Shown here: positions 1 to 64,000 of the stretch, piece after piece
Position numbering within the stretch: the first letter of the stretch is position 1
How the letters are laid out: each line of letters begins with the position of its first letter
Assembly (NCBI GenBank): GCA_963815265.1
Contig: CAWFGI010000022.1
Coordinates: 713,870-777,869 of the forward strand
From: an uncultured Acidobacteriota bacterium
GTDB lineage: Bacteria; Acidobacteriota; Terriglobia; Acidiferrales; UBA7541
Reading direction: 5' to 3'
DNA length: 64,000 nucleotides
Made by a program: the position numbers and the translations under genes
Notes under the pieces: generated by a model
The model's input: the letters and a program-made list of their open reading frames with translations, nothing else
Told to the model about the DNA's origin: nothing
Database searches by the model: none

Positions 1-516
1 GTCAGGAATGCTCGCATTATCGCCAAACGTCTCGCTGATATGGGTGAAGCGGTCGACATTGCCGGGACCAAAGACAAAGCTTGCGCCAAGCTGGAATGGA
101 TTTTCGCCGAGTTTGTGCTGGCGATGGCCGGCGGCGTTGGCACGTTTGCGCGCATTGGCGTTATCGCGACGCAAAAGGTGAAGGAGGTTTGCGCGCTTTA
201 ATTCCGCGGCGCGGTATGCGGCGCGTTCCACATCAATCAGGAGAGGAAACGCGATTCCAGTCTCTTCCCGGAATGCACGCGCATAGTGAAAATCGCCCAT
301 CCCAATCGCCGCGAGGTTCGCTCCGCGCGCCTTGATTTCGTCCTGATGCTCGCGCAACTGCGCGACGTGCTCGCGGCAGAACACTCAGCCGTAGTGGCGC
401 AGGAAAACGATGACGGCCGGTTGCGACTCCCACAACGAGCCGAGCCGCACGGGACGCTCGTCCGCATCGGGGAGAACGATCATGGACAGCTTCGCGCTGA
501 GGCTTGCAGCGGTCAT
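1..516 (-). CDS. Peroxiredoxin-like (AhpC/TSA-like thioredoxin-fold) protein with an in-frame TGA at the first redox-Cys position. Candidate selenoprotein. The 3' end runs off the window.
   Basis: ATG at 516..514. The frame stays open to position 1 except for one TGA at 387..385. The translation ...PAVIVFLRHYG[TGA]VFCREHVAQLREHQDEIKARGANLAAIGMGDF...FPLLIDVERAAY... matches the FLRHxGCxxCR motif of peroxiredoxin-like family proteins. A stem-loop lies directly 3' of the TGA (340..384). Confidence 0.6.
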
Positions 517-690
517 CAGCTAGGCCTACCTTCTCGCCGGTTGAGTTTACCTCACGATATGGTTGGGCGCACGATCCCAGAGCAGTCCGGGATAGCGTTG
601 TTCGTGGACGTCTTCAGTGGACCTCCGGCGACGCTCACCCGCTGAACGCTGCGCGTGATATGTTTGCACACGAGGACGAAGGCCAGAGCG

Positions 691-2136
691 ATGGCAGCGG
701 ACAAACCAAAACAATCCTTCCACATGACTCCGGACGAGTTTCGCCGGCTGGGGAAAGAGATGGTCGACTGGATCGCGGACTATTACGAGCGCGTCGAAAC
801 GTTTCCGGTGCTGTCGCAGGCGAAGGCGGGCCAATTGCGCGCCGCGCTTCCCGCACAGGCGCCCGAGCGCGGCGAATTGTTTGACGCGATGATGGCAGAC
901 GTGGAGCGACTGATCTTGCCGGGCATCACGCACTGGCAATCGCCGAATTTCTTCGCCTACTTCCCTTCCAACAACTCGTTTCCGTCCATTCTGGGCGAAA
1001 TGCTCTCGGCTGGGCTCGGCGTCCAAGGAATGCTCTGGGCGACAAGTCCCGCGTGCACGGAGCTCGAGACGCACGTGCTTGATTGGCTCGTCGACATGCT
1101 CGCCCTACCCGCGGAATTCGCGTCGAGCGGGCCGGGCGGCGGCGTGATTCAGGATACGGCGTCGAGTTCTTCGCTGTGTGCGCTCCTTGCAGCGCGCGAA
1201 CGTGCTACGAACCTCCTTACGAACGAGCGAGGCTGTGACGGGCGGCTGGTTGCTTACACCTCGACGCAAGCGCACTCATCGCTCGAAAAGGCGGCGAAGA
1301 TTGCCGGTATTGGTAGCGCGAATTTGCGCGCGATCGAGGTGGATGAAAAGTTTGCGATGAGCCCTGCCGCCCTCGCTGCGCAGATCGGGCGCGACTGCGC
1401 CGCCGGCAAGATTCCCTTTTTTATCTGCGCGACAATCGGCACCACATCATCGAACGCGATCGATCCCGTGCGCGAAATCGCCTCCATTGCTCGCGAACAC
1501 GGTCTCTGGCTGCACGTTGATGCGGCTATGTCCGGCACGGCCGCGCTCTGCCCCGAATTTCGCTGGACGCACGACGGCGTCGAACTCGCCGACAGCTACT
1601 GCTTTAATCCGCACAAGTGGATGTTCACAAATTTCGATTGCGACTGCTTCTACGTGCGAGACCGCGCGGCGCTCGTCCGCCCGTTGAGCGTGCTGCCGGA
1701 ATTTCTGCGCAACCGCGCTACAGAATCGGGCGCGGTAATCGACTATCGCGACTGGCAGATCCCCCTCGGGCGGCGTTTTCGCGCTCTGAAGTTGTGGTTC
1801 GTGATTCGCCACTACGGGGTGAAGGGACTGCGCCATCACGTGCGGCGACATGTGGAGCTGGCGCAGCAGTTCGCACAATGGGTGCGCGCCGCCGAGCATT
1901 TCGAACTCGCCGCTCCTACACCGCTGAATCTCGTATGCTTCCGGCATCGCGCAGGCGATCTGGTCAACCAGAGCATTATGGATCGGCTGAATGCGAGCGG
2001 CGATCTATACCTGACGCACACGCGGCTCAATGACCGTTTCACTCTGCGAATGAGCATCGGGCAATCGCAAACGGAACTGCACCACGTTGAACGCGCGTGG
2101 CAACGGATTCGCGACGAAGCAGCCGCGATCGTTTAG
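691..2136 (+). CDS. PLP-dependent group II decarboxylase (aromatic-L-amino-acid/tyrosine decarboxylase-like)
   Basis: 493-aa ORF from 655; the ATG at 691 is preferred. The FNPHKWMFTNFDC Lys-PLP motif and overall DDC-like sequence are present (HWQSPNFFAYFP, GVIQDTASSS). Confidence 0.88.
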   Translation: MAADKPKQSFHMTPDEFRRLGKEMVDWIADYYERVETFPVLSQAKAGQLRAALPAQAPERGELFDAMMADVERLILPGITHWQSPNFFAYFPSNNSFPSILGEMLSAGLGVQGMLWATSPACTELETHVLDWLVDMLALPAEFASSGPGGGVIQDTASSSSLCALLAARERATNLLTNERGCDGRLVAYTSTQAHSSLEKAAKIAGIGSANLRAIEVDEKFAMSPAALAAQIGRDCAAGKIPFFICATIGTTSSNAIDPVREIASIAREHGLWLHVDAAMSGTAALCPEFRWTHDGVELADSYCFNPHKWMFTNFDCDCFYVRDRAALVRPLSVLPEFLRNRATESGAVIDYRDWQIPLGRRFRALKLWFVIRHYGVKGLRHHVRRHVELAQQFAQWVRAAEHFELAAPTPLNLVCFRHRAGDLVNQSIMDRLNASGDLYLTHTRLNDRFTLRMSIGQSQTELHHVERAWQRIRDEAAAIV

Positions 2137-2211
2137 CGCGTTGCAACTTATTTTGCAGACGCACTAAACCGTGCATAATAGCGGCTGCCCAAATTACCCC
2201 AGGAGTAATAA

Positions 2212-2778
2212 ATGCTTCAACCCTCTCCATCGAATACAAACCGTAAAGCTCTGCTGGCCGTCATAGGATTAGTGGTTGTGCTTGCGGGCTATACTTTGAC
2301 GCGCGGCGCCGATTCGAAAACTCCTGCTGTCGGCGCGATAGCTCCCGATTTCACGCTTGCCTCGCAGGATGGCACGCCCGTCAGCTTGCACGACTTCAAA
2401 GGCAAGTGGGTTGTCCTTTATTTCTATCCAAAGGACTTCACCAGCGGCTGCACCACCGAGGCGCACAATTTCCAGCGCGACCTGGCGCAATATCAGGCAA
2501 AAAATGCGGTGATCCTGGGCGTAAGCGTACAGGATGCCGATTCGCACAAGCAGTTCTGCGCGAAAGAAGAGCTCAACTTCAAGCTGCTCGCCGATACGAA
2601 CAAAAAAGTGAGCGAAGAGTACGGCTCGGTGATGAATTTCGGCATTGCGAAGCTTTCCGCGCGGCACACATTCCTGATCAATCCTGACGGGGTAATCGTC
2701 AAGGAATATATGGACGTCAACCCCAGTAAACACAGCGAAGAGGTGCTCGCCGCGCTGACAGAACTGCAAGCCAAGTAG
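2212..2778 (+). CDS. bcp: Thiol peroxidase/peroxiredoxin Bcp with N-terminal membrane anchor or signal
   Basis: FYPKDFTSGCTTE active-site motif, APDFTL...G..VSL..FKGKWVVLYF, and a hydrophobic N-terminus. Confidence 0.88.
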   Translation: MLQPSPSNTNRKALLAVIGLVVVLAGYTLTRGADSKTPAVGAIAPDFTLASQDGTPVSLHDFKGKWVVLYFYPKDFTSGCTTEAHNFQRDLAQYQAKNAVILGVSVQDADSHKQFCAKEELNFKLLADTNKKVSEEYGSVMNFGIAKLSARHTFLINPDGVIVKEYMDVNPSKHSEEVLAALTELQAK

Positions 2779-2813
2779 CGTCGGCTGGGCCACCGCCTTT
2801 TGCGGACCGCACG

Positions 2814-4232
2814 CTACTTGCGCAAGGCCCGTTTCGCGGCTAAGTGGCCGCACAGGCCGTGGACGCCCCCGCCGGGCGGTGTTGATGCCGAGCAGATGTA
2901 GATACGCGGGTCCGTCGTTGAGTAGAGCCGCCACGTGGGCCGCGTAAATAGTTGAGAAAGCATCACCGCGCCTCCCTCCACATCCCCGCCGACTAGATTC
3001 GCATTATGCTGCTGCAAATCGGCGGGCAGCATCACGCTGCGTTGCAAGATACGTGCACGAAAGCCCGGCGCGAAACGCTCGATCTGGGCCTCGATTACGC
3101 CCGACACGTCTTTGGTCGATCCGTTCGGTACGTGACAATACCCCCATGCGGTGTGTTTCCTCGTCGGTGCGCGCGAGGAATCGAAGAGCGTGGGCTGTGC
3201 GAGCAGCACAAACGGCGCCGGAGATTCGACGCCGTTCCACGCATCGCGCTCAGCGGTTGCAATTTCTTCGAGCGTGCCTCCTACGTGAACGGTTCCGGCA
3301 CGCGCGCATTCGGAGGCCTTCCAAGGAATCGGCGCGTCGAGCGCCCAATCAACTTTGCAGACGCCCGGTGCGTAGCGGTAACGTTCAAGCGCGGCACGAA
3401 AACCGGGCGTGAATCGCGAGCCAGCAATCGATAAGAGTGTGCGCGGCGAAACATCGAAGAACGCTGTGGTATCTGACGGAAGTTCATCGACGCTTGCCAC
3501 CGCGCTGGAGGTGCGAATTTCGCCGCCGAGCGAACGCAAATGCGCTGCCAACGCGTCAGCAAGCTTCTGCGTGCCACCGCGGACGATAGGCCAGCCGACC
3601 GCATGCGCCAGAATTCCCAGTATCAACCCGAATGCAGCGCTCGGCGAATCTTCAAGCGGAAGAATCGAGTGAGCCGCGAGGCCCGCGAAAAGCGCGCGAG
3701 CACGCACGTCCCGAAATTTCGATTTCGCGAGTGAGGAGGCGGAGCGCAGCGCACCCAAGCCAAACCGGGCGGCGATTAGCGGGTGCCGAGGGAATCTCAG
3801 CGCCCCGAGCAGTAGGGGTTCGAGTTTGGTCCAATTGCGCGCCAGCGGACCGAACAGCCCCGCGTAGCTCGCACCGTCCCGACCGAGGCCAGCCGCCGTC
3901 TTCTCCACGGAGCGTTCGACAATTACCGCCGTGCCATCATCAAGCGGGTGCGCGAGTGGCGCGTCGGGTTGAATAAACGCCAGTCCATGCTGCGCGAGCG
4001 GCAACGTGCGGAAAAAGGGCGAGGCAAGCGCGAGCGGCACAACCGCAGCGCAAACGTCATGGATAAATCCCGGCAACGTGAGTTCCGCCGAACGCATCCC
4101 GCCGCCAATGGTTGGCTCAGCTTCGAGGACCAGCACCGATTGCCCGGTTTGTGCGAGCGTAATCGCCGCCGCGAGACCGTTGGGCCCCGAACCAATGACT
4201 ACGGAATCGAATTGGCGCCCAGAGGCCGACAC
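2814..4232 (-). CDS. NAD(P)/FAD-dependent oxidoreductase, phytoene-desaturase (CrtI)-like family
   Basis: N-terminal dinucleotide fold DSVVIGSGPNGLAAAITLAQTGQSVLVLEAEPTIGGG, 472 aa, C-terminal ASTPPGGGVHG. Confidence 0.8.
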   Translation of the reverse strand: MSASGRQFDSVVIGSGPNGLAAAITLAQTGQSVLVLEAEPTIGGGMRSAELTLPGFIHDVCAAVVPLALASPFFRTLPLAQHGLAFIQPDAPLAHPLDDGTAVIVERSVEKTAAGLGRDGASYAGLFGPLARNWTKLEPLLLGALRFPRHPLIAARFGLGALRSASSLAKSKFRDVRARALFAGLAAHSILPLEDSPSAAFGLILGILAHAVGWPIVRGGTQKLADALAAHLRSLGGEIRTSSAVASVDELPSDTTAFFDVSPRTLLSIAGSRFTPGFRAALERYRYAPGVCKVDWALDAPIPWKASECARAGTVHVGGTLEEIATAERDAWNGVESPAPFVLLAQPTLFDSSRAPTRKHTAWGYCHVPNGSTKDVSGVIEAQIERFAPGFRARILQRSVMLPADLQQHNANLVGGDVEGGAVMLSQLFTRPTWRLYSTTDPRIYICSASTPPGGGVHGLCGHLAAKRALRK

Positions 4233-4333
4233 AGCTAATTAAATCGTAATCTATTACGGGCGGCTGCGCTTGAATCATTAACGAGACCGAGGATCTGCAG
4301 GTCGCAAAAAACTTTGCGCAGGCAAGAGCGAAA

Positions 4334-5152
4334 TCAATCAGCGGCGAGCATTTTCTTGGGCCAGCCCACTAAATAAGTAACTCTCAGCGGCAGGTTGGCG
4401 TTCGATTCCTCGCCAATCCGCCACTCGTAGTCGCGGCTCTTCACACCTGCAGTCATTGCGCGCAGGTCCGCAAGTGAATAAGCCCGCATGCAGGAAATCA
4501 GTCCGTCTACCAGAAGCACAAGCGGTACGACGGGAATGACATACGTCCAGAAAATGCGCGACCACCGAAACGGTTGGCGTGCTGGCGTAAAAAGCCAATC
4601 GGCGAGGGGTATCGCCAAAATCGTAAGTAGCGTGAAGGTATGCCGCGATGCAACCTCAAAAACTCCGATCCCCTGCCCCCTTGCCGCACTATCTCTTAAG
4701 AAGCGGCCGGCTTGTTCCGGATCGAAGTGGTGAAAGGAAGAAAAAATTGTGCGAAAACCCTGAAGCCGTTCCGGAATTGCCGTCGCATCGATCGGATCGC
4801 GGAGAAAGTTTATACCGTTCGAACAAGCCGTCCCTGCGCCGTCACTCGAAGCACCCGGATACTTGTCGGTAAGAAGAACTTTGACGGGCGGCGCGCCTTC
4901 CCTCTGAAAGAGTTGCACGAGCGAAGGCCATGGGCCGCCTGCGCCGGAAAAGAGATCGACTACCTCGCGGGCGCCCGAGCGATTCAGTGCCTCACGAAGC
5001 TGCCCGGCGATCGGCTTGTATGCGTTCGTGCGCTCCAGGATCATCTGCAGCGCGTCGAGTACTTCGCGCCGCAAGAAATCTGGAAACCAGTGCTGGTCGT
5101 GAATCTCGAAAAGCTCGAATCGCATCTGCCGTCGCGCGAACCCTCGCCACAA
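4334..5152 (-). CDS. Putative class I SAM-dependent methyltransferase fused to C-terminal membrane helices
   Basis: Motif-I-like VVDLFSGAGGPW, and hydrophobic segments near the C-terminus (TLLTILAIPLADWLF, WTYVIPVVPLVLLVDGLI). The start may be the Met at 5125. Confidence 0.45.
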   Translation of the reverse strand: MWRGFARRQMRFELFEIHDQHWFPDFLRREVLDALQMILERTNAYKPIAGQLREALNRSGAREVVDLFSGAGGPWPSLVQLFQREGAPPVKVLLTDKYPGASSDGAGTACSNGINFLRDPIDATAIPERLQGFRTIFSSFHHFDPEQAGRFLRDSAARGQGIGVFEVASRHTFTLLTILAIPLADWLFTPARQPFRWSRIFWTYVIPVVPLVLLVDGLISCMRAYSLADLRAMTAGVKSRDYEWRIGEESNANLPLRVTYLVGWPKKMLAAD

Positions 5153-5189
5153 CCTGGGAATTCGGCTCCGCCTAGATTTTTCGGTCTTA

Positions 5190-5465
5190 CTACGCGCCGG
5201 CTACCATGGCCTGCGTTGCACCCTGCTGCTTGTCCTCCGGCGCACTGAACGCGTGGCTGGCCAGTTCGACCACCTGTTTCAAGTGCCACCATTCGCGCGC
5301 GTTCATCGGTCTGCCTTCATGATTCGAAAAATAGATCGATGCGTAGCTTTCCTCGGAGAGCGGCACACGAATCACCAGCGTGCTCTTCTGCTCGGAATAG
5401 TTGTCGGCCACAGTTGTCCCCCTCAGTTGAACTGCTGCAAGCATTAAGCGTGCTCGTCGCGCCAT
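5190..5465 (-). CDS. Small hypothetical protein (about 84-91 aa)
   Basis: This is the C-terminal part of the 184-aa track ORF. Internal ATGs lie at 5465 and 5444, with a purine-rich stretch upstream of 5465. The longer version would overlap the TMEM175-like gene. Confidence 0.3.
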   Translation of the reverse strand: MARRARLMLAAVQLRGTTVADNYSEQKSTLVIRVPLSEESYASIYFSNHEGRPMNAREWWHLKQVVELASHAFSAPEDKQQGATQAMVAGA

Positions 5466-5625
5466 TCTCTCTCGCCCGCTCGTTTCGGGCAAGCACAAGT
5501 CGCGTCTCGCCGCCAGACCATATAAAGGAACTGGCCTAACCCTTGCTGCCGGCGCATGTTCCAATTCGGCGCAGCTTGGTATGATGCGGCGGGATGCAGG
5601 GCCCCAAAGGCAAAAATAAAAATAC

Positions 5626-6201
5626 ATGAGCAAAGGGCGGCTCGAAGCTTTCAGCGACGGCGTGATTGCCATCATCATCACGATTATGGTGCTCGATTTG
5701 CGTATACCGCACGATACATCACTGGAGGGCTTGCGTCCCGCCATACCGACCTTCTTCAGCTATGCCTTGAGCTTCGTTTTCGTCGGCATCTACTGGAACA
5801 ACCATCATCATCTGCTGCACGCCACGCAAAAAGTGAATGGCACAGCTCTGTGGGCGAACCTGTACCTTCTGTTCTGGCTTTCACTCGTGCCGTTCGTCAC
5901 CGGTTGGATGGGTGAGAACCATTTCGCCGCGGTCCCGGTCGCGGTCTACGGCGTCGTGCTGTTTCTGGCGGCCATCGCGTTTACCATCCTTACGAAGGCT
6001 TTAATCGCATGTAACGGCGCCGATTCTCCGATTGCGATCGCGATTGGAAGCGATCGAAAGGGCAAAGCGTCGTTGGCAATTTATGCTTTGGGGATTCTAT
6101 GCGCGCGCGTGGATCCCCGGATCTCGATCGCGATGTACGTTCTCGTCGCTCTCATCTGGTTCGTTCCCGATCGGCGCATCGAGCACGTGGTAGGGCAATA
6201 G
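5626..6201 (+). CDS. TMEM175-family (DUF1211) potassium channel-like membrane protein
   Basis: Hallmark N-terminal RLEAFSDGVIAIIITIMVL helix motif, with multiple TM helices. Confidence 0.85.
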   Translation: MSKGRLEAFSDGVIAIIITIMVLDLRIPHDTSLEGLRPAIPTFFSYALSFVFVGIYWNNHHHLLHATQKVNGTALWANLYLLFWLSLVPFVTGWMGENHFAAVPVAVYGVVLFLAAIAFTILTKALIACNGADSPIAIAIGSDRKGKASLAIYALGILCARVDPRISIAMYVLVALIWFVPDRRIEHVVGQ

Positions 6202-6324
6202 ATTCCTACAGCACGCCTATCAAGGGATAGGCCGACTGCCTTACCGCATTTTGACTGCGCGTTTTGCAGCACAATCCTTGCCGGGCTTTTGCTAAACTGC
6301 CTCCATACCATTTAGGAGTACTGA

Positions 6325-7755
6325 ATGCATTTTTTGAAGCGCGCTTGCGCGCTTATGATTTTAACATTCGTAGTATTAGGCGTAGTTCAGTCTGCCGCGC
6401 CCGCAAAGCACAACAAAAAACCGAAGCCGACGCCCGAAGAAATCGCGCAGGCGGATCGCCTCTTCCATTCCGGCAGTTTCGCTGAAGCCCAGCAAGCCTA
6501 TGTGGAGATCGCCGCGAAGGATCCAAAAGATTTTCACGCCGCCTCGCAGCTTGGCTACATCGCCCTTCTTTCGAACAAACTCGACGATGCCGAGCAATGG
6601 CTGCGCAAGGCGCTGGATCTGAAGCACGGCGACGCCGACGCGAAAATCATGCTCGCGGAGGCGCTCTACCGCAAGAACGATTTCTTCCATGCTTCCCGCG
6701 CGTTGCAGGGGCTTGGCCCGGAAGATGCCGCAAAGCTGAAAAATTATTCGACCCTGAATGTCGCCAAGCTCGAAAGCTTTCGCGACGAGGATCCATACAA
6801 ATTCGAACGCGACCCCGGCGAAAGCACGCGCCTGCCATTTATCGCGTCCGATCCGCTGCCCGTGGTGAACGTACGGGTAAATAGCGGCCCCGAGGTCGCA
6901 TTCTTCATCGACACGGGCGGCTCCGAGCTTCTGCTCGATTCTGAATTCGCTCGCGAGCTGAATGTGAAGCCGATGGGCTCGGTGCAGGGAACATTCAGCG
7001 GGGGTCAGCACGCGCAAGTAGAAAATGGGCGCGTTGACTCGCTCACGCTCGGCTCATGGACACTGAGGAACATTCCAGTGGGCATGTTGCCTCTTCGCTC
7101 CATGTCCAGCGGCTTCGGCGTGAAACAGATCAATGGTTGTATCGGCACCAATGTGCTCTATCAATTCCTTTCTACTATCGATTACAGGACGGGCGAGCTG
7201 ATTCTGCGCAAGAAGAATGCGGCCAATCTGAAACGGTTTGACGCGGCCGGCGGTCCGCCGACTCCCCCGGGCATCGGCAAGCGATCGGCTTGGCACTCGA
7301 CACAGTCGAACAGTCACCCCGGAGTCAACAGTGCGCCGAGTACAAATGTCACCAATGGGATTGTTGTGCCCATGTGGATGGCTGGCGATCACTTCATGGT
7401 CGCGTGGGGACGAGTTAACACGCAACCCATCTCCCTGTTCTTCGTTGATAGTGGCTTAGCTGGTGCCGGCGTGAAGCTAACCGAATCGGCAATCCAGCAA
7501 GCCGGCATTCATCTGGATGAATCGAAAGCGAGCGAAGGGCAAGGCGGAGGAGGCATGTTAAAGATAATCCCCTACACTGTAGGGCAATTCACAGTCGGTG
7601 AAATCACCGAGCAAAACATGGCAGGCCTCTATGACGGCCCATTCCCTTGGGAAAACGAATTTGGTTTTCATTTGGCAGGTATGTTCGGCAGCGATTTCCT
7701 GAAACACCACGCCGTAACCTTTGACTTCACCAACATGCGGATCATTTTCAGATAA
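6325..7755 (+). CDS. Secreted TPR-repeat protein with two retropepsin-like aspartyl protease lobes
   Basis: Signal peptide, a TPR-like N-terminal part, FFIDTGGSELLLD (D-T-G) and a second FFVDSGLAGAGV (D-S-G) motif. Confidence 0.65.
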   Translation: MHFLKRACALMILTFVVLGVVQSAAPAKHNKKPKPTPEEIAQADRLFHSGSFAEAQQAYVEIAAKDPKDFHAASQLGYIALLSNKLDDAEQWLRKALDLKHGDADAKIMLAEALYRKNDFFHASRALQGLGPEDAAKLKNYSTLNVAKLESFRDEDPYKFERDPGESTRLPFIASDPLPVVNVRVNSGPEVAFFIDTGGSELLLDSEFARELNVKPMGSVQGTFSGGQHAQVENGRVDSLTLGSWTLRNIPVGMLPLRSMSSGFGVKQINGCIGTNVLYQFLSTIDYRTGELILRKKNAANLKRFDAAGGPPTPPGIGKRSAWHSTQSNSHPGVNSAPSTNVTNGIVVPMWMAGDHFMVAWGRVNTQPISLFFVDSGLAGAGVKLTESAIQQAGIHLDESKASEGQGGGGMLKIIPYTVGQFTVGEITEQNMAGLYDGPFPWENEFGFHLAGMFGSDFLKHHAVTFDFTNMRIIFR

Positions 7756-7901
7756 AAGGACAAGCGTCCGCTTCGGGACGAGAGCCTATCGGGTAGCGAT
7801 CTTGCCAGTCCACGGCGCACTGCACACTCGCCGCCCGAACCAGGAGCGCTCGAACAAACTGTCGTTATGGCAGTGCCTGAGCCAATAAAAACGCGCAACC
7901 G

Positions 7902-9128
7902 CTACTTCTGGGTGACGCGCAAAGCAATACGGCGATTGGCCTGGCGCCCCTCGATCGTGCTGTTATCTCCCACCGGATGCTCGTCGCCGTAGCCTTTCGC
8001 GTCGAGACGCGACGGATCGATTCCCAACCCGACCAGCTGCGCCGTCACCACATTCGCGCGATCTTGCGAAAGCTTCAGGTTATTGGCCGGATCGCCCTGA
8101 TTGTCCGTATAACCGCCGATGCGCGCGTGGACGTTCGGGTAGGCCTTTAAGATCTTCGCGATATTTTCGAGCTGCTCCTGCGACGATAGCTGGAGGTGGT
8201 CGCCGCCGGTGTCGAAGGTCAGACGGTCAAACTCAAACCAGGTTTCGCGGCTGGGCTGAGCATTGGGATCGCGGATGAAGACAAGCAGCTTGCTCTCCAT
8301 GCCGTTCTCGGGAATGTTCAAGTCCGTCCCACCCGGAATCGAAGCTTTTACGAAAGCGCCCAAGGACGTGGCTGCATTCGACGCCGCGGTGCCCACTTGC
8401 GAAGCGGCGTTCGATGCTGTGTTTGTCGCCGTATCTACAGCGTTGTTGACCGTCGAGGTATTTCGGTTCGCGAACCAGAACAACGCGCCGATCAAAAGCA
8501 CGGCAAGAACCACGGGCCACAACCACTTCGGCGTTCCTACCGTTCGCGCTTCATCAGCCAACTGCGACGCACGGGAACTGACGCTTGAAAGGCCTGGAAT
8601 CGAAAGGCCCGAAGGCAGGAAGCTGCGCAGGCTGGGAAGTTCCGAGGTCAGTAAATTGCCGAGTCCGCTTGCTGTAAGGCCTTGGCTGCCCACCTTCGAT
8701 GCAAGGGTACCGAGCACCATTGGCGCAGCCGAGGCCAGAATGCTTCCAGCCGACGAAGCGCGCATGCCCGAAAACTCCGCGATCTTGCTTTGAATGCTCG
8801 AAATGTTGTTGCCAAAAAGCAAGTTCAATAGGCTAGTGCTGGCCTGCGACGCGTTCGCCACAGTGGACGACCCGCCACCCGCTGCCGCACCCATCGCACT
8901 CGCACCGCGCGTCATGAAACCCGAAATTAGATTCATGATTTGACTGAGAAAGCCCGGTTCTTGTGCTTTAGTCGCGAGCGTCGCCAGGATCGTGGTTGCT
9001 CCGCCGAGAAGTCCTTTTTGGACGGCATCGCCGGATTCACCTAGATTCGACGCGAGTCCGCGAATCATGTCCGGCGTGACTTGCTCTTTCAACGAATCAA
9101 GTAGTGAGCTCATAGAATCTCTCCTCAT
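7902..9128 (-). CDS. DUF937-like / OmpA-family peptidoglycan-binding protein
   Basis: N-terminus SLLDSLKEQVTPDMIRGLASNLGESGDAVQKGL (DUF937-like), one TM segment, and a C-terminal OmpA_C motif GYTDNQGDPANNLKLSQDRANVV...GYGDEHPV...NRRIALRV. An alternative Met lies at 9113. Confidence 0.85.
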   Translation of the reverse strand: MRRDSMSSLLDSLKEQVTPDMIRGLASNLGESGDAVQKGLLGGATTILATLATKAQEPGFLSQIMNLISGFMTRGASAMGAAAGGGSSTVANASQASTSLLNLLFGNNISSIQSKIAEFSGMRASSAGSILASAAPMVLGTLASKVGSQGLTASGLGNLLTSELPSLRSFLPSGLSIPGLSSVSSRASQLADEARTVGTPKWLWPVVLAVLLIGALFWFANRNTSTVNNAVDTATNTASNAASQVGTAASNAATSLGAFVKASIPGGTDLNIPENGMESKLLVFIRDPNAQPSRETWFEFDRLTFDTGGDHLQLSSQEQLENIAKILKAYPNVHARIGGYTDNQGDPANNLKLSQDRANVVTAQLVGLGIDPSRLDAKGYGDEHPVGDNSTIEGRQANRRIALRVTQK

Positions 9129-9437
9129 GGAAAAGATGGGAAAATGTTCGGTCTAGCCGAATCTTTTGTGCGGCAATGGCAATTTCATGTTGCGCTGGGA
9201 AGTGACTGTTACGCGGCGAATCTGAGTGGATCGCGGGTGCGTTGCCGTAAGAGGGCGGCCTCCCGAACAAGGAAACCGCGCGAGCCCGTCCCGGCTAGTG
9301 GGCGGACTGGAAAAATCAAGAGAGTACTCCAGTTCTCACTCCCTGGCAACGGATGCGCCGCCCGATTCCGAGTTGAACATCGCGACCACAGGAATTGGTG
9401 ATACACTCGCCAGCTTTTCCGGCAGCAGCCCGGGAGG

Positions 9438-9638
9438 TTGGCGTTGGACAACCACGTTAGGGAATTGCTGTCGTTTATCGAAGAAGACGCAAAGCGTTGG
9501 GACGATGCTGCGCATCACTGTGAGGTGATTGCCGCAAAGCTTCCGCCGGATCATCGAGCCAGTTTAGAGCTGCAGTGCGCCGTTTATCGCGAGCGCGCCA
9601 AGATGCATCGCGATGTCGTCGCCAAGTTGCGTTCGTAG
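9438..9638 (+). CDS. Small hypothetical protein (about 64 aa)
   Basis: TTG starts at 9438/9444 directly after GGGAGG (9432..9437). It lies immediately upstream of the ATP-grasp gene on the same strand. Confidence 0.3.
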   Translation: MALDNHVRELLSFIEEDAKRWDDAAHHCEVIAAKLPPDHRASLELQCAVYRERAKMHRDVVAKLRS

Positions 9639-9706
9639 GAAACCGCGAAACGATTCCTCGGGGCGTGCATCCAACTCTTAGCGATTCCAACCGTGTAAAA
9701 TAGCTT

Positions 9707-10723
9707 GTGCGAGGCTTGTTATTCCGGGCGCCACGGCTTAGGTCGTGTTTAGTGGAGGAGAATTTGAATTACTCGAAGCGGCCAATCGGCGTTTACTACG
9801 AGCATCCGCGCTGGTTCGAGCCAGTGTTCGCGGAAATGGACCGCCGCGGAGTGCCGTACGTCCGCCTTGATGCAGCGCGTCACCACTTCGACGTCTCGCC
9901 AAATGGCGCGCAGCAATACGGCCTGATCTTCAACCGCATGAGCCCATCCGCATGGACGCGTGGCAATGCGCATGCGATCTTTTACACGCTCAGCTATCTT
10001 GCGCATCTCGAACGCATGGGCGTCCGTGTCATCAACGGTAGCGAAGGATTTCGCAACGAAACGTCGAAAGCTCTGCAACTTTCACTTCTCGAAACGCTCG
10101 GACTTCCCTACCCGCGCTCGGTCGTAATTAATCATCCCAGCCAGGCTGCCGATGCAGCGCGCGGAATGCGCTTCCCTGTGGTGATCAAGCCAAATATTGG
10201 CGGCAGCGGCGTGGGCATCGTGCGCTTCGATTCGCCCGGGCAGATTGAAGCGGCGGCGCGCGAAGATAAATTACAGTTCGGCCTCGACGGCACAGGGATC
10301 GTGCAGGAATTCATCCCCGCGCGAGGCGGGCACATTACGCGCGTCGAGACGCTCGGCTACAAATACCTCTACGGCATCAAAGTGTTCACTGCGGGCGACA
10401 CATTTGACCTGTGCCCGATGGACATCTGCAAGACCACAGACGGCGCGAAGATCGAAACGGCATGCGTGGTGGAAGGGCCGAAGACAGGTTTGCGCGTCGA
10501 AGGCTACCGCCCGCCGGTTGAGGTGATTTCGGCGGTCGAGCGGATTTTCAGCGCCGCGAAAGTGGAAGTGGGCGGCGTCGAGTACATCATCGACGATCGC
10601 GACGGCCGGCTCTACTACTACGACATCAACGCGCTCTCCAATTTTGTTTCCGATGGCCCGCGCGTCGTGGGCTTCAATCCGTTTGAACGCCTCGTCGACT
10701 ATCTGGTCCAGGAGGCGCGCTGA
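9707..10723 (+). CDS. ATP-grasp domain protein (RimK-like ligase fold)
   Basis: RFPVVIKPNIGGSGVGIVRF and GVEYIIDDRDGRLYYYDINALSNF are ATP-grasp signatures. The more likely start is TTG 9764, preceded by GGAGGA (9754..9759). Confidence 0.8.
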   Translation: MRGLLFRAPRLRSCLVEENLNYSKRPIGVYYEHPRWFEPVFAEMDRRGVPYVRLDAARHHFDVSPNGAQQYGLIFNRMSPSAWTRGNAHAIFYTLSYLAHLERMGVRVINGSEGFRNETSKALQLSLLETLGLPYPRSVVINHPSQAADAARGMRFPVVIKPNIGGSGVGIVRFDSPGQIEAAAREDKLQFGLDGTGIVQEFIPARGGHITRVETLGYKYLYGIKVFTAGDTFDLCPMDICKTTDGAKIETACVVEGPKTGLRVEGYRPPVEVISAVERIFSAAKVEVGGVEYIIDDRDGRLYYYDINALSNFVSDGPRVVGFNPFERLVDYLVQEAR

Positions 10724-11763
10724 TGCGCTACGGATACTGGATGCCGGTGTTTGGCGGCTGGCTCCGCAACGTCGAAGATGAACAGATGGCCCCAACATGG
10801 AACTACGTCTCGCGCCTGGCCCGCCGCAGCGAACAAATCGGCTTCGACCTCTCTCTCATCGCCGAGCTGAATTTGAACGATATCAAAGGCGTCGATGCGC
10901 CCTCGCTCGATGCGTGGTCCACTTCCGCCGCGCTTGCAGCCGTCACTGAGCGGCTCGAGTTGATGATCGCCGTGCGACCTACCTTTCACCTTCCCGCACT
11001 GCTGGCCAAACAGGCTGCGAATATCGATAACATCTCCGGCGGGCGCGTCTCGCTCAATGTGGTCTCGTCGTGGTGGGCCGAGGAAGCCAAAAAATACGGC
11101 GTGCAATTCGACCAGCACGATGACCGCTACGCGCGCACCTCCGAGTGGCTGGATGTAGTAGACCAGGCCTGGAAGCAGGATCACTTCTCGTACAGCGGGA
11201 AGTATTATTCGGTGACGGACCTCGTCCTGCAGCCGAAACCAGTGGCGAAACCGCGTCCTGTGATTTACGCGGGCGGCGAATCGGAAGCGGCGAAAGAATT
11301 AATCGCAGCGAAATGCGACGCCTACGTGATGCACGGTGACCCGCCCGATCGTATCGCGCCCAAGATCCGCGACATGGCCGAGCGCCGCGAACGCAAGGGC
11401 CTCCCGCCGATGAAATACGGCGTCGCAGGCTATGCTGTGGTGCGCGAAACCGAAGCTGCGGCGAAAAAGGAAGTGGAACGCATCACCGACGTAAAGCAGA
11501 ACGCGGCAGGCTATAAGAACTACGAGCAGTGGCTCGCAAACACGCAGCTCGAGCAGCGCGTATCACTCGAAGATTATTCCGTATCGAATCGCGGCCTGCG
11601 CTCCGGCCTGGTCGGGACGCCGCAACAGGTCGCCGACCTCATCGGCCAATTTGAGCACGCCGGTGTGGATTTGCTGTTGCTGCAGTTCAGCCCGCAGCTT
11701 GAAGAAATGGAGCGCTTCGCCGACAGCGTGATCAAGCCCAGCGGCGTAGCCGCCCGCGCCTGA
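10723..11763 (+). CDS. LLM-class (luciferase-like) flavin-dependent oxidoreductase
   Basis: MRYGYWMPVFGGWLRN...VSLNVVSSWW...PVIYAGGESEAAKE is typical of the LLM/SsuD/RutA-like family. Its ATG overlaps the ATP-grasp TGA by 1 nt. Confidence 0.85.
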   Translation: MRYGYWMPVFGGWLRNVEDEQMAPTWNYVSRLARRSEQIGFDLSLIAELNLNDIKGVDAPSLDAWSTSAALAAVTERLELMIAVRPTFHLPALLAKQAANIDNISGGRVSLNVVSSWWAEEAKKYGVQFDQHDDRYARTSEWLDVVDQAWKQDHFSYSGKYYSVTDLVLQPKPVAKPRPVIYAGGESEAAKELIAAKCDAYVMHGDPPDRIAPKIRDMAERRERKGLPPMKYGVAGYAVVRETEAAAKKEVERITDVKQNAAGYKNYEQWLANTQLEQRVSLEDYSVSNRGLRSGLVGTPQQVADLIGQFEHAGVDLLLLQFSPQLEEMERFADSVIKPSGVAARA

Positions 11764-11769
11764 ATCCAA

Positions 11770-12480
11770 TCAGCGCGGCACCAGCGAACGAATCTTCTGA
11801 ATCACCAGGTCAATCCCCACTTCGTTATGCCCGCCTTCCGGAATGATCACATCCGCATAGCGTTTTGAGGGCTCGACAAACTCCATGTGCATGGGACGCA
11901 CCGTCGCCATGTATTGATCGACGACCATCTCCATCGTGCGTCCGCGCTCGCGAATATCGCGCACCAGGCGCCGAATAAATCGGAGGTCTGCGTCCGTATC
12001 CACGAAAATCTTGATGTCCATCAGATCGCGCAGCGCTTTGTTCTCGAAAATCAGGATCCCTTCGATGATGATTGCTGAACGCGGCGATAGACGGACAGTG
12101 GCATCTGCTCGACGGAAATTCGCGAAATCGTAAGTAGGTCGTTCGATCGCCTGGCCTTCCCGAAGCCGGCGGACGTGCTCGGCCAATAGCGGCGTATCCA
12201 TCGAATCGGGATGATCGAAGTTCTGTTTCACGCGCTCTTCGAGCGGCATGCCCGGATAGTCTTTGTAGTAGCTGTCCTGCTCGAGGACGATGACATTTGC
12301 TTCGGAGAGCGCTTCGATAATCCGCGCTGTAATGGTGGTTTTGCCGGAGCCGGTGCCGCCGCAGATCCCAATGATCAGTGGACGGTTATCGAGGGGACGT
12401 ATGGTGGCTACCTCCTTAATGTGAATGTGATCCGTGAGCTCTTCTGCGCGCAGATTTCTTCCCGCTCTTCTTTTCTTCAA
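11770..12480 (-). CDS. udk: Uridine kinase
   Basis: P-loop IIGICGGTGSGKTT, QDSYYKD, FDHPDS motifs. The start is uncertain (see finding); the ATG at 12480 overlaps the ppdK 3' end by 65 nt. Confidence 0.9.
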   Translation of the reverse strand: MKKRRAGRNLRAEELTDHIHIKEVATIRPLDNRPLIIGICGGTGSGKTTITARIIEALSEANVIVLEQDSYYKDYPGMPLEERVKQNFDHPDSMDTPLLAEHVRRLREGQAIERPTYDFANFRRADATVRLSPRSAIIIEGILIFENKALRDLMDIKIFVDTDADLRFIRRLVRDIRERGRTMEMVVDQYMATVRPMHMEFVEPSKRYADVIIPEGGHNEVGIDLVIQKIRSLVPR

Positions 12481-15136
12481 TCACAGCCTGCGCAGCGGCA
12501 AGGCGCGCGACCGGAACTCGGAATGGCGAGGCGCTCACATAGTCCATTCCGACGCGATGGCAAAATTTCACGCTGGGACCGTCGCCTCCATGCTCGCCAC
12601 AGATACCGACCTCCAAATCCGGACGAGTGGCTCGCCCGCGCTGGATGCCCCATTCGACCAGCATCCCGACGCCGGGAATATCGAGCGACTGGAAAGGATC
12701 GCTATGAAAGATCCCAGCTTTGCGTTCATCCACATATTCCGGCAGGAATCGACCCGCATCGTCGCGAGAGAGCCCCATCACGGTCTGAGTCAGGTCATTC
12801 GTGCCGAATGAAAAAAATTCAGCGACTTCGGCAATCTGGTCGGCGAGCAACGCGGCTCTCGGAAGCTCGATCATTGTGCCCACAAGATAGTGAAGCTTTA
12901 CTTTAGCCTGCTGAATGATCGGATCGGCTACGCGGCGCGTAGCTTCTTCGAGAATTTGCATTTCTTTTTTGTCGAGAGTGAGCGGGTGCATGATCTCAGG
13001 TATCACTTTAATGCCCCGCTTCTGGCAATCAATGGCCGCTTCGATGATCGCGCGCACCTGCATCTCGAGAATTTCCGGATACGTGATGCACAGACGGCAA
13101 CCGCGATGGCCCAGCATCGGGTTTGCTTCGTGCAATTGCTCCACACGGCGCTCGATGGCCTCGCGCGTCGTCCCAAGATCCTTGGCCAGCTCTTCTTGCT
13201 TCTCCGGATCGTGCGGTACGAACTCGTGCAGCGGCGGATCGATCAGGCGAATGGTTACCGGAAGCCCGTCCATCGCTTCGAACAGCCCGATGAAGTCGCG
13301 CCGCTGGAACGGAAGCAACTTGTCGAGCGCCTTGCGCCGCGCTTCTTGCGTCTCGGCCAGAATCATCTCCTGAATCGCGCGTTGCCGTTCGATGCTCTTT
13401 TCGGGATGCTCGAAATCCTTGAAGAACATGTGCTCGGTGCGCGTGAGCCCGATGCCTTCAGCGCCCATTTCGCGAGCCACGCGCGCATCTTGAGGCGTAT
13501 CGGCATTCGCACGGACGCCAATCTCACGCACAGAATCGACCCATTTCATGATGGTTTCGTAAGCCTTGGGCGGTTCCGGGCGCACCAACGCAATCTCGCC
13601 CGTGTAGACGGAGCCGTCTCCGCCGTCGAGCGTGATCCACTCGCCTTCTTTCACGACCCGGCCATTCGAACTCAGCCTTTTGCGTTCGGAATCGATGTCG
13701 ACCTTCTCCGCCCCGACGATGCAGCACTTCCCCCACCCGCGCGCGACCACGGCGGCGTGGCTCGTCTTGCCGCCCGTAGCCGTGAGAATTCCCTGCGCCA
13801 CATACATGCCGCCAACATCTTCCGGGCTCGTCTCGCGACGCACCAGAATTACCTTCTCGCCCCTCGACGCCCACTCTTCTGCCTCTGCCGCTGTGAATAC
13901 GGCTTTGCCGACTGCGGCTCCAGGAACAGCGTTGATGCCCTCCGCGATTTTCCGAGCCTGAAATTCCCCGCGCGGCAGTGCGGGATCGAGCACTGGATAA
14001 AAAAGGCGTTCAACGTCTTCATCCTTGATGCGTTCAAGTGCTTCTTCAAGTTTGATCAGACCCTCATTTTTCATGTCGACGGCCATCCGAAACGCGGCCG
14101 ATGGCGAGCGCTTACCTGTCCGCGTCTGCAACATGTAAAGCGTGCCGTTCTCCACCGTGAATTCCATGTCCTGCATGTCGCGATAATGTTTTTCAAGTTT
14201 CGCTCGAACCTTCTCGAGTTGCTGATAGACCTTCGGCATCCGCGATTTGAGTTCGCGCAAATGCATCGGCGTGCGAATCCCGGCGACAACATCCTCTCCT
14301 TGAGCATTGAGCAGAAAATCACCGAAGAAAACTTTCTCGCCGGTGGAAGGATCGCGAGTAAAACACACGCCCGTCCCCGAATTCTCGCCCGTATTACCGA
14401 ATACCATTTGAACCACATTCACGGCGGTTCCAAGCAGGCCAGTAATTTTCTCCACGCGACGATAAGTCACAGCCTTCTCGCCCATCCAGGATTCAAAAAC
14501 CGCGCCAATCGCGCCCCACAATTGTTCTTCAGGCCCTTCTGGGAAAGGCTTGCCCGTTTTGCGCTTGTAATACTCCTTATATTCGCCGACAAGTTGCCGC
14601 CAGCCCTGTGCCGTTACCAGCGTGTCGTCCGTGACGTTGAGATATTTCTTCATCGCGCGCAGTCGAGCTTCGAGATCCTCTTTCGGCAGGCCGATCACCA
14701 CGCTCGCGTACATCTGGACGAACCGGCGGTAAGCATCCCAGGCAAAGCGTTCGTTTTGCGTCGATTTCGCCAGCGCCTCCACCGAGTTTTCATTGAGGCC
14801 GAGATTCAGGATCGTCTCCATCATGCCGGGCATCGATTTCGCGGAACCGGACCGAACACTCACCAGCAGAGGATTCTTCGCGTCGCCCAGTTTTTTCTTC
14901 GTGAGCTTCTCGAGCTTGGCCAGATTCTTCGCAACCTCAGTGCGAAGCTCCTTCGGATACTCACGGCCATGCTTGAAGTAGTAGTCGCAAGCCTCCGTTG
15001 TTATCGTGAAGCCTGCTGGTACCGGCAGACCGATTCGCGTCATCTCGGCAAGACCGGCGCCCTTGCCTCCGAGGATCTCTTTCATGTCGCCGGCGCCGTC
15101 CGCTTTTCCCGCGCCGAAGAAATAGACGTATTTCAT
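12416..15136 (-). CDS. ppdK: Pyruvate, phosphate dikinase
   Basis: 906 aa, MKYVYFFG...GGKGAGLAEM, phospho-His loop GGKTSHAAVVARGWGKCCIVG, and a PEP-utilizer C-terminal TIM domain. Confidence 0.97.
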   Translation of the reverse strand: MKYVYFFGAGKADGAGDMKEILGGKGAGLAEMTRIGLPVPAGFTITTEACDYYFKHGREYPKELRTEVAKNLAKLEKLTKKKLGDAKNPLLVSVRSGSAKSMPGMMETILNLGLNENSVEALAKSTQNERFAWDAYRRFVQMYASVVIGLPKEDLEARLRAMKKYLNVTDDTLVTAQGWRQLVGEYKEYYKRKTGKPFPEGPEEQLWGAIGAVFESWMGEKAVTYRRVEKITGLLGTAVNVVQMVFGNTGENSGTGVCFTRDPSTGEKVFFGDFLLNAQGEDVVAGIRTPMHLRELKSRMPKVYQQLEKVRAKLEKHYRDMQDMEFTVENGTLYMLQTRTGKRSPSAAFRMAVDMKNEGLIKLEEALERIKDEDVERLFYPVLDPALPRGEFQARKIAEGINAVPGAAVGKAVFTAAEAEEWASRGEKVILVRRETSPEDVGGMYVAQGILTATGGKTSHAAVVARGWGKCCIVGAEKVDIDSERKRLSSNGRVVKEGEWITLDGGDGSVYTGEIALVRPEPPKAYETIMKWVDSVREIGVRANADTPQDARVAREMGAEGIGLTRTEHMFFKDFEHPEKSIERQRAIQEMILAETQEARRKALDKLLPFQRRDFIGLFEAMDGLPVTIRLIDPPLHEFVPHDPEKQEELAKDLGTTREAIERRVEQLHEANPMLGHRGCRLCITYPEILEMQVRAIIEAAIDCQKRGIKVIPEIMHPLTLDKKEMQILEEATRRVADPIIQQAKVKLHYLVGTMIELPRAALLADQIAEVAEFFSFGTNDLTQTVMGLSRDDAGRFLPEYVDERKAGIFHSDPFQSLDIPGVGMLVEWGIQRGRATRPDLEVGICGEHGGDGPSVKFCHRVGMDYVSASPFRVPVARLAAAQAVIEEKKSGKKSARRRAHGSHSH

Positions 15137-15262
15137 GTTTCTCCTCAGCTACTCAAAATAGCGAAATCGAGCAATGTCGTCCTTTAACCACTACATTACA
15201 AGTCGGCCTGTCGACGAATAACTTGCGCGGCGACACTTAAAGTAAAGGCTCAACGTCGCAAC

Positions 15263-17452
15263 TCACCCGCGCGCCGGATTCCTGAGAGCATCCTTCGATT
15301 CGTCGCCGCCCAACTCCGAGAAATCTGCGATCGTCGAGAATTCCTTCAAGAGACTTCCGAGTAGCGCGAGGCGGTTCCGCCGCACGTCCGCTTCTTCAGC
15401 CATTACTAGAACTTTGTCAAAGAAGAAGTCCACTGACGGCCGCAACTCGGAAATCTTCTCCAAGGCCTCGCGATATTTCTTCGCCTTCTTCCGACGCGTG
15501 GCTTCCTCTCCAATTTTGTGCGCGACCAGATTAAGCTGCTGCTCGGCCGGGTCTCGAAGCAGTTCCTTGTTCACGGCCACCTGATTCTTATCTCCAGCAG
15601 CCGCAGACTTCTCCAGAATGTTGCGGATGCGCTTGAACGAAGCAGCCAGCGGCGCAAAATTCTTGGTATTGCGTATCGCCTTCAAGGCTTCTACCCGCTC
15701 TGCCACATCTATAAGGTCGTCCGCGCCCGCCGCGAAGGCCGCGTTGATTTCGTCGTAAGCAAATCCGCGGCGTTCGCGCAGGATAAACTTCGCTCGCTCA
15801 AGAAGGAAATCCAGCACCTGCTTCTCAACCGCCTCCGAAGCATTAATCTTAGGTGCATGCTCGCGCAGCGCGCGCGCAGCAGCGGACACTGCTGCCGAGA
15901 TTGAAATTGAAATCTTGCGCTCCAGGATTATCTTCACGATTCCAAGTGCCGCACGACGTAGCGCAAACGGATCGCTAGAGCCAGTTGGCGCTGCACCCAC
16001 CGCAAAGCACGCGACGAGTGAATCAAGCTTGTCCGCCAGCGCAACAGCGCACCCCGTCAAGTTGCGCGGAATCGGATCGTCAAGTCCGAGAGGCTTGTAG
16101 TGGTCGTAAATCGCCCACGAAATCTCGTCCGACTCGCCCTGCGCACGCGCGTAGAGGCCGCCGACAATTCCCTGCAGCTCGGTAAACTCCTTAACCATCT
16201 CCGTGACGAGATCGCACTTCGCAAGCTCCGCCGCGCGATCCGATCCCGCCACATCGCCACCCGTGATTCCGGAACTGAACCACTGCTCCGCAAACCATCG
16301 AGCGATCGCGCGCATGCGTTCCACTTTGTCGAAGTAACTTCCGAGCCGACGTTCGTAGGTAACGTGCGCGAGCTTCGGCAAGACGTCGGCGAGCCGACAC
16401 TTCTGATCCGTCTCCCAGAAAAATTGCGCATCCGCAAAGCGCGCACGCAGCACTCGCTCGTGTCCCGCCCGCACCAGCCCCTTCGAGTCTTTGTTGAGGT
16501 TTATTACTGCAAGAAAATGCGGCGCTAGCCGACTGCCGCGAGCTTCGAGCGCAAAATATTTCTGATGGTCGCGCATCACCGTGATCAAAATCTCATCCGG
16601 CAGCGCCAGGAAATTCGAATCAAAATTGCCGGCAATCACGGTGGGATACTCGTTGAGATAAGTCACGAGCTCAAGTAACGCTTCATCTTCATGCGCTCGC
16701 AGATTCCTGCGGCTAGCCTGAGAACGGACCTCCGTTTCGATCTTTTCGCGGCGCTCGTCCGGCCGGCAAATCACGAAGTTCTTTTTGAGCTTTAATTCAT
16801 AGTCGCGCGGCCCGCTGACCGGAATATTTCGCTTGCCCAGAAAGCGGTGCCCGTCGGTTCGATTGCCTGAATTCACGCCGGCAAACGAAAACGGCACCAC
16901 CTTGCCGTCGAGGATTGCCACGATCCAACGGATCGGTCGGATAAATCGAGGACCATGTGCCCCAGTCCAATACATCGAGCGCGGCCAACTGATCTCTTGA
17001 ATCACTTGAGGTAGGACTTCACTGAGCACCTTCGACGCAACCCGGCCTTCGATCAACTGCGTCGCCGAGACATATTCGCCCTTCGGAGTATTCACGATCG
17101 TCAGCTTCGAGACCGGAATTCCCTGCTTCTCCGCGAAGCTCATCGCCGCACGCGTCGGCTCGCCGAGATTGTCATACGCGACCGACCTCGGCGGCCCCAT
17201 CACTTCTCGGATAACATCTTCCTGGCGCAAGCGCACGCCATGCGCAATCGCCGTCAGTCGTCGCGGTCCGCCGAAAGCTTCTATCCGATTACTGGCGTCG
17301 ATCAAACCATTCGTGGAAAAATACTTCTCAAGTATTGCCTTAAGTTCGCTCGAGGCCTTCGCGATCATCCCAGCCGGAAGTTCTTCGCATCCGATCTCGA
17401 AAAGGAAGTCGCCCACCGCCGTCGCGCCGGTCTTTCCCTGCCTTTTCTTCAT
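15263..17452 (-). CDS. glyS: Glycine--tRNA ligase beta subunit
   Basis: [14 protein letters not shown]-terminus, about 730 aa. The ATG at 17452 overlaps the glyQ TGA (ATGA). The track ORF extends to 17506. Confidence 0.95.
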
Positions 17453-18429
17453 GCTCGAGCCTCGGAAAGTTCCGGCTGCGATGTGTCGGCGCGCTGATCG
17501 AGCCAAGCCTTCGCCACCTGCGTGGCCAGCTTGCGAACGCGAGCGATCATTGCTGCGCGCTCGGTCACTGAAATTGCGCCGCGCGCGTCCAGCACATTAA
17601 AGAGGTGCGAACACTTCAAGCAAAACTCGTAGGCTTGCAGCAGCGGAAAACGCAAGCGATCCTTCCCTTTCGTCCCGACGTACGCAGCCAGCAAACGCGC
17701 CGCGTCCGCCTCATAAAGGTCAAACTGCTTCCGCGTTGCCGCAGCATCCGCATATTCGAAGTTATACGCGGAGAATTGCTGCTCCTCCGCGAGGCGCACC
17801 GTCGCATAGCTCACGGTATCCGTCCAGCGCACGTCAAAAACATTATCAGCGCCCTGAAGATAAGCGGCGATGCGATCGAGACCATAGGTAAGCTCAACGG
17901 AGATCGGATCGAGATCAAGTCCCCCGCACTGCTGGAAGTAAGTGAACTGCGTAATCTCCAGCCCGTCGAGCATCACCTGCCAGCCCATGCCCCACGCACT
18001 CAACGTCGGCGCGTCCCAGTTGTCCTCCTCAAATTTAATATCATGTTCCTTCAAATTGATTCCTACAGCCGCAAGGCTTTCCAAATAGAGATCCTGCACA
18101 TTGGCTGGCGACGGTTTGAGTATCACTTGAAGCTGCGTATGCTTGAAAAGCCGATTCGGATTTTCGCCGTACCGTCCGTCCGCTGGCCGGCGACTCGGCT
18201 GCGCGTAGACCACTCGATAGGGATCAGGGCCCAGCACCCTCAGGAAGGTCTCCGGGTGCATCGTGCCCGCGCCCACTTCTACATCATATGGTTGCTGCAG
18301 AACGCAATCCCGACTTGCCCAGTATTCTTCAAGCGTTAGTAGAAGCTTCTGAAACGTGAGCCCCTTTGGTGCTGCGCGTTGTGCCTTAGGCTTCTGATGG
18401 TGATTTACGTGGCGTTCACTTTTCTTCAA
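17449..18429 (-). CDS. glyQ: Glycine--tRNA ligase alpha subunit
   Basis: [45 protein letters not shown] is highly characteristic. Confidence 0.97.
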
Positions 18430-19208
18430 GCCGGCTTCTCCAGGAGTTCCCTAGCCTGTAGCTTCCGATCGATCTGGTGCTCGATCACGTCGAGCATAAC
18501 ATCGCTCAGTTCTCGTGCGGCGCGCGGCGGAATCATTTCTTCGTTCAGTTTGTCGAGCCGCTCGGCCAGCATTCGACGCGCGGCTGCCAAAGCTGCCACC
18601 GAAATCACCCGAAGCCCAGGCACACGGCACTTCCCGCACATCAGTGCCGAAGCGCTTCGCGAAAAATAAGCGGGCTCGGGCACGGTCAGCGCCCTGCCAC
18701 ATCGCGCGCAAGCATCTAGTGGCGGCAGCCAACCCCCGAGTTTAACGGTCCACAACGTGAAATAGGCCATCGCCAGCTCCGGCTTGCCGGTTTTCTTCAC
18801 CGCCTGAGCCGACAGCAGCAGCAGACGAAAGTTTGGATCCGACGCTTCGTGATCCGGCAGCACCGCTTCGGTCACTTCGCTGAAGATCGCCAGCGCGACG
18901 CCCGAGGCGTAATCGCGAAACGCATCGAGGAACGACTCAATCAACTCGCACTGATTGATGCGCACCAGTTCGCGCGAAGGCCGCTCAAAAAACCAGATGC
19001 GTACATGCGAGAGCCGCTCGAGCGTCGAACCAAACCGGCTCTTCGTACGCCGCGCACCCGCCGCAACCCCGCGCACTCGCCCCATCGTTCGCGAAAGAAA
19101 ACTGACCAACCGGTCGGCTTCACCTAGCGGATAGCTTTGTAGAATGATTGCCTCGGATTCGTGGACTGGCATCAGGTGTCGGCGCGCCGACGCAGCAACG
19201 CGAAACAA
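18426..19208 (-). CDS. recO: DNA repair protein RecO
   Basis: [36 protein letters not shown] plus a CxxC...CxxC zinc motif. It overlaps the glyQ start by 4 nt. An alternative Met lies at 19172. Confidence 0.88.
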
Positions 19209-19389
19209 AATTTTCTATCACAGGCACTCACGCCACGCAAACAATAAACGTGCTCGTTCGCACTTGAAGTTTTCGTTGAGGACAGCACCTCACGCCGACC
19301 GTAAAGATCCTTGCTTGATGTACTTCTTTAAGCATTCCGTTTCACTCGTCTTTTGATTCTTCCCCATAAATTCTCTCGCACTTGCTTGC

Positions 19390-20412
19390 TTGCACGAAGA
19401 TAATCATTTCGTGCACCACTTCAACCAATCGCCGGTCGATGTCGTCGGTGTTGGTATCAACGCCACCGATACAGTCATCCGCCTCCCACATTTCCCCGTC
19501 CTCGATTCAAAGGTCGAGATCCTCTCCGCCGAGCGTCGCGCAGGAGGACAAACGGCAAGCGCGGTTACTGCTTGCCAGCGCTGGGGGCTGCGCACGAGGT
19601 ATATCGGCAAAATAGGCGACGATGAACCCGGGATGTTTCAACGAGAGGAGATGGATCGGGAAGGTGTCGACGCGCACTGGATCGTGGCGCCGGGCTGCAT
19701 GAGCCAGTCATCCTTTATTCTCATCGACGAGAAGTCCGGCGAGCGCACGGTTCTCTGGAAGCGCGATCTGCGAATTGCGCTGCGCCCCGAAGATCTTCGT
19801 GCCGATTGGATTGCAGGCGCGCGCGTGCTCCTTCTCGATGGACACGACACCGCAGCTTCTACGCAAGCGGCCAAGTGGGCGCGAGAAGCCGGCACTTTGG
19901 TCCTCGGAGATTTTGACAATCGCTATCCCGGAGTTGAGGCATTACTTGAATTCGTCGATTTTGCGATCACATCGAAAGATTTCCCCGCCCGCCTCACTGG
20001 CGAGCAGAACTTATTGAAGTCACTTCCTAAGATGCATGCGCAGTTCAAGTGTTGTTTGACGGGCGCGACACTCGGACGCCTTGGCGTGCTCACCTGGAAC
20101 GGAGTGCGGTTCCACTTATGCCCCGGCTTTCGAGTACGCACGGTGGACACGACCGGCGCCGGAGATATTTTCCACGGCGCGTTCGCCTATAGCATCGTTC
20201 GCGGATGGCCCGTCGACGAGATGCTCGAATTCAGCTGCGCAGCCGCCGGCCTCAACTGCGAAGGACATGGCGCACGCGGTGGAATCGCGACCCTTATCGA
20301 AATTGACAGGCTGCGCCGTCGCGGCGAGCGCTCCGAACGCGCGTACTCGGATGAAGAATTAGCCGAGGCATCTCGCGCCGCCGTGTCGGCCGGTTTGGGA
20401 ACGCAAATATGA
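19390..20412 (+). CDS. PfkB-family carbohydrate kinase
   Basis: VDVVGVGINATD N-terminus and the DTTGAGDIFHGAF anion-hole motif. Confidence 0.85.
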   Translation: MHEDNHFVHHFNQSPVDVVGVGINATDTVIRLPHFPVLDSKVEILSAERRAGGQTASAVTACQRWGLRTRYIGKIGDDEPGMFQREEMDREGVDAHWIVAPGCMSQSSFILIDEKSGERTVLWKRDLRIALRPEDLRADWIAGARVLLLDGHDTAASTQAAKWAREAGTLVLGDFDNRYPGVEALLEFVDFAITSKDFPARLTGEQNLLKSLPKMHAQFKCCLTGATLGRLGVLTWNGVRFHLCPGFRVRTVDTTGAGDIFHGAFAYSIVRGWPVDEMLEFSCAAAGLNCEGHGARGGIATLIEIDRLRRRGERSERAYSDEELAEASRAAVSAGLGTQI

Positions 20413-21116
20413 TACCGCTCAAGAATATGATGGCACGGCGTTCCGTTCCTGTAGTCACAATCCTGTTGATCGTCGTGGATGTCCTGGTCTTTTGCTATCA
20501 ACTCAGCCTCTCGAATGCGGCCAACGACGCCTTCATCAGAACCTTCGGAATGGTCCCGCTGAAAATGAAGCTAGCTCTCGCCGGCAGTCACTACACGCTT
20601 CTGGAAGCGTTCGTGCCGCTCATCACCTGCATGTTTCTCCATGGCGGATTTCTGCACATTCTCGGCAATATGTGGTTTCTTTGGATCTTCGGTGGCGCTA
20701 CCGAGGACAGGCTCGGATCTATTTCCTACTTGCTCTTCTACTTCATCTGCGGAATTGGCTCAGGACTGGCCCAGGCCCTCTTTAGTTGGGGCTCGAGTCT
20801 CCCATCAATCGGAGCGAGCGGCGCAATCTCTGGCGTCCTCGGCGCCTATGTAGTCTTCTTCCCCTCATCGAGAATCCTGACTCTCGTTCCTCTTTTCGTC
20901 TTTTTCTTCACCGCGCAAATCCCCGCCGTCATTTTCATCGGCCTCTGGTTCGTCGTCCAATTTCTAAGCGGAGTGAGCGCGCTGAACGCTCCACACGGGG
21001 CGAGTATGGGAGGAGTCGCGTGGTGGGCCCACGTCGGCGGCTTCGTTCTGGGAGCACTCTTGGCAAAAGTTTTTGAAGGCGGCCGTCGACGTGCCGACAG
21101 CTATACCTATAGTTGA
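20409..21116 (+). CDS. Rhomboid-family intramembrane serine protease
   Basis: HGGFLHILGNMWFLWIFG and GASGAISGVLGAY (catalytic Ser) ... HVGGF (His). It overlaps the kinase gene by 4 nt. Confidence 0.9.
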   Translation: MIPLKNMMARRSVPVVTILLIVVDVLVFCYQLSLSNAANDAFIRTFGMVPLKMKLALAGSHYTLLEAFVPLITCMFLHGGFLHILGNMWFLWIFGGATEDRLGSISYLLFYFICGIGSGLAQALFSWGSSLPSIGASGAISGVLGAYVVFFPSSRILTLVPLFVFFFTAQIPAVIFIGLWFVVQFLSGVSALNAPHGASMGGVAWWAHVGGFVLGALLAKVFEGGRRRADSYTYS

Positions 21117-21285
21117 AGTCTGCTTGGCTCAACAGCTAGCACTTGGATGAGGAGCTTGAGGTGCGCCCTATCGGGAATCTTCTCATCGCTTACCTGTGAA
21201 ACATTTGAACTATCACTTCAGCCCCGGCGCCAACTGATCCCGGCCAGGTCGATGTAAGACTCTTCTTGGTAGTGACGTGGCGGAC

Positions 21286-22938
21286 TTAAAGTGATGCATT
21301 CGAAGTTTGCGGCACAGGTGTCCACCCAAATCCTGCCTTATTTGCTTTCGGCGGCGACGCCTCTGTCGACTTCGCCCGCTCATATTTAAACTGCCCTACT
21401 AATGTTCTAAGCTCCGAAGACATCCGCTCCAATTCCGATACGGCCGTCCGCAGCTCATGCGCTCCGCTTGATGTACTCTGCGCCGCATGGGCCACGCCGG
21501 AAATGTTCCGGGCGATCTCCGTCGACACCTTCGCACCCTCCGAGATGTTCCGGGCAATTTCGCCCGTCGTTGCGGTCTGTTCTTCCACCGCCGCGGAAAT
21601 GGCGACTGACAAGTCGTGAATCTGATTGATGATCGAAGTGATCGTGCCTATCGCCTGCACGGATCCTTTAGTGTCGGCCTGAATTGCTTCGATCTTCGAC
21701 CGAATATCCCCGGTGGCATGCGCTGTCTGCTTGGCGAGTTCCTTCACTTCATTCGCTACCACCGCGAAGCCTTTCCCTGCTTCGCCTGCCCGCGCAGCCT
21801 CGATCGTGGCGTTGAGCGCGAGAAGATTCGTCTGCTCGGCGATCGATGTGATCACCTTGATCACTTGCCCGATTTCCGCGCTCGATTCCCCGAGCTTCAT
21901 CACCATCGCATTCGTCGTCTCTGCAACCTCCACCGCTTCTTTCGCCACGCTAGCAGCCTTACTCACGTTGCCGCCGATATCGCGCAAGCTCGCGCTCATC
22001 TCCTCAGTGGCCGCGGCCACCGTCTGCAGATTTGCGCTTACACGCTCGGTAGCTGACGTTACGATCGTGGCTTGTGACGTGGTCTCCTCCGAATTGGCGC
22101 TCATTCGCTGGCTGACAGCCCCCATTTCCTCTGTTGCCAGAGTTACTTCGCTGGCGCTCGCGGCCACCCGCCCGATCGTAACCCGCAGCTTCTCCACTGA
22201 ATCGCGAAACCACTGCGCGATTTCTCCCAGCTCGTCCTGATGAGAATCTTTTGCCTCGAGCGTCAGATCCCCGGCAGCCAGCTCCTTCAGCCATCCGGTG
22301 ATAATCGCCAACCGCTTGTTGATATCGCGAGCGGTGCGGAACGCGATCACGAACAAAAGCCCGGACGACACCAGGCAAATGGCGATGATGGCGGTCTCCG
22401 AACGGTTGACCGCGCGGGCTGCGTCCAACTCTGACCGCTTCGAATCGGCCTGCAGCTTATCGTTCGCATCGTCCATCATATTTCGGAGATCCTGATAGCC
22501 CTGCAAGAACGGCCCCAGCATGGGCATCGCTGCGGCAGCGTCTTTCCGCTGATCCGAGATCTTTGAAGCTTGCGCGAGATATTCTTCCGAAAGTTTGGTC
22601 TCCCTTTGAAGTATTACTAGAACCGTTTGACTCTGGCTTAGGCTCACAGCAACACTAAGCTTGTCTCTCAGTAACTTTTGATGCTCGCTCAGTTCCGCAG
22701 CTGCGGTGTCCTGGGCATCACCAGAAGCCGTCAACATTTTCGAGATGTCCCCCCGCGTCAGGTCTAGGAACATGCTCGCTTCCATGTGGCTCCGTATCGC
22801 CGTCGACGTCGCGGCTACGTCTTTCACTCCTCGCGCAACGTCACGTATTCCTTTCCATCCGGAAACTCCAACGGCCACCGAAAAAGCAACGCCCAGCAAC
22901 CCAAGACCGTAAAGCTTTTGTCGAATTGTGATCGTCAT
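21286..22938 (-). CDS. Methyl-accepting chemotaxis protein (two TM segments, periplasmic helical sensor, HAMP, MA domain)
   Basis: Highly conserved signalling hairpin EQTNLLALNATIEAARAGEAGKGFAVVANEVKELA, and a HAMP region after TM2. Confidence 0.9.
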   Translation of the reverse strand: MTITIRQKLYGLGLLGVAFSVAVGVSGWKGIRDVARGVKDVAATSTAIRSHMEASMFLDLTRGDISKMLTASGDAQDTAAAELSEHQKLLRDKLSVAVSLSQSQTVLVILQRETKLSEEYLAQASKISDQRKDAAAAMPMLGPFLQGYQDLRNMMDDANDKLQADSKRSELDAARAVNRSETAIIAICLVSSGLLFVIAFRTARDINKRLAIITGWLKELAAGDLTLEAKDSHQDELGEIAQWFRDSVEKLRVTIGRVAASASEVTLATEEMGAVSQRMSANSEETTSQATIVTSATERVSANLQTVAAATEEMSASLRDIGGNVSKAASVAKEAVEVAETTNAMVMKLGESSAEIGQVIKVITSIAEQTNLLALNATIEAARAGEAGKGFAVVANEVKELAKQTAHATGDIRSKIEAIQADTKGSVQAIGTITSIINQIHDLSVAISAAVEEQTATTGEIARNISEGAKVSTEIARNISGVAHAAQSTSSGAHELRTAVSELERMSSELRTLVGQFKYERAKSTEASPPKANKAGFGWTPVPQTSNASL

Positions 22939-22957
22939 CTGCGGGCCTTTGCAGCGC

Positions 22958-23413
22958 TCACTGAATCTTAAGTATTACTTTAACCGTGTCGTCTACGTCT
23001 TCTTTCTTCACATAGCCTATAGCCCCGGCGTTGTCGGCGATCGCCTGCTTCATTTGCGCTCCAGACGCGACATCCTTCGGCGGAGCTGCCACTTTTCCTT
23101 GGAAGGCTGCTTGCATGAAATACTTTCCGTAGTCGGCTTCGCTCATTTTGTATATTTCGCGCAGCACCACTGCCCGTTCCGGCTGTCCTTGCGCTAGCAT
23201 CAAGATCGTTACCCGCTTGCCATTGGACCAGGTCGACTTATCGCCCATGAACAATTTGCGAGCATCCGCTAACGGCAGATCACCTGTCGGATTGGCTTTG
23301 TTCACTATAACGTCGACTTCGTCTCCCCCCGCATCCGCCGGCCGGGATGAAATACCTAAACCCGCGACAACGAGGGCGCCGGCAAGTAGTACGAATTGAA
23401 TTCGTTTAGCCAT
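22958..23413 (-). CDS. Small periplasmic PBP-like (PstS-family-like, single-lobe) substrate-binding protein
   Basis: Signal peptide, VIVNKANP...L....KLFMG.K..W.NG..V and AIGYV motifs as I remember them from short proteins annotated as phosphate ABC substrate-binding. Confidence 0.55.
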   Translation of the reverse strand: MAKRIQFVLLAGALVVAGLGISSRPADAGGDEVDVIVNKANPTGDLPLADARKLFMGDKSTWSNGKRVTILMLAQGQPERAVVLREIYKMSEADYGKYFMQAAFQGKVAAPPKDVASGAQMKQAIADNAGAIGYVKKEDVDDTVKVILKIQ

Positions 23414-23424
23414 GGCACTCTCCG

Positions 23425-24891
23425 TCAGAATGAAAAGCTCAATTGAGTTGATAGCTGGTTGTAGCTCTTCAAGTTTCGCTGAGAAAACCGGTCGTATTGA
23501 AACTTGAGCGCGGCGAAATTGTTGAGGTCGATACGAATGCCTCCTGATGCATCGTTCTGGCGACTAACGATCACGTCATTTGCAGCCGGACTAAAGGTCG
23601 GATCGGCATCATTAGCGTTCTCGAAGGCATATCGGAAATAGGGACGATACTTTCCGAACGCGTAGGACACCTGCGAATAAAATGCCGGCATGTCAAACGT
23701 CCGGCCGCCATGCGCGGCGTCGCGAATGTCCAGAGCCTCATTCAGCCACTCCAGCCGTTGGTTCTGATACACCACGTAAGCATCCATGATCGATTGACCT
23801 ATTTTCGGAAGTTCGGTCGGAGTCAAATCATCGTGATAAAACGAGAAACCTGTGATCAATCCGGAGAACCACGCAGGATGTGCGGACACATTAATATTGA
23901 ATGATTTCCCGTGATTGAAGTCCGTGCGGTTCTGCGCTGGCTCGTTCTCTGGAATGTGATCGCGGCCGTTCCCCACTTCCGCTACCCAGTGCAACCCAAA
24001 CTTCCCGGACGGAATATTCCCGTTGGCTGAGAATCCGATTTCTTGGAGTGGCATAAATCCGCCCTCATCGTCGAATCGGAACATAAGAGGCCGTCCGATT
24101 GGCGTGGCGAACCACTGGATGTGATGAAACGTCGCGTTGTAATAGCCTATGTCGGTATGGTAGCGGCCCACTCCGAATGTGAAGTAATCGTTGCGTTTGT
24201 ATTCGAGCATCAGCCGCTCTAAGTCCGGATTGATTGTGTTATCTGGCTGAGCCAGCAACAAGAATTCGCCGAGCACAGATATGTGGTCGGAAAGTCTCGA
24301 AGTTAGAAAAAGGTCCAGCGATCCTAGCTGAAAAGTATTTGCGCTCGGTCCCTGGTCGTTCGCAGCAAATCCCGCGTCCCCATAAGCATTCAGATGGAGT
24401 CGGGGCGACACTTCATTGATCTCGATGTCGGCCGGATGAGCAGGCACAGATGCTGTCGGCACCGCGGCTTCTGGCAGGGCGGGCGTAGCGGAGGCGGGAG
24501 CCACTGCAGAAGCATCTGCTGGCGAGGCGGTCACCGCAGCAGGCGCTGCTTGGTTCGATCGGCCAGGCGATTCTTTCGCTTCCAGTTCCGCCACCCGAGT
24601 CTGCAGCAGTTGTATCTGTTGTACAAGTTGCTGGAGGAGCTCCCGGTCTGTAGGGTTCGAATTCTCGGCCGTCTTGCTGTCTTTGTTGGTAGCGTCTTTG
24701 TTGGTAGCGTCTTTGTTGGTAGCGTCTTTGTTGGCCGCATCTTTTCCCGCTGAATCCTTATCGTCGTTCGTAAGGCCTCGCGCCGGAGCCGGCATCAGCA
24801 GAGCCATCAAAAAGATCGTGCCGCACCACGCAGGTTGAATGGCCGCGCGGTATCGCAGCGTCTCCACCCGGTTGAGATTTCGACATGACAC
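23425..24891 (-). CDS. Outer-membrane beta-barrel porin-like protein with N-terminal (NKDAT)n repeat and coiled coil
   Basis: Signal-like N-terminus, LLQQLVQQIQLLQTRVAELEAKE coiled coil, alternating beta-strand pattern, and a C-terminal ...QLSFSF aromatic terminus. Confidence 0.6.
   Translation of the reverse strand: MSCRNLNRVETLRYRAAIQPAWCGTIFLMALLMPAPARGLTNDDKDSAGKDAANKDATNKDATNKDATNKDSKTAENSNPTDRELLQQLVQQIQLLQTRVAELEAKESPGRSNQAAPAAVTASPADASAVAPASATPALPEAAVPTASVPAHPADIEINEVSPRLHLNAYGDAGFAANDQGPSANTFQLGSLDLFLTSRLSDHISVLGEFLLLAQPDNTINPDLERLMLEYKRNDYFTFGVGRYHTDIGYYNATFHHIQWFATPIGRPLMFRFDDEGGFMPLQEIGFSANGNIPSGKFGLHWVAEVGNGRDHIPENEPAQNRTDFNHGKSFNINVSAHPAWFSGLITGFSFYHDDLTPTELPKIGQSIMDAYVVYQNQRLEWLNEALDIRDAAHGGRTFDMPAFYSQVSYAFGKYRPYFRYAFENANDADPTFSPAANDVIVSRQNDASGGIRIDLNNFAALKFQYDRFSQRNLKSYNQLSTQLSFSF
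24679..24738. repeat. 15-bp tandem repeat, 4 copies (last one degenerate), inside the porin gene
   Basis: GTCTTTGTTGGTAGC x3 then GTCTTTGTTGGCCGC. It encodes DAANKDATNKDATNKDATNKD on the minus strand. Confidence 0.9.
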
Positions 24892-25049
24892 TCCTCCATC
24901 CTCGAAAGTCGTGAACCGTAAGTCTTCGCGGGAATTGGCCGGGACGGCGATTGGCGATGGAATGGCAGCATTTTCGCGCCATGCAAACCAGTACCGTCTG
25001 TAGGACTTAATCGTCCGAAGGAGAGAAAACTTAAAGGTTTAGTGCAGCT

Positions 25050-26165
25050 TTACGTCGAGGATATAACGTTTCTTGAAACCGCATTCGCTACCCAGTCACC
25101 CACTTCGCGTGTACCGAGAGCTCCGCCGAGTTCGGCAGGTGTCTTCGATTCGGACAGCGCTGCGCGCACTGCAGCTTCTATCGCCCGGGATTCGGCGCTC
25201 CAGCCCAGGTAATCGAGCATCATTCCCACAGTAAGAATGGCGCCCATCGGATTCGCAATATTCTTACCCGCGATGTTCGGTGCCGAGCCGTGCACCGGCT
25301 CAAACAGCGACACCTGCCCCGGATGAATATTGCCGGAGGGCGCCAAGCCTAGGCCTCCCGCAAGCTGCGCACCCAGGTCGCTCGCGATGTCGCCGAACAG
25401 ATTCGAAGTCACAATCACCTGAAACTGCGATGGGTCGCGAACCATCTGCATCAGCAAATTATCAATGTACTGGTGGCTCGCCTCGATGTCCTGATACTCG
25501 GCGCGCACCAGTTTGAACACGCGCTGCCACAGATCATGGCCGAACGCGAGTGCATTCGACTTGTCGGACATGCAAACGCGCTTCAACCCGCGCCTGCGCG
25601 CAAATTCAAAGGCGTAGCGGATGATCCGCTCCACGCCCTTGCGCGTATTCAGATCCTCCTGCGTCGCAATCTCGTCCGCGGTTCCCTTCTTGAAAAACCC
25701 ACCCATCCCCACGTAAAGCCCCTCAGTGTTCTCGCGGAAGACGATGAAATTCACATCCTTCTCGCTACGGTCCTTCAGCGGCGTAAATCGCTTGTCAAAC
25801 AGCACGCAAGGCCGCGCATTCACATATAGATCGAGCTTGAAACGCAGCCCCAGCAAAATATCCGCCGCATGCACATTCGTGGGAACGCGCGGGTCGCCCA
25901 TAGCCCCGAGCAGGATTGCGTCGAAGTCGCGATGAAACATCTCCACCGCATCGGCCGGCAGAGTCGTCCCATCTCGAAGATAACGATCCGCTCCCCAATC
26001 GAATTCCGTCAGCGTCAATTTTTTCCCCGACGCCGCCGCGACGGCTTTGAGCACCTTCACCGCCTCGGGAATCACTTCTTTGCCAATCCCGTCGCCGGGA
26101 ATCACTGCAATCCGTTTTGTCGCAAGCGCGGATGGAGCAGCGGGACCAGATGGATGCGTGGTCAT
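25050..26165 (-). CDS. Isocitrate/isopropylmalate dehydrogenase family enzyme (3-isopropylmalate or tartrate dehydrogenase-like)
   Basis: RIAVIPGDGIGKEV, FRENTEGLYVG, NLFGDIASDL, GSAPNIAGKNIANP motifs. Confidence 0.85.
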   Translation of the reverse strand: MTTHPSGPAAPSALATKRIAVIPGDGIGKEVIPEAVKVLKAVAAASGKKLTLTEFDWGADRYLRDGTTLPADAVEMFHRDFDAILLGAMGDPRVPTNVHAADILLGLRFKLDLYVNARPCVLFDKRFTPLKDRSEKDVNFIVFRENTEGLYVGMGGFFKKGTADEIATQEDLNTRKGVERIIRYAFEFARRRGLKRVCMSDKSNALAFGHDLWQRVFKLVRAEYQDIEASHQYIDNLLMQMVRDPSQFQVIVTSNLFGDIASDLGAQLAGGLGLAPSGNIHPGQVSLFEPVHGSAPNIAGKNIANPMGAILTVGMMLDYLGWSAESRAIEAAVRAALSESKTPAELGGALGTREVGDWVANAVSRNVISST

Positions 26166-26192
26166 CGATTACCTTTCCTCCATTTTTGGAGT

Positions 26193-26236
26193 GCGGCGGC
26201 TTGCCGCCGCTTTCACGCGTCCCGGCTCGCCGGGAC
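26193..26236. repeat. Two adjacent GC-rich palindromic hairpins (REP-like)
   Basis: GCGGCGGC-TT-GCCGCCGC (26193..26210) and GTCCCGGC-TC-GCCGGGAC (26219..26236), in the spacer just upstream of the dehydrogenase start. Confidence 0.7.
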
Positions 26237-26409
26237 AATTCTCGGCGAAAGCTTCGTTTCAGAATGAAGGGCTATGGCGAACCCGAGCCAAAGCTCGCAC
26301 GAGTCAGCGGAAATTTCAAGGACGGCGAGCACGTGGAGACGAGAGTGACAAATGAAATCTTCACTGGAGGTGTCGGCAAGGCGACCCTAAATGATAAAAG
26401 CGATTTGAA

Positions 26410-27486
26410 CTAATAGTTGAGGTTAGAAGAAAAATCGGGACTACCACCACCCTTCACAAGAACGATCCAATTCTGTAGTTCTCTTCCGCCCATCTTCCAG
26501 AAAAGCTTGCAGGATTCCAAATACGCAACCACAGTCTCAGTTTCACCTTTCTCAAGAAGCGCTTTAGCAAGCGTCATGTTGGGTCCAAATGAATCGAGTT
26601 GCGGTGAGCCGGGCGTTTGGCCCGAGGCGAGCAGGTACTGCTTTGCACCGGGAATGTCGTCGTGCTGCAGAGCCACCAGTCCTAGGATCATATTGCCCTT
26701 GTGAATTGCGTTTCCATAGTTCCAGCTATCCTTGAACTCTGGAGCAAGGCGTAGTAGTTCAGACGCATATTGCTGCGCCTTCACGCTGTCGCCTGCGGCG
26801 AAAGCATCGACGGCAAGCTGATCCAAAGCGACGAATCTTTTTTCGTTGTCGGTCTTGTCGAGGCTTTGCTCGCGAAGAGCCAGCGCCTTCTCGGCGAGAG
26901 CTTTTTTCTGTTCGGCCGATTGCGGCCGTTCACTCTGGAGTTCGTAGGATTGTGCCAGCATCGAAATCGTCTCGGTATCATTAGGGTTTACCAGAGCGGC
27001 TTTATTCAACAAATCGCGACTCAGCTTGTCGTCGGAAGTTGCGAAGAAAGATGAAGCGTTGCGAAGCACTCTTGTGTCGGAAGGATGCTTCTCGACCTGT
27101 TCGAGCCACAACTGCTTCGCGCGCTGATATCCATCCACGCTCCCAATGCTATCGACCGGCATGATCTCAGCTTCTGGTGTTCCGGCAAACTCGGACTCCG
27201 GATGGTGCTCGATGAGCCAGAAAATAAGTGTTTCGCGCTTTTGCTCGATCTCAGGAGACTTGTTGGAAATATGGGAGACGAAATAATAGTCCAGAAGCTG
27301 TTCGCGCACTTCGAGGTCGTCCGGATTCGTTTTTAGTTTTTCCTCTAGCGCTGCGGCTGCCCCCGCTGACAGCCGCGGCTGGATATGAGGCATGTCGGAC
27401 GGGTCCTGAGCCCGAACGGCCGCAGAAAACAGCGACCCCGCAAGCAGAAGAAGCAACGCAACGTATGCTATGCGGAATTGCCCCAT
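26410..27486 (-). CDS. Secreted all-alpha/TPR-like hypothetical protein
   Basis: Signal peptide (LLLLLAGSLFSAAVRAQ) and helical-repeat-like composition. No family recognised. Confidence 0.45.
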   Translation of the reverse strand: MGQFRIAYVALLLLLAGSLFSAAVRAQDPSDMPHIQPRLSAGAAAALEEKLKTNPDDLEVREQLLDYYFVSHISNKSPEIEQKRETLIFWLIEHHPESEFAGTPEAEIMPVDSIGSVDGYQRAKQLWLEQVEKHPSDTRVLRNASSFFATSDDKLSRDLLNKAALVNPNDTETISMLAQSYELQSERPQSAEQKKALAEKALALREQSLDKTDNEKRFVALDQLAVDAFAAGDSVKAQQYASELLRLAPEFKDSWNYGNAIHKGNMILGLVALQHDDIPGAKQYLLASGQTPGSPQLDSFGPNMTLAKALLEKGETETVVAYLESCKLFWKMGGRELQNWIVLVKGGGSPDFSSNLNY

Positions 27487-27604
27487 CTCCGCCTCCGTTT
27501 ATTCGCCCAAAAAGCCACGAACACGATCCGGGGAATTAACTCCTCGCGTAAGTACGATGACTGTACCCTGGAAGGTCGGTTGCTAGGAAGACGGTGTTCC
27601 TAAA

Positions 27605-28252
27605 TCACGCATCAGCGGATGATGAATCCCTGAACAGCGCGTGGTGAATCAAGTGCGTGCACGATTCCACCCACCGATCGAGCTCCGGCTTGGGCATCCG
27701 CACCGCTTGCCCCAGCAAGCTCCAGAACAGCGCATCCATCCCTCGCGCCAATCCCGGGACGTCCAGGCCCTTCCGGGCACCCGGCAGCTCGGCGAGCCTT
27801 TCGAACACGGCCGCCACGCGCCCTGTCGTCCAGGCATGAATCTGCTTTTGCTTCCTTGCCAGCCCGGCATCGTTGAGCGCCGCCTCCTGCCACGCACGGT
27901 ACGCACCGAGATAGCGAAGATCATGCGCGAAAGAACGGGACAACAGACCGCGGATCACAGCTCGCGTATCCGCCGCTGCCTCCGTACGAAACTCAAGCTG
28001 GCTCAATTTCTCGAGCAGTTCATCCATCAGCGCCAGCAAAAGCTGCCTCTTCGAGCGGTAGTGCTGATAGAAGCTCCCCACGGCAAGATTGGCTCGCTGC
28101 GCGATCGCTTCGATCGACGTGCTTTCATACCCCTTTTCGCCAAAGAGACTCAGCCCAGCCTCTTTAAGCCGCTCGCGCTTGTTAACAGAACGTTCCTGCC
28201 GCGGATCGGACGGCAAATCCTCCCCCGCAAGTAGATCGGGACGCTTCTTCAC
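27605..28252 (-). CDS. TetR/AcrR family transcriptional regulator
   Basis: HTH region GYESTSIEAIAQRANLAVGSFYQHYRSKRQLL. Confidence 0.9.
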   Translation of the reverse strand: MKKRPDLLAGEDLPSDPRQERSVNKRERLKEAGLSLFGEKGYESTSIEAIAQRANLAVGSFYQHYRSKRQLLLALMDELLEKLSQLEFRTEAAADTRAVIRGLLSRSFAHDLRYLGAYRAWQEAALNDAGLARKQKQIHAWTTGRVAAVFERLAELPGARKGLDVPGLARGMDALFWSLLGQAVRMPKPELDRWVESCTHLIHHALFRDSSSADA

Positions 28253-28295
28253 CGGAGTTCCATTGCCAGTTCAATCCTGAGGTACAATTTCGTCT

Positions 28296-28688
28296 TCACC
28301 GTCTGCCTTCTGATCCGCGTGGCAGCGGCCATGCGCTCACACCAACTAATCCTGCCGCGCAGCACCAAAGCATCCAGCCCCCGAAAACACCCGCTACCTG
28401 CGGAGACATATTCGGAAACACCACCGGGAAAAACGCGCTGGAAAAAGGATCCAGCAAGAGCGTAGGCAGCAGCAGCGCTGTCGCCCCGCGAAGCCGTTCC
28501 GATTCAGGCAGCCCCGTTCGGGCGCACAAACGCCGCACAAGCCAGGCGATCAACGGAAACGTCACCGCAAAAAGAATCAGCGTTCCCTTCCAGTCGCCCG
28601 GACGCAAAAGGTGCTGCCCCCCGAAACGCAAAGCGAGCGTAGCGCCCAGCCAAATAATGAGGCCGCTTCGAATCAGTCGTTGATTCAT
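28296..28688 (-). CDS. Small integral membrane protein (4 predicted helices), co-transcribed with the TetR gene
   Basis: 130 aa, hydrophobic throughout. A 43-nt gap separates it from the TetR start. Confidence 0.5.
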   Translation of the reverse strand: MNQRLIRSGLIIWLGATLALRFGGQHLLRPGDWKGTLILFAVTFPLIAWLVRRLCARTGLPESERLRGATALLLPTLLLDPFSSAFFPVVFPNMSPQVAGVFGGWMLWCCAAGLVGVSAWPLPRGSEGRR

Positions 28689-28700
28689 AATCGGATTCGT

Positions 28701-28722
28701 AATATGAACATGAGTTCATATT
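28701..28722. promoter_or_regulatory. Perfect 9-bp inverted repeat, candidate TetR operator
   Basis: AATATGAAC-atga-GTTCATATT, 13 nt upstream of the membrane-protein ATG (28688), in an AT-rich patch. Confidence 0.5.
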
Positions 28723-29217
28723 CATATATGGCCGCGCGAAATGCAAGTCCAAAATGCGTCTATCGGTCCGTCGCGGCCAGCCCCCTCGCCGCTACTCGAC
28801 CTTGCCCTGCCCCGCCTTGCTCCGCCGTTTTTCAGTTCTCACATTGAATTGTCGCCCGGCAAGCATTAGAATCCGCTCCAAGCCGAACCGGCCGGGATTC
28901 CAGAGCGTGGTCTCACCCCGGAACAGTTCGCACAGCACACGTTTTTTGATCCATTTCTTTGCGGCCACTCCAGCCTGGGCGGTCGTTCAATGAATCGTTG
29001 AGGTTTCAACCAAGGCGGCATCACTCGACACGCCGCCAAAACAAATCTGGGCGGAAGCGCGGAGATCTTTGGGAGGCACGAGCTGAGTAAGCTCGCCGAA
29101 CTCGTAACGCAGAAGTCTCGCTCCCGCAGGGCTAAGCGCAGAAAGTAAGCGTAAAAGCGCGCTCGTGGCATGCCTCTTGGCGTTCTTCGAAACCGCGCAA
29201 ACTGGGGAGGAAACAAC

Positions 29218-30102
29218 ATGAAGCGATTCAGAAGTTATGCACTGGCGTTCCTGATTTCCGCAGGACTGGGATTGGCGCTCGCAAGCGCCGCCCCTGTAAA
29301 GGCGCAGGCCACCGATTCAACCGATTCGAGCACCACTCCGGCAAAGAAGACGACCAAATCGAAGAAGAAGTCCACCGACGCAAGTTCCACAGATTCCAGC
29401 GACGCCTCTTCTTCGGGAAAATCTTCCACGTCGAAATCGAAGAAGGCGAAATCTGACTCTGACAGCGACTCTTCCGACAAGACCGCGTCAACCACTTCGA
29501 AGAAGTCCAAATCCGCCAAGTCGTCCTCCGGCGACACCGCTGCATCAGCGGACTCGGCATCAGACACAAAATCAAGCTCGAAGAAATCCAAGTCAGCGAA
29601 GGCTTCTTCGACCGATGCCAAGGCCGACTCAACAGCCTCAACGGATGCGGCTGGCACAAAGTCAACGAGTTCGAAGAAGTCAAAAGCTTCCTCGACCGAC
29701 ACGGCCGCTTCAAAAGACGCAGATGCCAGCACAAAATCGGCGAGCACAAAGAAATCCAAATCCACCAAGGCTGCAGACACGAATACATCCGCTGCAGCGA
29801 CCACAGCTTCGAGCTCAAATTCGGGTGCTGCGGCTCCCGCTCCGGCAAGCTCGAACCCACCTGCGTCTTCGAACTCAGCAGCCTCCACGAAACCAGCCAA
29901 ATCCACCAGCACCTCGGCCGCGAAGAGCAGCGCAAGCCAGCCGGCGCCTCCCGCGGGAAGCGGGCAGGTCTGGGTCAACACCGATTCCGGTGTCTACCAC
30001 AAAGAAGGAACCCGCTACTACGGCAAGACCAAAACCGGCAAATACATGTCCGAAGCCGACGCTCAGAAGGCCGGTTTCCATGCGGCGAAGAACGACCAAT
30101 AG
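29218..30102 (+). CDS. Secreted Ser/Lys/Asp/Thr/Ala-rich low-complexity protein with a conserved basic C-terminal domain
   Basis: ATG at 29218 after GGGGAGG, signal peptide MKRFRSYALAFLISAGLGLALASAAPVKAQ, about 230 aa of SKKSK/SSTD-type repeats, and C-terminus VWVNTDSGVYHKEGTRYYGKTKTGKYMSEADAQKAGFHAAKN. Confidence 0.6.
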   Translation: MKRFRSYALAFLISAGLGLALASAAPVKAQATDSTDSSTTPAKKTTKSKKKSTDASSTDSSDASSSGKSSTSKSKKAKSDSDSDSSDKTASTTSKKSKSAKSSSGDTAASADSASDTKSSSKKSKSAKASSTDAKADSTASTDAAGTKSTSSKKSKASSTDTAASKDADASTKSASTKKSKSTKAADTNTSAAATTASSSNSGAAAPAPASSNPPASSNSAASTKPAKSTSTSAAKSSASQPAPPAGSGQVWVNTDSGVYHKEGTRYYGKTKTGKYMSEADAQKAGFHAAKNDQ

Positions 30103-30150
30103 GGCCCTTCAATCTTAGATAACGACAAGAATAAAAACAGGAGAGACCAA

Positions 30151-30489
30151 ATGACGAAAAGAGTAAGTATCGCAATTTGCTGTGCGGCTCTATGTTCGCT
30201 CTTTGTACTCGGCGGATGGTCAGGAACCGCGATAGCGCACAATGCCTTCGCAACCGCCGCCGCGCAGTCCAAAGCCGTCGCACCGGCGTCCAGTGACCTC
30301 GTCGACATCAATTCGGCCACGAAAGAGCAGCTCGATGCCCTGCCGGGTATTGGCGCTGCTTATTCGCAGAAGATCATCGACGGCCGGCCCTATCACGCAA
30401 AAACGGATCTCGTGAAAAAGAAGATCATTCCCCAAGCGACCTACAACAAAATCGCGAGCAAGATTATCGCGAAACAACCAGCGAAGTAG
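30151..30489 (+). CDS. ComEA-like helix-hairpin-helix DNA-binding protein (secreted)
   Basis: Signal peptide plus [31 protein letters not shown], a canonical ComEA HhH motif. Confidence 0.8.
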
Positions 30490-30709
30490 GCTGCGACAAA
30501 AAATGGTAGGGCCACGAGGGGGACCAATCGGGCCTCCTCGCGATCCACCTATCAGTACCGGGTGCCGTTGTAACCTCCGCGTAATGTGCGGCTTTCGCTG
30601 CCTCTTCTCGCGAAAAATCAACTGAAAGTACTATTGCGCCCCGCCTCCGGCCCAGCTAACTTACTTGGCTGGCAACTCAACCAGTCCGGACAAATCTCGG
30701 GGGTAAACG

Positions 30710-31060
30710 ATGGAAGACAAGCGACGCTGCAAGCGCCTCCCATTCTCGATTCCGGTTCACGTGTACGGCCGCACCGAGCGCGGCCTGCCATTCCGCTACG
30801 TCACGGTGGCTAAATCCGTGAATATGAATGGTGCGCTCCTGCCCTTGGCACCCAGGGTCAAACGAGGCCAGACAATTCTCCTCGTGAATAGCTTTACCCA
30901 GGAAGAACGGGAATGCCGCGTTGTCTACGTGGACGCCACACACCGCAACAAGAAAAAGAAAGTAGCCGTAGAATTCACCAAGGAACAAGGCGACTTTTGG
31001 CACGTTTTTTCACCGACGCCCAAGCTGGCTCCCACATCGTCGCAGCGAAACATAGCCTAG
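30710..31060 (+). CDS. PilZ-domain protein (putative c-di-GMP receptor)
   Basis: N-terminal RRCKRLP (RxxxR-like) and a later SVNMNGALL (D/NxSxxG-like) motif, 116 aa. Confidence 0.6.
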   Translation: MEDKRRCKRLPFSIPVHVYGRTERGLPFRYVTVAKSVNMNGALLPLAPRVKRGQTILLVNSFTQEERECRVVYVDATHRNKKKKVAVEFTKEQGDFWHVFSPTPKLAPTSSQRNIA

Positions 31061-31066
31061 CCATCT

Positions 31067-31112
31067 AGCGCCGGCAAACACCGAACTGCGTGTTTTCCGG
31101 CGCTTTTCATTT
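31067..31112 (+). terminator. Rho-independent terminator candidate after the PilZ gene
   Basis: AGCGCCGG ... CCGGCGCT 8-bp stem (with inner AAACAC/GTGTTT pairing) followed by TTTTCATTT. Confidence 0.6.
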
Positions 31113-31308
31113 CGGCCTGTTTGCAGCGGCTCTCCTCCCGTTTTCTTCGCTTCCCTGCTCTTAAGCCGCCTTCATTCCCTCCGTTGAACGAAGTAACCCA
31201 CTGGTGTTAGCATCCGTCAACCAAGGTCAGTGAGCCGCACGCCCGCCGAGTCAAAGACGGGCGCTCGCGGTCTGGCACGCTTGCGATTCACGCCTCTCGG
31301 AGGGAAAA

Positions 31309-32262
31309 ATGAAGGCAGTGCGCATGCATTCGTTGGGTGGTCCCCGGCAGCTGGTTTACGAAGAGGTTGAAAAGCCGTTGCTCGATCCGGGAGATGCCCT
31401 CGTACGCGTGATCGCCACTTCTATCACTAAGGACGAGCTCTCCTGGCCCCCCACCTACAAGACCAAAGACGGACAGCCGCGCCTCCCCACGATTCCGGGC
31501 CATGAATTCGCGGGCATCATTGATGCAGTTGCGGCAGACGTCTCCGACGTCAAAGCCGGAGAGGAGGTCTATGGCCTCGCTTCCTTCTGGCGCAACGGCA
31601 GCGCCGCCGAATATGTCGCTGTCGCGGCGACCGATGTAGCCCCCAAACCAAAAACTCTGAACTTCGAGCAGGCCGCCACCGTTCCGCTCGCTGGATTGAC
31701 CGCCTGGCAGGCCCTGTTCGATCACGGCAAACTTCAAGCCAAGCAGCGTGTCCTCATTCATGGCGCCGCCGGTGGCGTTGGCACATTTCTGGTTCAGCTC
31801 GCCCATTGGACAGGCGCGTATATCATCGCCACGGCGTCATCAGCCCACACCGAATTCCTGCGCGGGCTCGGCGCCGATGAAGTGATCAACTACGAAGAGC
31901 AAAAATTCGAGGAAGTTGTAAAAGATGTGGATTTGGTTATCGACACGGTGGGTGGCGACGTCTTCGAGCGCTCGCGCCTGGTGCTGAAGCCCACCGGAAT
32001 GCTCATCTCCGTCGTCGAGATGGTTGTTCCCGAGCAGGCCGCTGACCGCCCGCGCGAACTCTTCTTCATCGTCGAACCGAATCGCGCCGAACTCATCGAG
32101 CTGGGACGCCTGATTGACGCGGGAAAATTAAAAACCGCTATCGCCGAAGTGTTCCCTCTGGAACAAGCAGTGAAGGCTTTCGAAAAGGGGCTGGCAGGGC
32201 ATGTTCGCGGCAAAATCGTGCTCCGCGTAGCGGACCAGGCGCAATCAAGCGCCCACGCCTGA
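31309..32262 (+). CDS. Zinc-type/MDR-family NADPH:quinone oxidoreductase-like dehydrogenase
   Basis: MKAVRMH...GDALVRV..., HGAAGGVGTFLVQLA Rossmann motif, GKIVL C-terminus. Confidence 0.88.
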   Translation: MKAVRMHSLGGPRQLVYEEVEKPLLDPGDALVRVIATSITKDELSWPPTYKTKDGQPRLPTIPGHEFAGIIDAVAADVSDVKAGEEVYGLASFWRNGSAAEYVAVAATDVAPKPKTLNFEQAATVPLAGLTAWQALFDHGKLQAKQRVLIHGAAGGVGTFLVQLAHWTGAYIIATASSAHTEFLRGLGADEVINYEEQKFEEVVKDVDLVIDTVGGDVFERSRLVLKPTGMLISVVEMVVPEQAADRPRELFFIVEPNRAELIELGRLIDAGKLKTAIAEVFPLEQAVKAFEKGLAGHVRGKIVLRVADQAQSSAHA

Positions 32263-32273
32263 TCCGAGTAGGA

Positions 32274-32681
32274 CTATTTCGCTTTCGCCGCCGGCCAGGG
32301 CTCTAGCCAGTAATCGAGCGATAACCACAGTGCGTACGCCGGACGCACGAACAGAACCGCCAACAACAACGTAAAGCTGATCCACAACACGTATTTTATA
32401 GTTTCGGAAAGCCACGCCAATTCAGGCACAAGCGGCGTAAGCAAGTACACAGGAATCAGCACCGCGATCGTCAACCCGTAAGTCAGAATCATTCCCCCCA
32501 CAAAATAGCCGGACTCCCGAAAATAGCCAAGCCCGCAATCCGGACATCGGATCAACACCTGATTGAATCGTCCTTTGAAAATCGGCCCGTGATGGCAATT
32601 CGGGCAGCGATAGCGCAACGCATAGACGAGCACCTCCAGAAACGATCGCTTGGATGCCGTCCGCTGAAAATTCTTCGCCAT
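32274..32681 (-). CDS. DUF983-family membrane protein
   Basis: RCPNCHHGPIFKG...CPDCGL zinc-ribbon-like motif followed by TM helices. Confidence 0.75.
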   Translation of the reverse strand: MAKNFQRTASKRSFLEVLVYALRYRCPNCHHGPIFKGRFNQVLIRCPDCGLGYFRESGYFVGGMILTYGLTIAVLIPVYLLTPLVPELAWLSETIKYVLWISFTLLLAVLFVRPAYALWLSLDYWLEPWPAAKAK

Positions 32682-32764
32682 ATCGCCATCCAGAATAATC
32701 TATAACCCCATGCGATGGAAATGAGCGCGGAGATTTCTGGAAAGGATTTCTGAGTCGGAAGCGG

Positions 32765-33652
32765 CTAGGCGGTGACGGCTGCAGGCAGCGGATTCCGTCG
32801 ATTTTCCTTGTCTTCGTAGAGCGCTCGATCAGCTTCGGCAATCAATTCTTCCGGTTCCTGACCGCGACGGTATTCAGCCCAGCCTACGGCAAAACGAATT
32901 GGCACTTTCTCGCCGTTCAAATCCACGGAAATCGGCCCTAGACGCCGCAGCATCGCCGGCACCTGCGCAGCGTTGCACTCCGGCAACAGCAGCATGAATT
33001 CGTCGCCTCCCAGGCGCGCCGCCGTGTCCGCCTCGCGAATTACCGTGCACAAATGTTGGGCAAACGCCTTCAGCACCAAATCTCCCGCCGGATGCCCCAA
33101 GCGATCGTTGATTGCCTTGAATTTATTCAGGTCGAACACCACCACTGTCAAATCGTAATGCTTCCGCAACGCCCGGCCAATTTCCGCCTTCAACGTGCGC
33201 TCCATGAATCGCCGGTTATAAAGCCCCGTCAGCGGATCCACCAGCGCCAAGTTACGCCACTGCGCCGAATGCAATTGCCTCTCAGCGATTTCGAGTCGCA
33301 ACCGATTAATCAGGAATTTTTCATACGTCAGGTAAGCGCCAAAAACGACGATCAGAAACACGAGTCCCGCCACCGACTGAAACACGCTGGACGTCCACGG
33401 CGATTTTCCGCCCTCCATGATTGTCGGAAACGCGAGCGAGGCTACCCCGGTCGTGAGCAGCAACATCACGGTCACAGACACACCCCAAGTCCACCACTCG
33501 CGCCTTTGCAGTTCGCGCAAACGCGCAGAATAGCCCTGCTGAGGAGGACCTTCCGGTCCTTCGTCGTAATTGGCTCGGTTATTCATGCCCGGCGGCTCGA
33601 AAGGTGTTTCGCCGCCATAAAGAACCATATCTCCATCCGAATCGCCGGTCAA
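32765..33652 (-). CDS. Membrane-anchored diguanylate cyclase (GGDEF domain)
   Basis: DPLTGLYNRRF, FDLNKFKAINDRLGHPAGD, RLGGDEFMLLL, and two N-terminal TM helices. Confidence 0.9.
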   Translation of the reverse strand: MTGDSDGDMVLYGGETPFEPPGMNNRANYDEGPEGPPQQGYSARLRELQRREWWTWGVSVTVMLLLTTGVASLAFPTIMEGGKSPWTSSVFQSVAGLVFLIVVFGAYLTYEKFLINRLRLEIAERQLHSAQWRNLALVDPLTGLYNRRFMERTLKAEIGRALRKHYDLTVVVFDLNKFKAINDRLGHPAGDLVLKAFAQHLCTVIREADTAARLGGDEFMLLLPECNAAQVPAMLRRLGPISVDLNGEKVPIRFAVGWAEYRRGQEPEELIAEADRALYEDKENRRNPLPAAVTA

Positions 33653-33860
33653 TTTAAGCGCAGACCTTATGTTCCTAATTGCTACGATTCAAGTATGTGA
33701 ATTCGGAACAGGAATATCGGTCACCGTCCGAAAACAGCCCAACCTGCCGGCTGGCCCCCAAGGTGCACAAAACAAGCAGTTTATTTAGTTTGGAGAGATA
33801 GTACGTCCGGTCTATTGTCCCAAGCGTGCTGCTGCCCGAAACTGTTCCTCGAGCGACACC

Positions 33861-34268
33861 ATGATCGCACTACTCATTCTCGCCGTCTCGGTGACAGCCC
33901 TGGTACAGTTCGCGGTTTGCCAGTGGCGGTCGATGTGGATCTCCGTCGCCGCTCAGCCCTTGTCCGAATGCCTACAGGCCGCTGTCGGACTCGCTCCCGG
34001 CCAAATTCAATCCAGCCATTTCGAGCTGCTGGCTCGCACGTCGGAGCAGATGTGTCCCGCCACTCAGAAACAGAACGTCTGGCTCCGCGAGGTGCGCCTC
34101 TATTTCCATATTGTCGAAGCGCTGGATCGCCTCTGCGAAAAACATCTTCCAGCCCTCTCCGAATGGGCTGACACTGAATTGACCGCCTGCGCCCGTTACG
34201 CCGCGGCCATCCTCGACGAGCGCCTCAACGCCAATCTGGCCTTCGCCTCAGAAACTCGCGCTTTCTAA
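33861..34268 (+). CDS. Hypothetical protein with N-terminal TM helix
   Basis: 135-aa ORF with an ATG start. No recognisable family. Confidence 0.35.
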   Translation: MIALLILAVSVTALVQFAVCQWRSMWISVAAQPLSECLQAAVGLAPGQIQSSHFELLARTSEQMCPATQKQNVWLREVRLYFHIVEALDRLCEKHLPALSEWADTELTACARYAAAILDERLNANLAFASETRAF

Positions 34269-34283
34269 AAACGCAATCGCCAC

Positions 34284-35234
34284 TCAGGTTTCCAGCGTGC
34301 CCACGTTCGCCCCTGACGCCTTGCCCCGCTCGGCCAAATAAACCCCAAGCAAAATCAGAACGCCGCCGAGCAACAAATACCGCGTGGGCACCTCGCGAAG
34401 GAAAATCGCCGCCACAAGAATCACCCCCACCGGCTGAAAGTAATTCACCGCCGCCACCCGCGACGCCTCCATATAACGCAACGCCCAATAGAAAACCGTG
34501 TACGCAGCCACCGAGCTGATCGCCGCCATATACAGCAACCCCATCCAGCCTTCCCACGGCACGCTTCTCCAATCAAAATGTGCCGCGCGAAAAATGGTCA
34601 ATGGCAACAGCACGATCCCGCTCGCAAAACAATTCACCGCATTCATCTCAATGCTTTCGTACTTGCTCGCCACTCTCTTGCTCAGCACCGCATAAAATGT
34701 GAAGCACGTGGTTCCCAGCAGCGTCAACAGGTCGCCAGACAGCGTGGGCGACCGCCGCAAATCGAAACCATTTTCAGCCGCCAAAATAGCAGCACCCGTA
34801 AACGCAAGGGCCATTCCTACAATTTTCCCCGTCGTCAGCGCCTCAATCCTCATCGCTCGTGCCAGCAGCAGCACAAGGATCGGCCCAATCGCCAGAATCA
34901 TCGCGGAATGGCCCGACGTCGTGTAAGCCAGCCCTACCGTAAAGAAAACCTGGTTCGCGCACAAAAACCATCCAAGATATGACAGCGTCCAAACATCATG
35001 CCGCGTCAATTTGCTGCGATTCCCACGGAAGAAATAAATCGGAAGGAAAATTACAGCGGCAATTTCAATCCGGAACACGGCAAGCGTCAGCCCGTCGAAG
35101 TATCGCAGCGCCGTCTTGCCCGCCACGTAATTGAACGACCACATCCCCAGCATCGCCGCCAGCGATATAGCCAGCAGAAGTGAGCTTGGACGATGCGGCG
35201 AAGCGTTCGTAATCTCTGTCGCGCGCAAACTCAA
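34284..35234 (-). CDS. EamA/DMT-family transporter
   Basis: About 10 TM helices with duplicated EamA-like halves. Confidence 0.85.
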   Translation of the reverse strand: MSLRATEITNASPHRPSSLLLAISLAAMLGMWSFNYVAGKTALRYFDGLTLAVFRIEIAAVIFLPIYFFRGNRSKLTRHDVWTLSYLGWFLCANQVFFTVGLAYTTSGHSAMILAIGPILVLLLARAMRIEALTTGKIVGMALAFTGAAILAAENGFDLRRSPTLSGDLLTLLGTTCFTFYAVLSKRVASKYESIEMNAVNCFASGIVLLPLTIFRAAHFDWRSVPWEGWMGLLYMAAISSVAAYTVFYWALRYMEASRVAAVNYFQPVGVILVAAIFLREVPTRYLLLGGVLILLGVYLAERGKASGANVGTLET

Positions 35235-35251
35235 AATCCGCTCGAGGACAT

Positions 35252-36355
35252 CTACTCGATCACCTCGCGCCGCCTCGTCAGCGATTCAATCCGATCGATT
35301 CTCGGCGCGTAGCCAATCCCCGGCGCCGTCGGCACGCGAATAGTCCCCTGCCGCGTCACTTCCACTTCAGGCTCGATAATGTCCTCCGCCCAATAGCGCT
35401 TGCTCGCCGAAACATCCCCCGGCAGCGTAAAATTCGGCAGCGTCGACATCGCGATGTTATGCGCGCGCCCGATGCCCGATTCCAGCATCCCACCGCACCA
35501 TACCGGAATCCCTTTCGCTTTGCACAGGTCGTGAATCCGCCGCGCCGCCGTATGTCCGCCAACACGCCCCAGCTTGATATTGATAATGCGACACGCGCCA
35601 ATTTCAATCGCCGCCCGCGCGTGCTCGTAATCATGAATACATTCGTCGAGGCAGATCGGTGTCTCGAGTTGCCGCTGCAATTCCGCGTGCGAATAAATGT
35701 CGTCCCACCCCAGCGGCTGCTCGATCATCATCAGATAGAACGCGTCGAGCTCCTTCAAGTGCGCCGCATCCGTCAGCGTGTACGCCGAATTCGCGTCAAC
35801 CATCAAGCGAATGCGCGGAAATCGCTCGCGCAGCGCCCGCGTCGGCTCAACATCCTTCCCCGGCTTGATTTTGATTTTGATCCGCTGATACCCGGCAGCC
35901 AGTTCCTTCTCCACTTTTTCCAGCAGCGCATCCATCGAAGGCTGAATCCCAATCGACACTCCGCAACTAATTTCATCCAGCGTCCCGCCCAGCAGCTTCG
36001 CCAGCGGCATATTTTTCTGTTTCGCCTCCGCATCCCAAATCGCCGCTTCGAGGCCCCCCTTCGCCATGTTGTGCCCGCGAACCAGCGCCAGCATCTCCCA
36101 CACATCCGCCGCCGCGAATTCCCTGCCGCGCAACAAGGGCCACAAATAATCTCGAATGATCAGCCACGCAGTCTCTACCGTCTCGTACGAGTAATACGGA
36201 TCCTCACCAGCCGTCGCTTCGCCCCAGCCGATCACGCCATCCACATCCGTCTCGATCAGCAGAATCCGGCGCAGTTCGCTCACGCCAAAACTCGTCTCAA
36301 AGGGCGCGATCAACGGCAGATGAATTTCGCGAAGCGTGATTTTTCGGAGTCGCAT
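35252..36355 (-). CDS. Enolase-superfamily o-succinylbenzoate synthase / N-acylamino-acid racemase family enzyme
   Basis: MRLRKITLREIHLPLIAPFETSFGV, KIKIKPG, LMVDANSAYT, MIEQPL, CLDE metal/acid-base motifs. Confidence 0.85.
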   Translation of the reverse strand: MRLRKITLREIHLPLIAPFETSFGVSELRRILLIETDVDGVIGWGEATAGEDPYYSYETVETAWLIIRDYLWPLLRGREFAAADVWEMLALVRGHNMAKGGLEAAIWDAEAKQKNMPLAKLLGGTLDEISCGVSIGIQPSMDALLEKVEKELAAGYQRIKIKIKPGKDVEPTRALRERFPRIRLMVDANSAYTLTDAAHLKELDAFYLMMIEQPLGWDDIYSHAELQRQLETPICLDECIHDYEHARAAIEIGACRIINIKLGRVGGHTAARRIHDLCKAKGIPVWCGGMLESGIGRAHNIAMSTLPNFTLPGDVSASKRYWAEDIIEPEVEVTRQGTIRVPTAPGIGYAPRIDRIESLTRRREVIE

Positions 36356-36512
36356 ACTTGAGACTACCTGTCATCCCGAGCGGTGACGCGCGTGCCTTTG
36401 GTTCCATCGCGAAGCGCGAATTGTGCGTCCCGGCCGTATCCGCGGGGCGATGGCGCGCGTCGTAGTCGAGGGCTCTGCATTGTTCTCATTTCAAATGGCC
36501 TGTTGCCTTTCC

Positions 36513-37310
36513 TTACCCTGGCGACAATTCTGGCAGATGTACCCCCGCCACCGAATCGCGCGGCTCAAGCAAATAGTCCGTCGTATCTCCGTGATTCTCC
36601 ACTCCGGTCGCCACAAACTCCTTGCCGAACAATTTCAAAAAATGCTGCCGCGTCAAAGCCTGCACGCGTTCGCCCGACGCTCGATCTCTCTTCTTCAGCT
36701 CCGAAATGTTGGCAGCAATAGAAATCCTCTGCACCGCCGGATTCGCCGGCGGCAAATTTCCAGCCAGAATTTCCTTCACGCGCACCGAATCGAGCCACCA
36801 TTCCGCCACCAGCCTATCGGTCGGCAACCCAGCGTGCAACGGACTCTCTGTCACCCCGTAGCAATCCGGGATGTAACGCCGCGCCACCGCCCCCAGCCGC
36901 ACCAGATTGAAATGCGCGTTCTTCAGCTCCAGCGGATCAAACGTCCACTCCACCAACGGAATCCCGCGCTTCAACGCGTCCTGCCTCTGAAATAATTTCA
37001 GCCGCCGCCCCACGCCTCGGTTCTGATACTCCGGCAGGACCGCTGTCATATGCGAATGCAAAAATCGCAGCGTCCCACGAAATCCAGCCAGCGCCAGCGT
37101 CATCCCGACGAGTTTCTCGCCGTCAAAAGCCCCGATCACCTGCCCGCCCGTATGATCCGCCACCACGAAAATCGGCGCCGGCACAGTAATCTCCTCGCCC
37201 CATATCACCCGCTCGAGCCGCACGCCCTCCTCGTACTCGTCAAGCGAATGGCACTGCCGAATTTCAATCCCATCCTTCACAATAGCAGCCATCTTATCAA
37301 CGCCTTTCAC
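36513..37310 (-). CDS. GNAT-like acyltransferase
   Basis: LPEYQNRGVGRRLKLFQR (Q/RxxGxG/A-type acyl-CoA motif), 265 aa, upstream of the racemase-like gene. Confidence 0.55.
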   Translation of the reverse strand: MKGVDKMAAIVKDGIEIRQCHSLDEYEEGVRLERVIWGEEITVPAPIFVVADHTGGQVIGAFDGEKLVGMTLALAGFRGTLRFLHSHMTAVLPEYQNRGVGRRLKLFQRQDALKRGIPLVEWTFDPLELKNAHFNLVRLGAVARRYIPDCYGVTESPLHAGLPTDRLVAEWWLDSVRVKEILAGNLPPANPAVQRISIAANISELKKRDRASGERVQALTRQHFLKLFGKEFVATGVENHGDTTDYLLEPRDSVAGVHLPELSPG

Positions 37311-37423
37311 TGTCCTCGGAGATTCGGCCTGTCCTGTGCTTGGAAACGGCTCAGACTATAGCACCCAGAAACGAAATTGGACGACGACGCGCTGCTTTCA
37401 AGATTGAACCTAGGTAATAGCGC

Positions 37424-37694
37424 TTAATACGTGGTTGAGGTGCGGCGTTCAATAGCCGAGACGACGATGCGTTTTCCGTTTGGAATCCGGAAAAAGAATA
37501 TGCGCCACGCACCGGTCCGCCGGCGAAATGTCTTTTGTTGTCCCTTGAGGAGCTTTAGGTCTCCTTGAAAGGGATTTGTCGCCATCTCCCTGAGAATGCC
37601 TTCGATTCGTTCTCGGTCAGGCGAGGGGACGCGCTCGAGAGACTTTCTTTGCGGGTCCGGCGAGGACGATTTCCCATGGAGCGGAAGTAGTCAT
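37424..37694 (-). pseudogene. RelE/ParE-family toxin interrupted by a 1-nt frameshift
   Basis: ATG at 37694 gives MTTSAPWEIVLAGPAKK. After skipping 1 nt near 37641..37650 (AAAGAAAG) it continues SLERVPSPDRERIEGILREMATNPFQGDLKLLKGQQKTFRRRTGAWRIFFFRIPNGKRIVVSAIERRTSTTY*. The span is 271 nt (3n+1). Confidence 0.7.
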
Positions 37695-37908
37695 CGAGCG
37701 TGATGTAATCGCCCTTTCGATATGCAGCCTCACCGCGCCGGATTGCGCGCAGTTCGGTTACGGTCGCGGATTCGGTAGGAATATTAAAATACAGCCGGAG
37801 CGCCGCAATGGCCACATCGGCGGGATTTCGTTTCTCCCGCTTTGCGGCACGGTCCACACGTCGCCCCACTGCGGGCGGCAACTCAATTGTGTACTGTCGT
37901 CGGCTCAT
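37555..37908 (-). CDS. Ribbon-helix-helix-type antitoxin (C-terminal end uncertain because of the downstream frameshift)
   Basis: MSRRQYTIELPPAVGRRVDRAAKREKRNPADVAIAALRLYF (RHH-like). The ORF overlaps the toxin reading frames. Confidence 0.55.
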   Translation of the reverse strand: MSRRQYTIELPPAVGRRVDRAAKREKRNPADVAIAALRLYFNIPTESATVTELRAIRRGEAAYRKGDYITLDDYFRSMGNRPRRTRKESLSSASPRLTENESKAFSGRWRQIPFKET

Positions 37909-37944
37909 GTCTTCTACAGCCTAACACCCAAGAGTGAGATTCGG

Positions 37945-38215
37945 TAGCACAGGCATTCCTGCCTGTGCCACAAGCCACAGCACACCTCAAATCCTCAATT
38001 CTTGGCGCTCCACGCGACTGCGTTCTTTTCTCGGAACGCCTTATGGGCCGTTTAAGTAGCACAGGCCATTCCTGCCTGTGCCCCAAGCCACAACACAGCA
38101 CACACCCTTACTGCTTGGCGCTCGGCGCGACTAAGTTCTTTTCTCGGAATGCTATCTCGCCCCTTCAGGGGCGACCTAACACCAACCAAAAAACGGGGGC
38201 TTTAGCCCCTGAAGT
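37945..38215. repeat. Two tandem ~110-bp REP/BIME-like units plus a second hairpin type
   Basis: GTAGCACAGGC(A/C)ATTCCTGCCTGTGCC at 37945 and 38056, each followed by ...CTTGGCGCTC..CGCGACT..GTTCTTTTCTCGGAA. A 9-bp inverted repeat CTTCAGGGG/CCCCTGAAG lies at 38163..38171 / 38206..38214. Confidence 0.85.
38188..38210 (-). terminator. Intrinsic terminator candidate for mazG
   Basis: On the minus strand: AGGGGC-TAAA-GCCCC followed by GTTTTTT, beginning 8 nt after the mazG stop codon. Confidence 0.6.
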
Positions 38216-38217
38216 GC

Positions 38218-39195
38218 CTAGCCAGGCGGTGTTTTCTTCCACTTCGCCTCCTCCCACAATTCTTCCATGCGCGCCCGCGGCAAATCCGCCAGCCGCTTGC
38301 CATCGTTCCGCGCCGCGCCCTCCATCCACCCGATTCGATCCTTGAATTTGCGATTCGCCTTCTTCAATGCAATTTCAGGATTCACATCCAGAAACCGCGC
38401 CACATTCACCGCAGCGAAGAGTAAATCCCCAGCCTCTTCTTCGATCCGCGCACGCCCACCATCCTTCCGCTCGCCAATCGCCGAAAGAATCTCCCGCTTC
38501 TCTTCCTCAATCTTGTCGAAGATCCCGTCCACATTGTCCCAATCAAACCCAATTTTCGCCGCACGCAGCGTCAACTCATACGCTTCCAGCGCCGCAGGAA
38601 GCGACCGCGACACTACCGCCAATACCGACTCATCCTTTCCGCGCTCCGGCTTCCCCTCCGCCGCCCGCTCCTCCGCCTTAAGCTGCTCCCAATTCTTAAG
38701 CACTTCCGCCGAAGTCGCTGCCTTCACGTCCCCAAAAACGTGCGGATGCCGCCGCACCATCTTCGAATAAATGGACTCAACCACATCAGCTATCGTGAAG
38801 CGACCAGCCTCCTCCGCCAGCACGGAATGAAACACTACTCGCAACAACAAATCTCCCAGCTCCGACGCAAATTCCCGCGCGTCCCCCGCCTCCATCGCGT
38901 CGAGCACTTCATACGTCTCCTCGACCAAATACTTCCGCAACGATTCATGCGTCTGCTCGCGATCCCAAGGGCATCCACCCGGCGCGCGCAACTGAGTTTG
39001 TAGCGCGACAAGCTTCTCAAACCACTCGCCCGCTGATTCCCTTGCACGCGGGCCAATTACTCTGCCGCCTCTGCGGACGCGCGCGCTCGCTTCAGCCCGG
39101 CCGCGCGATTCCGCGCGGCTCTTCCCCTTCGATTTGCGTCGAGTTTTTCGATGTGCAGACACAGCGATGTTCACAGCTCCTGCGCGACCCGACAA
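38218..39195 (-). CDS. mazG: Nucleoside triphosphate pyrophosphohydrolase MazG (two MazG domains) with an Arg/Lys-rich N-terminal extension
   Basis: GGCPWDREQTHESLRKYLVEETYEVLDAME and a second EEAGDLLFAAVNVARF motif. The first ~50 aa are unusually basic and the start is uncertain. Confidence 0.9.
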   Translation of the reverse strand: MSGRAGAVNIAVSAHRKTRRKSKGKSRAESRGRAEASARVRRGGRVIGPRARESAGEWFEKLVALQTQLRAPGGCPWDREQTHESLRKYLVEETYEVLDAMEAGDAREFASELGDLLLRVVFHSVLAEEAGRFTIADVVESIYSKMVRRHPHVFGDVKAATSAEVLKNWEQLKAEERAAEGKPERGKDESVLAVVSRSLPAALEAYELTLRAAKIGFDWDNVDGIFDKIEEEKREILSAIGERKDGGRARIEEEAGDLLFAAVNVARFLDVNPEIALKKANRKFKDRIGWMEGAARNDGKRLADLPRARMEELWEEAKWKKTPPG

Positions 39196-39325
39196 TCTAC
39201 AGTCCCCCGGCCCCGCCCCACAAGAGCCAATCCAACCGTCCGACTCTGGCTGGAATTGACCTGAGGCCTTTTGCTCCTATGTCGCGTCGCTCCGCACGCG
39301 CTCGCCGCCGGCGGTTTGCTTTTCA

Positions 39326-39350
39326 GTAGCACAGGCAATCCTGCCTGTGC
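39326..39350. repeat. REP copy (GTAG + 9-bp palindrome)
   Basis: GTAGCACAGGCAATCCTGCCTGTGC, in the same orientation as the copies at 37945 and 38056. Confidence 0.85.
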
Positions 39351-39577
39351 CCCAATATCCCCGCGGCACACTCGCGCTAGCCAAGCACTCATCGTCACAC
39401 CGTTCTCTTTCGCTTTTGCCCTTCGGCCTTCGCACACTCAAATTCAAAAATGGCCGACGAAATCTCGTTCGCCCTTCTGCCACCGCGCCACCCCGCCACC
39501 CCGCCTCTCAATCACCCTGAAGATTCTTCTCGAAAAACGCCGCCACTCGCTTCATCAGATAAATTCGCCCCGCGGCA

Positions 39578-41761
39578 TCATTCGCCGGATGCCCCCCGGC
39601 CCGGTAGCAACACAACCTCAATATTCTCCCCGCGCTTGATCGCTTCATCCAGAACCAGCATGGTATTCACAAGGTGAACGTTGTCATCCCCCGTTCCCTG
39701 CCCAATCATCAATTTTCCTTGCAAACCATTCACGAAATTCAGCGGCGATGCTTTCCGATATCCCTCCGGATCATCCTTCGGCAAGCCCAGAAATCGCTCG
39801 GTGGCAATCGAGTCGTACTGAAGCCAATCCGAGACGGGTGCGCCAGCAAATCCCACCTTGAAATCCTGCGGCGCTTCGAAAAGCGCGTGCAGTGTCATGT
39901 GCCCGCCATAGCTCCAACCCCAGATGCCAATACGCTGGCCGTCCACGTAAGGCAACGTACGCAGATACGCCACTCCGTCCCGCTGATCCGCAAGCTCCTG
40001 CACCGCGACGTTGTGATATAGCTTTTCTTGAAAAGCGTGCCCGCGCCCCATCGATCCCCTGTTATCCACTGAGAAAATGATGAACCCTTTTTGCGCCAGG
40101 AACTCATTGAACAGAAAAGTTCCTCCCGTCCACATGTTGCGCACTACTTGCGAAGGACCTCCGTACGTGAAAACGATCACTGGATATTTCTTCGCGGGAT
40201 CGAAATTCGAAGGTTTGATCATCGACGCGTTAAGCAACGTGCCGTCTTTCGCTTTCACCTGGAAAAAGTCGACCGCCGAGAGGCCATAACTCGCCACATC
40301 CGTGATGTTTTCATGAAGCACCGCGATTTGCTTTCCGTCGCCGCCAACCAGCTCTTGGCTCGGAGGCGTCATCACATCCGAGTGGGTGTCAACGAACGCA
40401 GACGCATCGGGAGAAAAGTCCGCGGCGTGCCAGCCAGCCTCCCGCGAAACGCGCTCAAACCCGGAACCGTCCAACGCAACCCGATATATCTGGCGCTCCA
40501 TCGGCCCCTGTTCCGTCGCCGTGAAATAAATCACGCCACGTTTCTCATCGACGCTATCCACAGACTCGACGTCCCACTCGCCACGGGTAATCTGCACCGG
40601 CTCGCCGCCGGTCTTGTAGACATAAAGATGTCGATATCCGCTACGCTCGCTTCCCCAAATGAACCGGTTGCTGTCTTTCGAGAACCACAAAATATCCGTC
40701 ACGTCGACCCACGTTTTCGACTTCTCCGTGAGAACCACATGCGCATCGCCGCTACTCGCATCCGCAATCGTCAGTTCCAGAACATTTGCCACCCGAGCAA
40801 GCCTCTGGATCGCGAGCCGCTTGCTGTCCGGCAGCCACTCGACGCGCGGAATCAAAATCTCCTTGTCGCTGCCAATATCCATCGCGCGAGCCTCTCCCCC
40901 TGCGATCGGCTGTACGAACACGCGCGCTACCGGGTTGGCCTCGCCAGCCCGCGGATACCGGTACGTTTCGTCTTCGGTTAGATCCTCGATGTTGTTTTGA
41001 ATCGTATATTTCGTCACCGCGTGCTCGTCTAATTCAAGATACGCGATCGCCGACGAGTCCGATGCCCACCAGTACCCAGAGCGAATCTCCAGCTCCTCCG
41101 GATACACCCAATCCAGTTGGCCTTTTCGCAATGCTTCGCTCCCGCCCGTCGTCACCGCCCGCGCATCTCCACCGCTCGTGCTCACTATCCACACGTTGTA
41201 ATCGCGCACGAAACTCACCCAGCGGCCGTCGGGCGATATCTTCTCGTCAGTCAGCATTTCTTTACCCGAGACAAGCGTACGCGTAGTCTGAGATTTCAGA
41301 TCGAACCAGACCACCGAGGTCTGCCCGCGAAACAGCATCGCAGTTCCGTCCGGCGAGAATTCAAACGGCGCAGGCGGACGCCGTGCCGCCCCGGTTCGCT
41401 GCCGCAGCGGATAGGGTTGTGGAGGAAGAATCGTCGCGAGTTTATCCGCCGCGATGAGCAAATGCCGCGTTCCGGTCGCCGCATCCATGGTCCAGACTTC
41501 CCGTCGCGCATCTTTCCCTGTGCCTGTCGATTCGAAGAACGCAATCTGTTTGCTGTCAGGAGTCCAGGCAAGGCCACTTGCCAATCTGCCGCTCAAGCCG
41601 GGCTGGCCATAAATTGCTTCAATCGTCAGGGCCTTCGTCGCTTTCGAATCAGCCGATTGCGCAGCCGATTGTGAAAATGATGAGACCGGAAAAAACACAA
41701 TGGCGAACATCGTTCCGGCCAGCAACAACGGCCGTACCCTGCGCTCGATTTTCTGCACCAA
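39578..41761 (-). CDS. S9-family serine peptidase (dipeptidyl-peptidase IV-like: beta-propeller plus alpha/beta hydrolase), C-terminus frameshifted
   Basis: GIWGWSYGGHMTL nucleophile elbow, GTGDDNVH Asp motif. The ORF ends ...LLPGRGASGE*. Removing one G from the G6 run (39592..39597) gives ...PGRGHPANDAAGRIYLMKRVAAFFEKNLQGD*, ending at 39508. Confidence 0.88.
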   Translation of the reverse strand: MVQKIERRVRPLLLAGTMFAIVFFPVSSFSQSAAQSADSKATKALTIEAIYGQPGLSGRLASGLAWTPDSKQIAFFESTGTGKDARREVWTMDAATGTRHLLIAADKLATILPPQPYPLRQRTGAARRPPAPFEFSPDGTAMLFRGQTSVVWFDLKSQTTRTLVSGKEMLTDEKISPDGRWVSFVRDYNVWIVSTSGGDARAVTTGGSEALRKGQLDWVYPEELEIRSGYWWASDSSAIAYLELDEHAVTKYTIQNNIEDLTEDETYRYPRAGEANPVARVFVQPIAGGEARAMDIGSDKEILIPRVEWLPDSKRLAIQRLARVANVLELTIADASSGDAHVVLTEKSKTWVDVTDILWFSKDSNRFIWGSERSGYRHLYVYKTGGEPVQITRGEWDVESVDSVDEKRGVIYFTATEQGPMERQIYRVALDGSGFERVSREAGWHAADFSPDASAFVDTHSDVMTPPSQELVGGDGKQIAVLHENITDVASYGLSAVDFFQVKAKDGTLLNASMIKPSNFDPAKKYPVIVFTYGGPSQVVRNMWTGGTFLFNEFLAQKGFIIFSVDNRGSMGRGHAFQEKLYHNVAVQELADQRDGVAYLRTLPYVDGQRIGIWGWSYGGHMTLHALFEAPQDFKVGFAGAPVSDWLQYDSIATERFLGLPKDDPEGYRKASPLNFVNGLQGKLMIGQGTGDDNVHLVNTMLVLDEAIKRGENIEVVLLPGRGASGE

Positions 41762-42035
41762 TTCCTCCCCAAAGAAACTCGGAGTGTACTCGAACCGCCA
41801 AACAAAAGTGAACTTCCGAACAGCAATCCGTCAGTAGGGGCGGCTCTCAGAGGCGCCCGCGTCCATCGCGCCGACCGTTAAATCTTCGCCAGCGGGGTTA
41901 CGGCATGCCAGCAGACGACGCTGCGCAGCTAGACTGGGCTCAGCCCGAGCGGCCGCGCTAACTTGTGAGTACTTGGAGCGGGTGTTAAACTTTCAAGATA
42001 CTCAAAGTTGGAAAGCTGACTAAAAAGGACGTTCT

Positions 42036-42590
42036 GTGGCTGATCCGAAACCGGAAGAGACATTCAAGGTTATTGACCGGCGCCTCTTCAGCGAAGACGG
42101 CGCCTTGCGCAAAGACGTCGTAGAGGAAGAAGAACGCCGCGAAGAAGAAGCCGCCGCACGAGCAGCGAATCGCGCGGCGGCGAATGCCCCGGCGCAAACC
42201 GACGCGAGCAAGGCCGCAAAAAGCCCGGCCGCTAGTCCGAGTGCCGACGCATCCGCTAGTCTCGCCCCTGGCGAAAATCAGCCCTTCGACGCCGAGCAGC
42301 CGCAAGGCTCGCGCAGCTTCCAGATGCTGGTCGATTTTCTCGTTCGCAATGCCGCTGCCATGCTCGGCGGAATGGCCGATCCGCGCACGGGACAAGCCTA
42401 TCTCGATCTCGAAGGCGCACGCGAAGTGATCGACATGCTCGACGCGTTGCGCGAGAAAACGCGTGGAAATCTCTCCAAAGCCGACGACGACCTTTTGATC
42501 GAAGTCCTCGGACAGCTCAAGCTGACTTTTATGGAGATGTCCAAAGTGGCGGCCGACGCGATGGCGAAAAAGGCCGCGCAGAAAAAGTAG
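42036..42590 (+). CDS. DUF1844-family protein
   Basis: FKVIDRR N-terminus and FQMLVDFLVRNAAAMLGGMADPRTGQAYLDLEGAREVIDMLDALREKTRGNL. GTG start. Confidence 0.75.
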   Translation: MADPKPEETFKVIDRRLFSEDGALRKDVVEEEERREEEAAARAANRAAANAPAQTDASKAAKSPAASPSADASASLAPGENQPFDAEQPQGSRSFQMLVDFLVRNAAAMLGGMADPRTGQAYLDLEGAREVIDMLDALREKTRGNLSKADDDLLIEVLGQLKLTFMEMSKVAADAMAKKAAQKK

Positions 42591-42701
42591 GATAGGCTTC
42601 AGCCTGTCCCAGCGCTAAAGCCCAGCTCGATCGCTGATGCTTGCCTCATGCGCGATGGCGTTCTTTCATTCGGTGCTTCATTTCAGCGCACTTCTCAAAA
42701 A

Positions 42702-43478
42702 ATGCCCCAATCACTTGAGGTAACTGTTCTCGGTTCCGGCACATCAATGGGCGTCCCCACGCTCGGATGCCATTGCGCAGTTTGCGAATCGAAAGATCCG
42801 CACGACAAGCGCACGCGCCCATCCGTCCTGCTCTCTTATGGCGGACGCAATGTCGTCATCGACACAACGCCCGACTTCCGCTCCCAGGCCATGGCCGCGC
42901 ACCTCGATCGCCTCGACGCAATTCTCTACACTCACGCCCACGCCGACCATATCTTCGGCCTCGACGATATTCGCCCCTACAATTTGAAACAGAGAGCCGC
43001 GATTCCCATCTACGCTGCGGAAGCAACGCTGCAAACATTGAAGAGATCGTTTGCCTACATCTTTGACACCGCGCCAACCGACAGCTCATTGCCCGGCGTG
43101 GAATTGCACACGATCGAAGGACCCTTCACACTCTTCGGCGTAGAAATTATTCCTGTCCCCGCAATGCACGGCCCAGGCCAAGTGCTCGGCTTCCGCTTCG
43201 GAAACGCTGCGTACCTGACGGATTTCAGCACGATTCCGGAAAGCTCCAAGGCGCTGCTCAAAGGGCTCGACCATTTTATTCTCGACGCTCTCCGTTATAC
43301 TCCGCACCCAATGCACTCCAACGTGCCGCAATCGCTCGCGCTCGTCGAAGAACTCAAGCCAAAGCACGCCTGGTTCACCCACATCTGCCACGACCTGGGC
43401 CACGAACACACAAATGCCAAGCTCCCGGAAAATGTCCGCCTAGCCTACGACGGCCTCCGCTTCGAGGTGCAAGTCTGA
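42702..43478 (+). CDS. MBL-fold metallo-hydrolase (PhnP-like subgroup)
   Basis: VTVLGSGTSMGVPTLGCHCAVC and YTHAHADHIFGLDD (HxHxDH). The track ORF starts at 42648, but the Met at 42702 is preferred. Confidence 0.8.
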   Translation: MPQSLEVTVLGSGTSMGVPTLGCHCAVCESKDPHDKRTRPSVLLSYGGRNVVIDTTPDFRSQAMAAHLDRLDAILYTHAHADHIFGLDDIRPYNLKQRAAIPIYAAEATLQTLKRSFAYIFDTAPTDSSLPGVELHTIEGPFTLFGVEIIPVPAMHGPGQVLGFRFGNAAYLTDFSTIPESSKALLKGLDHFILDALRYTPHPMHSNVPQSLALVEELKPKHAWFTHICHDLGHEHTNAKLPENVRLAYDGLRFEVQV

Positions 43479-44476
43479 TGCGTGACGAAGCGGCTTCGCT
43501 ACTCACGGTCGCTGATTCGGCTGAGCAGTGGGCCGAGAAATTTGGAGACCTGAATGTTCGCACCGTCGTCACAATCGGAAACTTCGATGGAGTTCACCTG
43601 GGGCACCAAAGAATCTTTCAAGCGGTGAACCATTGGGTCGATCTGAAAGGCAATCTCCACAAGAAGCAGGAACAGTTAACTCCGACGGTCCTCACGTTTT
43701 ATCCCCATCCCGCAAAAGTTCTTCGCCCAGCAGACGCACCTCCGCTTCTCTGCACCTTATCGCAGCGGCTGGCGGAATTCGAGACCGCCGGGATGCATGC
43801 GGCTCTTGTGCTCAAATTCGACGAGCAGTTGGCGAAAGTGAGCGCGGAGGATTTCGCGCGAACCTATCTCGTGGACACTTTGCACGCTCGCGCGGTGTTC
43901 GTGGGCGCAAACTTTCGCTTCGGCCACAAGCAGGCCGGCGACGTGAAGCTTCTCGAAGATCTCGGCCGGCGCTGGGATTTTGAAGTGCAGGTCGTGCCGC
44001 CCGTGATTCAGTACGGCATCGTCGTCTCGAGCACCGCGGTGCGCAGCGCGGTGCGCGACGGACGCATGGAAGATGCGTCGCGATTGCTGGGCCGTCCGTT
44101 TGCACTCGCGGGAGAAATCAAAACCGGAACCGGACAGGGACGCAAACTCGTCGTGCCCACGCTGAACCTCGCGACCGAACAGGAATGCCTGCCGAAGAAC
44201 GGCGTCTACGCAACGGAAAGCGTGATCGCCGGCAAGAAATATCGCTCGGCGACGAACATCGGCGTGCGGCCAACCTTCGACGGCCAGCGCCTGGCGATCG
44301 AATCGCATCTCTTCGATTTTTCTGAAAACTTAACGAGCGGTGCGATGGAAGTGCGTTTCTGGAAGCGGTTGCGGGACGAAAAGAAATTCTCGGGGCCGGA
44401 AGCGCTGCGCGAGCAGGTGCTGCGCGACATCAGCGAAGCGCAGGCGTACTTTGCGTCGCTCGCGCAGCCGAAGTAG
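43478..44476 (+). CDS. ribF: Bifunctional riboflavin kinase / FMN adenylyltransferase
   Basis: VVTIGNFDGVHLGHQ, PTLNL, and E.HLFDF motifs. Its ATG overlaps the upstream TGA. Confidence 0.95.
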   Translation: MRDEAASLLTVADSAEQWAEKFGDLNVRTVVTIGNFDGVHLGHQRIFQAVNHWVDLKGNLHKKQEQLTPTVLTFYPHPAKVLRPADAPPLLCTLSQRLAEFETAGMHAALVLKFDEQLAKVSAEDFARTYLVDTLHARAVFVGANFRFGHKQAGDVKLLEDLGRRWDFEVQVVPPVIQYGIVVSSTAVRSAVRDGRMEDASRLLGRPFALAGEIKTGTGQGRKLVVPTLNLATEQECLPKNGVYATESVIAGKKYRSATNIGVRPTFDGQRLAIESHLFDFSENLTSGAMEVRFWKRLRDEKKFSGPEALREQVLRDISEAQAYFASLAQPK

Positions 44477-44577
44477 CGCATGCCACGCCTCAGCGCTCGG
44501 CGTCAATCGACAGGGGAAATCGGAATTGACGGATAATTATTTCCCTTGCTGCTGGTCGTAAACTTCACTTCCTGCAG

Positions 44578-44620
44578 CCGAACTGCGTGTAGCGAAATCT
44601 TTCGAGTCGGTTTTTTCTTC
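44578..44620 (+). terminator. Terminator candidate after ribF
   Basis: CCGA(A)CT ... AGTCGG stem followed by TTTTTT at about 44611..44616. Confidence 0.4.
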
Positions 44621-44666
44621 TTCAGCAATTTGCGGTCTTTCATCATTCCACCTCAATGACGTGCGA

Positions 44667-45173
44667 TCACGAACTGGCGCGCTGCTTCTCCTGCTTCCGG
44701 CATTCCGTGCAAACGCCGCCGATTTCCGTGCGGCTCACGGTGATGTCGATGCTGCAGTCGCGCGCGATCTGCTGCTTCAGCTCTTCGTACAACTCGCTTT
44801 CCACTTCGCGCACTTTTCCGCAGCGCAGACAGGCAACGTGAATATGGTCGCGCGGGCCGTGGCTCTCGTAGAAATGGCGGTCGCCGCGAAGATGCAGCAG
44901 GTCGAGCTCGTCAATCAGGCCGTGGCGCTTCAGCAAATCGATTGTGCGATACACGGTGACGCGCGTGATGTTGGAATCGATTTTTTGCGCTCGTTCGAGA
45001 ATTTCGCCGGCGTCGAGATGGCGGCGCGCCGTCTCCATCACCTGCAGGAGCACGCGGCGCTGGCGCGTGAGCCGGATACCGCGCGAGCCGAGCTCGCGCT
45101 GCAAACGTCCGGGCGCTTCGTGGACGTTGATTCGTTCTCCGGTTGAGACGCGATGTGCGGGTGTGGCAGCCAT
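44667..45173 (-). CDS. Fur-family metalloregulator (PerR/Fur/Zur-like)
   Basis: LTRQRRVLLQVM...TVYRTIDLLKRHGLI winged helix, and two CxxC pairs (CLRCGK, CTECRK). The track ORF extends to 45275. Confidence 0.85.
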   Translation of the reverse strand: MAATPAHRVSTGERINVHEAPGRLQRELGSRGIRLTRQRRVLLQVMETARRHLDAGEILERAQKIDSNITRVTVYRTIDLLKRHGLIDELDLLHLRGDRHFYESHGPRDHIHVACLRCGKVREVESELYEELKQQIARDCSIDITVSRTEIGGVCTECRKQEKQRASS

Positions 45174-45278
45174 ATTCGCTAATGGAAGATTATACCAAAT
45201 GCCGATTCGGAGCCGGGCAAAACGAATCTGCCCGCACCGGTTCGCGTCGCGATGATTTGAAGCGGCTCGCGACATGTT

Positions 45279-46298
45279 TCATTCACCTGGTGGGGCGACC
45301 GGAGGTTTTTCATGGAGCGCGCCTTTGCCTGTCATGGCGGCGATGATTTGGCGGCCGTGGAAGCGGCCGTTCTCGATGAAGATTTCGCCGGTGTGCATTC
45401 CGCCGACCACGACGCCCGCGACGTAGATTCCCGGCACATTGCTTTCGAGGCTTTCGGGATTTATTTGCGGCTTTTTCGTCACCGGGTCGAGGCGGATTCC
45501 CTGCTGTTCGAGAAATTCGAAGTCGGGATGATAGCCGGTCATCGCAAAAACCTGTGCGGCGGGCAAGGCCTGCTCGTGGGAGTTGGTTTGCACCCAGACT
45601 TTGCCGGGCTCGATGCGCGACACTTTGGCATTGAATAGCGCTGCAATTTCGCCGGCGCGGATGCGATTTTCGATGTCGGGCTTCACCCAGTATTTCAGGC
45701 TCTTGCCGAGGGCCGCATCGCGATGAACCAACGTCACGTGCGCGCCGCCGCGAAATAAATCGAGCGCCGCTTCCGCCGCTGAATTTTTCCCGCCGATCAC
45801 GACGACATTCTGCTTCCAGTAGGGATGCGCGTCGGTGAAATAGTGCGAGACGTGCGGCAAGGTTTCGCCGGGAATATCGAGCGGATTGGGCCGGTCGTAG
45901 TAGCCCGTGGCGATGATAATTTTCTTGCCGTGGAATTCCTGCTTCGCACCGGCTTCGTCGCGCGTGTGGACGACGAAAGCCCCGTCATGACCGCTGATCT
46001 TATCGACGGTTTCATAGAGCCGCGTTTCGATTTCGTAGTGTTCGACGGCGCGGCGGTAGTAGTTGAGCGCCTCGGCACGCGTGGGCTTCCCTGCCGCGAT
46101 GGTCATGGGCAGGTCGCCGATTTCCATGCGCTCGGGCGTGGTGAAGAACGTCATGTTGACGGGGTAGTGGTAGAGCGAATTGCAGAGGCAGCCCTTGTCG
46201 ATGACAAGCGGGCGCATGGCGGCGCGCTTGGCTTCGATGGCGCAGGCGAGACCGGTGGGGCCGGCGCCGATGCAGATGACGTCGTAGGCGTCAGGCAT
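45279..46298 (-). CDS. ypdA: YpdA-family FAD/NAD(P)H disulfide reductase (putative bacillithiol disulfide reductase type)
   Basis: YDVICIGAGPTGLACA, NSLYHYPVNMTFFTT, IIATGYYD, VVVIGGKNSAAEAALDL, FAMTGYHPDFEFLE and EIFIENGRFHG closely follow B. subtilis YpdA as I recall it. ATG at 46298 (track ORF extends to 46436). Confidence 0.8.
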   Translation of the reverse strand: MPDAYDVICIGAGPTGLACAIEAKRAAMRPLVIDKGCLCNSLYHYPVNMTFFTTPERMEIGDLPMTIAAGKPTRAEALNYYRRAVEHYEIETRLYETVDKISGHDGAFVVHTRDEAGAKQEFHGKKIIIATGYYDRPNPLDIPGETLPHVSHYFTDAHPYWKQNVVVIGGKNSAAEAALDLFRGGAHVTLVHRDAALGKSLKYWVKPDIENRIRAGEIAALFNAKVSRIEPGKVWVQTNSHEQALPAAQVFAMTGYHPDFEFLEQQGIRLDPVTKKPQINPESLESNVPGIYVAGVVVGGMHTGEIFIENGRFHGRQIIAAMTGKGALHEKPPVAPPGE

Positions 46299-47028
46299 CG
46301 GCTGGCCCTCGGATCTGAGCGGCGGCGCAGAGTGATGGAAACGCCGAAACATTGTTCCGCCACGGCGGACGCGAAAACCGCGTTTTGTGTCCATTAGAAA
46401 TTTGCTTAGTCTTTTGTTTTCCGCTAGTTGACTCAATTTCTGAAATGTCGATTGTTCCCATTAGAAAATTGGGCGTTCTGCCGTTCTCAGAATTTTCGCA
46501 GGATCACAGTTGAGTTCCTTCGACTCCCGGTGGTCGCTTCCTTCGTGCCTCAGGACAGGCAGGATGCCGATCCTGGCCGGATCGTCAGTTCCCATTAGCC
46601 GCCGCGGCGGCCGGGGAAATTCTCGGCTGGGTGAGCGGGCGGTCTTCTCCGAGGAGTTCGCCGGCGGAAGGCGCCGGAACTCCGAAGCGGCCCAATTTTC
46701 GGACTGAAAAATCGTCATAAATCTGCGATTAGAAATTTTTAGGTTGCTGATTCTTTTAGGACTTAGCTCGAATTCTAATTCCAGATTTGCGATTAGAAAT
46801 TGGAGAGCATCGCTGAGGCAGCGATGCTCGGCAGGTGTCGTCGCCAGCCAGCCAGCGTGTTGACCGCTGTAGTTCCACTGAAACGCTCCTTTCTTTTCCC
46901 ATTGGGAGCCGCGTTCGAGTTTGCGTTCAGCTCCCATGATGTTAGATGACGGTAGCATGCGGAAAAGTTGGTTTGCAAGGAGTGGTTCGACTGAGAATCT
47001 TGCGCAGCGCTTGGGCAAAGTCAAAAGA

Positions 47029-47050
47029 GCCGGCAGGATGCCGGCGCTAC
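47029..47050. repeat. REP copy in opposite orientation
   Basis: GCCGGCA-GGA-TGCCGGC followed by GCTAC (GTAG on the minus strand). Confidence 0.7.
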
Positions 47051-47083
47051 TAGGGAACGATGCCATCGTCCTCTCGATTTTGA

Positions 47084-47947
47084 TTATGTGGCGGGTACGG
47101 CGCGGCGCGACGCCCATTTGGAGGAAACGACCCATGCAGGATCAAACGTAAATAGATGCAGGAGCACCATGCCCGCCGTAAGATCGGGAAAAGAAATCAG
47201 CAGAAACAAACCGATATGGAGAGATAGCATCGCACTCCAGATCCATGGGCGAAGCTGTCGAAATAATGACAGCGGCGCGAATGCGACTTCTAATCCAAGA
47301 GCACTCCAAGTAGCTGCTTTCAGAAAGGGAGTGGGAAGAGCTAACAGCCAGTGACGAAGCGAGCCCGGCCTTGCGAGGGGATTTGAAAGTATTCGCGCGA
47401 GTGCGGTGCCATCAAGCCACGAAGGGCTCCCCAGCTTCATCACGCCGCTATAGCTGTAGCCCAGGGACATGAGTATCCACGCGACTAAATAAATTGCAGG
47501 AGGCATTTGCCAATTCTGATTCGGCTCTCGTCGGATGCGTGCGGCGAGCGAACCGACGGGTGCAGTGGGGAGAAAGGCATGCGCGAGCAACAACCATCCG
47601 ACATACGGAAGCGCAGGATTCGCAATCAGAGGGTTGCGCCCTAAGAAGCAGGCGCCGAAATACCAGAGGGTAATCGCGGCCACTCGATCCCATAGACCAA
47701 TCGCAAAGAGCACGGCTGCCAAGATTGCAATGACCAAAACCAGCTGCACAAAGAACGGCGAATCCCAAACAGCCAGGAGATTTGGGAAGAGATGGACCAG
47801 AGGGCTCAACGATGGCATCGGCAGCAAGCCCCGGTCGGAAAATAATTCCGGACCCCATGGCAGTAACTGGGCATAGTGGAGCGCAAGATAGCTTCCGAAG
47901 AGAGCGCGAAAAATGCTGTACTGCCCGCCCGTCCAGCCGTTTTTCAT
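47084..47947 (-). CDS. Polytopic membrane protein, HTTM/SdpB-like (tentative)
   Basis: YSIFRALFGSYLALHY..., AILAAVLFAIGLWDRVAAITLWYF..., NPALPYVGWLLLAHAFLP resemble HTTM-domain proteins. Its ATG overlaps the upstream stop (ATGA). Confidence 0.45.
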   Translation of the reverse strand: MKNGWTGGQYSIFRALFGSYLALHYAQLLPWGPELFSDRGLLPMPSLSPLVHLFPNLLAVWDSPFFVQLVLVIAILAAVLFAIGLWDRVAAITLWYFGACFLGRNPLIANPALPYVGWLLLAHAFLPTAPVGSLAARIRREPNQNWQMPPAIYLVAWILMSLGYSYSGVMKLGSPSWLDGTALARILSNPLARPGSLRHWLLALPTPFLKAATWSALGLEVAFAPLSLFRQLRPWIWSAMLSLHIGLFLLISFPDLTAGMVLLHLFTFDPAWVVSSKWASRRAVPAT

Positions 47948-48432
47948 GGGCAGGAAGGAGTGATCAGAAATTCCGGCTCAGAAAATTGTGTATTCGAACG
48001 AACCAGAAGGCGAATGTTCGGAGGTTCTGCGAGACTCGCAGGATCAATTCCGAGTTCGCGCAGAAGCGGCGCGCGGCCGCAAAGGGCATATCGGACAACA
48101 GATTCATACATAGGTTTCGTGCGCGGATCGACGGAGAGCACGGGGGCATAAGCGAGTGCGGCGCCGAATACATTTCTACGGTTATAAGGTCCGCGTACGC
48201 GTGAATAGAGTTCCGGTGTCAGCTCTAATGAATGCTCGCCGCCAGCTCGGTCGCGCCACTCAAGGTAGAATACGGACGAGAATGTCTCTAGCCCCTGAAC
48301 GCTGGAAAAGACCTTTGGAGCCGGCGACGCGCCGGTAGCCGCCGCAACAGCTTTCAGGGCCGGCAGTCTGAGCAGATCGCCCGTCATTTGAAGCAAACCA
48401 ACTACAAGCAGAAACAGGGCTGCGCGGCTCAT
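47944..48432 (-). CDS. Hypothetical exported/anchored protein (162 aa)
   Basis: N-terminal hydrophobic segment MSRAALFLLVVGLLQM. No family recognised. There are 4-nt overlaps at both ends. Confidence 0.5.
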   Translation of the reverse strand: MSRAALFLLVVGLLQMTGDLLRLPALKAVAAATGASPAPKVFSSVQGLETFSSVFYLEWRDRAGGEHSLELTPELYSRVRGPYNRRNVFGAALAYAPVLSVDPRTKPMYESVVRYALCGRAPLLRELGIDPASLAEPPNIRLLVRSNTQFSEPEFLITPSCP

Positions 48433-49205
48433 CGAGTGGGATGTGGCTCCGGAGGTTGCGCGTTGATATCCACGCCGATTAGCATTTCAGGGAGACGATG
48501 TTCGAGGGGGCCGAAACCGCATCGCGATTGCCATTCTTTGGGATTGCGAAACGTTCCGAAGAGCATGTCCCAGAGCGGTAAGTCGGCATAGTTGAAAGAG
48601 TGCAATCCTTCTTGATGGTGAACGCAGTGGCTTTCAGGCCTTTGAAAAATGTAGCCGAGCCAGTGGGGTGTGCGGACGTTCCAGTGATAGACGAGCTCGG
48701 CTAATCCCGTCAGCAAGACAGCGAGCGAGGCAGCTTTGGGAGAAAGGCCGACAACCAGATATAGGATGGCGCTGGATAGCACACTATTTACGAGAATCTC
48801 CAGCGGGTGCTTGTAAAAACTTGTTATGACTTCGATTCTTTGCGGGCTGTGGTGTACTTGGTGAATCCAGCGCCAGAGAAATGTTGATTCATGGCGCCAG
48901 CGATGCCACCAGTAATAGATGAATGTAATTACAAAATATCCGAGTAGGGTGCCGCCGACGGTGCCGAGTCTATCGGCTGACCACAAACGGTGCTGGGCCA
49001 TCCAGCCGTTCCCGACCGACCCAGCAAGCCAGACGGCTCCGACCTGAAATCCGTTCAGTAAGATCGCTCGCCACCACCAGCCCCGCACGCTTGGCCAACT
49101 TCGGCCACCAGCGATGCGCTCGACAACGATCATTCCGATCGCTACGGCGAGGACGATCCAGAAGACGATCATTAGATCCTCCGGCAAGGAAGGACATTGG
49201 CTCAA
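48429..49205 (-). CDS. Fatty acid hydroxylase / sterol desaturase-family di-iron membrane enzyme
   Basis: His boxes HRWRH, HQVHH and HHQEGLH. Confidence 0.85.
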   Translation of the reverse strand: MSQCPSLPEDLMIVFWIVLAVAIGMIVVERIAGGRSWPSVRGWWWRAILLNGFQVGAVWLAGSVGNGWMAQHRLWSADRLGTVGGTLLGYFVITFIYYWWHRWRHESTFLWRWIHQVHHSPQRIEVITSFYKHPLEILVNSVLSSAILYLVVGLSPKAASLAVLLTGLAELVYHWNVRTPHWLGYIFQRPESHCVHHQEGLHSFNYADLPLWDMLFGTFRNPKEWQSRCGFGPLEHRLPEMLIGVDINAQPPEPHPTR

Positions 49206-49400
49206 AACGGTTTAGATAGCTATCGAATGAGTTTATGGCATCGCTGGCAAGCGACGCAATGCAGCGGTTCCACAAAGCCAACCGGCTGCAAGCGAGTGAT
49301 ATACAACGACGCGGAACGGCGAAGATTAGATTAAAAGAGGCGGGGAGATGCGCTTGGTAGCTCAGGACAAGCCGGCGCGGCAAAGGCAACCAGTGATAAA

Positions 49401-49454
49401 TGGCGTGATTGTGCCAAGTTCGGGTGCCGGGCACGGCATGCCGTGCCCCTACTG
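49401..49454. repeat. 54-bp direct repeat, left copy (carries REP palindrome GGGCACGGCATGCCGTGCCC + CTAC)
   Basis: 52/54 identical to 50181..50234. Confidence 0.9.
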
Positions 49455-49487
49455 GTTAACGGCCCGTTCGACCTTGAGCGGGGTGGG

Positions 49488-49997
49488 TCATTGTACATCT
49501 AGGGGGTCGGCGGTTTTGTGTTCGCGGATTTGGTAGCGGAGGTAGTCGTGGACGGCTTTTAGGGCTTGGGGGTCTTCTGTGGTGATTACGACTTTTGCGC
49601 CGGTTGGGGTGGATTTGTATTGGTATGTGATTTGGGCTTTGCGGGCTTTCATTTCGGGGACGCCTGGTGGGGTTTCGGCGTGGACTTCGTGGGGGTCGGT
49701 GAAGTCGCCTTGAGCGAAGGATTTGGAGATGTGTTCGAGGTGCATGCGGATGTGGTCGCGGCTGGCTGTGTCGGAGGGGTCGTTGGCTTGGACTTGGATG
49801 ATGCCGCCGGTTTTTGTGAGGGTGAAGTGATGGGTGGTTTTGGTTTGGTCGAAGCCCATTACGTGGGCGCCGCGGGTGTTCATGGCGGTGGGGTCGTCGT
49901 GTTGTTGTTGGGGGCTGGCTGCTGCTGCTGCTGTGGGTGCGAGCAGGAATAGGCATGCGGCTATTGTTTGGATCGTGTGCGATGGGCGAATCGGCAT
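49488..49997 (-). CDS. Secreted hypothetical protein with extreme C/A-ending codon usage
   Basis: ATG at 49997, signal peptide MPIRPSHTIQTIAACLFLLAPTAAAAA. The mature part HHFTLTKTGGIIQVQ...IRMHLEHISKSFAQGDFTDPHEVH...VHDYLRYQIREHKT resembles conserved hypothetical proteins I cannot name. Confidence 0.6.
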   Translation of the reverse strand: MPIRPSHTIQTIAACLFLLAPTAAAAASPQQQHDDPTAMNTRGAHVMGFDQTKTTHHFTLTKTGGIIQVQANDPSDTASRDHIRMHLEHISKSFAQGDFTDPHEVHAETPPGVPEMKARKAQITYQYKSTPTGAKVVITTEDPQALKAVHDYLRYQIREHKTADPLDVQ

Positions 49998-50180
49998 TGG
50001 ATTGTGTGAGTTCAATTCATTCGACGAATGGTTTTGGTCAGGGTGAGCTAGAGGCAGAGGCGACGACTGCGGTTGCGGGCGAACGCCTGATTGGCAGGGT
50101 TGCCGTTAAGAGAAGCGCGCAGGCGACATTTTCATGAGCCGCCTTCCGGCGGACGACCTGTGCCACCAAACCGTTGCCAG

Positions 50181-50234
50181 TGGCGCGATTGTGCCAAGTT
50201 CGGGTGCCGGGCACGGCGTGCCGTGCCCCTACTG
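50181..50234. repeat. 54-bp direct repeat, right copy
   Basis: TGGCGCGATTGTGCCAAGTTCGGGTGCCGGGCACGGCGTGCCGTGCCCCTACTG. Confidence 0.9.
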
Positions 50235-50255
50235 CGGAAAAGGCAAAGGCGAAGA

Positions 50256-50516
50256 TTAGGCTTTGGATGCTGCGCCTTTGATTACGCGGTAGATGAGCAG
50301 CAGAACGACGGCGCCTACTACGGACATTATGAAGCCGGCGCCCTGGCCTGCCTGGTACCAGCCGATAGCTTGGCCGATGTAGGTGGCGAGGATGGAGCCG
50401 GCGATGCCGATGATCATGGTGATCCAGATGCCGCCGGGGTCTTTGCCGGGCATGAGGAATTTTGCTACTGCGCCGACTACGAGGCCGATGATGAGTTCCC
50501 AGAGTAAGGCGAACAT
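50256..50516 (-). CDS. GlsB/YeaQ/YmgE-family stress-response membrane protein
   Basis: MFALLWELIIGLVVGAVAKFLMPGKDPGGIWITMIIGIAGSILATYIG, with AGGAGG 6 nt upstream of ATG 50516. The longer track ORF is rejected. Confidence 0.85.
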   Translation of the reverse strand: MFALLWELIIGLVVGAVAKFLMPGKDPGGIWITMIIGIAGSILATYIGQAIGWYQAGQGAGFIMSVVGAVVLLLIYRVIKGAASKA

Positions 50517-50670
50517 TGGCGTCCTCCTGGATTCGACTCGTGAATTTGAACTCGCCGTTTTGTGAATTCCGAAATAAATCGCTGATGGGCCCGCGCTGAA
50601 ACCTTCAGATCGAAATTGAGTGCGCGCCGCGAGTATTGCGCCGTTGCTCCGGCAACGTTTTGCCGCGAAT

Positions 50671-51123
50671 CTACTGCGAAGCTGGTTTGTTCTGCATTTT
50701 TGCGGCGGCGTCGTCCGCAGCTTGCTTGGCGTCTGCCGCAGCCTTTTGCGCTTTCTTCTTCGCGGCATCCATGGCCTGGTCGGTGGCTACTTTTGCGTCG
50801 GCGGCAGCTTTTTTCGCTTTTTCCTTGGCGGCTTCCACGGCCTGGGATGCGGCATCGCTCGCGGACTGCTGGGCCTTCTCGCCCGCTTTCTGAGCGGCCG
50901 CGCCCGCAGCGTCGGTAGCATCGGAGGCTTTTTGCTTGGCCCGATCGGCGGCGTCTGAGGCTTGCTGCTTGGCGTCCTGGGCGGCGCTGGACGCGGTGGC
51001 TTTGGCGGCGTCGATTGTTTGCTGCGCCTTTTCCTGGGTCTGCTTCGAGCAGCCGGCCACAGAAAGCAAGGCACAGAGAAAGACGGAGGCAATAGAAACG
51101 AAATCTGTGCGGGTCCGCTTCAC
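50671..51123 (-). CDS. Lipoprotein with Ala/Lys/Asp/Gln-rich helical repeats (LEA/apolipoprotein-like)
   Basis: Lipobox LLSVAGC and repeated DAAK.KA..AA.DAK units. GTG at 51123 is preferred over the track start 51198. Confidence 0.55.
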   Translation of the reverse strand: MKRTRTDFVSIASVFLCALLSVAGCSKQTQEKAQQTIDAAKATASSAAQDAKQQASDAADRAKQKASDATDAAGAAAQKAGEKAQQSASDAASQAVEAAKEKAKKAAADAKVATDQAMDAAKKKAQKAAADAKQAADDAAAKMQNKPASQ

Positions 51124-51220
51124 GCGCGGTTCTCCGGAAGCAAAATGCAAAGACGACACACCAGAGGTGCGCCGGTCCGCCAGCCTTCGGACCGGCACAC
51201 TTCCGGCGCTTGGTACAAAC

Positions 51221-51754
51221 TTATGCCTGCCGCTGTTTTTCGGCGACTTTCGCGAGAGCGATCGTGAGAGCGGTGCCGCCCAGAGTCTTAATCAGCGTGG
51301 TGTGCTGGGCGTAGAACGTGCTGACGCTATCGACGATCGAAGGATCCGCTTTGTGTGCCTGCGTCGCGAGTTGCTGAACAGCTTCGGGCGAAATTTTCTG
51401 AGCTTGTTCGGGCGTGATCTGCGGCGTGCCCGTGCCTCCGCCGAGAACGCCGGCGAGTCCCGCGCCTGAGAGGAGCGACGTGAGCGTGCCGGGAGGAACG
51501 GAGGACATGATTTGGTTGATAATGCCGGCTTTTTGCTCGCCGCTGGAACTGTTGAACATTGTGGAGAGCATCTGGCCGAAGGCGGGGGTCTGGTCGGACT
51601 TGAAAGCGGCGGAGAGGCCTTCTGCGAGCGCGCTGGAGGGAGCCGCTTCTGCTACCTGGTCGAAGTGGGCGTGCACGTCCGGGGCCGGTGCTGCTGCTGC
51701 GCCGCCGGAGCTATATTGCTTCAAGAGGTTGCCGATCTGATCTGTCCAAGTCAT
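51221..51754 (-). CDS. Hypothetical protein (Gly/Ala/Ser-rich, about 177 aa)
   Basis: ATG at 51754 (MTWTDQIGNLLKQYSSGG...). No family recognised with confidence. Confidence 0.45.
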   Translation of the reverse strand: MTWTDQIGNLLKQYSSGGAAAAPAPDVHAHFDQVAEAAPSSALAEGLSAAFKSDQTPAFGQMLSTMFNSSSGEQKAGIINQIMSSVPPGTLTSLLSGAGLAGVLGGGTGTPQITPEQAQKISPEAVQQLATQAHKADPSIVDSVSTFYAQHTTLIKTLGGTALTIALAKVAEKQRQA

Positions 51755-51832
51755 AGCTGGTTCTCCTTTTACTGAACCTGCGGATGCCACTTATCTAGCG
51801 ACGCGTCGTGTTACTACAGTTCGCGATGCGCG

Positions 51833-52258
51833 TTACTGCGGAATTACAAGCTCCTGGCCGGCTCTGATTTTGTCGGGGTCGGCGAGTTTGTCCTTATTGG
51901 CTTCGAAGATTTTCATGTACTTGTTGGCGTCGCCGTAGAACTGCTTGCTGATTTTCGAGAGGCTGTCGCCGGGTTGAACGGTGTAGGTTCGAGCCGATGG
52001 AGTGGAAGTAGCGCCGCCTGCTGCTGCGGCTGCGGCGGCTGCCGGGGCTTGAATGTCCGCGGTGAGATCGGAGAAATTGGGATCGACGAGCTTGATCTGG
52101 TCCCAGACGCGGTTTTTGAGGTCGGCGGATGGAGCGGTGGCGCGGATGAAGAGCTTGTCGCCTTCCATGTTTACGTTTTGGAGTTGGATGCCGTTGGATT
52201 GGATGAAATTCAATACGGACTGATACTTCAACTTCAGTTGCTCGAAACGGTCTGCCAT
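51833..52258 (-). CDS. BON-LysM protein (Kbp/YgaU-like)
   Basis: The N-terminal BON-like part (GDKLFIRATAPSADLKNRVWDQIK) and the C-terminal LysM YTVQPGDSLSKISKQFYGDANKYMKIFEANKDKLADPDKIRAGQELVIP. Confidence 0.85.
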   Translation of the reverse strand: MADRFEQLKLKYQSVLNFIQSNGIQLQNVNMEGDKLFIRATAPSADLKNRVWDQIKLVDPNFSDLTADIQAPAAAAAAAAGGATSTPSARTYTVQPGDSLSKISKQFYGDANKYMKIFEANKDKLADPDKIRAGQELVIPQ

Positions 52259-52316
52259 TGGAGCCTCCTATTAAACCTTCATACACCTTTAAGCCGGGCT
52301 GGGCGATATTATTTTT

Positions 52317-53153
52317 TCAATTAACACGGATTGAACTGATCCGGTTGTTCCAGTTCTTGTTGTCGTTACCCTGCACGCGATAGTTACGCAAATCTGGAAC
52401 GCTGTGGCGGAAGACGACAGACCCGCCGCTAAAATTTCCGTCGCTGAAGGCGATGACGATTGCGCCTCCATGGAGTTTTACGGAGCTGATCTGATCGTTG
52501 AATCCGCCTGGAAGAAAGCCAAAGCTGGCGCCGCGCTCCATGCAGAAGTAATCAGATGCGTAGTTTGTTTGCCGGAAAAAGCATGCGCCGTTTCGCGGCT
52601 GGTTGGTGGGAGGACGGCCGGGGCCGGAGTTCCACCAGCCGGGGCCGTTATAACCGTAGGCGCTGACGCGGAATGTCGCGCGGCAGCCGCGGTCGACCCA
52701 GATTCCTTGGCCGTCATTGCCCCAGGTGGCGCCGCGAGTGCAGGGCGCCTGGCTGAGCTGTTGGATCATCTCTACGTTCGAATTCACGTTGCCGATCGTG
52801 CAGTAGTTTCTCCGGTTGTGCGAGGATTCACAGGTGATGGTGTTGCCTCCGGGACCGGGGGCTGGACCAGGACCGGGCCCGGGACCACCGGGATAAGAAT
52901 TGCCGACTTGAAAATCAGCGCGGCAGCCACGATCGACCCAGATGCCGCGACCGTCGTAGCCCCAGGTCTGCCCCTGAACGCAGGGCGAGTTGCTGTTCTG
53001 CCTGACCATCGTGACGCCGCCGCGCGTATCGGCTGGGCAGAATTGGCGACTGCCATCTTGCGAGGCACAGCTGATGGTCTGGGCGGAGGCTTGGTGCGAG
53101 AAAGCGCCCCAACCCAACACGAGCATCACGAAAACCAACAGCTTGATTCTCAT
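52317..53153 (-). CDS. Secreted protein with two DUF3011-like Cys repeats and a C-terminal beta/gamma-crystallin-like module
   Basis: Twice: C.S..(G/N)(S/R)R.(F/Y)C........V.M..Q.S..PC..G.TWG.DG.GIWVDRGCRA.F.V. The C-terminus is ...NDQISSVKL...NNRISSIRVN. Confidence 0.65.
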   Translation of the reverse strand: MRIKLLVFVMLVLGWGAFSHQASAQTISCASQDGSRQFCPADTRGGVTMVRQNSNSPCVQGQTWGYDGRGIWVDRGCRADFQVGNSYPGGPGPGPGPAPGPGGNTITCESSHNRRNYCTIGNVNSNVEMIQQLSQAPCTRGATWGNDGQGIWVDRGCRATFRVSAYGYNGPGWWNSGPGRPPTNQPRNGACFFRQTNYASDYFCMERGASFGFLPGGFNDQISSVKLHGGAIVIAFSDGNFSGGSVVFRHSVPDLRNYRVQGNDNKNWNNRISSIRVN

Positions 53154-53201
53154 CCTGACTCCGGTTGATTTGAGTTGAGCTGGCCGCCGGACCGTTTCGA
53201 A

Positions 53202-53507
53202 CTAGGTCTTCGACATTTGAGCTTTGATGAGACCGATGACGGCCATCACGATGGCTCCGCCGATGCCACCGCCGCCGACGCTGGAAACAATGGAACTGAG
53301 GTCCATTCCGCTTGCCGGGGCTGCCGCTGCCGCAGCAGCGCCGCCTGAGGTGATCATACTGAGCAGCTGGCCGCCGACCCCGCCGCCTACGATGCCCGCT
53401 AAAGTGTTTCCGATCGGGCCCAAGTTAAATTTCTGCATTAACGCGCCGGCAATATTTCCACCTACGCCGCCGCTCACCAAACTCACGATTAAAGGGAGCC
53501 AGTTCAT
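53202..53507 (-). CDS. Gly-zipper small membrane protein
   Basis: ATG at 53507 after GGAGG. MNWLPLIVSLVSGGVGGNIAGAL...GGGIGGAIVMAVIGLI. Confidence 0.55.
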   Translation of the reverse strand: MNWLPLIVSLVSGGVGGNIAGALMQKFNLGPIGNTLAGIVGGGVGGQLLSMITSGGAAAAAAAPASGMDLSSIVSSVGGGGIGGAIVMAVIGLIKAQMSKT

Positions 53508-53683
53508 AAACGCCTCCGCCGAGCTGGATTTACTTGGCCTGAGCGAAGACACGCACTCTCCGAGCGACGAACATGGAGAAGGAATGCGAATCTCTTGAAA
53601 ATTAACGATGGGTCCCGAAGTGCGCCAGATGGATACAACAGGACTCACATCGGTACAATCGGGCGCTCGCTGATTTAGTGCTA

Positions 53684-53720
53684 GGGGATTCCCCTATGGC
53701 CGGGGTAGTAAATTTACTAC
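53684..53720. promoter_or_regulatory. Two perfect palindromes in the AT-rich spacer upstream of the stress-gene run
   Basis: AGGGGATTCCCCT (13-nt palindrome, about 53684..53696) and GTAGTAAATTTACTAC (16-bp perfect palindrome, 53705..53720). Confidence 0.45.
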
Positions 53721-53866
53721 GGTAAAGTACTGGAACCGCTGATCGTATTATCTCTATTGGCGATTTGTGTCCCTCGGTCATTTTACTCACAGCGACCCCT
53801 TGGACGTGGTCCCGGTACATTTTTTCTTGCCCTGATACATGGACGCGAGCTTTGCGATGGGTAAGC

Positions 53867-54193
53867 CTATTCAATTGGCAATAAAGCTTCCGTCAGATCG
53901 TCGGCGAAAGAGGTGAGCTCGGCGCGGCGGGCAGCGGTGGCTTCGAGCCTTTGCTTCTTCCAGATGAAGTAGTCGTGGCCGTCGAGGGTGATTCGAGCGC
54001 TGAGGTTTCCGTCGACCAGGTACGCGGGCTCGGCGAACACTTTGAAGCTGTCTGGGACGACCGGCGCAAGAAGCGCGGCGCAATTCCCTCTTCGAATGCC
54101 GATGTGGTTAGGGTAGACGGGGAAGGCGATCAACTCGAAGCCGCCAGAGAGCATGCGCTGAAGGAGTGCGGCCTGCTTGGGGGTGATATCCAT
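53867..54193 (-). CDS. Hypothetical protein (108 aa)
   Basis: ATG at 54193 (MDITPKQAALLQRML...). No family recognised. Confidence 0.4.
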   Translation of the reverse strand: MDITPKQAALLQRMLSGGFELIAFPVYPNHIGIRRGNCAALLAPVVPDSFKVFAEPAYLVDGNLSARITLDGHDYFIWKKQRLEATAARRAELTSFADDLTEALLPIE

Positions 54194-54322
54194 TTGAAAA
54201 CAGGATAGCAGGCGAACTCCGGGAGCCCACAAGAAACAAATCTTATCGAGGCATACCTCGACGCTACCGACTATGGAGAAGTAGGGTTACGACCATACAT
54301 CAAAGCAAGTACGCGGGATCGC

Positions 54323-54931
54323 TTAATTCTCGGCCGTACCTTTGTTATCTCTCATGGAAGCTACTTTCCACGGATTATTCGCGAGGTCGATACTCATTTC
54401 GCCGTCTTTCATGGCGAGCTTCGCTGCGCCATACACGACTCCACTGCTTTTTTTCATCTCGCTATCATCCATCTCGAGTATGCCGCCGCTCAGGTTGTAC
54501 TCCTGGCTTCGCGAGTCTCCCCATGCCTCGGCCATCGAAATTTTTCGGTCGGTGACGAAGCGAATCGAGCGCCCCGCGGGCGTCGGAAACCAGCGAATGT
54601 ATTTGACGTCATAGCCGAGCGTGCCGGTAATTGCAACGCGGCCGACCGCTCGCATTTTGGTCAGGGCGTTGAACAACCCCATATTTTGGGACTTTTGGAA
54701 TGCATCTACGAGGATCTGCTTATCGTCAGGCGTCGAGAACTCATAGATCACAAGCGTAAAGTTAGTGAGCTGCCCGGCCTGAAGGCCAGTGCCGGTAATG
54801 ACGCCTTGGATGATCTCCGGCTTCGAGCGCTCCTGGGAAGAAGCTGCAATAGAAACAAGCAGGCCAACCCCCAACAAAGCCCCGACCATGATCTTTCTGA
54901 TTCTTGGAAGCGCGATCCCGATTTCTCCCAT
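54323..54931 (-). CDS. Hypothetical exported protein (202 aa)
   Basis: N-terminal hydrophobic segment IMVGALLGVGLLVSIAASS. A hairpin TCGAGG-cata-CCTCGA at about 54246..54261 lies downstream. Confidence 0.45.
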   Translation of the reverse strand: MGEIGIALPRIRKIMVGALLGVGLLVSIAASSQERSKPEIIQGVITGTGLQAGQLTNFTLVIYEFSTPDDKQILVDAFQKSQNMGLFNALTKMRAVGRVAITGTLGYDVKYIRWFPTPAGRSIRFVTDRKISMAEAWGDSRSQEYNLSGGILEMDDSEMKKSSGVVYGAAKLAMKDGEMSIDLANNPWKVASMRDNKGTAEN

Positions 54932-55108
54932 TTTACCCCTCCGCTTGCGACTCCTGAGTTTCGAGTCGGCAGAATGTCAGGCGCATGGTTACAGAAACCG
55001 CAAGCGGATGGCACTGTCAGTTTTGACAGTGTCGCCCAACGCCCGGAAGCGGTGGTATCGGTCAACGGCTGGCAAGAGCAGACAGGCCGGGCCGAGCTGG
55101 AGCAACGG

Positions 55109-55822
55109 TTACCTCAGGAGAGAATCGAGAGATTGGTTGGGAGCGCACTCGATTGGAGCTAAATTCCGCTGAAAGAACCTTGCACCGGTAGCGCCGCGCA
55201 GTGTGACGGAACTGCCCGCGATTTCAAGCCAAGCGCCCTCGCGAAGGCCGAGAACGGGCGAAGAGTTTTCTTCGTGGAATTCGCGGATGCGCTCTTCTCG
55301 GGTTTCATGTGCCGGAGGCGAGTTCGGATCGGCGTCAATGAAATGCGGATTGATTTGAAATGGGACAAGGCCGAGCGCGTCGAGGCTTGCCGGAAACACG
55401 ATGGGCATGTCGTTCGTTGTTTTGATTGTGGGGCAGGCCAGATTTGTTCCGGCGCTCACGCCGATATATGGAGCGCCGGCGCGGACGCGATTGCGGAGAG
55501 CGTGAAGGACGCCGAGAGCGTAAAGCCCGTCGAGGAGGCGGAAGCTGTTTCCGCCGCCCACGAAGAACGCTTCAGCATTTTCGATTGCGGCGCGCGGGTC
55601 TGGCGCCGTGTGAAGCGACTCGACCAGAAGCCCAGAGCCATCGAAGTGAGCCGCAATTTTCGCGGCGTAGGCGTCGCAATCTTTAAGCGCATACGGAATG
55701 AAAAGAATCCGCGTCACAGTGCGATAGAAATTCAATACATCGGCGGAGCAGTAATCGAGATAGCTCGTGCCACCCGGGATAAATGAACTGCTAATGAGAA
55801 GGAGTTGAGTCTCAGATTTCAT
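55109..55822 (-). CDS. pepE: Dipeptidase E (peptidase S51)
   Basis: ILFIPYA..., FFVGGGNSFRLL, YIGVSAGTN (nucleophile Ser), and INPHF. Confidence 0.85.
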   Translation of the reverse strand: MKSETQLLLISSSFIPGGTSYLDYCSADVLNFYRTVTRILFIPYALKDCDAYAAKIAAHFDGSGLLVESLHTAPDPRAAIENAEAFFVGGGNSFRLLDGLYALGVLHALRNRVRAGAPYIGVSAGTNLACPTIKTTNDMPIVFPASLDALGLVPFQINPHFIDADPNSPPAHETREERIREFHEENSSPVLGLREGAWLEIAGSSVTLRGATGARFFQRNLAPIECAPNQSLDSLLR

Positions 55823-55903
55823 GTGCGCGTCAGATGTTCAGTATAGGAGACGTCGGCTGCGAAACCAACGATTTGGCTTGGAGGACTCCTATGAAGGCAG
55901 CGT

Positions 55904-57220
55904 TCACTGGGCGGATGCGAGCGGCCGGACGCGCACAACGAGTACTGCAACGCCCGCCGCGAGCGCAGCAAGCATCATCCAGGTAAAAGATGCGTGGAAC
56001 GAATGGGTGCGCGCAGTGAGGTGACCCGTGAGGTAAGGACCGGCGAAGCCCCCTGTCAGGGCGATGCAATTAATCAAGCCGGTGCTGGCTGCTCCAGCCG
56101 ATTCTCCGAGGAATGCGGAAGGAATGGCCCAAAAACTTGTGACGAATGCGAGAAGGCAGCCGTTCGCAACGCCAAGCAGCACCACCGTGGGCCATGCGCT
56201 GGGACGGAACGCGAGGATCAGAAGGAGGCACGCCGCGCAAAGTAGCGATGGAATCGCGGTGTGCCAGCGGTGCTCGCGGACATGGTCGGAATGCCAGCCA
56301 TTGGCTTGCATGGCGATGAGACTTGCCACGTAGATCAGCGAAACCACGAGCGTGACGCGAAAATCGGGCAGACCAGTAAGGCGCTTCAAGATCGTTGGAA
56401 GCCAGAAGACGAAGCTGTAGGCGATGACGGCATGAAGAAAGTAAGCGAAAGTAAGCAGCAGAACGCGCGGGTCGCGAAAGGCTTGCCACACTGTGTAGGA
56501 GCGAATGGATCTTTTGGCTGCGGCTTCCTCGCTGAGCCGCGCCGATAGCCACTCGCGCTGATTTTCCGGCAGCCAAGCTGCGTCGCGCGGCCAATCCGTA
56601 AGATAAAACCACGTAACGATGCCGAAGATGATTGCCGGGAGACCTTCGAGAATAAAAAGCCAGCGCCAGCCGCTTACTCCGTACCAGTGCACCCCGAGCA
56701 GCCAGCCCGATATCGGCGAACCGATGATAAACGAGAGCGGAATCGCGCCCATAAAGGCAGCCACGGATTTTGATCGGTCGGAGTAAATAAACCAGTGCGT
56801 GAGGTAGACAAGCACTCCGGGGAAAAATCCGGCTTCAGCGAGACCCAGGAGAAATCGCAGAGAATAGAATTGGCCGGCGGTATGTATGAATGCCATGCCG
56901 ACGCTTACGATTCCCCAGGTGACCATGATGCGCGAGAGCCAGCGGCGCGCGCCCCATTTTTCGACGATCACAGCGCCGGGAATTTCGAGCAGGAAGTATC
57001 CGGCGAAGAAAATTCCGGAACCGAACCCCAACACGCGATCGTCGAAGCCGAGTTCCCGCGGCATCTGCAGAGCAGCGGTCGAGATATTGGTGCGGTCGAG
57101 GAACGCGATGATGTAGAGGATTGCGAGGTACGGCAGTAAACGGAGCGCCACGCGGCGGCGGGCGCGATTAGCCACCTCCGTCGTATTTGTGATCATGCTC
57201 CGCCGAGCGGGAGACACCAA
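55904..57220 (-). CDS. MFS transporter (anion:cation symporter-like)
   Basis: 12 TM helices, LPYLAILYIIAFLDRTNIS and GARRWLSRIM loop motifs. Confidence 0.88.
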   Translation of the reverse strand: MVSPARRSMITNTTEVANRARRRVALRLLPYLAILYIIAFLDRTNISTAALQMPRELGFDDRVLGFGSGIFFAGYFLLEIPGAVIVEKWGARRWLSRIMVTWGIVSVGMAFIHTAGQFYSLRFLLGLAEAGFFPGVLVYLTHWFIYSDRSKSVAAFMGAIPLSFIIGSPISGWLLGVHWYGVSGWRWLFILEGLPAIIFGIVTWFYLTDWPRDAAWLPENQREWLSARLSEEAAAKRSIRSYTVWQAFRDPRVLLLTFAYFLHAVIAYSFVFWLPTILKRLTGLPDFRVTLVVSLIYVASLIAMQANGWHSDHVREHRWHTAIPSLLCAACLLLILAFRPSAWPTVVLLGVANGCLLAFVTSFWAIPSAFLGESAGAASTGLINCIALTGGFAGPYLTGHLTARTHSFHASFTWMMLAALAAGVAVLVVRVRPLASAQ

Positions 57221-57251
57221 TTCAACAACAAAGGATTTTCACAGCCTTGAA

Positions 57252-58073
57252 TCACGCTACAGCGGTTGAGGAGCGCGTTGATCCCGATTCCAAGCGGCGC
57301 AGAACGGCGCGAACTGCGGCGGCCAGCTCGTCCTGGCTCACATGGCTCTTGCGGAATTGCAGGCGCACCGTGAACGAGCCGTCTTCAGCTTCATAGTTGT
57401 AGACGAAAGGCTGCGGACGCGGAGCGGTGCCGGTTTCATCCTTGCGCGATTTGCGGGCTTCATCGCGCGTCAGGCCGCCCTGCGAAATACGATGAACCAT
57501 CTCGGTCATCTTTTTCTCATTGGGCTGTCGCGAGACCTGAAGAAGCAGCGATTTCGATACGATGCCGTTCTCGACGCACTCGCGGCGAACCGATTCCGGA
57601 ATCACGCGCAGCGACATGCTTTCAGTGACGGACGAGCGGGCGCGCCCGATTTTCTTGGCGATGTCGTCATGCGTGTAGTCGAAGTGATCGGCAAGCCGCT
57701 GCAAACCGTCGGCTTCTTCAAAGGGCGTGAGGTCCTTGCGCTGGAGATTCTCGATCAGCGCAAGCTCGAGCGTTTCCGCATCGTCGGCAATCTTCTCGAT
57801 ACACGGAAGCTCATGCAGGCCCGCAGCTTTCGAAGCATGATAGCGACGCTCACCGGAAATAATGTAGTAGGTATCTTCGCGCGGGATGTAGCGCACCAGC
57901 AGCGGCTCCAGTACGCCCTTTTGGCGGATCGAATCGGAAAGTTCGCGAATATCGCCGATGAATTTGCGCGGCTGATCGGGATTCGGGCGAATCTTATCGA
58001 TCGGGATCATGCGGCCAATGGACGCGCCACTGAAACTCGTCAGAGTTTCTACGTAGTGGGCGTCATGCCGCAT
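57252..58073 (-). CDS. parB: Chromosome partitioning protein ParB/Spo0J
   Basis: IDKIRPNPDQPRK, GVLEPLLVR, IISGERRYHASKAAG, and HTH THDDIAKKIGRARSSVTESM. The start is uncertain (track ORF extends to 58253). Confidence 0.85.
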   Translation of the reverse strand: MRHDAHYVETLTSFSGASIGRMIPIDKIRPNPDQPRKFIGDIRELSDSIRQKGVLEPLLVRYIPREDTYYIISGERRYHASKAAGLHELPCIEKIADDAETLELALIENLQRKDLTPFEEADGLQRLADHFDYTHDDIAKKIGRARSSVTESMSLRVIPESVRRECVENGIVSKSLLLQVSRQPNEKKMTEMVHRISQGGLTRDEARKSRKDETGTAPRPQPFVYNYEAEDGSFTVRLQFRKSHVSQDELAAAVRAVLRRLESGSTRSSTAVA

Positions 58074-58863
58074 CTTGAGAGTGACGGGTAACCCGATCCT
58101 CTTGGACACGTTGTAATACCTCCTGGGCCAGTTTCTTGTAGTCATCGGCGCCGGAAGATTTCGGCGCGTAGGTAAAAACAGTTTCTTTGTAGGCGGGGCT
58201 TTCTTCCAGGCGCACGTTCTTGCTGATGCGCGTCTTGAAGAGCGCATTGCCAAACGTGGCGCGAATCTGCTCGTGCGTGTCGCGCGAAATATTCGTGCGT
58301 TTATCGAAGAGCGTGATCACCACCCCGAGAACTTTCAAATCCGGATTAGGACGCGCGCGGATGCGGGCATAAGTCTCCAGCAAATCGTCCGTGCCTTCGA
58401 TCGCAAAATACGCGGCTTGAATCGGCACGAGAAGGTGCGTCGATGCGACCAGCGCATTCACCGTGAGGATGCCGAGCGCCGGAGGTGTATCCATCACGAT
58501 GAAGTCGAAGTCTTTGAGCACCGGCGCGAGAGCGTCTTTCAACTTGAATGGCGCGTCGAATGCTCCGGCTAGCTGCTGTTCGAGGCGCGCAAGGGCCAGG
58601 CGAGCCGGCGCGACAAAGAGATAGGGATCCTTTGTCGGGCGAATGATCTTCGACATCTCCGCGGAATGCTCGGCGAAAATGTCGTACATAGTGGTCTGGA
58701 TGTCGGCCGGGTCGAAAAACGCGATGGTGGCGTTGGATTGCGGGTCGAGATCGATGAGCAGAGTCTTCTTTTTCTTCAGAGCGATAGCGGCAGCCAGATT
58801 GATGGAAGTTGTAGTCTTTCCGACGCCGCCTTTTTGGTTTGCGACTGAAAGGACGCAGGTCAA
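58063..58863 (-). CDS. parA: ParA/Soj partitioning ATPase
   Basis: Deviant Walker A VANQKGGVGKTTTSINLAAA, LIDLDPQSNAT, and IVMDTPPALG. Confidence 0.95.
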   Translation of the reverse strand: MTCVLSVANQKGGVGKTTTSINLAAAIALKKKKTLLIDLDPQSNATIAFFDPADIQTTMYDIFAEHSAEMSKIIRPTKDPYLFVAPARLALARLEQQLAGAFDAPFKLKDALAPVLKDFDFIVMDTPPALGILTVNALVASTHLLVPIQAAYFAIEGTDDLLETYARIRARPNPDLKVLGVVITLFDKRTNISRDTHEQIRATFGNALFKTRISKNVRLEESPAYKETVFTYAPKSSGADDYKKLAQEVLQRVQEDRVTRHSQDAA

Positions 58864-59069
58864 GCCGTGCCCCTCGCTCCACCTGTGGCAACCCGGGGCC
58901 TATATATGGCACTTCACCCGGGCTACACCACAAGTTGGGTAACTCTACCGATTCTAACCCGCTCACTGCAAGCGAAAAATGCGATTTCCGCTGATTATCA
59001 GCACATCGGAGGCAGGCCTAATGCGCTGGTAGAATGCTCGCGTCTAAGAACCGAGCCGCGAACCTGCAT

Positions 59070-59568
59070 ATGATCGGACTCAAGACACGTTTCGCGACCG
59101 ACGCCGACGCGGAAGTAATCGCCGCTCTGGTGAACGCCGCTTTCAAAGTGGAGCGTTTCTTCATTGATCGCGACCGAATCGATCCCGGCAAGGTTCGCGA
59201 AATGCTGCGCAACGGCAAGTATTTGCTGGCTGAAGATAGCGGCGCATTGATCGCGTGCATGTACGTGGAGCTGCGGGGGAAGCGCGCCTATTTAAGGGCT
59301 GCTCGGAGTGGATCCTTCGCGGCAGGGCCAGGGCCTCGGACGAAAGATGGTGGAGGAAGCGGAAGACTACGCGCGGGCGGCGGGCTGCGAATTCATGGAT
59401 TTACGGATCGTCAATTTGCGCGCCGAACTACCGCCATTTTATCGGCGGCTGGGATATGTAGAAACGGGCACTGAACCATTCGCGGCGGACGCCGAGCCGA
59501 GCCAGCCGTGCCATTTTATAAACATGTCGAAACCGCTGGGAACGGCTCGCGCGGCGGAAAATACCTAG
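59070..59568 (+). pseudogene. GNAT-family N-acetyltransferase interrupted by a 1-nt insertion
   Basis: Frame A gives MIGLKTRFATDADAEVIAALVNAAF...CMYVELRGKRAYL. After the extra A at 59294/59295, the sequence GLLGVDPSRQGQGLGRKMVEEAEDYARAAGCEFMDLRIVN...FYRRLGYVETG (motif A) continues in the +1 frame (track ORF 59308..59568). Confidence 0.75.
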
Positions 59569-59605
59569 ATCGTCAAACCGACTCGGGGCGATTGATTTTG
59601 GCAGG

Positions 59606-60091
59606 CTACATCTTGTAGCGCCCGAGATCCTCGTCGTTCAGATTCTCGAGCCACTTGCGCAGCTCTTCGTTGGAGCTTTTCTCGGAGATGGCGCTGGCGG
59701 TGCGCGAATTCTTCAGCACTTCGTCCTCGACGAAAATTGGGCAGTCGAGCCGCAGCGCAAGAGCGAGCGCATCGCTCGGCCGCGAATCCATCGACATGAG
59801 CTGGCCATCGCGTTCCATCCAGATGAGCGCATAGAAAGTGTCGTCCTTCAAATCGGACACCACCACTTTCTGCACGTGGACATTCAGCCCGGTCAGGACG
59901 TTCTTGAGAAGATCGTGCGTCATCGGGCGCGGCGTCTGCACTTTTTCGATTTCGAGCGCGATGGCGTTCGCTTCATACACGCCCACCCAGATCGGAAGCA
60001 CCCCGCTGCCGGCGGTTTCTTTCAACACCACGACAGGCATATTTGTTACCGGGTCCATCATCAATCCGCGGATTTTGCATTCGAGTTCCAT
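59606..60091 (-). CDS. Bifunctional nuclease (BFN/DUF151) family protein
   Basis: PVVVLKE......LPIWVG..EA.AI........RPMTHDLL ... DSRPSDALALALR. Confidence 0.85.
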   Translation of the reverse strand: MELECKIRGLMMDPVTNMPVVVLKETAGSGVLPIWVGVYEANAIALEIEKVQTPRPMTHDLLKNVLTGLNVHVQKVVVSDLKDDTFYALIWMERDGQLMSMDSRPSDALALALRLDCPIFVEDEVLKNSRTASAISEKSSNEELRKWLENLNDEDLGRYKM

Positions 60092-60120
60092 GCCTGGCCT
60101 CCCGCTACCGGGTCTCTAAC

Positions 60121-61566
60121 TCACTGCGCATCCTCGTTCACCGCTTGCTCGCCCTGCACTTCCTCACCGATTAAACTATTCGGTGCGCTGCGCGTGATGT
60201 GCACCTGAACGTATTGTCCCAGAAGATTCTCGCGCGATGTAGAAAAATTTACGATGCGGTTGCTGGTGGTTCGCCCGGCCCATTGATTGCGCGCGGTGTG
60301 ATGCGTGTCCACGAGCACTTCGAAGCCCGCGCCGACGAGTTTTTCGTTGCGCGCGATTTGAATCTGCCGCTGGCGTTCGTTCAGGATGGCGAGGCGGCGG
60401 CTCTTTTCTTCCTCGGGAATCGCATCCGGCAGCGCGAGCGAGGGCGTATTGGGGCGCGGTGAATATTTGAACGCGAAGACCCCGTCGCTTTGTATCGCAT
60501 CGAGCAGCGTCAGAGTCTCTTCAAAATCCGCTTCCGTCTCGCCGGGGAAGCCGACGATCGCGTCGGTAGTCAGGCTGAACTGCCGGCGCGCCCCGTGAAT
60601 CCAGCTGATTTTCTCGAGGTATTGCTCTCGTGTGTAGGTGCGCCGCATTTCGCGCAGGATGCGCGTAGAGCCGGACTGCACCGGGAGATGAATGTGGTCG
60701 CAGAGCGCAGGTGTGGCATCGATGGCTTCGACGATTTCGCGCGTGAAGTCGTTCGGATGCGAGGTAGTGAAGCGCACGCGGCGAATTCCTTCGATGCCAG
60801 CCACGGCCAGCAGTAGATCGACGAAATTCCATTTGCGCGGCGAGGGATCGCGATAGGAATTCACCGTTTGCCCGAGCAGTTGAATCTCCGTGTAGCCGCT
60901 ATCCGCAAGACGCCGCACTTCCGCGAGAATCGAATCGCTGGCGCAGCTGCGTTCCGGCCCGCGCGTGTGCGGCACCACACAATACGAACAGGAATAGTCG
61001 CAGCCTTCGATGATCGTGAGATATGCGCGAAAGGGATTATCGCGGCGCGTGATCTCAGTTTCGAATGTTTCCTCAGTATCGAGGTCGAGGCCCGTCACAC
61101 GCCGGCCGCCCGATTCCACCTGCTCGATCAGATTCGGCAAATTGCGATAGCTCGCCGAGCCGCACACCAGGCTCACCCACGGCGCGCGCTCGAAGATTTC
61201 TTCGCCTTCCTGCTGCGCCACACAGCCAAGGACGCCGATCACTTTCTTGTTCGCCTTCGCCGCGAATTTGAAGTCGTTGAGGCGCTGAAACACCTTCTGC
61301 GCAGCCTTCTCGCGGATGCTGCACGTGTTGTAGAGCAGAAAATCCGCATCCGCCGCGGCCTCGACCGGCCGGTAACCGCGCTCCAGCAGCACGCCAGCCA
61401 CTTTTTCCGAGTCGTGAACGTTCATCTGGCAGCCGAACGTCTCGATGTAGAACGATTTCGCTTGAGGATAAGTGCCGGTGGCCTCCCGATAGGAAGAGAC
61501 GGAAGCAACTAGCATTCCGTTCGCGTCGATCAAGGAATTTATTTCGATATCAAAGGGCTTGGCCAT
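60121..61566 (-). CDS. miaB: tRNA-2-methylthio-N6-dimethylallyladenosine synthase
   Basis: FYIETFGCQMNVHDSE, radical-SAM GCDYSCSYCVVP, and a TRAM C-terminus. Confidence 0.95.
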   Translation of the reverse strand: MAKPFDIEINSLIDANGMLVASVSSYREATGTYPQAKSFYIETFGCQMNVHDSEKVAGVLLERGYRPVEAAADADFLLYNTCSIREKAAQKVFQRLNDFKFAAKANKKVIGVLGCVAQQEGEEIFERAPWVSLVCGSASYRNLPNLIEQVESGGRRVTGLDLDTEETFETEITRRDNPFRAYLTIIEGCDYSCSYCVVPHTRGPERSCASDSILAEVRRLADSGYTEIQLLGQTVNSYRDPSPRKWNFVDLLLAVAGIEGIRRVRFTTSHPNDFTREIVEAIDATPALCDHIHLPVQSGSTRILREMRRTYTREQYLEKISWIHGARRQFSLTTDAIVGFPGETEADFEETLTLLDAIQSDGVFAFKYSPRPNTPSLALPDAIPEEEKSRRLAILNERQRQIQIARNEKLVGAGFEVLVDTHHTARNQWAGRTTSNRIVNFSTSRENLLGQYVQVHITRSAPNSLIGEEVQGEQAVNEDAQ

Positions 61567-61655
61567 CTCTGAATTGTCATTTTAGCACAGCGGCTGCCAT
61601 GAGCTTTGAAAACGGGGATTTTCGCGCTTAGAATTTGCTTCTGAGGGGTGACGCC

Positions 61656-62216
61656 GTGGAAGACTTCACATCCGATATCGATTCGGCGCTCACGAGCGAG
61701 GGGCAAATTGCGAAAGACCTCGTTCTCTCGTGGATCGAACGTGCTTCGAGTCTCTCTACCCTCTCGAAGCTCTACAGGCTCACCGGTGAGGGATACTATC
61801 GCATCCAGCCCGAGCTTGGCGCAGACCCCACATGCGCTCTCATTCAGCGCTACCTCATCCAGTGTATTCGCGAGAACGTTGAAGACGATGATGACATCGA
61901 AAGCAGATTCGATGCCGCTATGTCGCTTCATACATGGTTCCGCCACCTGCTAAAGATGACCAAAGATGAAATTCTCAAACGAGCAGCCCACTCGATTACT
62001 GAACTCTACTTAACAAGTGATGACGCCATTCGGGATGCAGTCGAGAACGGGTTTCTTGAGCATGCGTTGGAGACGGCAGCCCTTCGGCCATACTTTGAGT
62101 ATTGGTCGCGCGACGAGCGCCTGCGAGATGCCTGGAAGCGCGCGTTAGAGTGGGGACAAGCTCATCCGGATGATATGGAGAAGATGTTCCAGCGATTAGG
62201 GCAGATTAAATCCTGA
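61656..62216 (+). CDS. Hypothetical helical protein
   Basis: GTG at 61656 after GAGGGG, 186 aa. No family recognised. Confidence 0.4.
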   Translation: MEDFTSDIDSALTSEGQIAKDLVLSWIERASSLSTLSKLYRLTGEGYYRIQPELGADPTCALIQRYLIQCIRENVEDDDDIESRFDAAMSLHTWFRHLLKMTKDEILKRAAHSITELYLTSDDAIRDAVENGFLEHALETAALRPYFEYWSRDERLRDAWKRALEWGQAHPDDMEKMFQRLGQIKS

Positions 62217-62355
62217 ATGTGAGGCCTTTTCCAATCAGCAATTGTCAATTTGGATTGAGCTCTCTCTGCAGGGACAGGGTGCTAGGACTACACCTGTGTC
62301 GTGAGAGGCAGCAGACAAATTCCTTGCATCTGGCTGATTTGTTTGAAACTCCGGG

Positions 62356-63138
62356 ATGCGTGTGCTACGGTTGTTTCGTAGTTGGAGGAAATACTTTTTC
62401 TGGGGGAATACGATTTCCTGCCTGGCGTCGCTCCTTTTTGCCAGCCGCCTCGATACCCTGATTGAACAAACGGGATGGGTGGCTCGCATCGTTCTCTGTA
62501 TCCTGCTGATTCTTTCCGTCTACTCCTGGGCAATTATTTTCAAAAAATCCGGGCAATTTTCGCGGATCGATTCCCAAACTTCGCGCTTCCTGCAGATTTT
62601 CCGCGCCGGTGGCGGCTTGCCCGCGCCCAGCACGCTTCGGGCAAGCGCCGGCGGAACTCCTCTCGCCAGCGTCTATCAAGCCGGCTATCGCGAACTCGAA
62701 GCCCAGATGAATAGCGGCAATCCGCGCCCAGGGAATCCAAATCCCGCGGGCGGAAATCCCGGCAAACTGAAGAATCCGAGCGCCGTTGGCGTAGAGATGC
62801 ATCTCGCAGCAGCGGAAGAAGTGCGGCGGCTGGAAAAAGGAATGTCTTGGCTGGCCACCACAGGTTCCGTGTCGCCGTTCATCGGCCTATTCGGCACAGT
62901 GTGGGGCGTGATGGACGCCTTTGCGGGCCTCGGCGATGCCGGAACCGCAAGCCTGCGCGCAGTAGCGCCCGGAATTGCCGAAGCGCTGATTACCACCGCG
63001 GCGGGCCTGTTCGCCGCGATCCCGGCCGTGATCGCTTACAACCACTATCTTTCCAGCATTCGCGGCGTAGCCACGCGCATGGATAATTTCGCGTCGGAGT
63101 TTGTCAGCAAGATCGAAACGATTTACAGCCCGAACTAG
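62356..63138 (+). CDS. MotA/TolQ/ExbB proton-channel family protein (TolQ-like)
   Basis: ILLILSVYSWAIIFKK and LATTGSVSPFIGLFGTVWGVMDAF...EALITTAAGL. The start is uncertain. Confidence 0.85.
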   Translation: MRVLRLFRSWRKYFFWGNTISCLASLLFASRLDTLIEQTGWVARIVLCILLILSVYSWAIIFKKSGQFSRIDSQTSRFLQIFRAGGGLPAPSTLRASAGGTPLASVYQAGYRELEAQMNSGNPRPGNPNPAGGNPGKLKNPSAVGVEMHLAAAEEVRRLEKGMSWLATTGSVSPFIGLFGTVWGVMDAFAGLGDAGTASLRAVAPGIAEALITTAAGLFAAIPAVIAYNHYLSSIRGVATRMDNFASEFVSKIETIYSPN

Positions 63139-63174
63139 ATCGACGAATCAAACAGCAAAGCCTCGAGACACACC

Positions 63175-63594
63175 ATGCCACAAACACAACGCGGAACGGA
63201 CACCACGCTAGCGGACATCAACATGGTGCCGTTCATCGACGTCGTCCTCGTTCTGCTGATTATTTTCATGATCACGGCGCCGATCCTGCAGTCCGGGATT
63301 GAAGTCGACGTCCCGAAAACCAAAACCGTCAAGGAACTCACCGAAGTTCGCCAGGTGGTGACGATCGACCGCGCGCAACGCGTCTACCTGAACGACAAAC
63401 CCGTAAACATCCACGACCTCGGCCAGCAGGTGTTGGCACAATCACGAACAAAAGATCCCGCGCATCAAGCGGTCTACGTTCGCTGCGACGAGACGGTGCC
63501 TTTTGGCAGCTGGGCCACTGTGGTCGATGCGCTGCGCCAGGCCGGCATCCAAAACGTTAGCGTGGTGACGCAACCGCTCAACCAGACACATTGA
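63175..63594 (+). CDS. ExbD/TolR-family biopolymer transport protein
   Basis: LADINMVPFIDVVLVLLIIFMITAP. Confidence 0.9.
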   Translation: MPQTQRGTDTTLADINMVPFIDVVLVLLIIFMITAPILQSGIEVDVPKTKTVKELTEVRQVVTIDRAQRVYLNDKPVNIHDLGQQVLAQSRTKDPAHQAVYVRCDETVPFGSWATVVDALRQAGIQNVSVVTQPLNQTH

Positions 63595-63595
63595 A

Positions 63596-64000
63596 ATGTC
63601 AGCTCTCGCTTCAGACATCGCACTCGATAACCCAGCCGATAATCTGAAAATACCGCTGTCGCTCTCGGTGCTGATGCACGCGGCGCTCGCAGGCTTTCTG
63701 ATCTACTCCGGTATCCATTCCCACACCGGCGATTTGTGGGGCGGTGCAGGCGGAGCAATCACGGTGGGACTCGTTGGCAACGTGCCGGGAATTCCGATGC
63801 CGCGGCCGGAGATGGAAACGCCCAATCGCGTGGTAGATGAATCGAAGGGACTTTATAAAGCCGAGCCGGCGCCGGAAGTGAAAGAGCCGCCGCCTCCGGA
63901 CACGATCGCGCTGCCAAAATTCAAACTTGAAAAGCCCCAGCCGAAATACAATTCGCGCAAATCGAAACTCCTCGAGAATCCCACGCCGCCTCCCGAAAAC
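63596..64000 (+). CDS. TolA/TonB-like protein, N-terminal part (runs off the window)
   Basis: ATG at 63596, 1 nt after the TolR-like stop. It has a TM helix LSLSVLMHAALAGFLIY followed by a Pro/Lys/Glu-rich linker (EPAPEVKEPPPPD...PTPPPEN). Confidence 0.6.
   Translation, partial: MSALASDIALDNPADNLKIPLSLSVLMHAALAGFLIYSGIHSHTGDLWGGAGGAITVGLVGNVPGIPMPRPEMETPNRVVDESKGLYKAEPAPEVKEPPPPDTIALPKFKLEKPQPKYNSRKSKLLENPTPPPEN

Follow-up and report, generated by a model that had tools for sequence, protein, structure and literature searches.

The first 516 nucleotides of the window (the whole stretch of DNA that was analysed, 64,000 nucleotides in length) contain on the minus strand a predicted selenoprotein gene of the UxxC type (1..516), which encodes a SelL-related, PRX-like2 (AhpC-TSA_2) thioredoxin-fold oxidoreductase as judged from its translation and its matches to PF13911, PF00578 and NF040769. 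The gene starts with an ATG (514..516, minus strand), from which the N-terminal segment is kept in the related loci L001-L005 and at which the 43-aa ORF of GenBank also begins. Codons 2-43 (388..513, minus strand) form the N-terminal coding segment, with beta-strands predicted to lead into the active site, conserved residues and free synonymous codons, and the 43 codons read MTAAS...VIVFLRHYG up to an in-frame TGA (387..385). Behind this TGA the same frame continues with VFCREHVAQLRE... to the window edge, and translation shows no further stop, as the original prediction had it. The UGA (385..387, minus strand) is the predicted codon of selenocysteine 44, the nucleophile of the UxxC motif, by its position in the first-Cys column and its conservation, and a TGC (376..378, minus strand) encodes Cys47, the putative resolving Cys of the motif, which is invariant and corresponds to C47 in human prostamide/PGF synthase. 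A bacterial SECIS-type hairpin (348..366, minus strand) and a block of low synonymous variation seen in codon entropy and pS (codons +3 to +11, C R E H V A Q L R, 352..378, minus strand) lie downstream of the TGA.

The window holds codons 1-172; its start cuts off the final 7 codons together with the TGA terminator. The locus recurs in identical form at NCBI in GCA_049697515.1, contig JBAVVV010000355.1 (GenBank organism Candidatus Acidiferrales; Acidobacteriota, Terriglobia), and from this copy (L098) the full gene was read as 179 codons, with the end ...SIPDVLSALST followed by TGA. Further long contigs with the identical gene are ENA ERZ25039525 contig_174947 (448 kb), a metagenome contig that matches the window, and one of 819 kb. 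GenBank splits the identical gene into MGB9245463.1 (43 aa, hypothetical) and MGB9245462.1 (135 aa, AhpC/TSA family), the former being the 43-aa stub that ORF callers had been expected to report.

The neighbours of the gene are constant in Acidiferrales and comprise a divergent PLP-dependent decarboxylase, a PrxQ-like peroxiredoxin, an FAD oxidoreductase and a luciferase-like monooxygenase, the last of which lies about 100 nt downstream of the selenoprotein gene on the same strand. In the window the decarboxylase occupies 691..2136 on the plus strand (Pfam PF00282, 411 bits; linkage kept in the Acidiferrales clade), and its synteny was found in L001-L005, L011, L016, L017 and L021. The peroxiredoxin, two genes away (2212..2778, plus strand), is a conventional Cys peroxiredoxin, PrxQ/BCP-like (Pfam AhpC-TSA, 138 bits; NCBIfam PrxQ-like matches below the cut-off), and is also syntenic in relatives. 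This Acidiferrales arrangement was not found in more distant relatives.

Protein family and position of the TGA

Family scores were computed with Cys put in place of the TGA. The protein matched Pfam PF13911 (AhpC-TSA_2) with 62.3 bits (E = 6.9e-17), over the 27-bit gathering threshold, and Pfam PF00578 (AhpC-TSA) with 49 bits. The only specific NCBIfam match was NF040769 (SelL-related redox protein; E = 1e-34), which covered the full length with the motif at the same position. The curated cut-off of this model is 120 bits and the clade straddles it: the window fragment scored 116.2 bits, the completed gene 119.6, the orthologue L001 122.4 and the Cys homologue P0003 125.1. The protein is best described as a PRX-like2, probably SelL-related, thioredoxin-fold thiol/selenol oxidoreductase.

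Alignment placed the TGA in the first Cys of a CxxC motif: Cys homologues show FLRHYGCIFCREH where the gene has TGA, and this column was occupied by the first Cys of CxxC in at least 18 full-length homologues, the full-length homologues being 61-73% identical. The equivalent redox-active Cys column had been claimed from the sequence alone, and the alignment to Cys homologues agrees with it. A Cys homologue with 70% identity was modelled with AlphaFold (pLDDT 93) and shows a thioredoxin/peroxiredoxin fold; in this model strand 33-37 precedes the residue equivalent to Sec, which lies at the N-terminal end of helix 44-55. The best PDB match of this model was human prostamide/PGF synthase (TM 0.81-0.88). 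Among solved structures the same enzyme (PRXL2B, PDB 9us9/9usa) is nearest both in sequence (E = 7e-6) and in fold, and its CxxC cysteines C44/C47 align with U44/C47 of the window protein; however, it is eukaryotic, has Cys rather than Sec and is only about 21% identical, so that its substrate specificity is not transferable.

A canonical peroxiredoxin with a peroxidatic site of the PF00578 type was considered and rejected. The motif FLRHYGUVFC has no Thr/Ser three residues before Sec and no preceding Pro, the canonical Pxxx(T/S)xxC peroxidatic context is absent, and the site is of the CxxC type as in ResA and PRXL2.

The TGA codon was present in all five related MAG loci, in all 80 metagenome loci (67-92% protein identity) that were kept from 580 metagenome hits, in 84/84 close relatives from a motif search with two more found by eye, and in the identical NCBI copy, which gave more than 85 independent sequences in all. 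No other stop was present in 83 of the 84 distinct TGA sequences, and the codon of Cys47 was TGC in 100% of 83 sequences. Upstream of the TGA the residues were conserved while the synonymous entropy was near-maximal and the pooled dN/dS was 0.15; therefore, the segment before the TGA is translated in frame and selected. Downstream of the TGA dN/dS was 0.05. Two relatives deviated from the common form: L005 has a later frameshift, and L100 has GGA at the Sec codon together with a 3-aa deletion. A crude screen of the window for other selenoprotein genes (in-frame TGA with coding-like flanks) returned no other credible candidate.

The hairpin downstream of the UGA

The apical hairpin UCGCGC-AGUU-GCGCGA (365..350) is formed by the 5' arm UCGCGC (365..360), the loop AGUU (359..356) and the 3' arm GCGCGA (355..350), and an optional G366-C348 pair could extend it. 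The G of the loop (G358) lies 27 nt past the A of the UGA, and 25 nt separate the UGA from the loop. The 19-nt hairpin was predicted to fold at -10.2 kcal/mol, and 2 of 200 shuffled sequences were as stable. A published bSECIS model (PMC13188914) demands a loop of 3-9 nt, a stem of 4-16 bp, G in one of the first two loop positions, a spacing of 16-37 nt from the UGA and an MFE of -7.5 kcal/mol or lower; the hairpin satisfies this model with its 4-nt loop AGUU (G at position 2, then U), 6 bp, 25 nt and -10.2 kcal/mol. The thermodynamic z-scores of the 48-66 nt region around the hairpin were unremarkable in this GC-rich sequence, and the case for the hairpin rests on comparative evidence, for which the codon-entropy profile is the informative test.

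In the alignment of 84 sequences the pairing of the hairpin was present in about 98.8% of cells (96-99%). The changes were few and kept the pairing, namely several GU wobbles and one compensatory change, the latter in L027, where both bases of a GC pair in the stem were changed to AU at the cost of an Ala to Thr substitution. The covariation is thin, with this one compensatory pair, and the near-constancy of the stem weakens covariation statistics. The stretch GTC GCG CAG TTG CGC G (alignment columns 22-37, window 366..351) was near-invariant, synonymous positions included. The relative codon entropy was 0-0.11 at codons +3 and +7 to +11 versus 0.55-1.0 at almost all other conserved columns, and this drop occurred despite the 4-6 codons available for each of Val, Ala, Leu and Arg; likewise, pS was 0.32 in codons +1 to +12 versus 0.69-0.75 elsewhere. 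The VAQLR residues are conserved in Cys forms too, and the nucleotide conservation of the block is therefore partly driven by the protein.

The original prediction of a bSECIS-like apical hairpin with GU in the loop about 27 nt after the UGA thus agrees with the conservation and with the published bSECIS model, whereas only part of the predicted fold 3' of the UGA held: the apical hairpin stood, and the outer stem GUUCUG/CAGGAC, paired in 62.5% across the 84 relatives, did not. As a conserved feature the outer stem was rejected, since two of its six pairs were mostly broken and it was absent from the 48-nt MFE fold. Its pairing is possible in the window sequence itself. Elsewhere in the window the hairpin did not recur. 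Rfam gave no bacterial SECIS or other credible match in the whole window at the gathering threshold, and a search of 1..700 at E up to 10 returned a single chance miRNA match (E = 9).

Cys forms of the family served as control. The nearest of them keep the hairpin wholly or partly, and the control was therefore extended to more diverged Cys forms. Of four close Cys forms, L091 (TGT) has an intact hairpin and looks like a recent Sec-to-Cys convert, leftover SECIS elements in such converts being a known phenomenon (PMC1794560). In L092 (TGC) a single pair of the hairpin is broken, the hairpin is gone from L093 and L094 (TGC) via changes such as GTG, CTG and CTC, which were never found in TGA forms, and in four distant Cys forms the hairpin is absent. 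The intact hairpin core was thus found in 83/84 TGA forms versus 1/8 Cys forms (Fisher p = 7e-9). In TGA forms the hairpin is constrained at the RNA level, and in diverged Cys forms it has decayed.

Decoding of the UGA

The first-Cys column, the more than 85 TGA sequences, the purifying selection on both flanks and the SECIS-type hairpin bear out the candidate selenoprotein (UxxC) that had been proposed, and we regard the in-frame TGA at codon 44 as very probably a genuine selenocysteine codon and not a stop. Standard bacterial Sec insertion is the best-supported reading of these data. UGA codon 44 would be decoded as selenocysteine, with the 6-bp GC-rich hairpin and its AGUU loop acting as a bacterial SECIS; when the ribosome arrives at the UGA, SelB with Sec-tRNA(Sec) would bind the hairpin and, competing with release factor 2, would deliver Sec at codon 44. 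In the product, the residues U44-V-F-C47 would make up the redox centre, located at the N-terminal end of the first helix. If the chemistry follows that of CxxC thioredoxin-fold enzymes, the selenolate may attack an oxidised substrate (peroxide or disulfide), a selenenylsulfide would then form with Cys47, and a thioredoxin-like donor would re-reduce it.

The genes of the Sec machinery were searched for in the available sequence. ARAGORN detected no tRNA-Sec, nor a tRNA of any kind, in the 64-kb window and 38 loci; tblastn with approximate E. coli SelA, SelB and SelD queries had no match for selA, selB or selD in related loci that total about 577 kb; and the 40 Pfam-annotated window ORFs included no sel genes and were ordinary chromosomal genes, among them glyQS, recO, ppdK, icd, ribF, a radical-SAM methylthiotransferase (UPF0004/Radical_SAM/TRAM), parB and exbB. 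Linkage of the sel genes to this gene is not expected, so their absence from the window and the roughly 577 kb of loci is uninformative. Previous studies reported Sec decoding in Acidobacteria (PMC1794560), and the cultured Acidobacteriota Occallatibacter riparius has AhpD-like, deiodinase-like and FdhA selenoproteins (PMC12013277).

Several other readings of the TGA were weighed. The hairpin might recode the UGA with a residue other than Sec, either Cys, brought in by a SelB paralogue and a tRNA(Cys) that resembles tRNA-Sec and has the anticodon UCA, or Trp, by near-cognate read-through. The Sec machinery was not among the sequences searched, selC*-type opal-anticodon tRNA(Cys) and SelB* paralogues are known in some anaerobic bacteria, and unusual tRNA-Sec-like allo-tRNAs occur in Acidobacteria (PMC7609411), all of which would suit such recoding; however, selC*/SelB* were described for Firmicutes, Thermodesulfobacteria, Nitrospirae and Proteobacteria and not for Acidobacteria, which are documented Sec users (PMC1794560, PMC12013277). 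For Cys insertion, a costly UGA would have been kept in more than 85 lineages with no obvious gain, while a single TGA to TGC/TGT change suffices and does occur, and with Trp in place of the nucleophile the motif would be inactive. We therefore consider a residue other than Sec improbable. The stem-loop sequence is unusually invariant across about 30% protein divergence, and there is a slight chance that the hairpin recodes the UGA outside the canonical SelA/SelB/SelC/SelD route, either with a SelB paralogue and a tRNA-Sec-like tRNA inserting Cys or another residue, or with a lineage-specific SelB that recognises the 16-nt invariant stem-loop by its sequence and not by shape alone.

Gene callers annotate exactly two ORFs, and the codon next to the TGA in the window is GTG, which would suit a true stop with a 43-aa peptide and a 135-aa protein made by re-initiation at this GTG. 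In most relatives, however, the codon after the TGA is ATC, ATT or CTC, which are not usual starts, and a split would sever the redox motif and, as modelled, the thioredoxin fold between strand and helix. Moreover, the stub scored 76.5 bits against the 120-bit NF040769 cut-off, versus 119.6 for the fused read-through of the window, the frame and adjacency of both parts are conserved without exception, and a stop would leave the hairpin-specific synonymous constraint unexplained, which makes termination at codon 44 very unlikely. A TGC/TGT mutated to TGA in a pseudogene, or misread in sequencing or assembly, might be suspected from the frameshift of L005 and the GGA codon and deletion of L100; but the TGA recurs in more than 85 independent assemblies of differing projects and technologies, 83/84 relatives lack other stops at dN/dS of 0.05-0.15, and exact protein pieces were found on 6 contigs, so that decay or error is effectively refuted by the conservation data and retains a negligible probability. 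Genome-wide reassignment of UGA to Trp (code 4) or Gly (code 25) could be supposed from database proteins of the family with W at the Sec position. This W is an artefact, as the DNA of P0009 has TGA and its table 11 translation disagrees with the database protein. TGA is the commonest stop in the window, ends 25 of its 51 long ORFs and terminates the selenoprotein gene too; therefore the UGA code is not reassigned, and this explanation, refuted by stop-codon usage, is extremely improbable.

Relation to known selenoproteins and annotation of the gene

Prx-like and Trx-like proteins with a UxxC motif rank among the commonest selenoproteins predicted in prokaryotes (PMC2398784, PMC1794560, PMC9312934), and the gene, with selenocysteine as the predicted residue, is a further bacterial selenoprotein of the PF13911/NF040769 branch and not a new kind. 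The window protein and SelL share a PRX-like2-type thioredoxin fold, predicted for the former, and the Sec at the same structural position of an xxC-type redox motif. Eukaryotic SelL has its SECIS in the 3'-UTR, and in work of 2007 attributed to Shchedrina and colleagues it is reportedly UxxU, with two Sec forming a diselenide, whereas the window protein is UxxC with TGC at the second position and has a bacterial hairpin inside the ORF. SelL has also been cited as a Prx-like selenoprotein (PMC2398784).

Among bacterial proteins, the Prx-like thiol:disulfide oxidoreductase selenoproteins form a family with the motifs UxxC/UxxU, to which the Geobacter protein WP_010940744.1 belongs. It likewise has a thioredoxin fold related to PF00578, a UxxC motif with Sec first, an in-ORF bSECIS and a predicted function; it differs from the window protein in its length (about 235 aa), in its motif (GAWUPYC versus HYGUVFC) and in about 50 aa of extra N-terminal region. 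Orthology of the two was rejected (BLASTP 31% identity over 72 aa, E = 2e-6; NF040769 27 bits). A PF13911 AhpC/TSA selenoprotein is already catalogued as a UxxS form of Olavius symbionts (PMC9312934, PMC13188914), and UxxS is the sole motif given for this branch in the catalogues consulted. Compared by description, this form shares the AhpC-TSA_2 domain and Sec as the first residue of the motif with the window protein, which differs in being UxxC instead of UxxS and in its soil Acidobacteriota host.

The hairpin resembles the E. coli fdhF-type SECIS in being located in the ORF just 3' of the UGA, in its small GU loop and in a spacing within 16-37 nt. The fdhF element has a conserved bulged U on its 5' side. 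The window hairpin has another sequence, no conserved 5'-side bulged U was seen in it, and any bulge would be on the 3' side.

The nearest database proteins (75-95% identity) were all fragments of 124-136 aa beginning with MFCREH, gene calls whose start lies just past a TGA. The gene is also split in JGI and ENA records, where the JGI fragment is sometimes named 'methylphosphotriester-DNA--protein-cysteine methyltransferase', and elsewhere Trp is read at the position. Dozens of soil Acidobacteriota protein clusters show the same mis-annotation; such fragments are under-scored by family models, and the selenoprotein counts of soil are too low. The value of the gene is mainly corrective, one gene being recorded as two ORFs, with a modest ecological interest, and it leaves the knowledge of the Sec decoding mechanism unchanged.

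All 85 closest relatives sampled, which come from Candidatus Acidiferrales (an order of Terriglobia) and related metagenome/MAG assemblies, had the Sec form and not the Cys form. The UxxC Sec form is the dominant state of the PF13911/NF040769 family in soil Acidobacteriota, and this prevalence bears on the view of selenoproteins as mainly a feature of anaerobes. The Sec forms, the TGT convert with its intact hairpin and the decayed Cys forms make up a natural series for Sec/Cys exchange and SECIS decay.

Two probable readings of TGA in one gene and its public annotation

The predicted selenoprotein gene (1..516, minus strand), with the predicted Sec44 codon at TGA 387..385, corresponds to 4352..4891 of L098, an identical NCBI copy (GCA_049697515.1) that completes the gene past the window start. 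The terminator of the gene is also TGA (L098 4352..4354), and therefore one codon would have two meanings, 135 codons apart, in a single mRNA; the SECIS-type hairpin comes after the first of these TGA codons only. The identical gene is split in GenBank into an N-terminal ORF of 43 aa (MGB9245463.1, hypothetical protein WCC03_19100) and a C-terminal ORF of 135 aa (MGB9245462.1, AhpC/TSA family protein). The 43-aa fragment belongs to a cluster of 36 members, single members of which are found on up to 25 contigs each. Many C-terminal fragments are named 'methylphosphotriester-DNA--protein-cysteine methyltransferase' in JGI (P0011, P0012, P0015, P0020 and others; P0122, P0125, P0126), a name to which Pfam and NCBIfam matches give no backing and which looks like a propagated misnomer.

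Other residues at the predicted Sec position and a frameshifted copy

In several 'full-length' database proteins the residue at the Sec position is given as Trp (GWIFC). For one protein, P0009 (L099 77..610), the DNA has TGA and translation of the record with table 11 does not give the database protein, indicating that the gene was called under a TGA=Trp code. A genuine GGA (Gly) codon occupies this position in one relative, L100 301..825 (P0027), where the hairpin is still intact and a 3-aa deletion lies farther along; inactivation of the allele or a fault in the assembly could account for this copy. A Cys form, L091 601..1134, carries TGT, a single base from TGA, and keeps the SECIS hairpin base for base; it has the look of a recent convert from Sec to Cys that still bears a remnant SECIS. 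Among the five related MAG copies, one (L005 10001..10515) has a frameshift about 80 codons past the TGA; this copy is either in decay or wrongly assembled in the MAG.

Genes around the predicted selenoprotein gene and elsewhere in the window

Seven sizeable ORFs of the window (151-488 aa) matched no Pfam family at E <= 1e-5: 4334..5152, 22958..23413, 23425..24891, 36513..37310 and 47084..47947 on the minus strand, and 9707..10723 and 29170..30102 on the plus strand. The gene order around the selenoprotein gene (window 691..4232 and L098 3208..4260) is kept in the Acidiferrales clade, with a luciferase-like monooxygenase downstream, at a distance of about 100 nt and on the same strand, and a PLP-dependent decarboxylase, a PrxQ-like peroxiredoxin and an FAD oxidoreductase upstream in divergent orientation; these conserved neighbours may form a functional redox cluster.

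Follow-up and report, generated by a model that had tools for sequence, protein, structure and literature searches.

A strand-composition flip with the polarity of a replication origin at the ribF-fur-ypdA locus of uncultured soil Acidobacteriota

In E. coli, Caulobacter and some cyanobacteria the chromosomal origin oriC lies away from dnaA. Mammalian chromosomes carry skew 'N-domains' around replication initiation zones, and in archaea local skew or Z-curve extrema are found at multiple origins. C-depleted strands that point apart are the signature of a place where replication forks diverge. Criteria for bacterial oriC have been set out for Ori-Finder (PMC10225481), and archaeal multi-origin replication is the subject of PMC3936714 and PMC4595724.

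The locus described here shows an origin-type strand switch without the usual bacterial origin hallmarks, in a group of uncultured soil Acidobacteriota. Its features are given below in coordinates of the window, which is the whole 64-kb stretch of DNA that was analysed.

12416..43478, genes on both strands: left domain, in which the + strand is C-rich in either gene orientation.
43400..44100, + strand: hypervariable segment with mosaic alleles, corresponding to the N-terminal FAD-synthetase domain of ribF.
43478..45278, genes on both strands: switch zone with ribF (+), a small conserved ORF (-) and a Fur-family regulator (-); it contains the cumulative minimum at 43761.
44520..44655, - strand: the small conserved ORF, which occupies most of the ribF/fur 'spacer'.
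45275..45279, no strand: synteny breakpoint fur|ypdA, relative to lineages without the flip.
45279..57220, every window gene on the - strand: right domain, in which the + strand is G-rich.
46299..47083, + strand: the largest non-coding stretch near the switch, with two homologous AT-rich units of ~90 bp each.
57252..58863, - strand: parB-parA, of chromosomal type, 13.5-15 kb to the right of the switch.

Like a dnaA-distant oriC, the locus has a minus-to-plus skew change that is independent of gene orientation, parAB within 15 kb, a position conserved in relatives, and a conserved AT-rich intergenic region with repeated boxes within ~3 kb of the switch. Unlike such an oriC, it has no DnaA-box cluster, parS, dnaA or dnaN in the ~88 kb sampled, its step falls at a gene boundary in a coupled operon, the genes on the right are head-on, and the skew is strong only locally. 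With N-domains and archaeal origins it shares the upward jump, an amplitude that is largest beside the jump and declines over tens of kb, a weak reversal farther out, and a second upward change ~24 kb from the switch; however, the host is bacterial, and neither an Orc/Cdc6-type initiator gene nor repeated origin elements were seen in ~90 kb. The iteron-type origins of plasmids and secondary chromosomes are resembled by four same-orientation copies of a 10-mer and two AT-rich units, unique to the locus and with parAB nearby. The 10-mer copies, however, are spaced 64-67 bp and 110-270 bp apart versus ~22 bp for iterons, no Rep gene is present, and the neighbours are housekeeping genes syntenic with chromosomal regions of relatives; the 10-mer element may be no more than an operator region for the ypdA-fur operon. 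Breakpoints of intra-replichore inversions or translocations are matched by the fur|ypdA break near the minimum, its phylogenetic match with the right arm, and the disequilibrium of the right arm in the in-group. Unlike at such breakpoints, the left arm is unrearranged relative to outgroups and at equilibrium, and the state of the right arm cannot be made by inverting a co-oriented block and is maintained across saturated synonymous divergence.

In the window, C exceeds G on the + strand at ~13-43.5 kb and G exceeds C at ~44.5-57 kb, with the cumulative G-C minimum at 43761. GC skew per 1 kb was -0.09 to -0.34 at 13-44 kb and +0.02 to +0.24 at 44-53 kb, a single change-point model gained 113 log-likelihood units, and the ends of the window (the first 12 kb and the last 5 kb) were approximately neutral. 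A preliminary description, made from the letters of the window, had reported a flip from C-rich to G-rich near 43.5-44.7 kb and a nearly neutral first ~11 kb; the former was borne out by skew, GC3 skew and the change-point model, and the latter extends to the last 5 kb. Three of its four hand counts of G/C were exact (24/54, 27/38 and 78/62), and the fourth was 47/16 and not 46/17. It had also proposed that GC3 skew be computed per gene; on the + strand this was negative for plus and minus genes alike at 15-43.5 kb and positive for minus genes at 44.7-57 kb, and its sign therefore differs between the two sides. The codon third-position preferences held as well: minus genes had a GCG/GCC of 149/13 at 34-41.8 kb and of 75/121 at 44.7-58.9 kb, and plus genes at 19-43.5 kb had 47/70. 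Two-fold codons are likewise poor in C on the strand presumed to be leading (GAT/GAC 64/41 left versus 49/83 right; ATT/ATC 71/39 left versus 45/125 right). The plus genes at 59-63 kb do not lean to G-ending codons as had been claimed (GC3 skew -0.01 to -0.15; GCG/GCC 30/28 at 59-63.6 kb). On the given strand the polarity is C-rich to G-rich irrespective of gene orientation, and the earlier argument that this is the polarity of an origin is sound. The independence of gene orientation, also claimed earlier, stands for the left arm in the window; for the right arm, which has no reliable plus-strand gene in the window, it stands via the relatives, whose right arm is also G-rich, plus-strand genes included (MarR +0.25, DCC1 +0.34 and YndJ +0.21 in L027; SSB +0.55 in L114). 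The flip is confirmed as real and as tied to the DNA strand, not to the genes.

The sharp step of the flip is at the MBL|ribF boundary (43478), where GC3 skew changes from -0.38 to ~0; farther right it climbs to +0.2 in fur and +0.35 in ypdA. The preliminary description had placed the flip within or next to ribF and the ribF/fur spacer; ribF itself is approximately neutral. MBL has a GC3 skew of -0.38 in each third (12 genomes pooled), and the skew of the left domain, which peaks at 34-39 kb, ends abruptly at the MBL stop codon, a gene boundary within a translationally coupled operon. In relatives (n=12) the cumulative minimum lies +215 to +461 bp inside ribF, along which pooled GC3 skew was -0.13, +0.12, -0.20, -0.01 and +0.21, followed by +0.19 in fur. 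In outgroups without the flip, fur had a GC3 skew of +0.26 to +0.42 (L015, L016, L018 and L116) or ~+0.1 (L010 and L117), which leaves room for a gene-specific contribution, though not a uniform one. The 190-bp ribF/fur convergent spacer of the preliminary description proved to be mostly the small minus-strand ORF, in which a 16-locus alignment shows a conserved RBS and ATG and then an ORF beginning MMKDRKLLKKKKPTRK; in L117 a 43-aa gene is called at this position. The region 43.4-45.3 kb is fully coding and has no non-coding AT-rich unwinding element. Nucleotide identity of the hypervariable segment to L014, L019 and L020 goes down to 37-67%, versus ~82-99% in most 100-bp windows of the adjoining genes. 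In the intact type-C copies of ribF (L013 and L014) protein identity is 49-50% for the N-domain and 96-97% for the C-domain; L019 and L020 have the same divergent segment, with a reading frame that breaks after ~70-150 residues. In outgroup ribF both domains diverge about equally.

Each AT-rich unit upstream of ypdA is bounded by direct copies of ATTAGAAAWT (at 46393, 46460, 46728 and 46792), a 10-mer found nowhere else in the window. The units, at 46.37-46.81 kb, have a minimum GC of 0.30-0.32 and lie 2.6-3 kb to the right of the cumulative minimum; measured from the sharp step, this nearest candidate element is 2.6-3.3 kb to the right, with ypdA (+0.35) on its 'wrong' side. Unit B is nearly identical across all relatives, and 1-5 direct copies of ATTAGAAAWT are present upstream of ypdA in all lineages sampled there (in-group, L011, L021, L027/L028). 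An ORF at 46461-47135 looks spurious. The stretch 46299..47083 may be either the control region of ypdA-fur or a candidate cis-acting origin element.

GC3 skew of the + strand in the left domain was -0.08 to -0.58 in minus genes and -0.15 to -0.41 in plus genes. Four-fold sites there counted C562/G182, an observed skew of -0.51, and the skew predicted at equilibrium from the substitutions is -0.31 (-0.46 to -0.18), or -0.45 on shared-derived changes. With substitutions as they run today, the left arm is close to equilibrium and its asymmetry is active. Gene order and orientation up to fur are retained even in outgroups, and therefore the left arm is not inverted; its asymmetry is specific to the in-group, weak in L011 and absent in L010. 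L019 has a small inversion of 30.2-33.7 kb. In the right domain GC3 skew of the + strand was mostly +0.2 to +0.47, with one gene at +0.83; the gene at 49488-50015 has an extreme GC3 skew of -0.83. The ORFs of a variable segment at 46.5-48.4 kb had only -0.04 to +0.10, a few small ORFs at 50.7-54.9 kb had 0.05-0.18, and the presence of the segment 47.1-49.2 kb is variable. Four-fold sites counted G316/C131, but the substitution process predicts a skew of just +0.06 (-0.16 to +0.24), so the skew appears to decay in the in-group. The right arm is older, being common to L011 and L027. Its skew is equal or stronger in L025 and L027 despite four-fold sites that are approximately saturated relative to the in-group, and it must therefore be maintained there. 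With lower bounds of the substitution estimate at -0.16 (block 5a) and -0.08 (block 6), leftward forks of equal asymmetry strength in the right blocks are disfavoured.

The skew is not replichore-wide and is strong only over tens of kb. Leftward it fades to ~-0.08 by 31 kb (-0.08 over 31-43 kb) and is weakly positive 35-52 kb to the left; both far-left states are stationary. Rightward it is ~0 or negative from parB (parAB) to Tol-Pal and negative over ExbB to Pal, and in the in-group strong positive skew returns at +24 to +36 kb. C-ending codons prevail in ExbB, TolB and Pal of the in-group; for ExbB and TolB the skew is -0.15 to -0.25 there and near 0 in L025/L027. Possible further upward changes lie at YbgF|M28 (~24 kb away) and, in L033, ~51 kb to the left (~90 kb sampled). 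Neighbouring blocks are stationary at unlike levels of asymmetry (-0.45, -0.07 and +0.11), as estimated block by block from parsimony-based substitutions with wide intervals. A further synteny break, RR|CSD, lies ~8 kb to the left of a change from weakly positive to weakly negative skew.

The window contains no dnaA, as had been stated in the preliminary description, and neither dnaA nor dnaN is present in the ~88 kb of sampled neighbourhood (~-52 to +36 kb). Likewise, scans for DnaA boxes bear out the earlier statement that there is no cluster: 8 TTATCCACA-like hits at <=1 mismatch occur in the 64-kb window, none of them intergenic near the flip, three DnaA-box variants form no significant cluster in the window, and TTATCCACA alone has 0-2 unclustered matches per 20-kb flanking locus (8 loci). 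No parS within 3 mismatches was found in the window or in the parAB neighbourhoods of relatives. Rep, relaxase, integrase and phage genes are absent. Gene orientation does not diverge from the site, the genes being mostly minus on the left and, in the window, entirely minus on the right. A replication terminus was rejected; it needs a polarity from G-rich to C-rich, the opposite of that observed, and no dif-like core within 3 mismatches was found, nor any dif in the ~88 kb sampled. The parAB pair reported ~13-15 kb to the right was confirmed, at 13.5 kb, by profile matches (ParB_N and HTH_ParB of Pfam for parB, AAA_31/CbiA for parA; TIGR00180 above cutoff). The flip site is not a canonical oriC. 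The reading as a replication origin retains polarity, conservation and parAB in its favour, but has against it the missing hallmarks, the uneven skew and the lack of a flip in lineages with the older gene order.

Two strand-composition domains that point apart meet at the flip, a long-standing boundary; the C-depleted strand is minus on the left and plus on the right. Our preferred but tentative reading, with a probability of about 0.4, is that replication initiates between 43.5 and 47.1 kb, at an origin or another initiation site. Replication in this genus-level clade of Acidiferrales-like Acidobacteriota would start in this zone, which spans ribF, fur, ypdA and the conserved AT-rich repeats upstream of ypdA, and forks would run leftward through 13-43.5 kb and rightward via ypdA to parAB. 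The mostly minus genes of the left arm are co-oriented with such forks, and the right-arm genes of the window are all head-on to them. The observed polarity, orientation independence and conservation of the flip, its derived state and the near-equilibrium of the left arm are the starting point; from these we infer that the asymmetry is probably caused by replication, that the site may be the chromosomal origin and not a secondary initiation site, and that this origin would be non-canonical, without recognisable DnaA boxes. The amplitude, strong nearby and weak far off, may stem from extra or arrested fork passages near the origin, from local rearrangements at a later time, or from both. On a 5.18-Mb contig (CAVUGO010000002.1) and on a 1.05-Mb contig alike, the switch is found at 49.8% of the length; the chance of both is ~1e-3 by a post hoc estimate, and the positions fit contigs with a coverage peak as their centre of symmetry or with their break at the antipode. 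It is quite doubtful that initiation occurs without a DnaA-box cluster in and next to coding DNA (ribF to ypdA), with its forks dominant only over tens of kb. The site would then be either a chromosomal origin at which frequent abortive or arrested initiation over-exposes origin-proximal DNA, or one among several initiation zones of a bacterial chromosome; initiation would have damaged the hypervariable ribF domain in passing, and the initiator would bind the ATTAGAAAWT array.

Twelve related Acidiferrales-like genomes, with 20-35% divergence at four-fold sites, have the same switch in the same position. It is absent from related lineages that keep the older order ribF-fur-rseP-dxr, and therefore arose together with the rearrangement immediately right of fur. 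In L010, L015, L016, L018 and L117 the minus-strand genes rseP (M50), dxr, cdsA and uppS come immediately after fur; L116, with three other genes between fur and rseP-dxr, has a uniform skew of +0.2 across the locus and no flip. In the in-group, L011, L021 and L027 ypdA lies to the right of fur. The comparison of synteny with relatives, which the preliminary description had proposed, thus located a breakpoint at fur|ypdA, 1.5-1.8 kb from the cumulative minimum; relative to relatives there is no break at MBL|ribF or ribF|fur. The lineages with the G-rich right arm are exactly those descended from the ancestor in which the breakpoint arose. The flip is a derived state linked to this rearrangement. 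The rearrangement junction suggested earlier is partly borne out (45275/45279), but not as a simple inverted block, which was rejected: even outgroups share the collinearity of the left arm with ribF-fur, this arm is near equilibrium under the current substitution process, and inverting a normal co-oriented block cannot yield minus genes with C-rich coding strands, as in the right arm. Nor do the two sides share one substitution asymmetry, as expected of a relaxing relic block (left -0.31, right +0.06); the right arm relaxes toward ~0, not toward -0.3.

It is possible, if somewhat unlikely, that two independently skewed blocks were joined by the ancestral rearrangement right of fur, the forks coming from an origin outside the sampled region and the flip being one of many block boundaries in a patchy skew. 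The breakpoint and the G-rich right arm appear at the same point of the phylogeny, and the arms differ in history, the right being older (L011, L027), out of equilibrium and decaying toward ~0 in the in-group, the left in-group specific. At least five sign changes in ~90 kb, the RR|CSD break, the inversion in L019 and the lack of oriC hallmarks also agree with such a junction, and ~64% of genes across both arms are minus (our own count, sampled loci), as leftward forks throughout predict. However, in every outgroup the left arm keeps its collinearity with ribF-fur, and it is close to equilibrium; it is therefore no inverted relic, nor is it decaying. The minus genes with a G-rich plus strand in the right arm are impossible by inverting a normal co-oriented block. 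A junction also sits poorly with a right-arm skew maintained in L025 and L027 at approximately saturated divergence, and adjacent stationary blocks of very different skew are not predicted by uniform asymmetry plus rearrangements.

A local strand-asymmetric process, issuing from the ribF-ypdA locus and fading with distance, unlike normal bidirectional replication from a single oriC, is unlikely. It might be an initiation site that is secondary or often aborts, one of several zones with N-domain-like fork polarity, or repeated single-strand exposure or transfer. The amplitude peaks 1-10 kb away from the locus and is down to ~0 within 15-35 kb to either side, the sign weakly reverses beyond the arms (positive far left, negative from ExbB to Pal) and turns upward again at YbgF|M28, and the neighbouring blocks are stationary at their three unlike levels. 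The active arm depends on the lineage: in L011/L027 it is the right one, and in the in-group it is the left one together with the block at +24 to +36 kb. The ribF segment at the focus is hypervariable only in lineages with the flip, and the locus-unique direct-repeat array travels with the ypdA block. Against such a process stands the lack of Rep, relaxase, integrase or phage genes; part of the decay can be gene-specific codon bias (ExbB, TolB, fur), and the block-wise estimates rest on parsimony with wide intervals. To our knowledge, moreover, multi-origin replication is essentially undocumented in bacteria except some cyanobacteria.

That codon-usage selection, expression level or foreign genes mimic the flip is highly improbable: although fur (in four outgroups) and ExbB, TolB and Pal (in the in-group) depart from their neighbours, the gene at 49488-50015 is extreme (-0.83) and the presence of the 47.1-49.2 kb segment varies, these are housekeeping genes in conserved synteny, their orthologues in outgroups are without such bias, the right arm of relatives behaves likewise in both orientations, and the idea is largely refuted by the plus and minus genes of the left arm, which have opposite coding-strand preferences and share the plus-strand skew.

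The G + C content of the window was 57%. GC skew of its plus strand, computed in 1-kb windows, was near 0 at 1-12 kb, ranged from -0.06 to -0.34 at 13-44 kb (with the extreme at 34-40 kb) and from +0.02 to +0.24 at 44-53 kb, and returned to near 0 past 59 kb. The minimum of the cumulative G-C curve is at 43761, 283 bp into ribF (43478-44476, plus strand), and a one-change-point model gained 113 log-likelihood units. In the arm to the left of this switch (~13-43.5 kb) the GC skew at third codon positions (GC3 skew, always expressed on the plus strand) was about -0.2 to -0.58 in minus genes and -0.15 to -0.41 in plus genes; the minus genes of the right arm (~44.5-57 kb) had positive values. The depletion of C on one strand was seen at four-fold and two-fold sites alike. 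The preliminary description had based its claim of a switch on four hand counts, all of which were right to within one base, and on codon contrasts that proved real: for GCG/GCC, minus genes had 149/13 at 34-41.8 kb but 75/121 at 44.7-58.9 kb, and plus genes at 19-43.5 kb had 47/70. A lean towards G-ending codons in plus genes at 59-63.6 kb was refuted, the GC3 skew there being -0.01 to -0.15. The product of the minus-strand gene at 49488-50015 (175 aa) has a signal-peptide-like N-terminus and no Pfam match. The coding-strand GC3 skew of this gene is -0.83, A far outnumbers T at third positions and its neighbours are far less biased; all relatives keep this bias (+0.69 to +0.83 on the plus strand).

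The window belongs to an uncultured lineage of Acidobacteriota. The source contig measures 819,590 bp, close homologues carry the label 'Candidatus Acidiferrales' in their sources, and the gene content of the window is that of an ordinary chromosome:

ppdK, glyQS, recO, pfkB, rhomboid, MCP and icd
mazG and a DPP-IV-like peptidase, then the operon DUF1844-MBL-ribF (MBL, metallo-beta-lactamase-type gene)
Fur-family regulator (fur), ypdA, fatty-acid hydroxylase, LysM and DUF3011 proteins
peptidase S51, MFS transporter, parB-parA, miaB and exbBD

Neither dnaA nor dnaN is among these genes, and tRNA and Rfam scans of the window gave no match.

A genome scan with one genome per species yielded 19 loci around ribF (homologous loci and contigs are designated by L-numbers), and in 12 of the 19 the cumulative skew minimum lay +215 to +461 bp within ribF. 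In these 12 genomes, the in-group, neighbouring proteins are mostly 82-100% identical and four-fold-site distances are 0.20-0.35. A single change-point on automatic ORF calls scattered from -2 to +0.85 kb in most genomes with the switch, and by more in L011 and L013, as Nanopore MAGs contain frameshifts and the genes are heterogeneous; codon positions anchored on orthologues were used in its place. The GC3 skew profile was then alike in all 12 genomes. Pooled over them, MBL had -0.38 in each third, ribF averaged about 0, fur had +0.19 and ypdA +0.10 to +0.54. Since MBL is flat up to its stop codon and ribF is about 0, the sharp step is the junction of MBL and ribF (43478), which overlap by 1 base; the change of sign is fully complete by ypdA. 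Loci L013 and L020 both come from MAG MFD05377.bin.3.143, and these two contigs over one region, with a four-fold-site distance of 0.06, mean either that the bin mixes two strains or that a large duplication exists. The frameshifts in ribF, ypdA and DPP-IV of the MFD loci L004, L019 and L020 are probably Nanopore indel errors, the alternative being pseudogenes.

The skew was followed leftwards on a contig of the same strain (L110), two relatives (L022 and L023) and metagenome contigs (L030-L038), and rightwards on in-group contigs (L112-L115). On the left it was about -0.08 at 1-12 kb of the window and weakly positive, +0.1 to +0.3 in both gene orientations, over the next 16-20 kb; two genes still further left on L033 were negative again. 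On the right side of the in-group, S51 had +0.41 and MFS +0.28, parB and parA +0.06 to +0.21, BFN and MiaB about 0, and ExbB, ExbD, TolB and Pal -0.07 to -0.25, followed by +0.2 to +0.6 in M28, three small ORFs, SSB (a plus-strand gene) and LTXXQ, reaching +36 kb. In L025 and L027, which are more distantly related, right-arm values were +0.45 to +0.6 in the vicinity of S51 and AhpC, and parAB and MiaB had +0.2 to +0.3. Genes on the plus strand of these two loci (MarR, DCC1, YndJ and kumamolisin-like) were likewise positive, so the right-arm skew is independent of gene orientation. As the skew varies from block to block the landscape is a mosaic, in which the switch at ribF is by far the largest step and no clean replichore-wide V is seen. 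Two contigs, one of 5.18 Mb in L014 (CAVUGO010000002.1) and one of 1.05 Mb in L003 (CAVTOS010000002.1), each have the switch at 49.8% of their length; on the remaining long contigs it is found at 8-91%. Our post hoc estimate of the probability that both 49.8% positions arose by chance is about 1e-3, and such positions are expected if contigs grow equally far to both sides of a coverage peak or are broken opposite it, at the antipode. This is suggestive; the positions reflect either chance or contigs symmetric about a replication pole. About 9-10 kb past the right end of the window, L112-L115 contain a HigB/HigA-like toxin-antitoxin pair (Gp49 and HTH_37), situated with variable small ORFs between peptidase M28 and ssb. 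In L113 a transposase (rve) fragment is present between parA and BFN.

Distant relatives share the gene order on the left (racemase-like, GNAT, mazG, DUF1844, MBL, ribF, small ORF, fur) and have rseP-dxr-cdsA-uppS to the right of fur; none of them has the switch. In the outgroup locus L117 skew is absent on both sides, and in L116 it is about +0.2 uniformly over the locus in either gene orientation. A ypdA gene after fur is found only in the in-group, L011, L021 and L027, a set that coincides exactly with the lineages whose right arm is G-rich; the right arm is therefore the older of the two. The strong left arm is restricted to the in-group, being weak in L011 and absent in L010. Judged from this distribution, the switch is a derived state. 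In L019 a PilZ-ADH-DUF983-GGDEF block (L019:1-2760, window 30220-33652) is inverted and moved beside mazG, with a skew of about 0 between -10 and -5 kb; small local inversions therefore occur hereabouts and take their skew along.

Substitutions at four-fold sites were polarised by in-group majority rule and the equilibrium skew was computed from the rates. Counts polarised by outgroups had given negative equilibria for the right blocks; they were judged to be biased by the G-rich composition of the outgroups and were redone by majority rule.

Equilibrium skew (95% interval in brackets) and observed skew
Left arm, all classes: equilibrium -0.31 (-0.46 to -0.18), observed -0.51
Left arm, shared-derived changes: equilibrium -0.45, observed -0.51
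Right arm, fur to DUF3011: equilibrium +0.06 (-0.16 to +0.24), observed +0.41
S51-MFS: equilibrium -0.07 (-0.35 to +0.20)
parB to YbgF: equilibrium +0.07 (-0.08 to +0.21)
M28 to LTXXQ: equilibrium +0.27 (-0.06 to +0.51)
Weak block, window 1-12 kb: equilibrium -0.07, observed -0.08
Weak block further left: equilibrium +0.11, observed +0.10

Use of the shared-derived class is supported by its agreement with the observed GC3. These rates indicate that the left-arm asymmetry is actively maintained. The right arm of the in-group appears to be decaying toward a weak value, yet is maintained in L025 and L027, and adjacent blocks are stationary at widely different levels of asymmetry.

The divergence or replacement of ribF is centred on the switch. 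At 43400-44100 (ribF codons 1-207) nucleotide identity to L014, L019 and L020 drops to 37-67%; in the adjacent genes most 100-bp windows are ~82-99% identical to these loci. The N-terminal FAD-synthetase domain occurs as at least three protein alleles, 47-86% identical to each other:

Type A: the window and L003-L005
Type B: L006-L009, 79-86% identical to type A
Type C: L013 and L014, only 47-50% identical to type A

L019 and L020 have the divergent DNA segment of type C, with the reading frame broken after ~70-150 residues. The C-terminal riboflavin-kinase domain is 91-99% identical across all alleles. In outgroup ribF both domains are about equally divergent; only lineages with the switch therefore show the accelerated divergence or replacement. 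The N-terminal domain looks like the product of domain-level xenologous replacement or of strongly accelerated divergence.

Three stretches had been singled out as possible sites of a canonical oriC, and none turned out to be one. The spacer upstream of DUF1844 (41762-42035) contains just a conserved promoter and a lineage-variable terminator, the supposed ribF/fur spacer (44477-44666) a conserved small minus-strand ORF and a hairpin instead, and 46299-47083 contains repeats and no DnaA boxes. The small ORF (~45 aa, 44520-44655, minus strand, start MMKDRKLLKKKKPTRKISLHAVRLQEVKF) has its own RBS and is unannotated; in L117 a 43-aa gene has been called at its place. Clusters of DnaA boxes were absent from the window, using TTATCCACA, TTGTCCACA or TTTTCCACA, and from 8 flanking loci, using TTATCCACA only. 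There was no parS in the window or in the loci of relatives. A terminus was rejected, as no dif core was found and the polarity is opposite to that expected. Close to the switch, non-coding DNA of appreciable length occurs only upstream of ypdA (46299-47083), with these features:

46380-46810: a pair of homologous AT-rich units, each ~90 bp long and bounded by ATTAGAAAWT in direct orientation
46393, 46460, 46728 and 46792: the four direct copies of ATTAGAAAWT

One of the units is nearly invariant in all relatives. ATTAGAAAWT has no copy elsewhere in the window and is confined to the locus upstream of ypdA in all sampled DNA, with 1-5 direct copies in every lineage sampled there. The units are a putative operator array, sRNA or origin element. 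The region may simply serve as operator of the ypdA-fur operon. No other stretch is a candidate origin element, but ypdA (+0.35) is on the wrong side for this. Only two perfect 16-bp palindromes are present in the window, GCACGGCATGCCGTGC and GTAGTAAATTTACTAC (49431-49446 and 53705-53720); the right arm contains both, and they do not resemble parS.

Skew switches are a familiar feature of origins, and origins that lie away from dnaA are familiar too. Three features, namely polarity, depletion of C on one strand and independence of gene orientation, point to a replication-type asymmetry diverging from 43.5-45.3 kb. Based on these, on the exclusion of a simple inversion and on the hint from the contig positions, we tentatively favour a replication origin or initiation site within 43.5-47.1 kb (probability roughly 0.4). 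It would be non-canonical, and would have arrived or been created together with the rearrangement between fur and ypdA. An inverted, co-oriented right block could not have minus genes with C-rich coding strands, and the right-arm state persists across lineages with saturated synonymous divergence; the left block is collinear with the outgroups and at equilibrium, which excludes its inversion. Two other explanations are kept alive because the hallmarks of an origin are missing, the right arm is head-on with weak present asymmetry, and the skew further out is weak or reversed. The first, a composite junction at which blocks with separate histories were joined, is less likely; the second, in which a strand-asymmetric process acts locally or the site is one among several initiation zones, is slightly less likely still. 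A codon-usage or foreign-DNA artefact mimicking the switch is essentially excluded.

Acidobacteriota are a dominant, mostly uncultured soil phylum; our literature searches found neither origins nor local skew islands described for it, and no experimental mapping of its replication origins. An origin at this site would be far from dnaA, in a gene-dense stretch and without recognisable DnaA boxes. The switch is recent enough for relatives that have it to be compared with relatives that lack it, so that existing long-read metagenomes allow a direct test of how an origin-type boundary is born or relocated. If it is not an origin, a strong, stationary and region-specific strand asymmetry is possible in a bacterial chromosome, and caution is needed with origin calls from skew alone in MAGs. 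The unusual aspect is that five features occur together: the switch is conserved, of high amplitude and located at a gene boundary; ~88 kb contain no recognisable origin elements; the asymmetry is strongly region-specific yet stationary; a gene segment at its focus is hypervariable; and its evolutionary onset is datable.

Two gene calls next to the repeat region probably need correction. The ORF at 46461-47135 (minus strand, 224 aa) is probably spurious, since its translation is not protein-like and it is interrupted in relatives by indels that are not multiples of three. For ypdA (called at 45279-46436, minus strand) the true start is probably near 46298 and not the TTG at 46436, because the called products of relatives are 339-371 aa. 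Adjoining the ATTAGAAAWT repeats is a variable cassette (47084-49205) of three genes, encoding an SdpB-like membrane protein, a 162-aa ORF and the fatty-acid hydroxylase, which is also found in L008, L020 and L021. In L003, L005, L014 and others it is replaced by a different insert of ~3 kb; in L007, L013 and L014 the replacing insert opens with a putative GbsR/MarR-type regulator ORF, as judged by eye.
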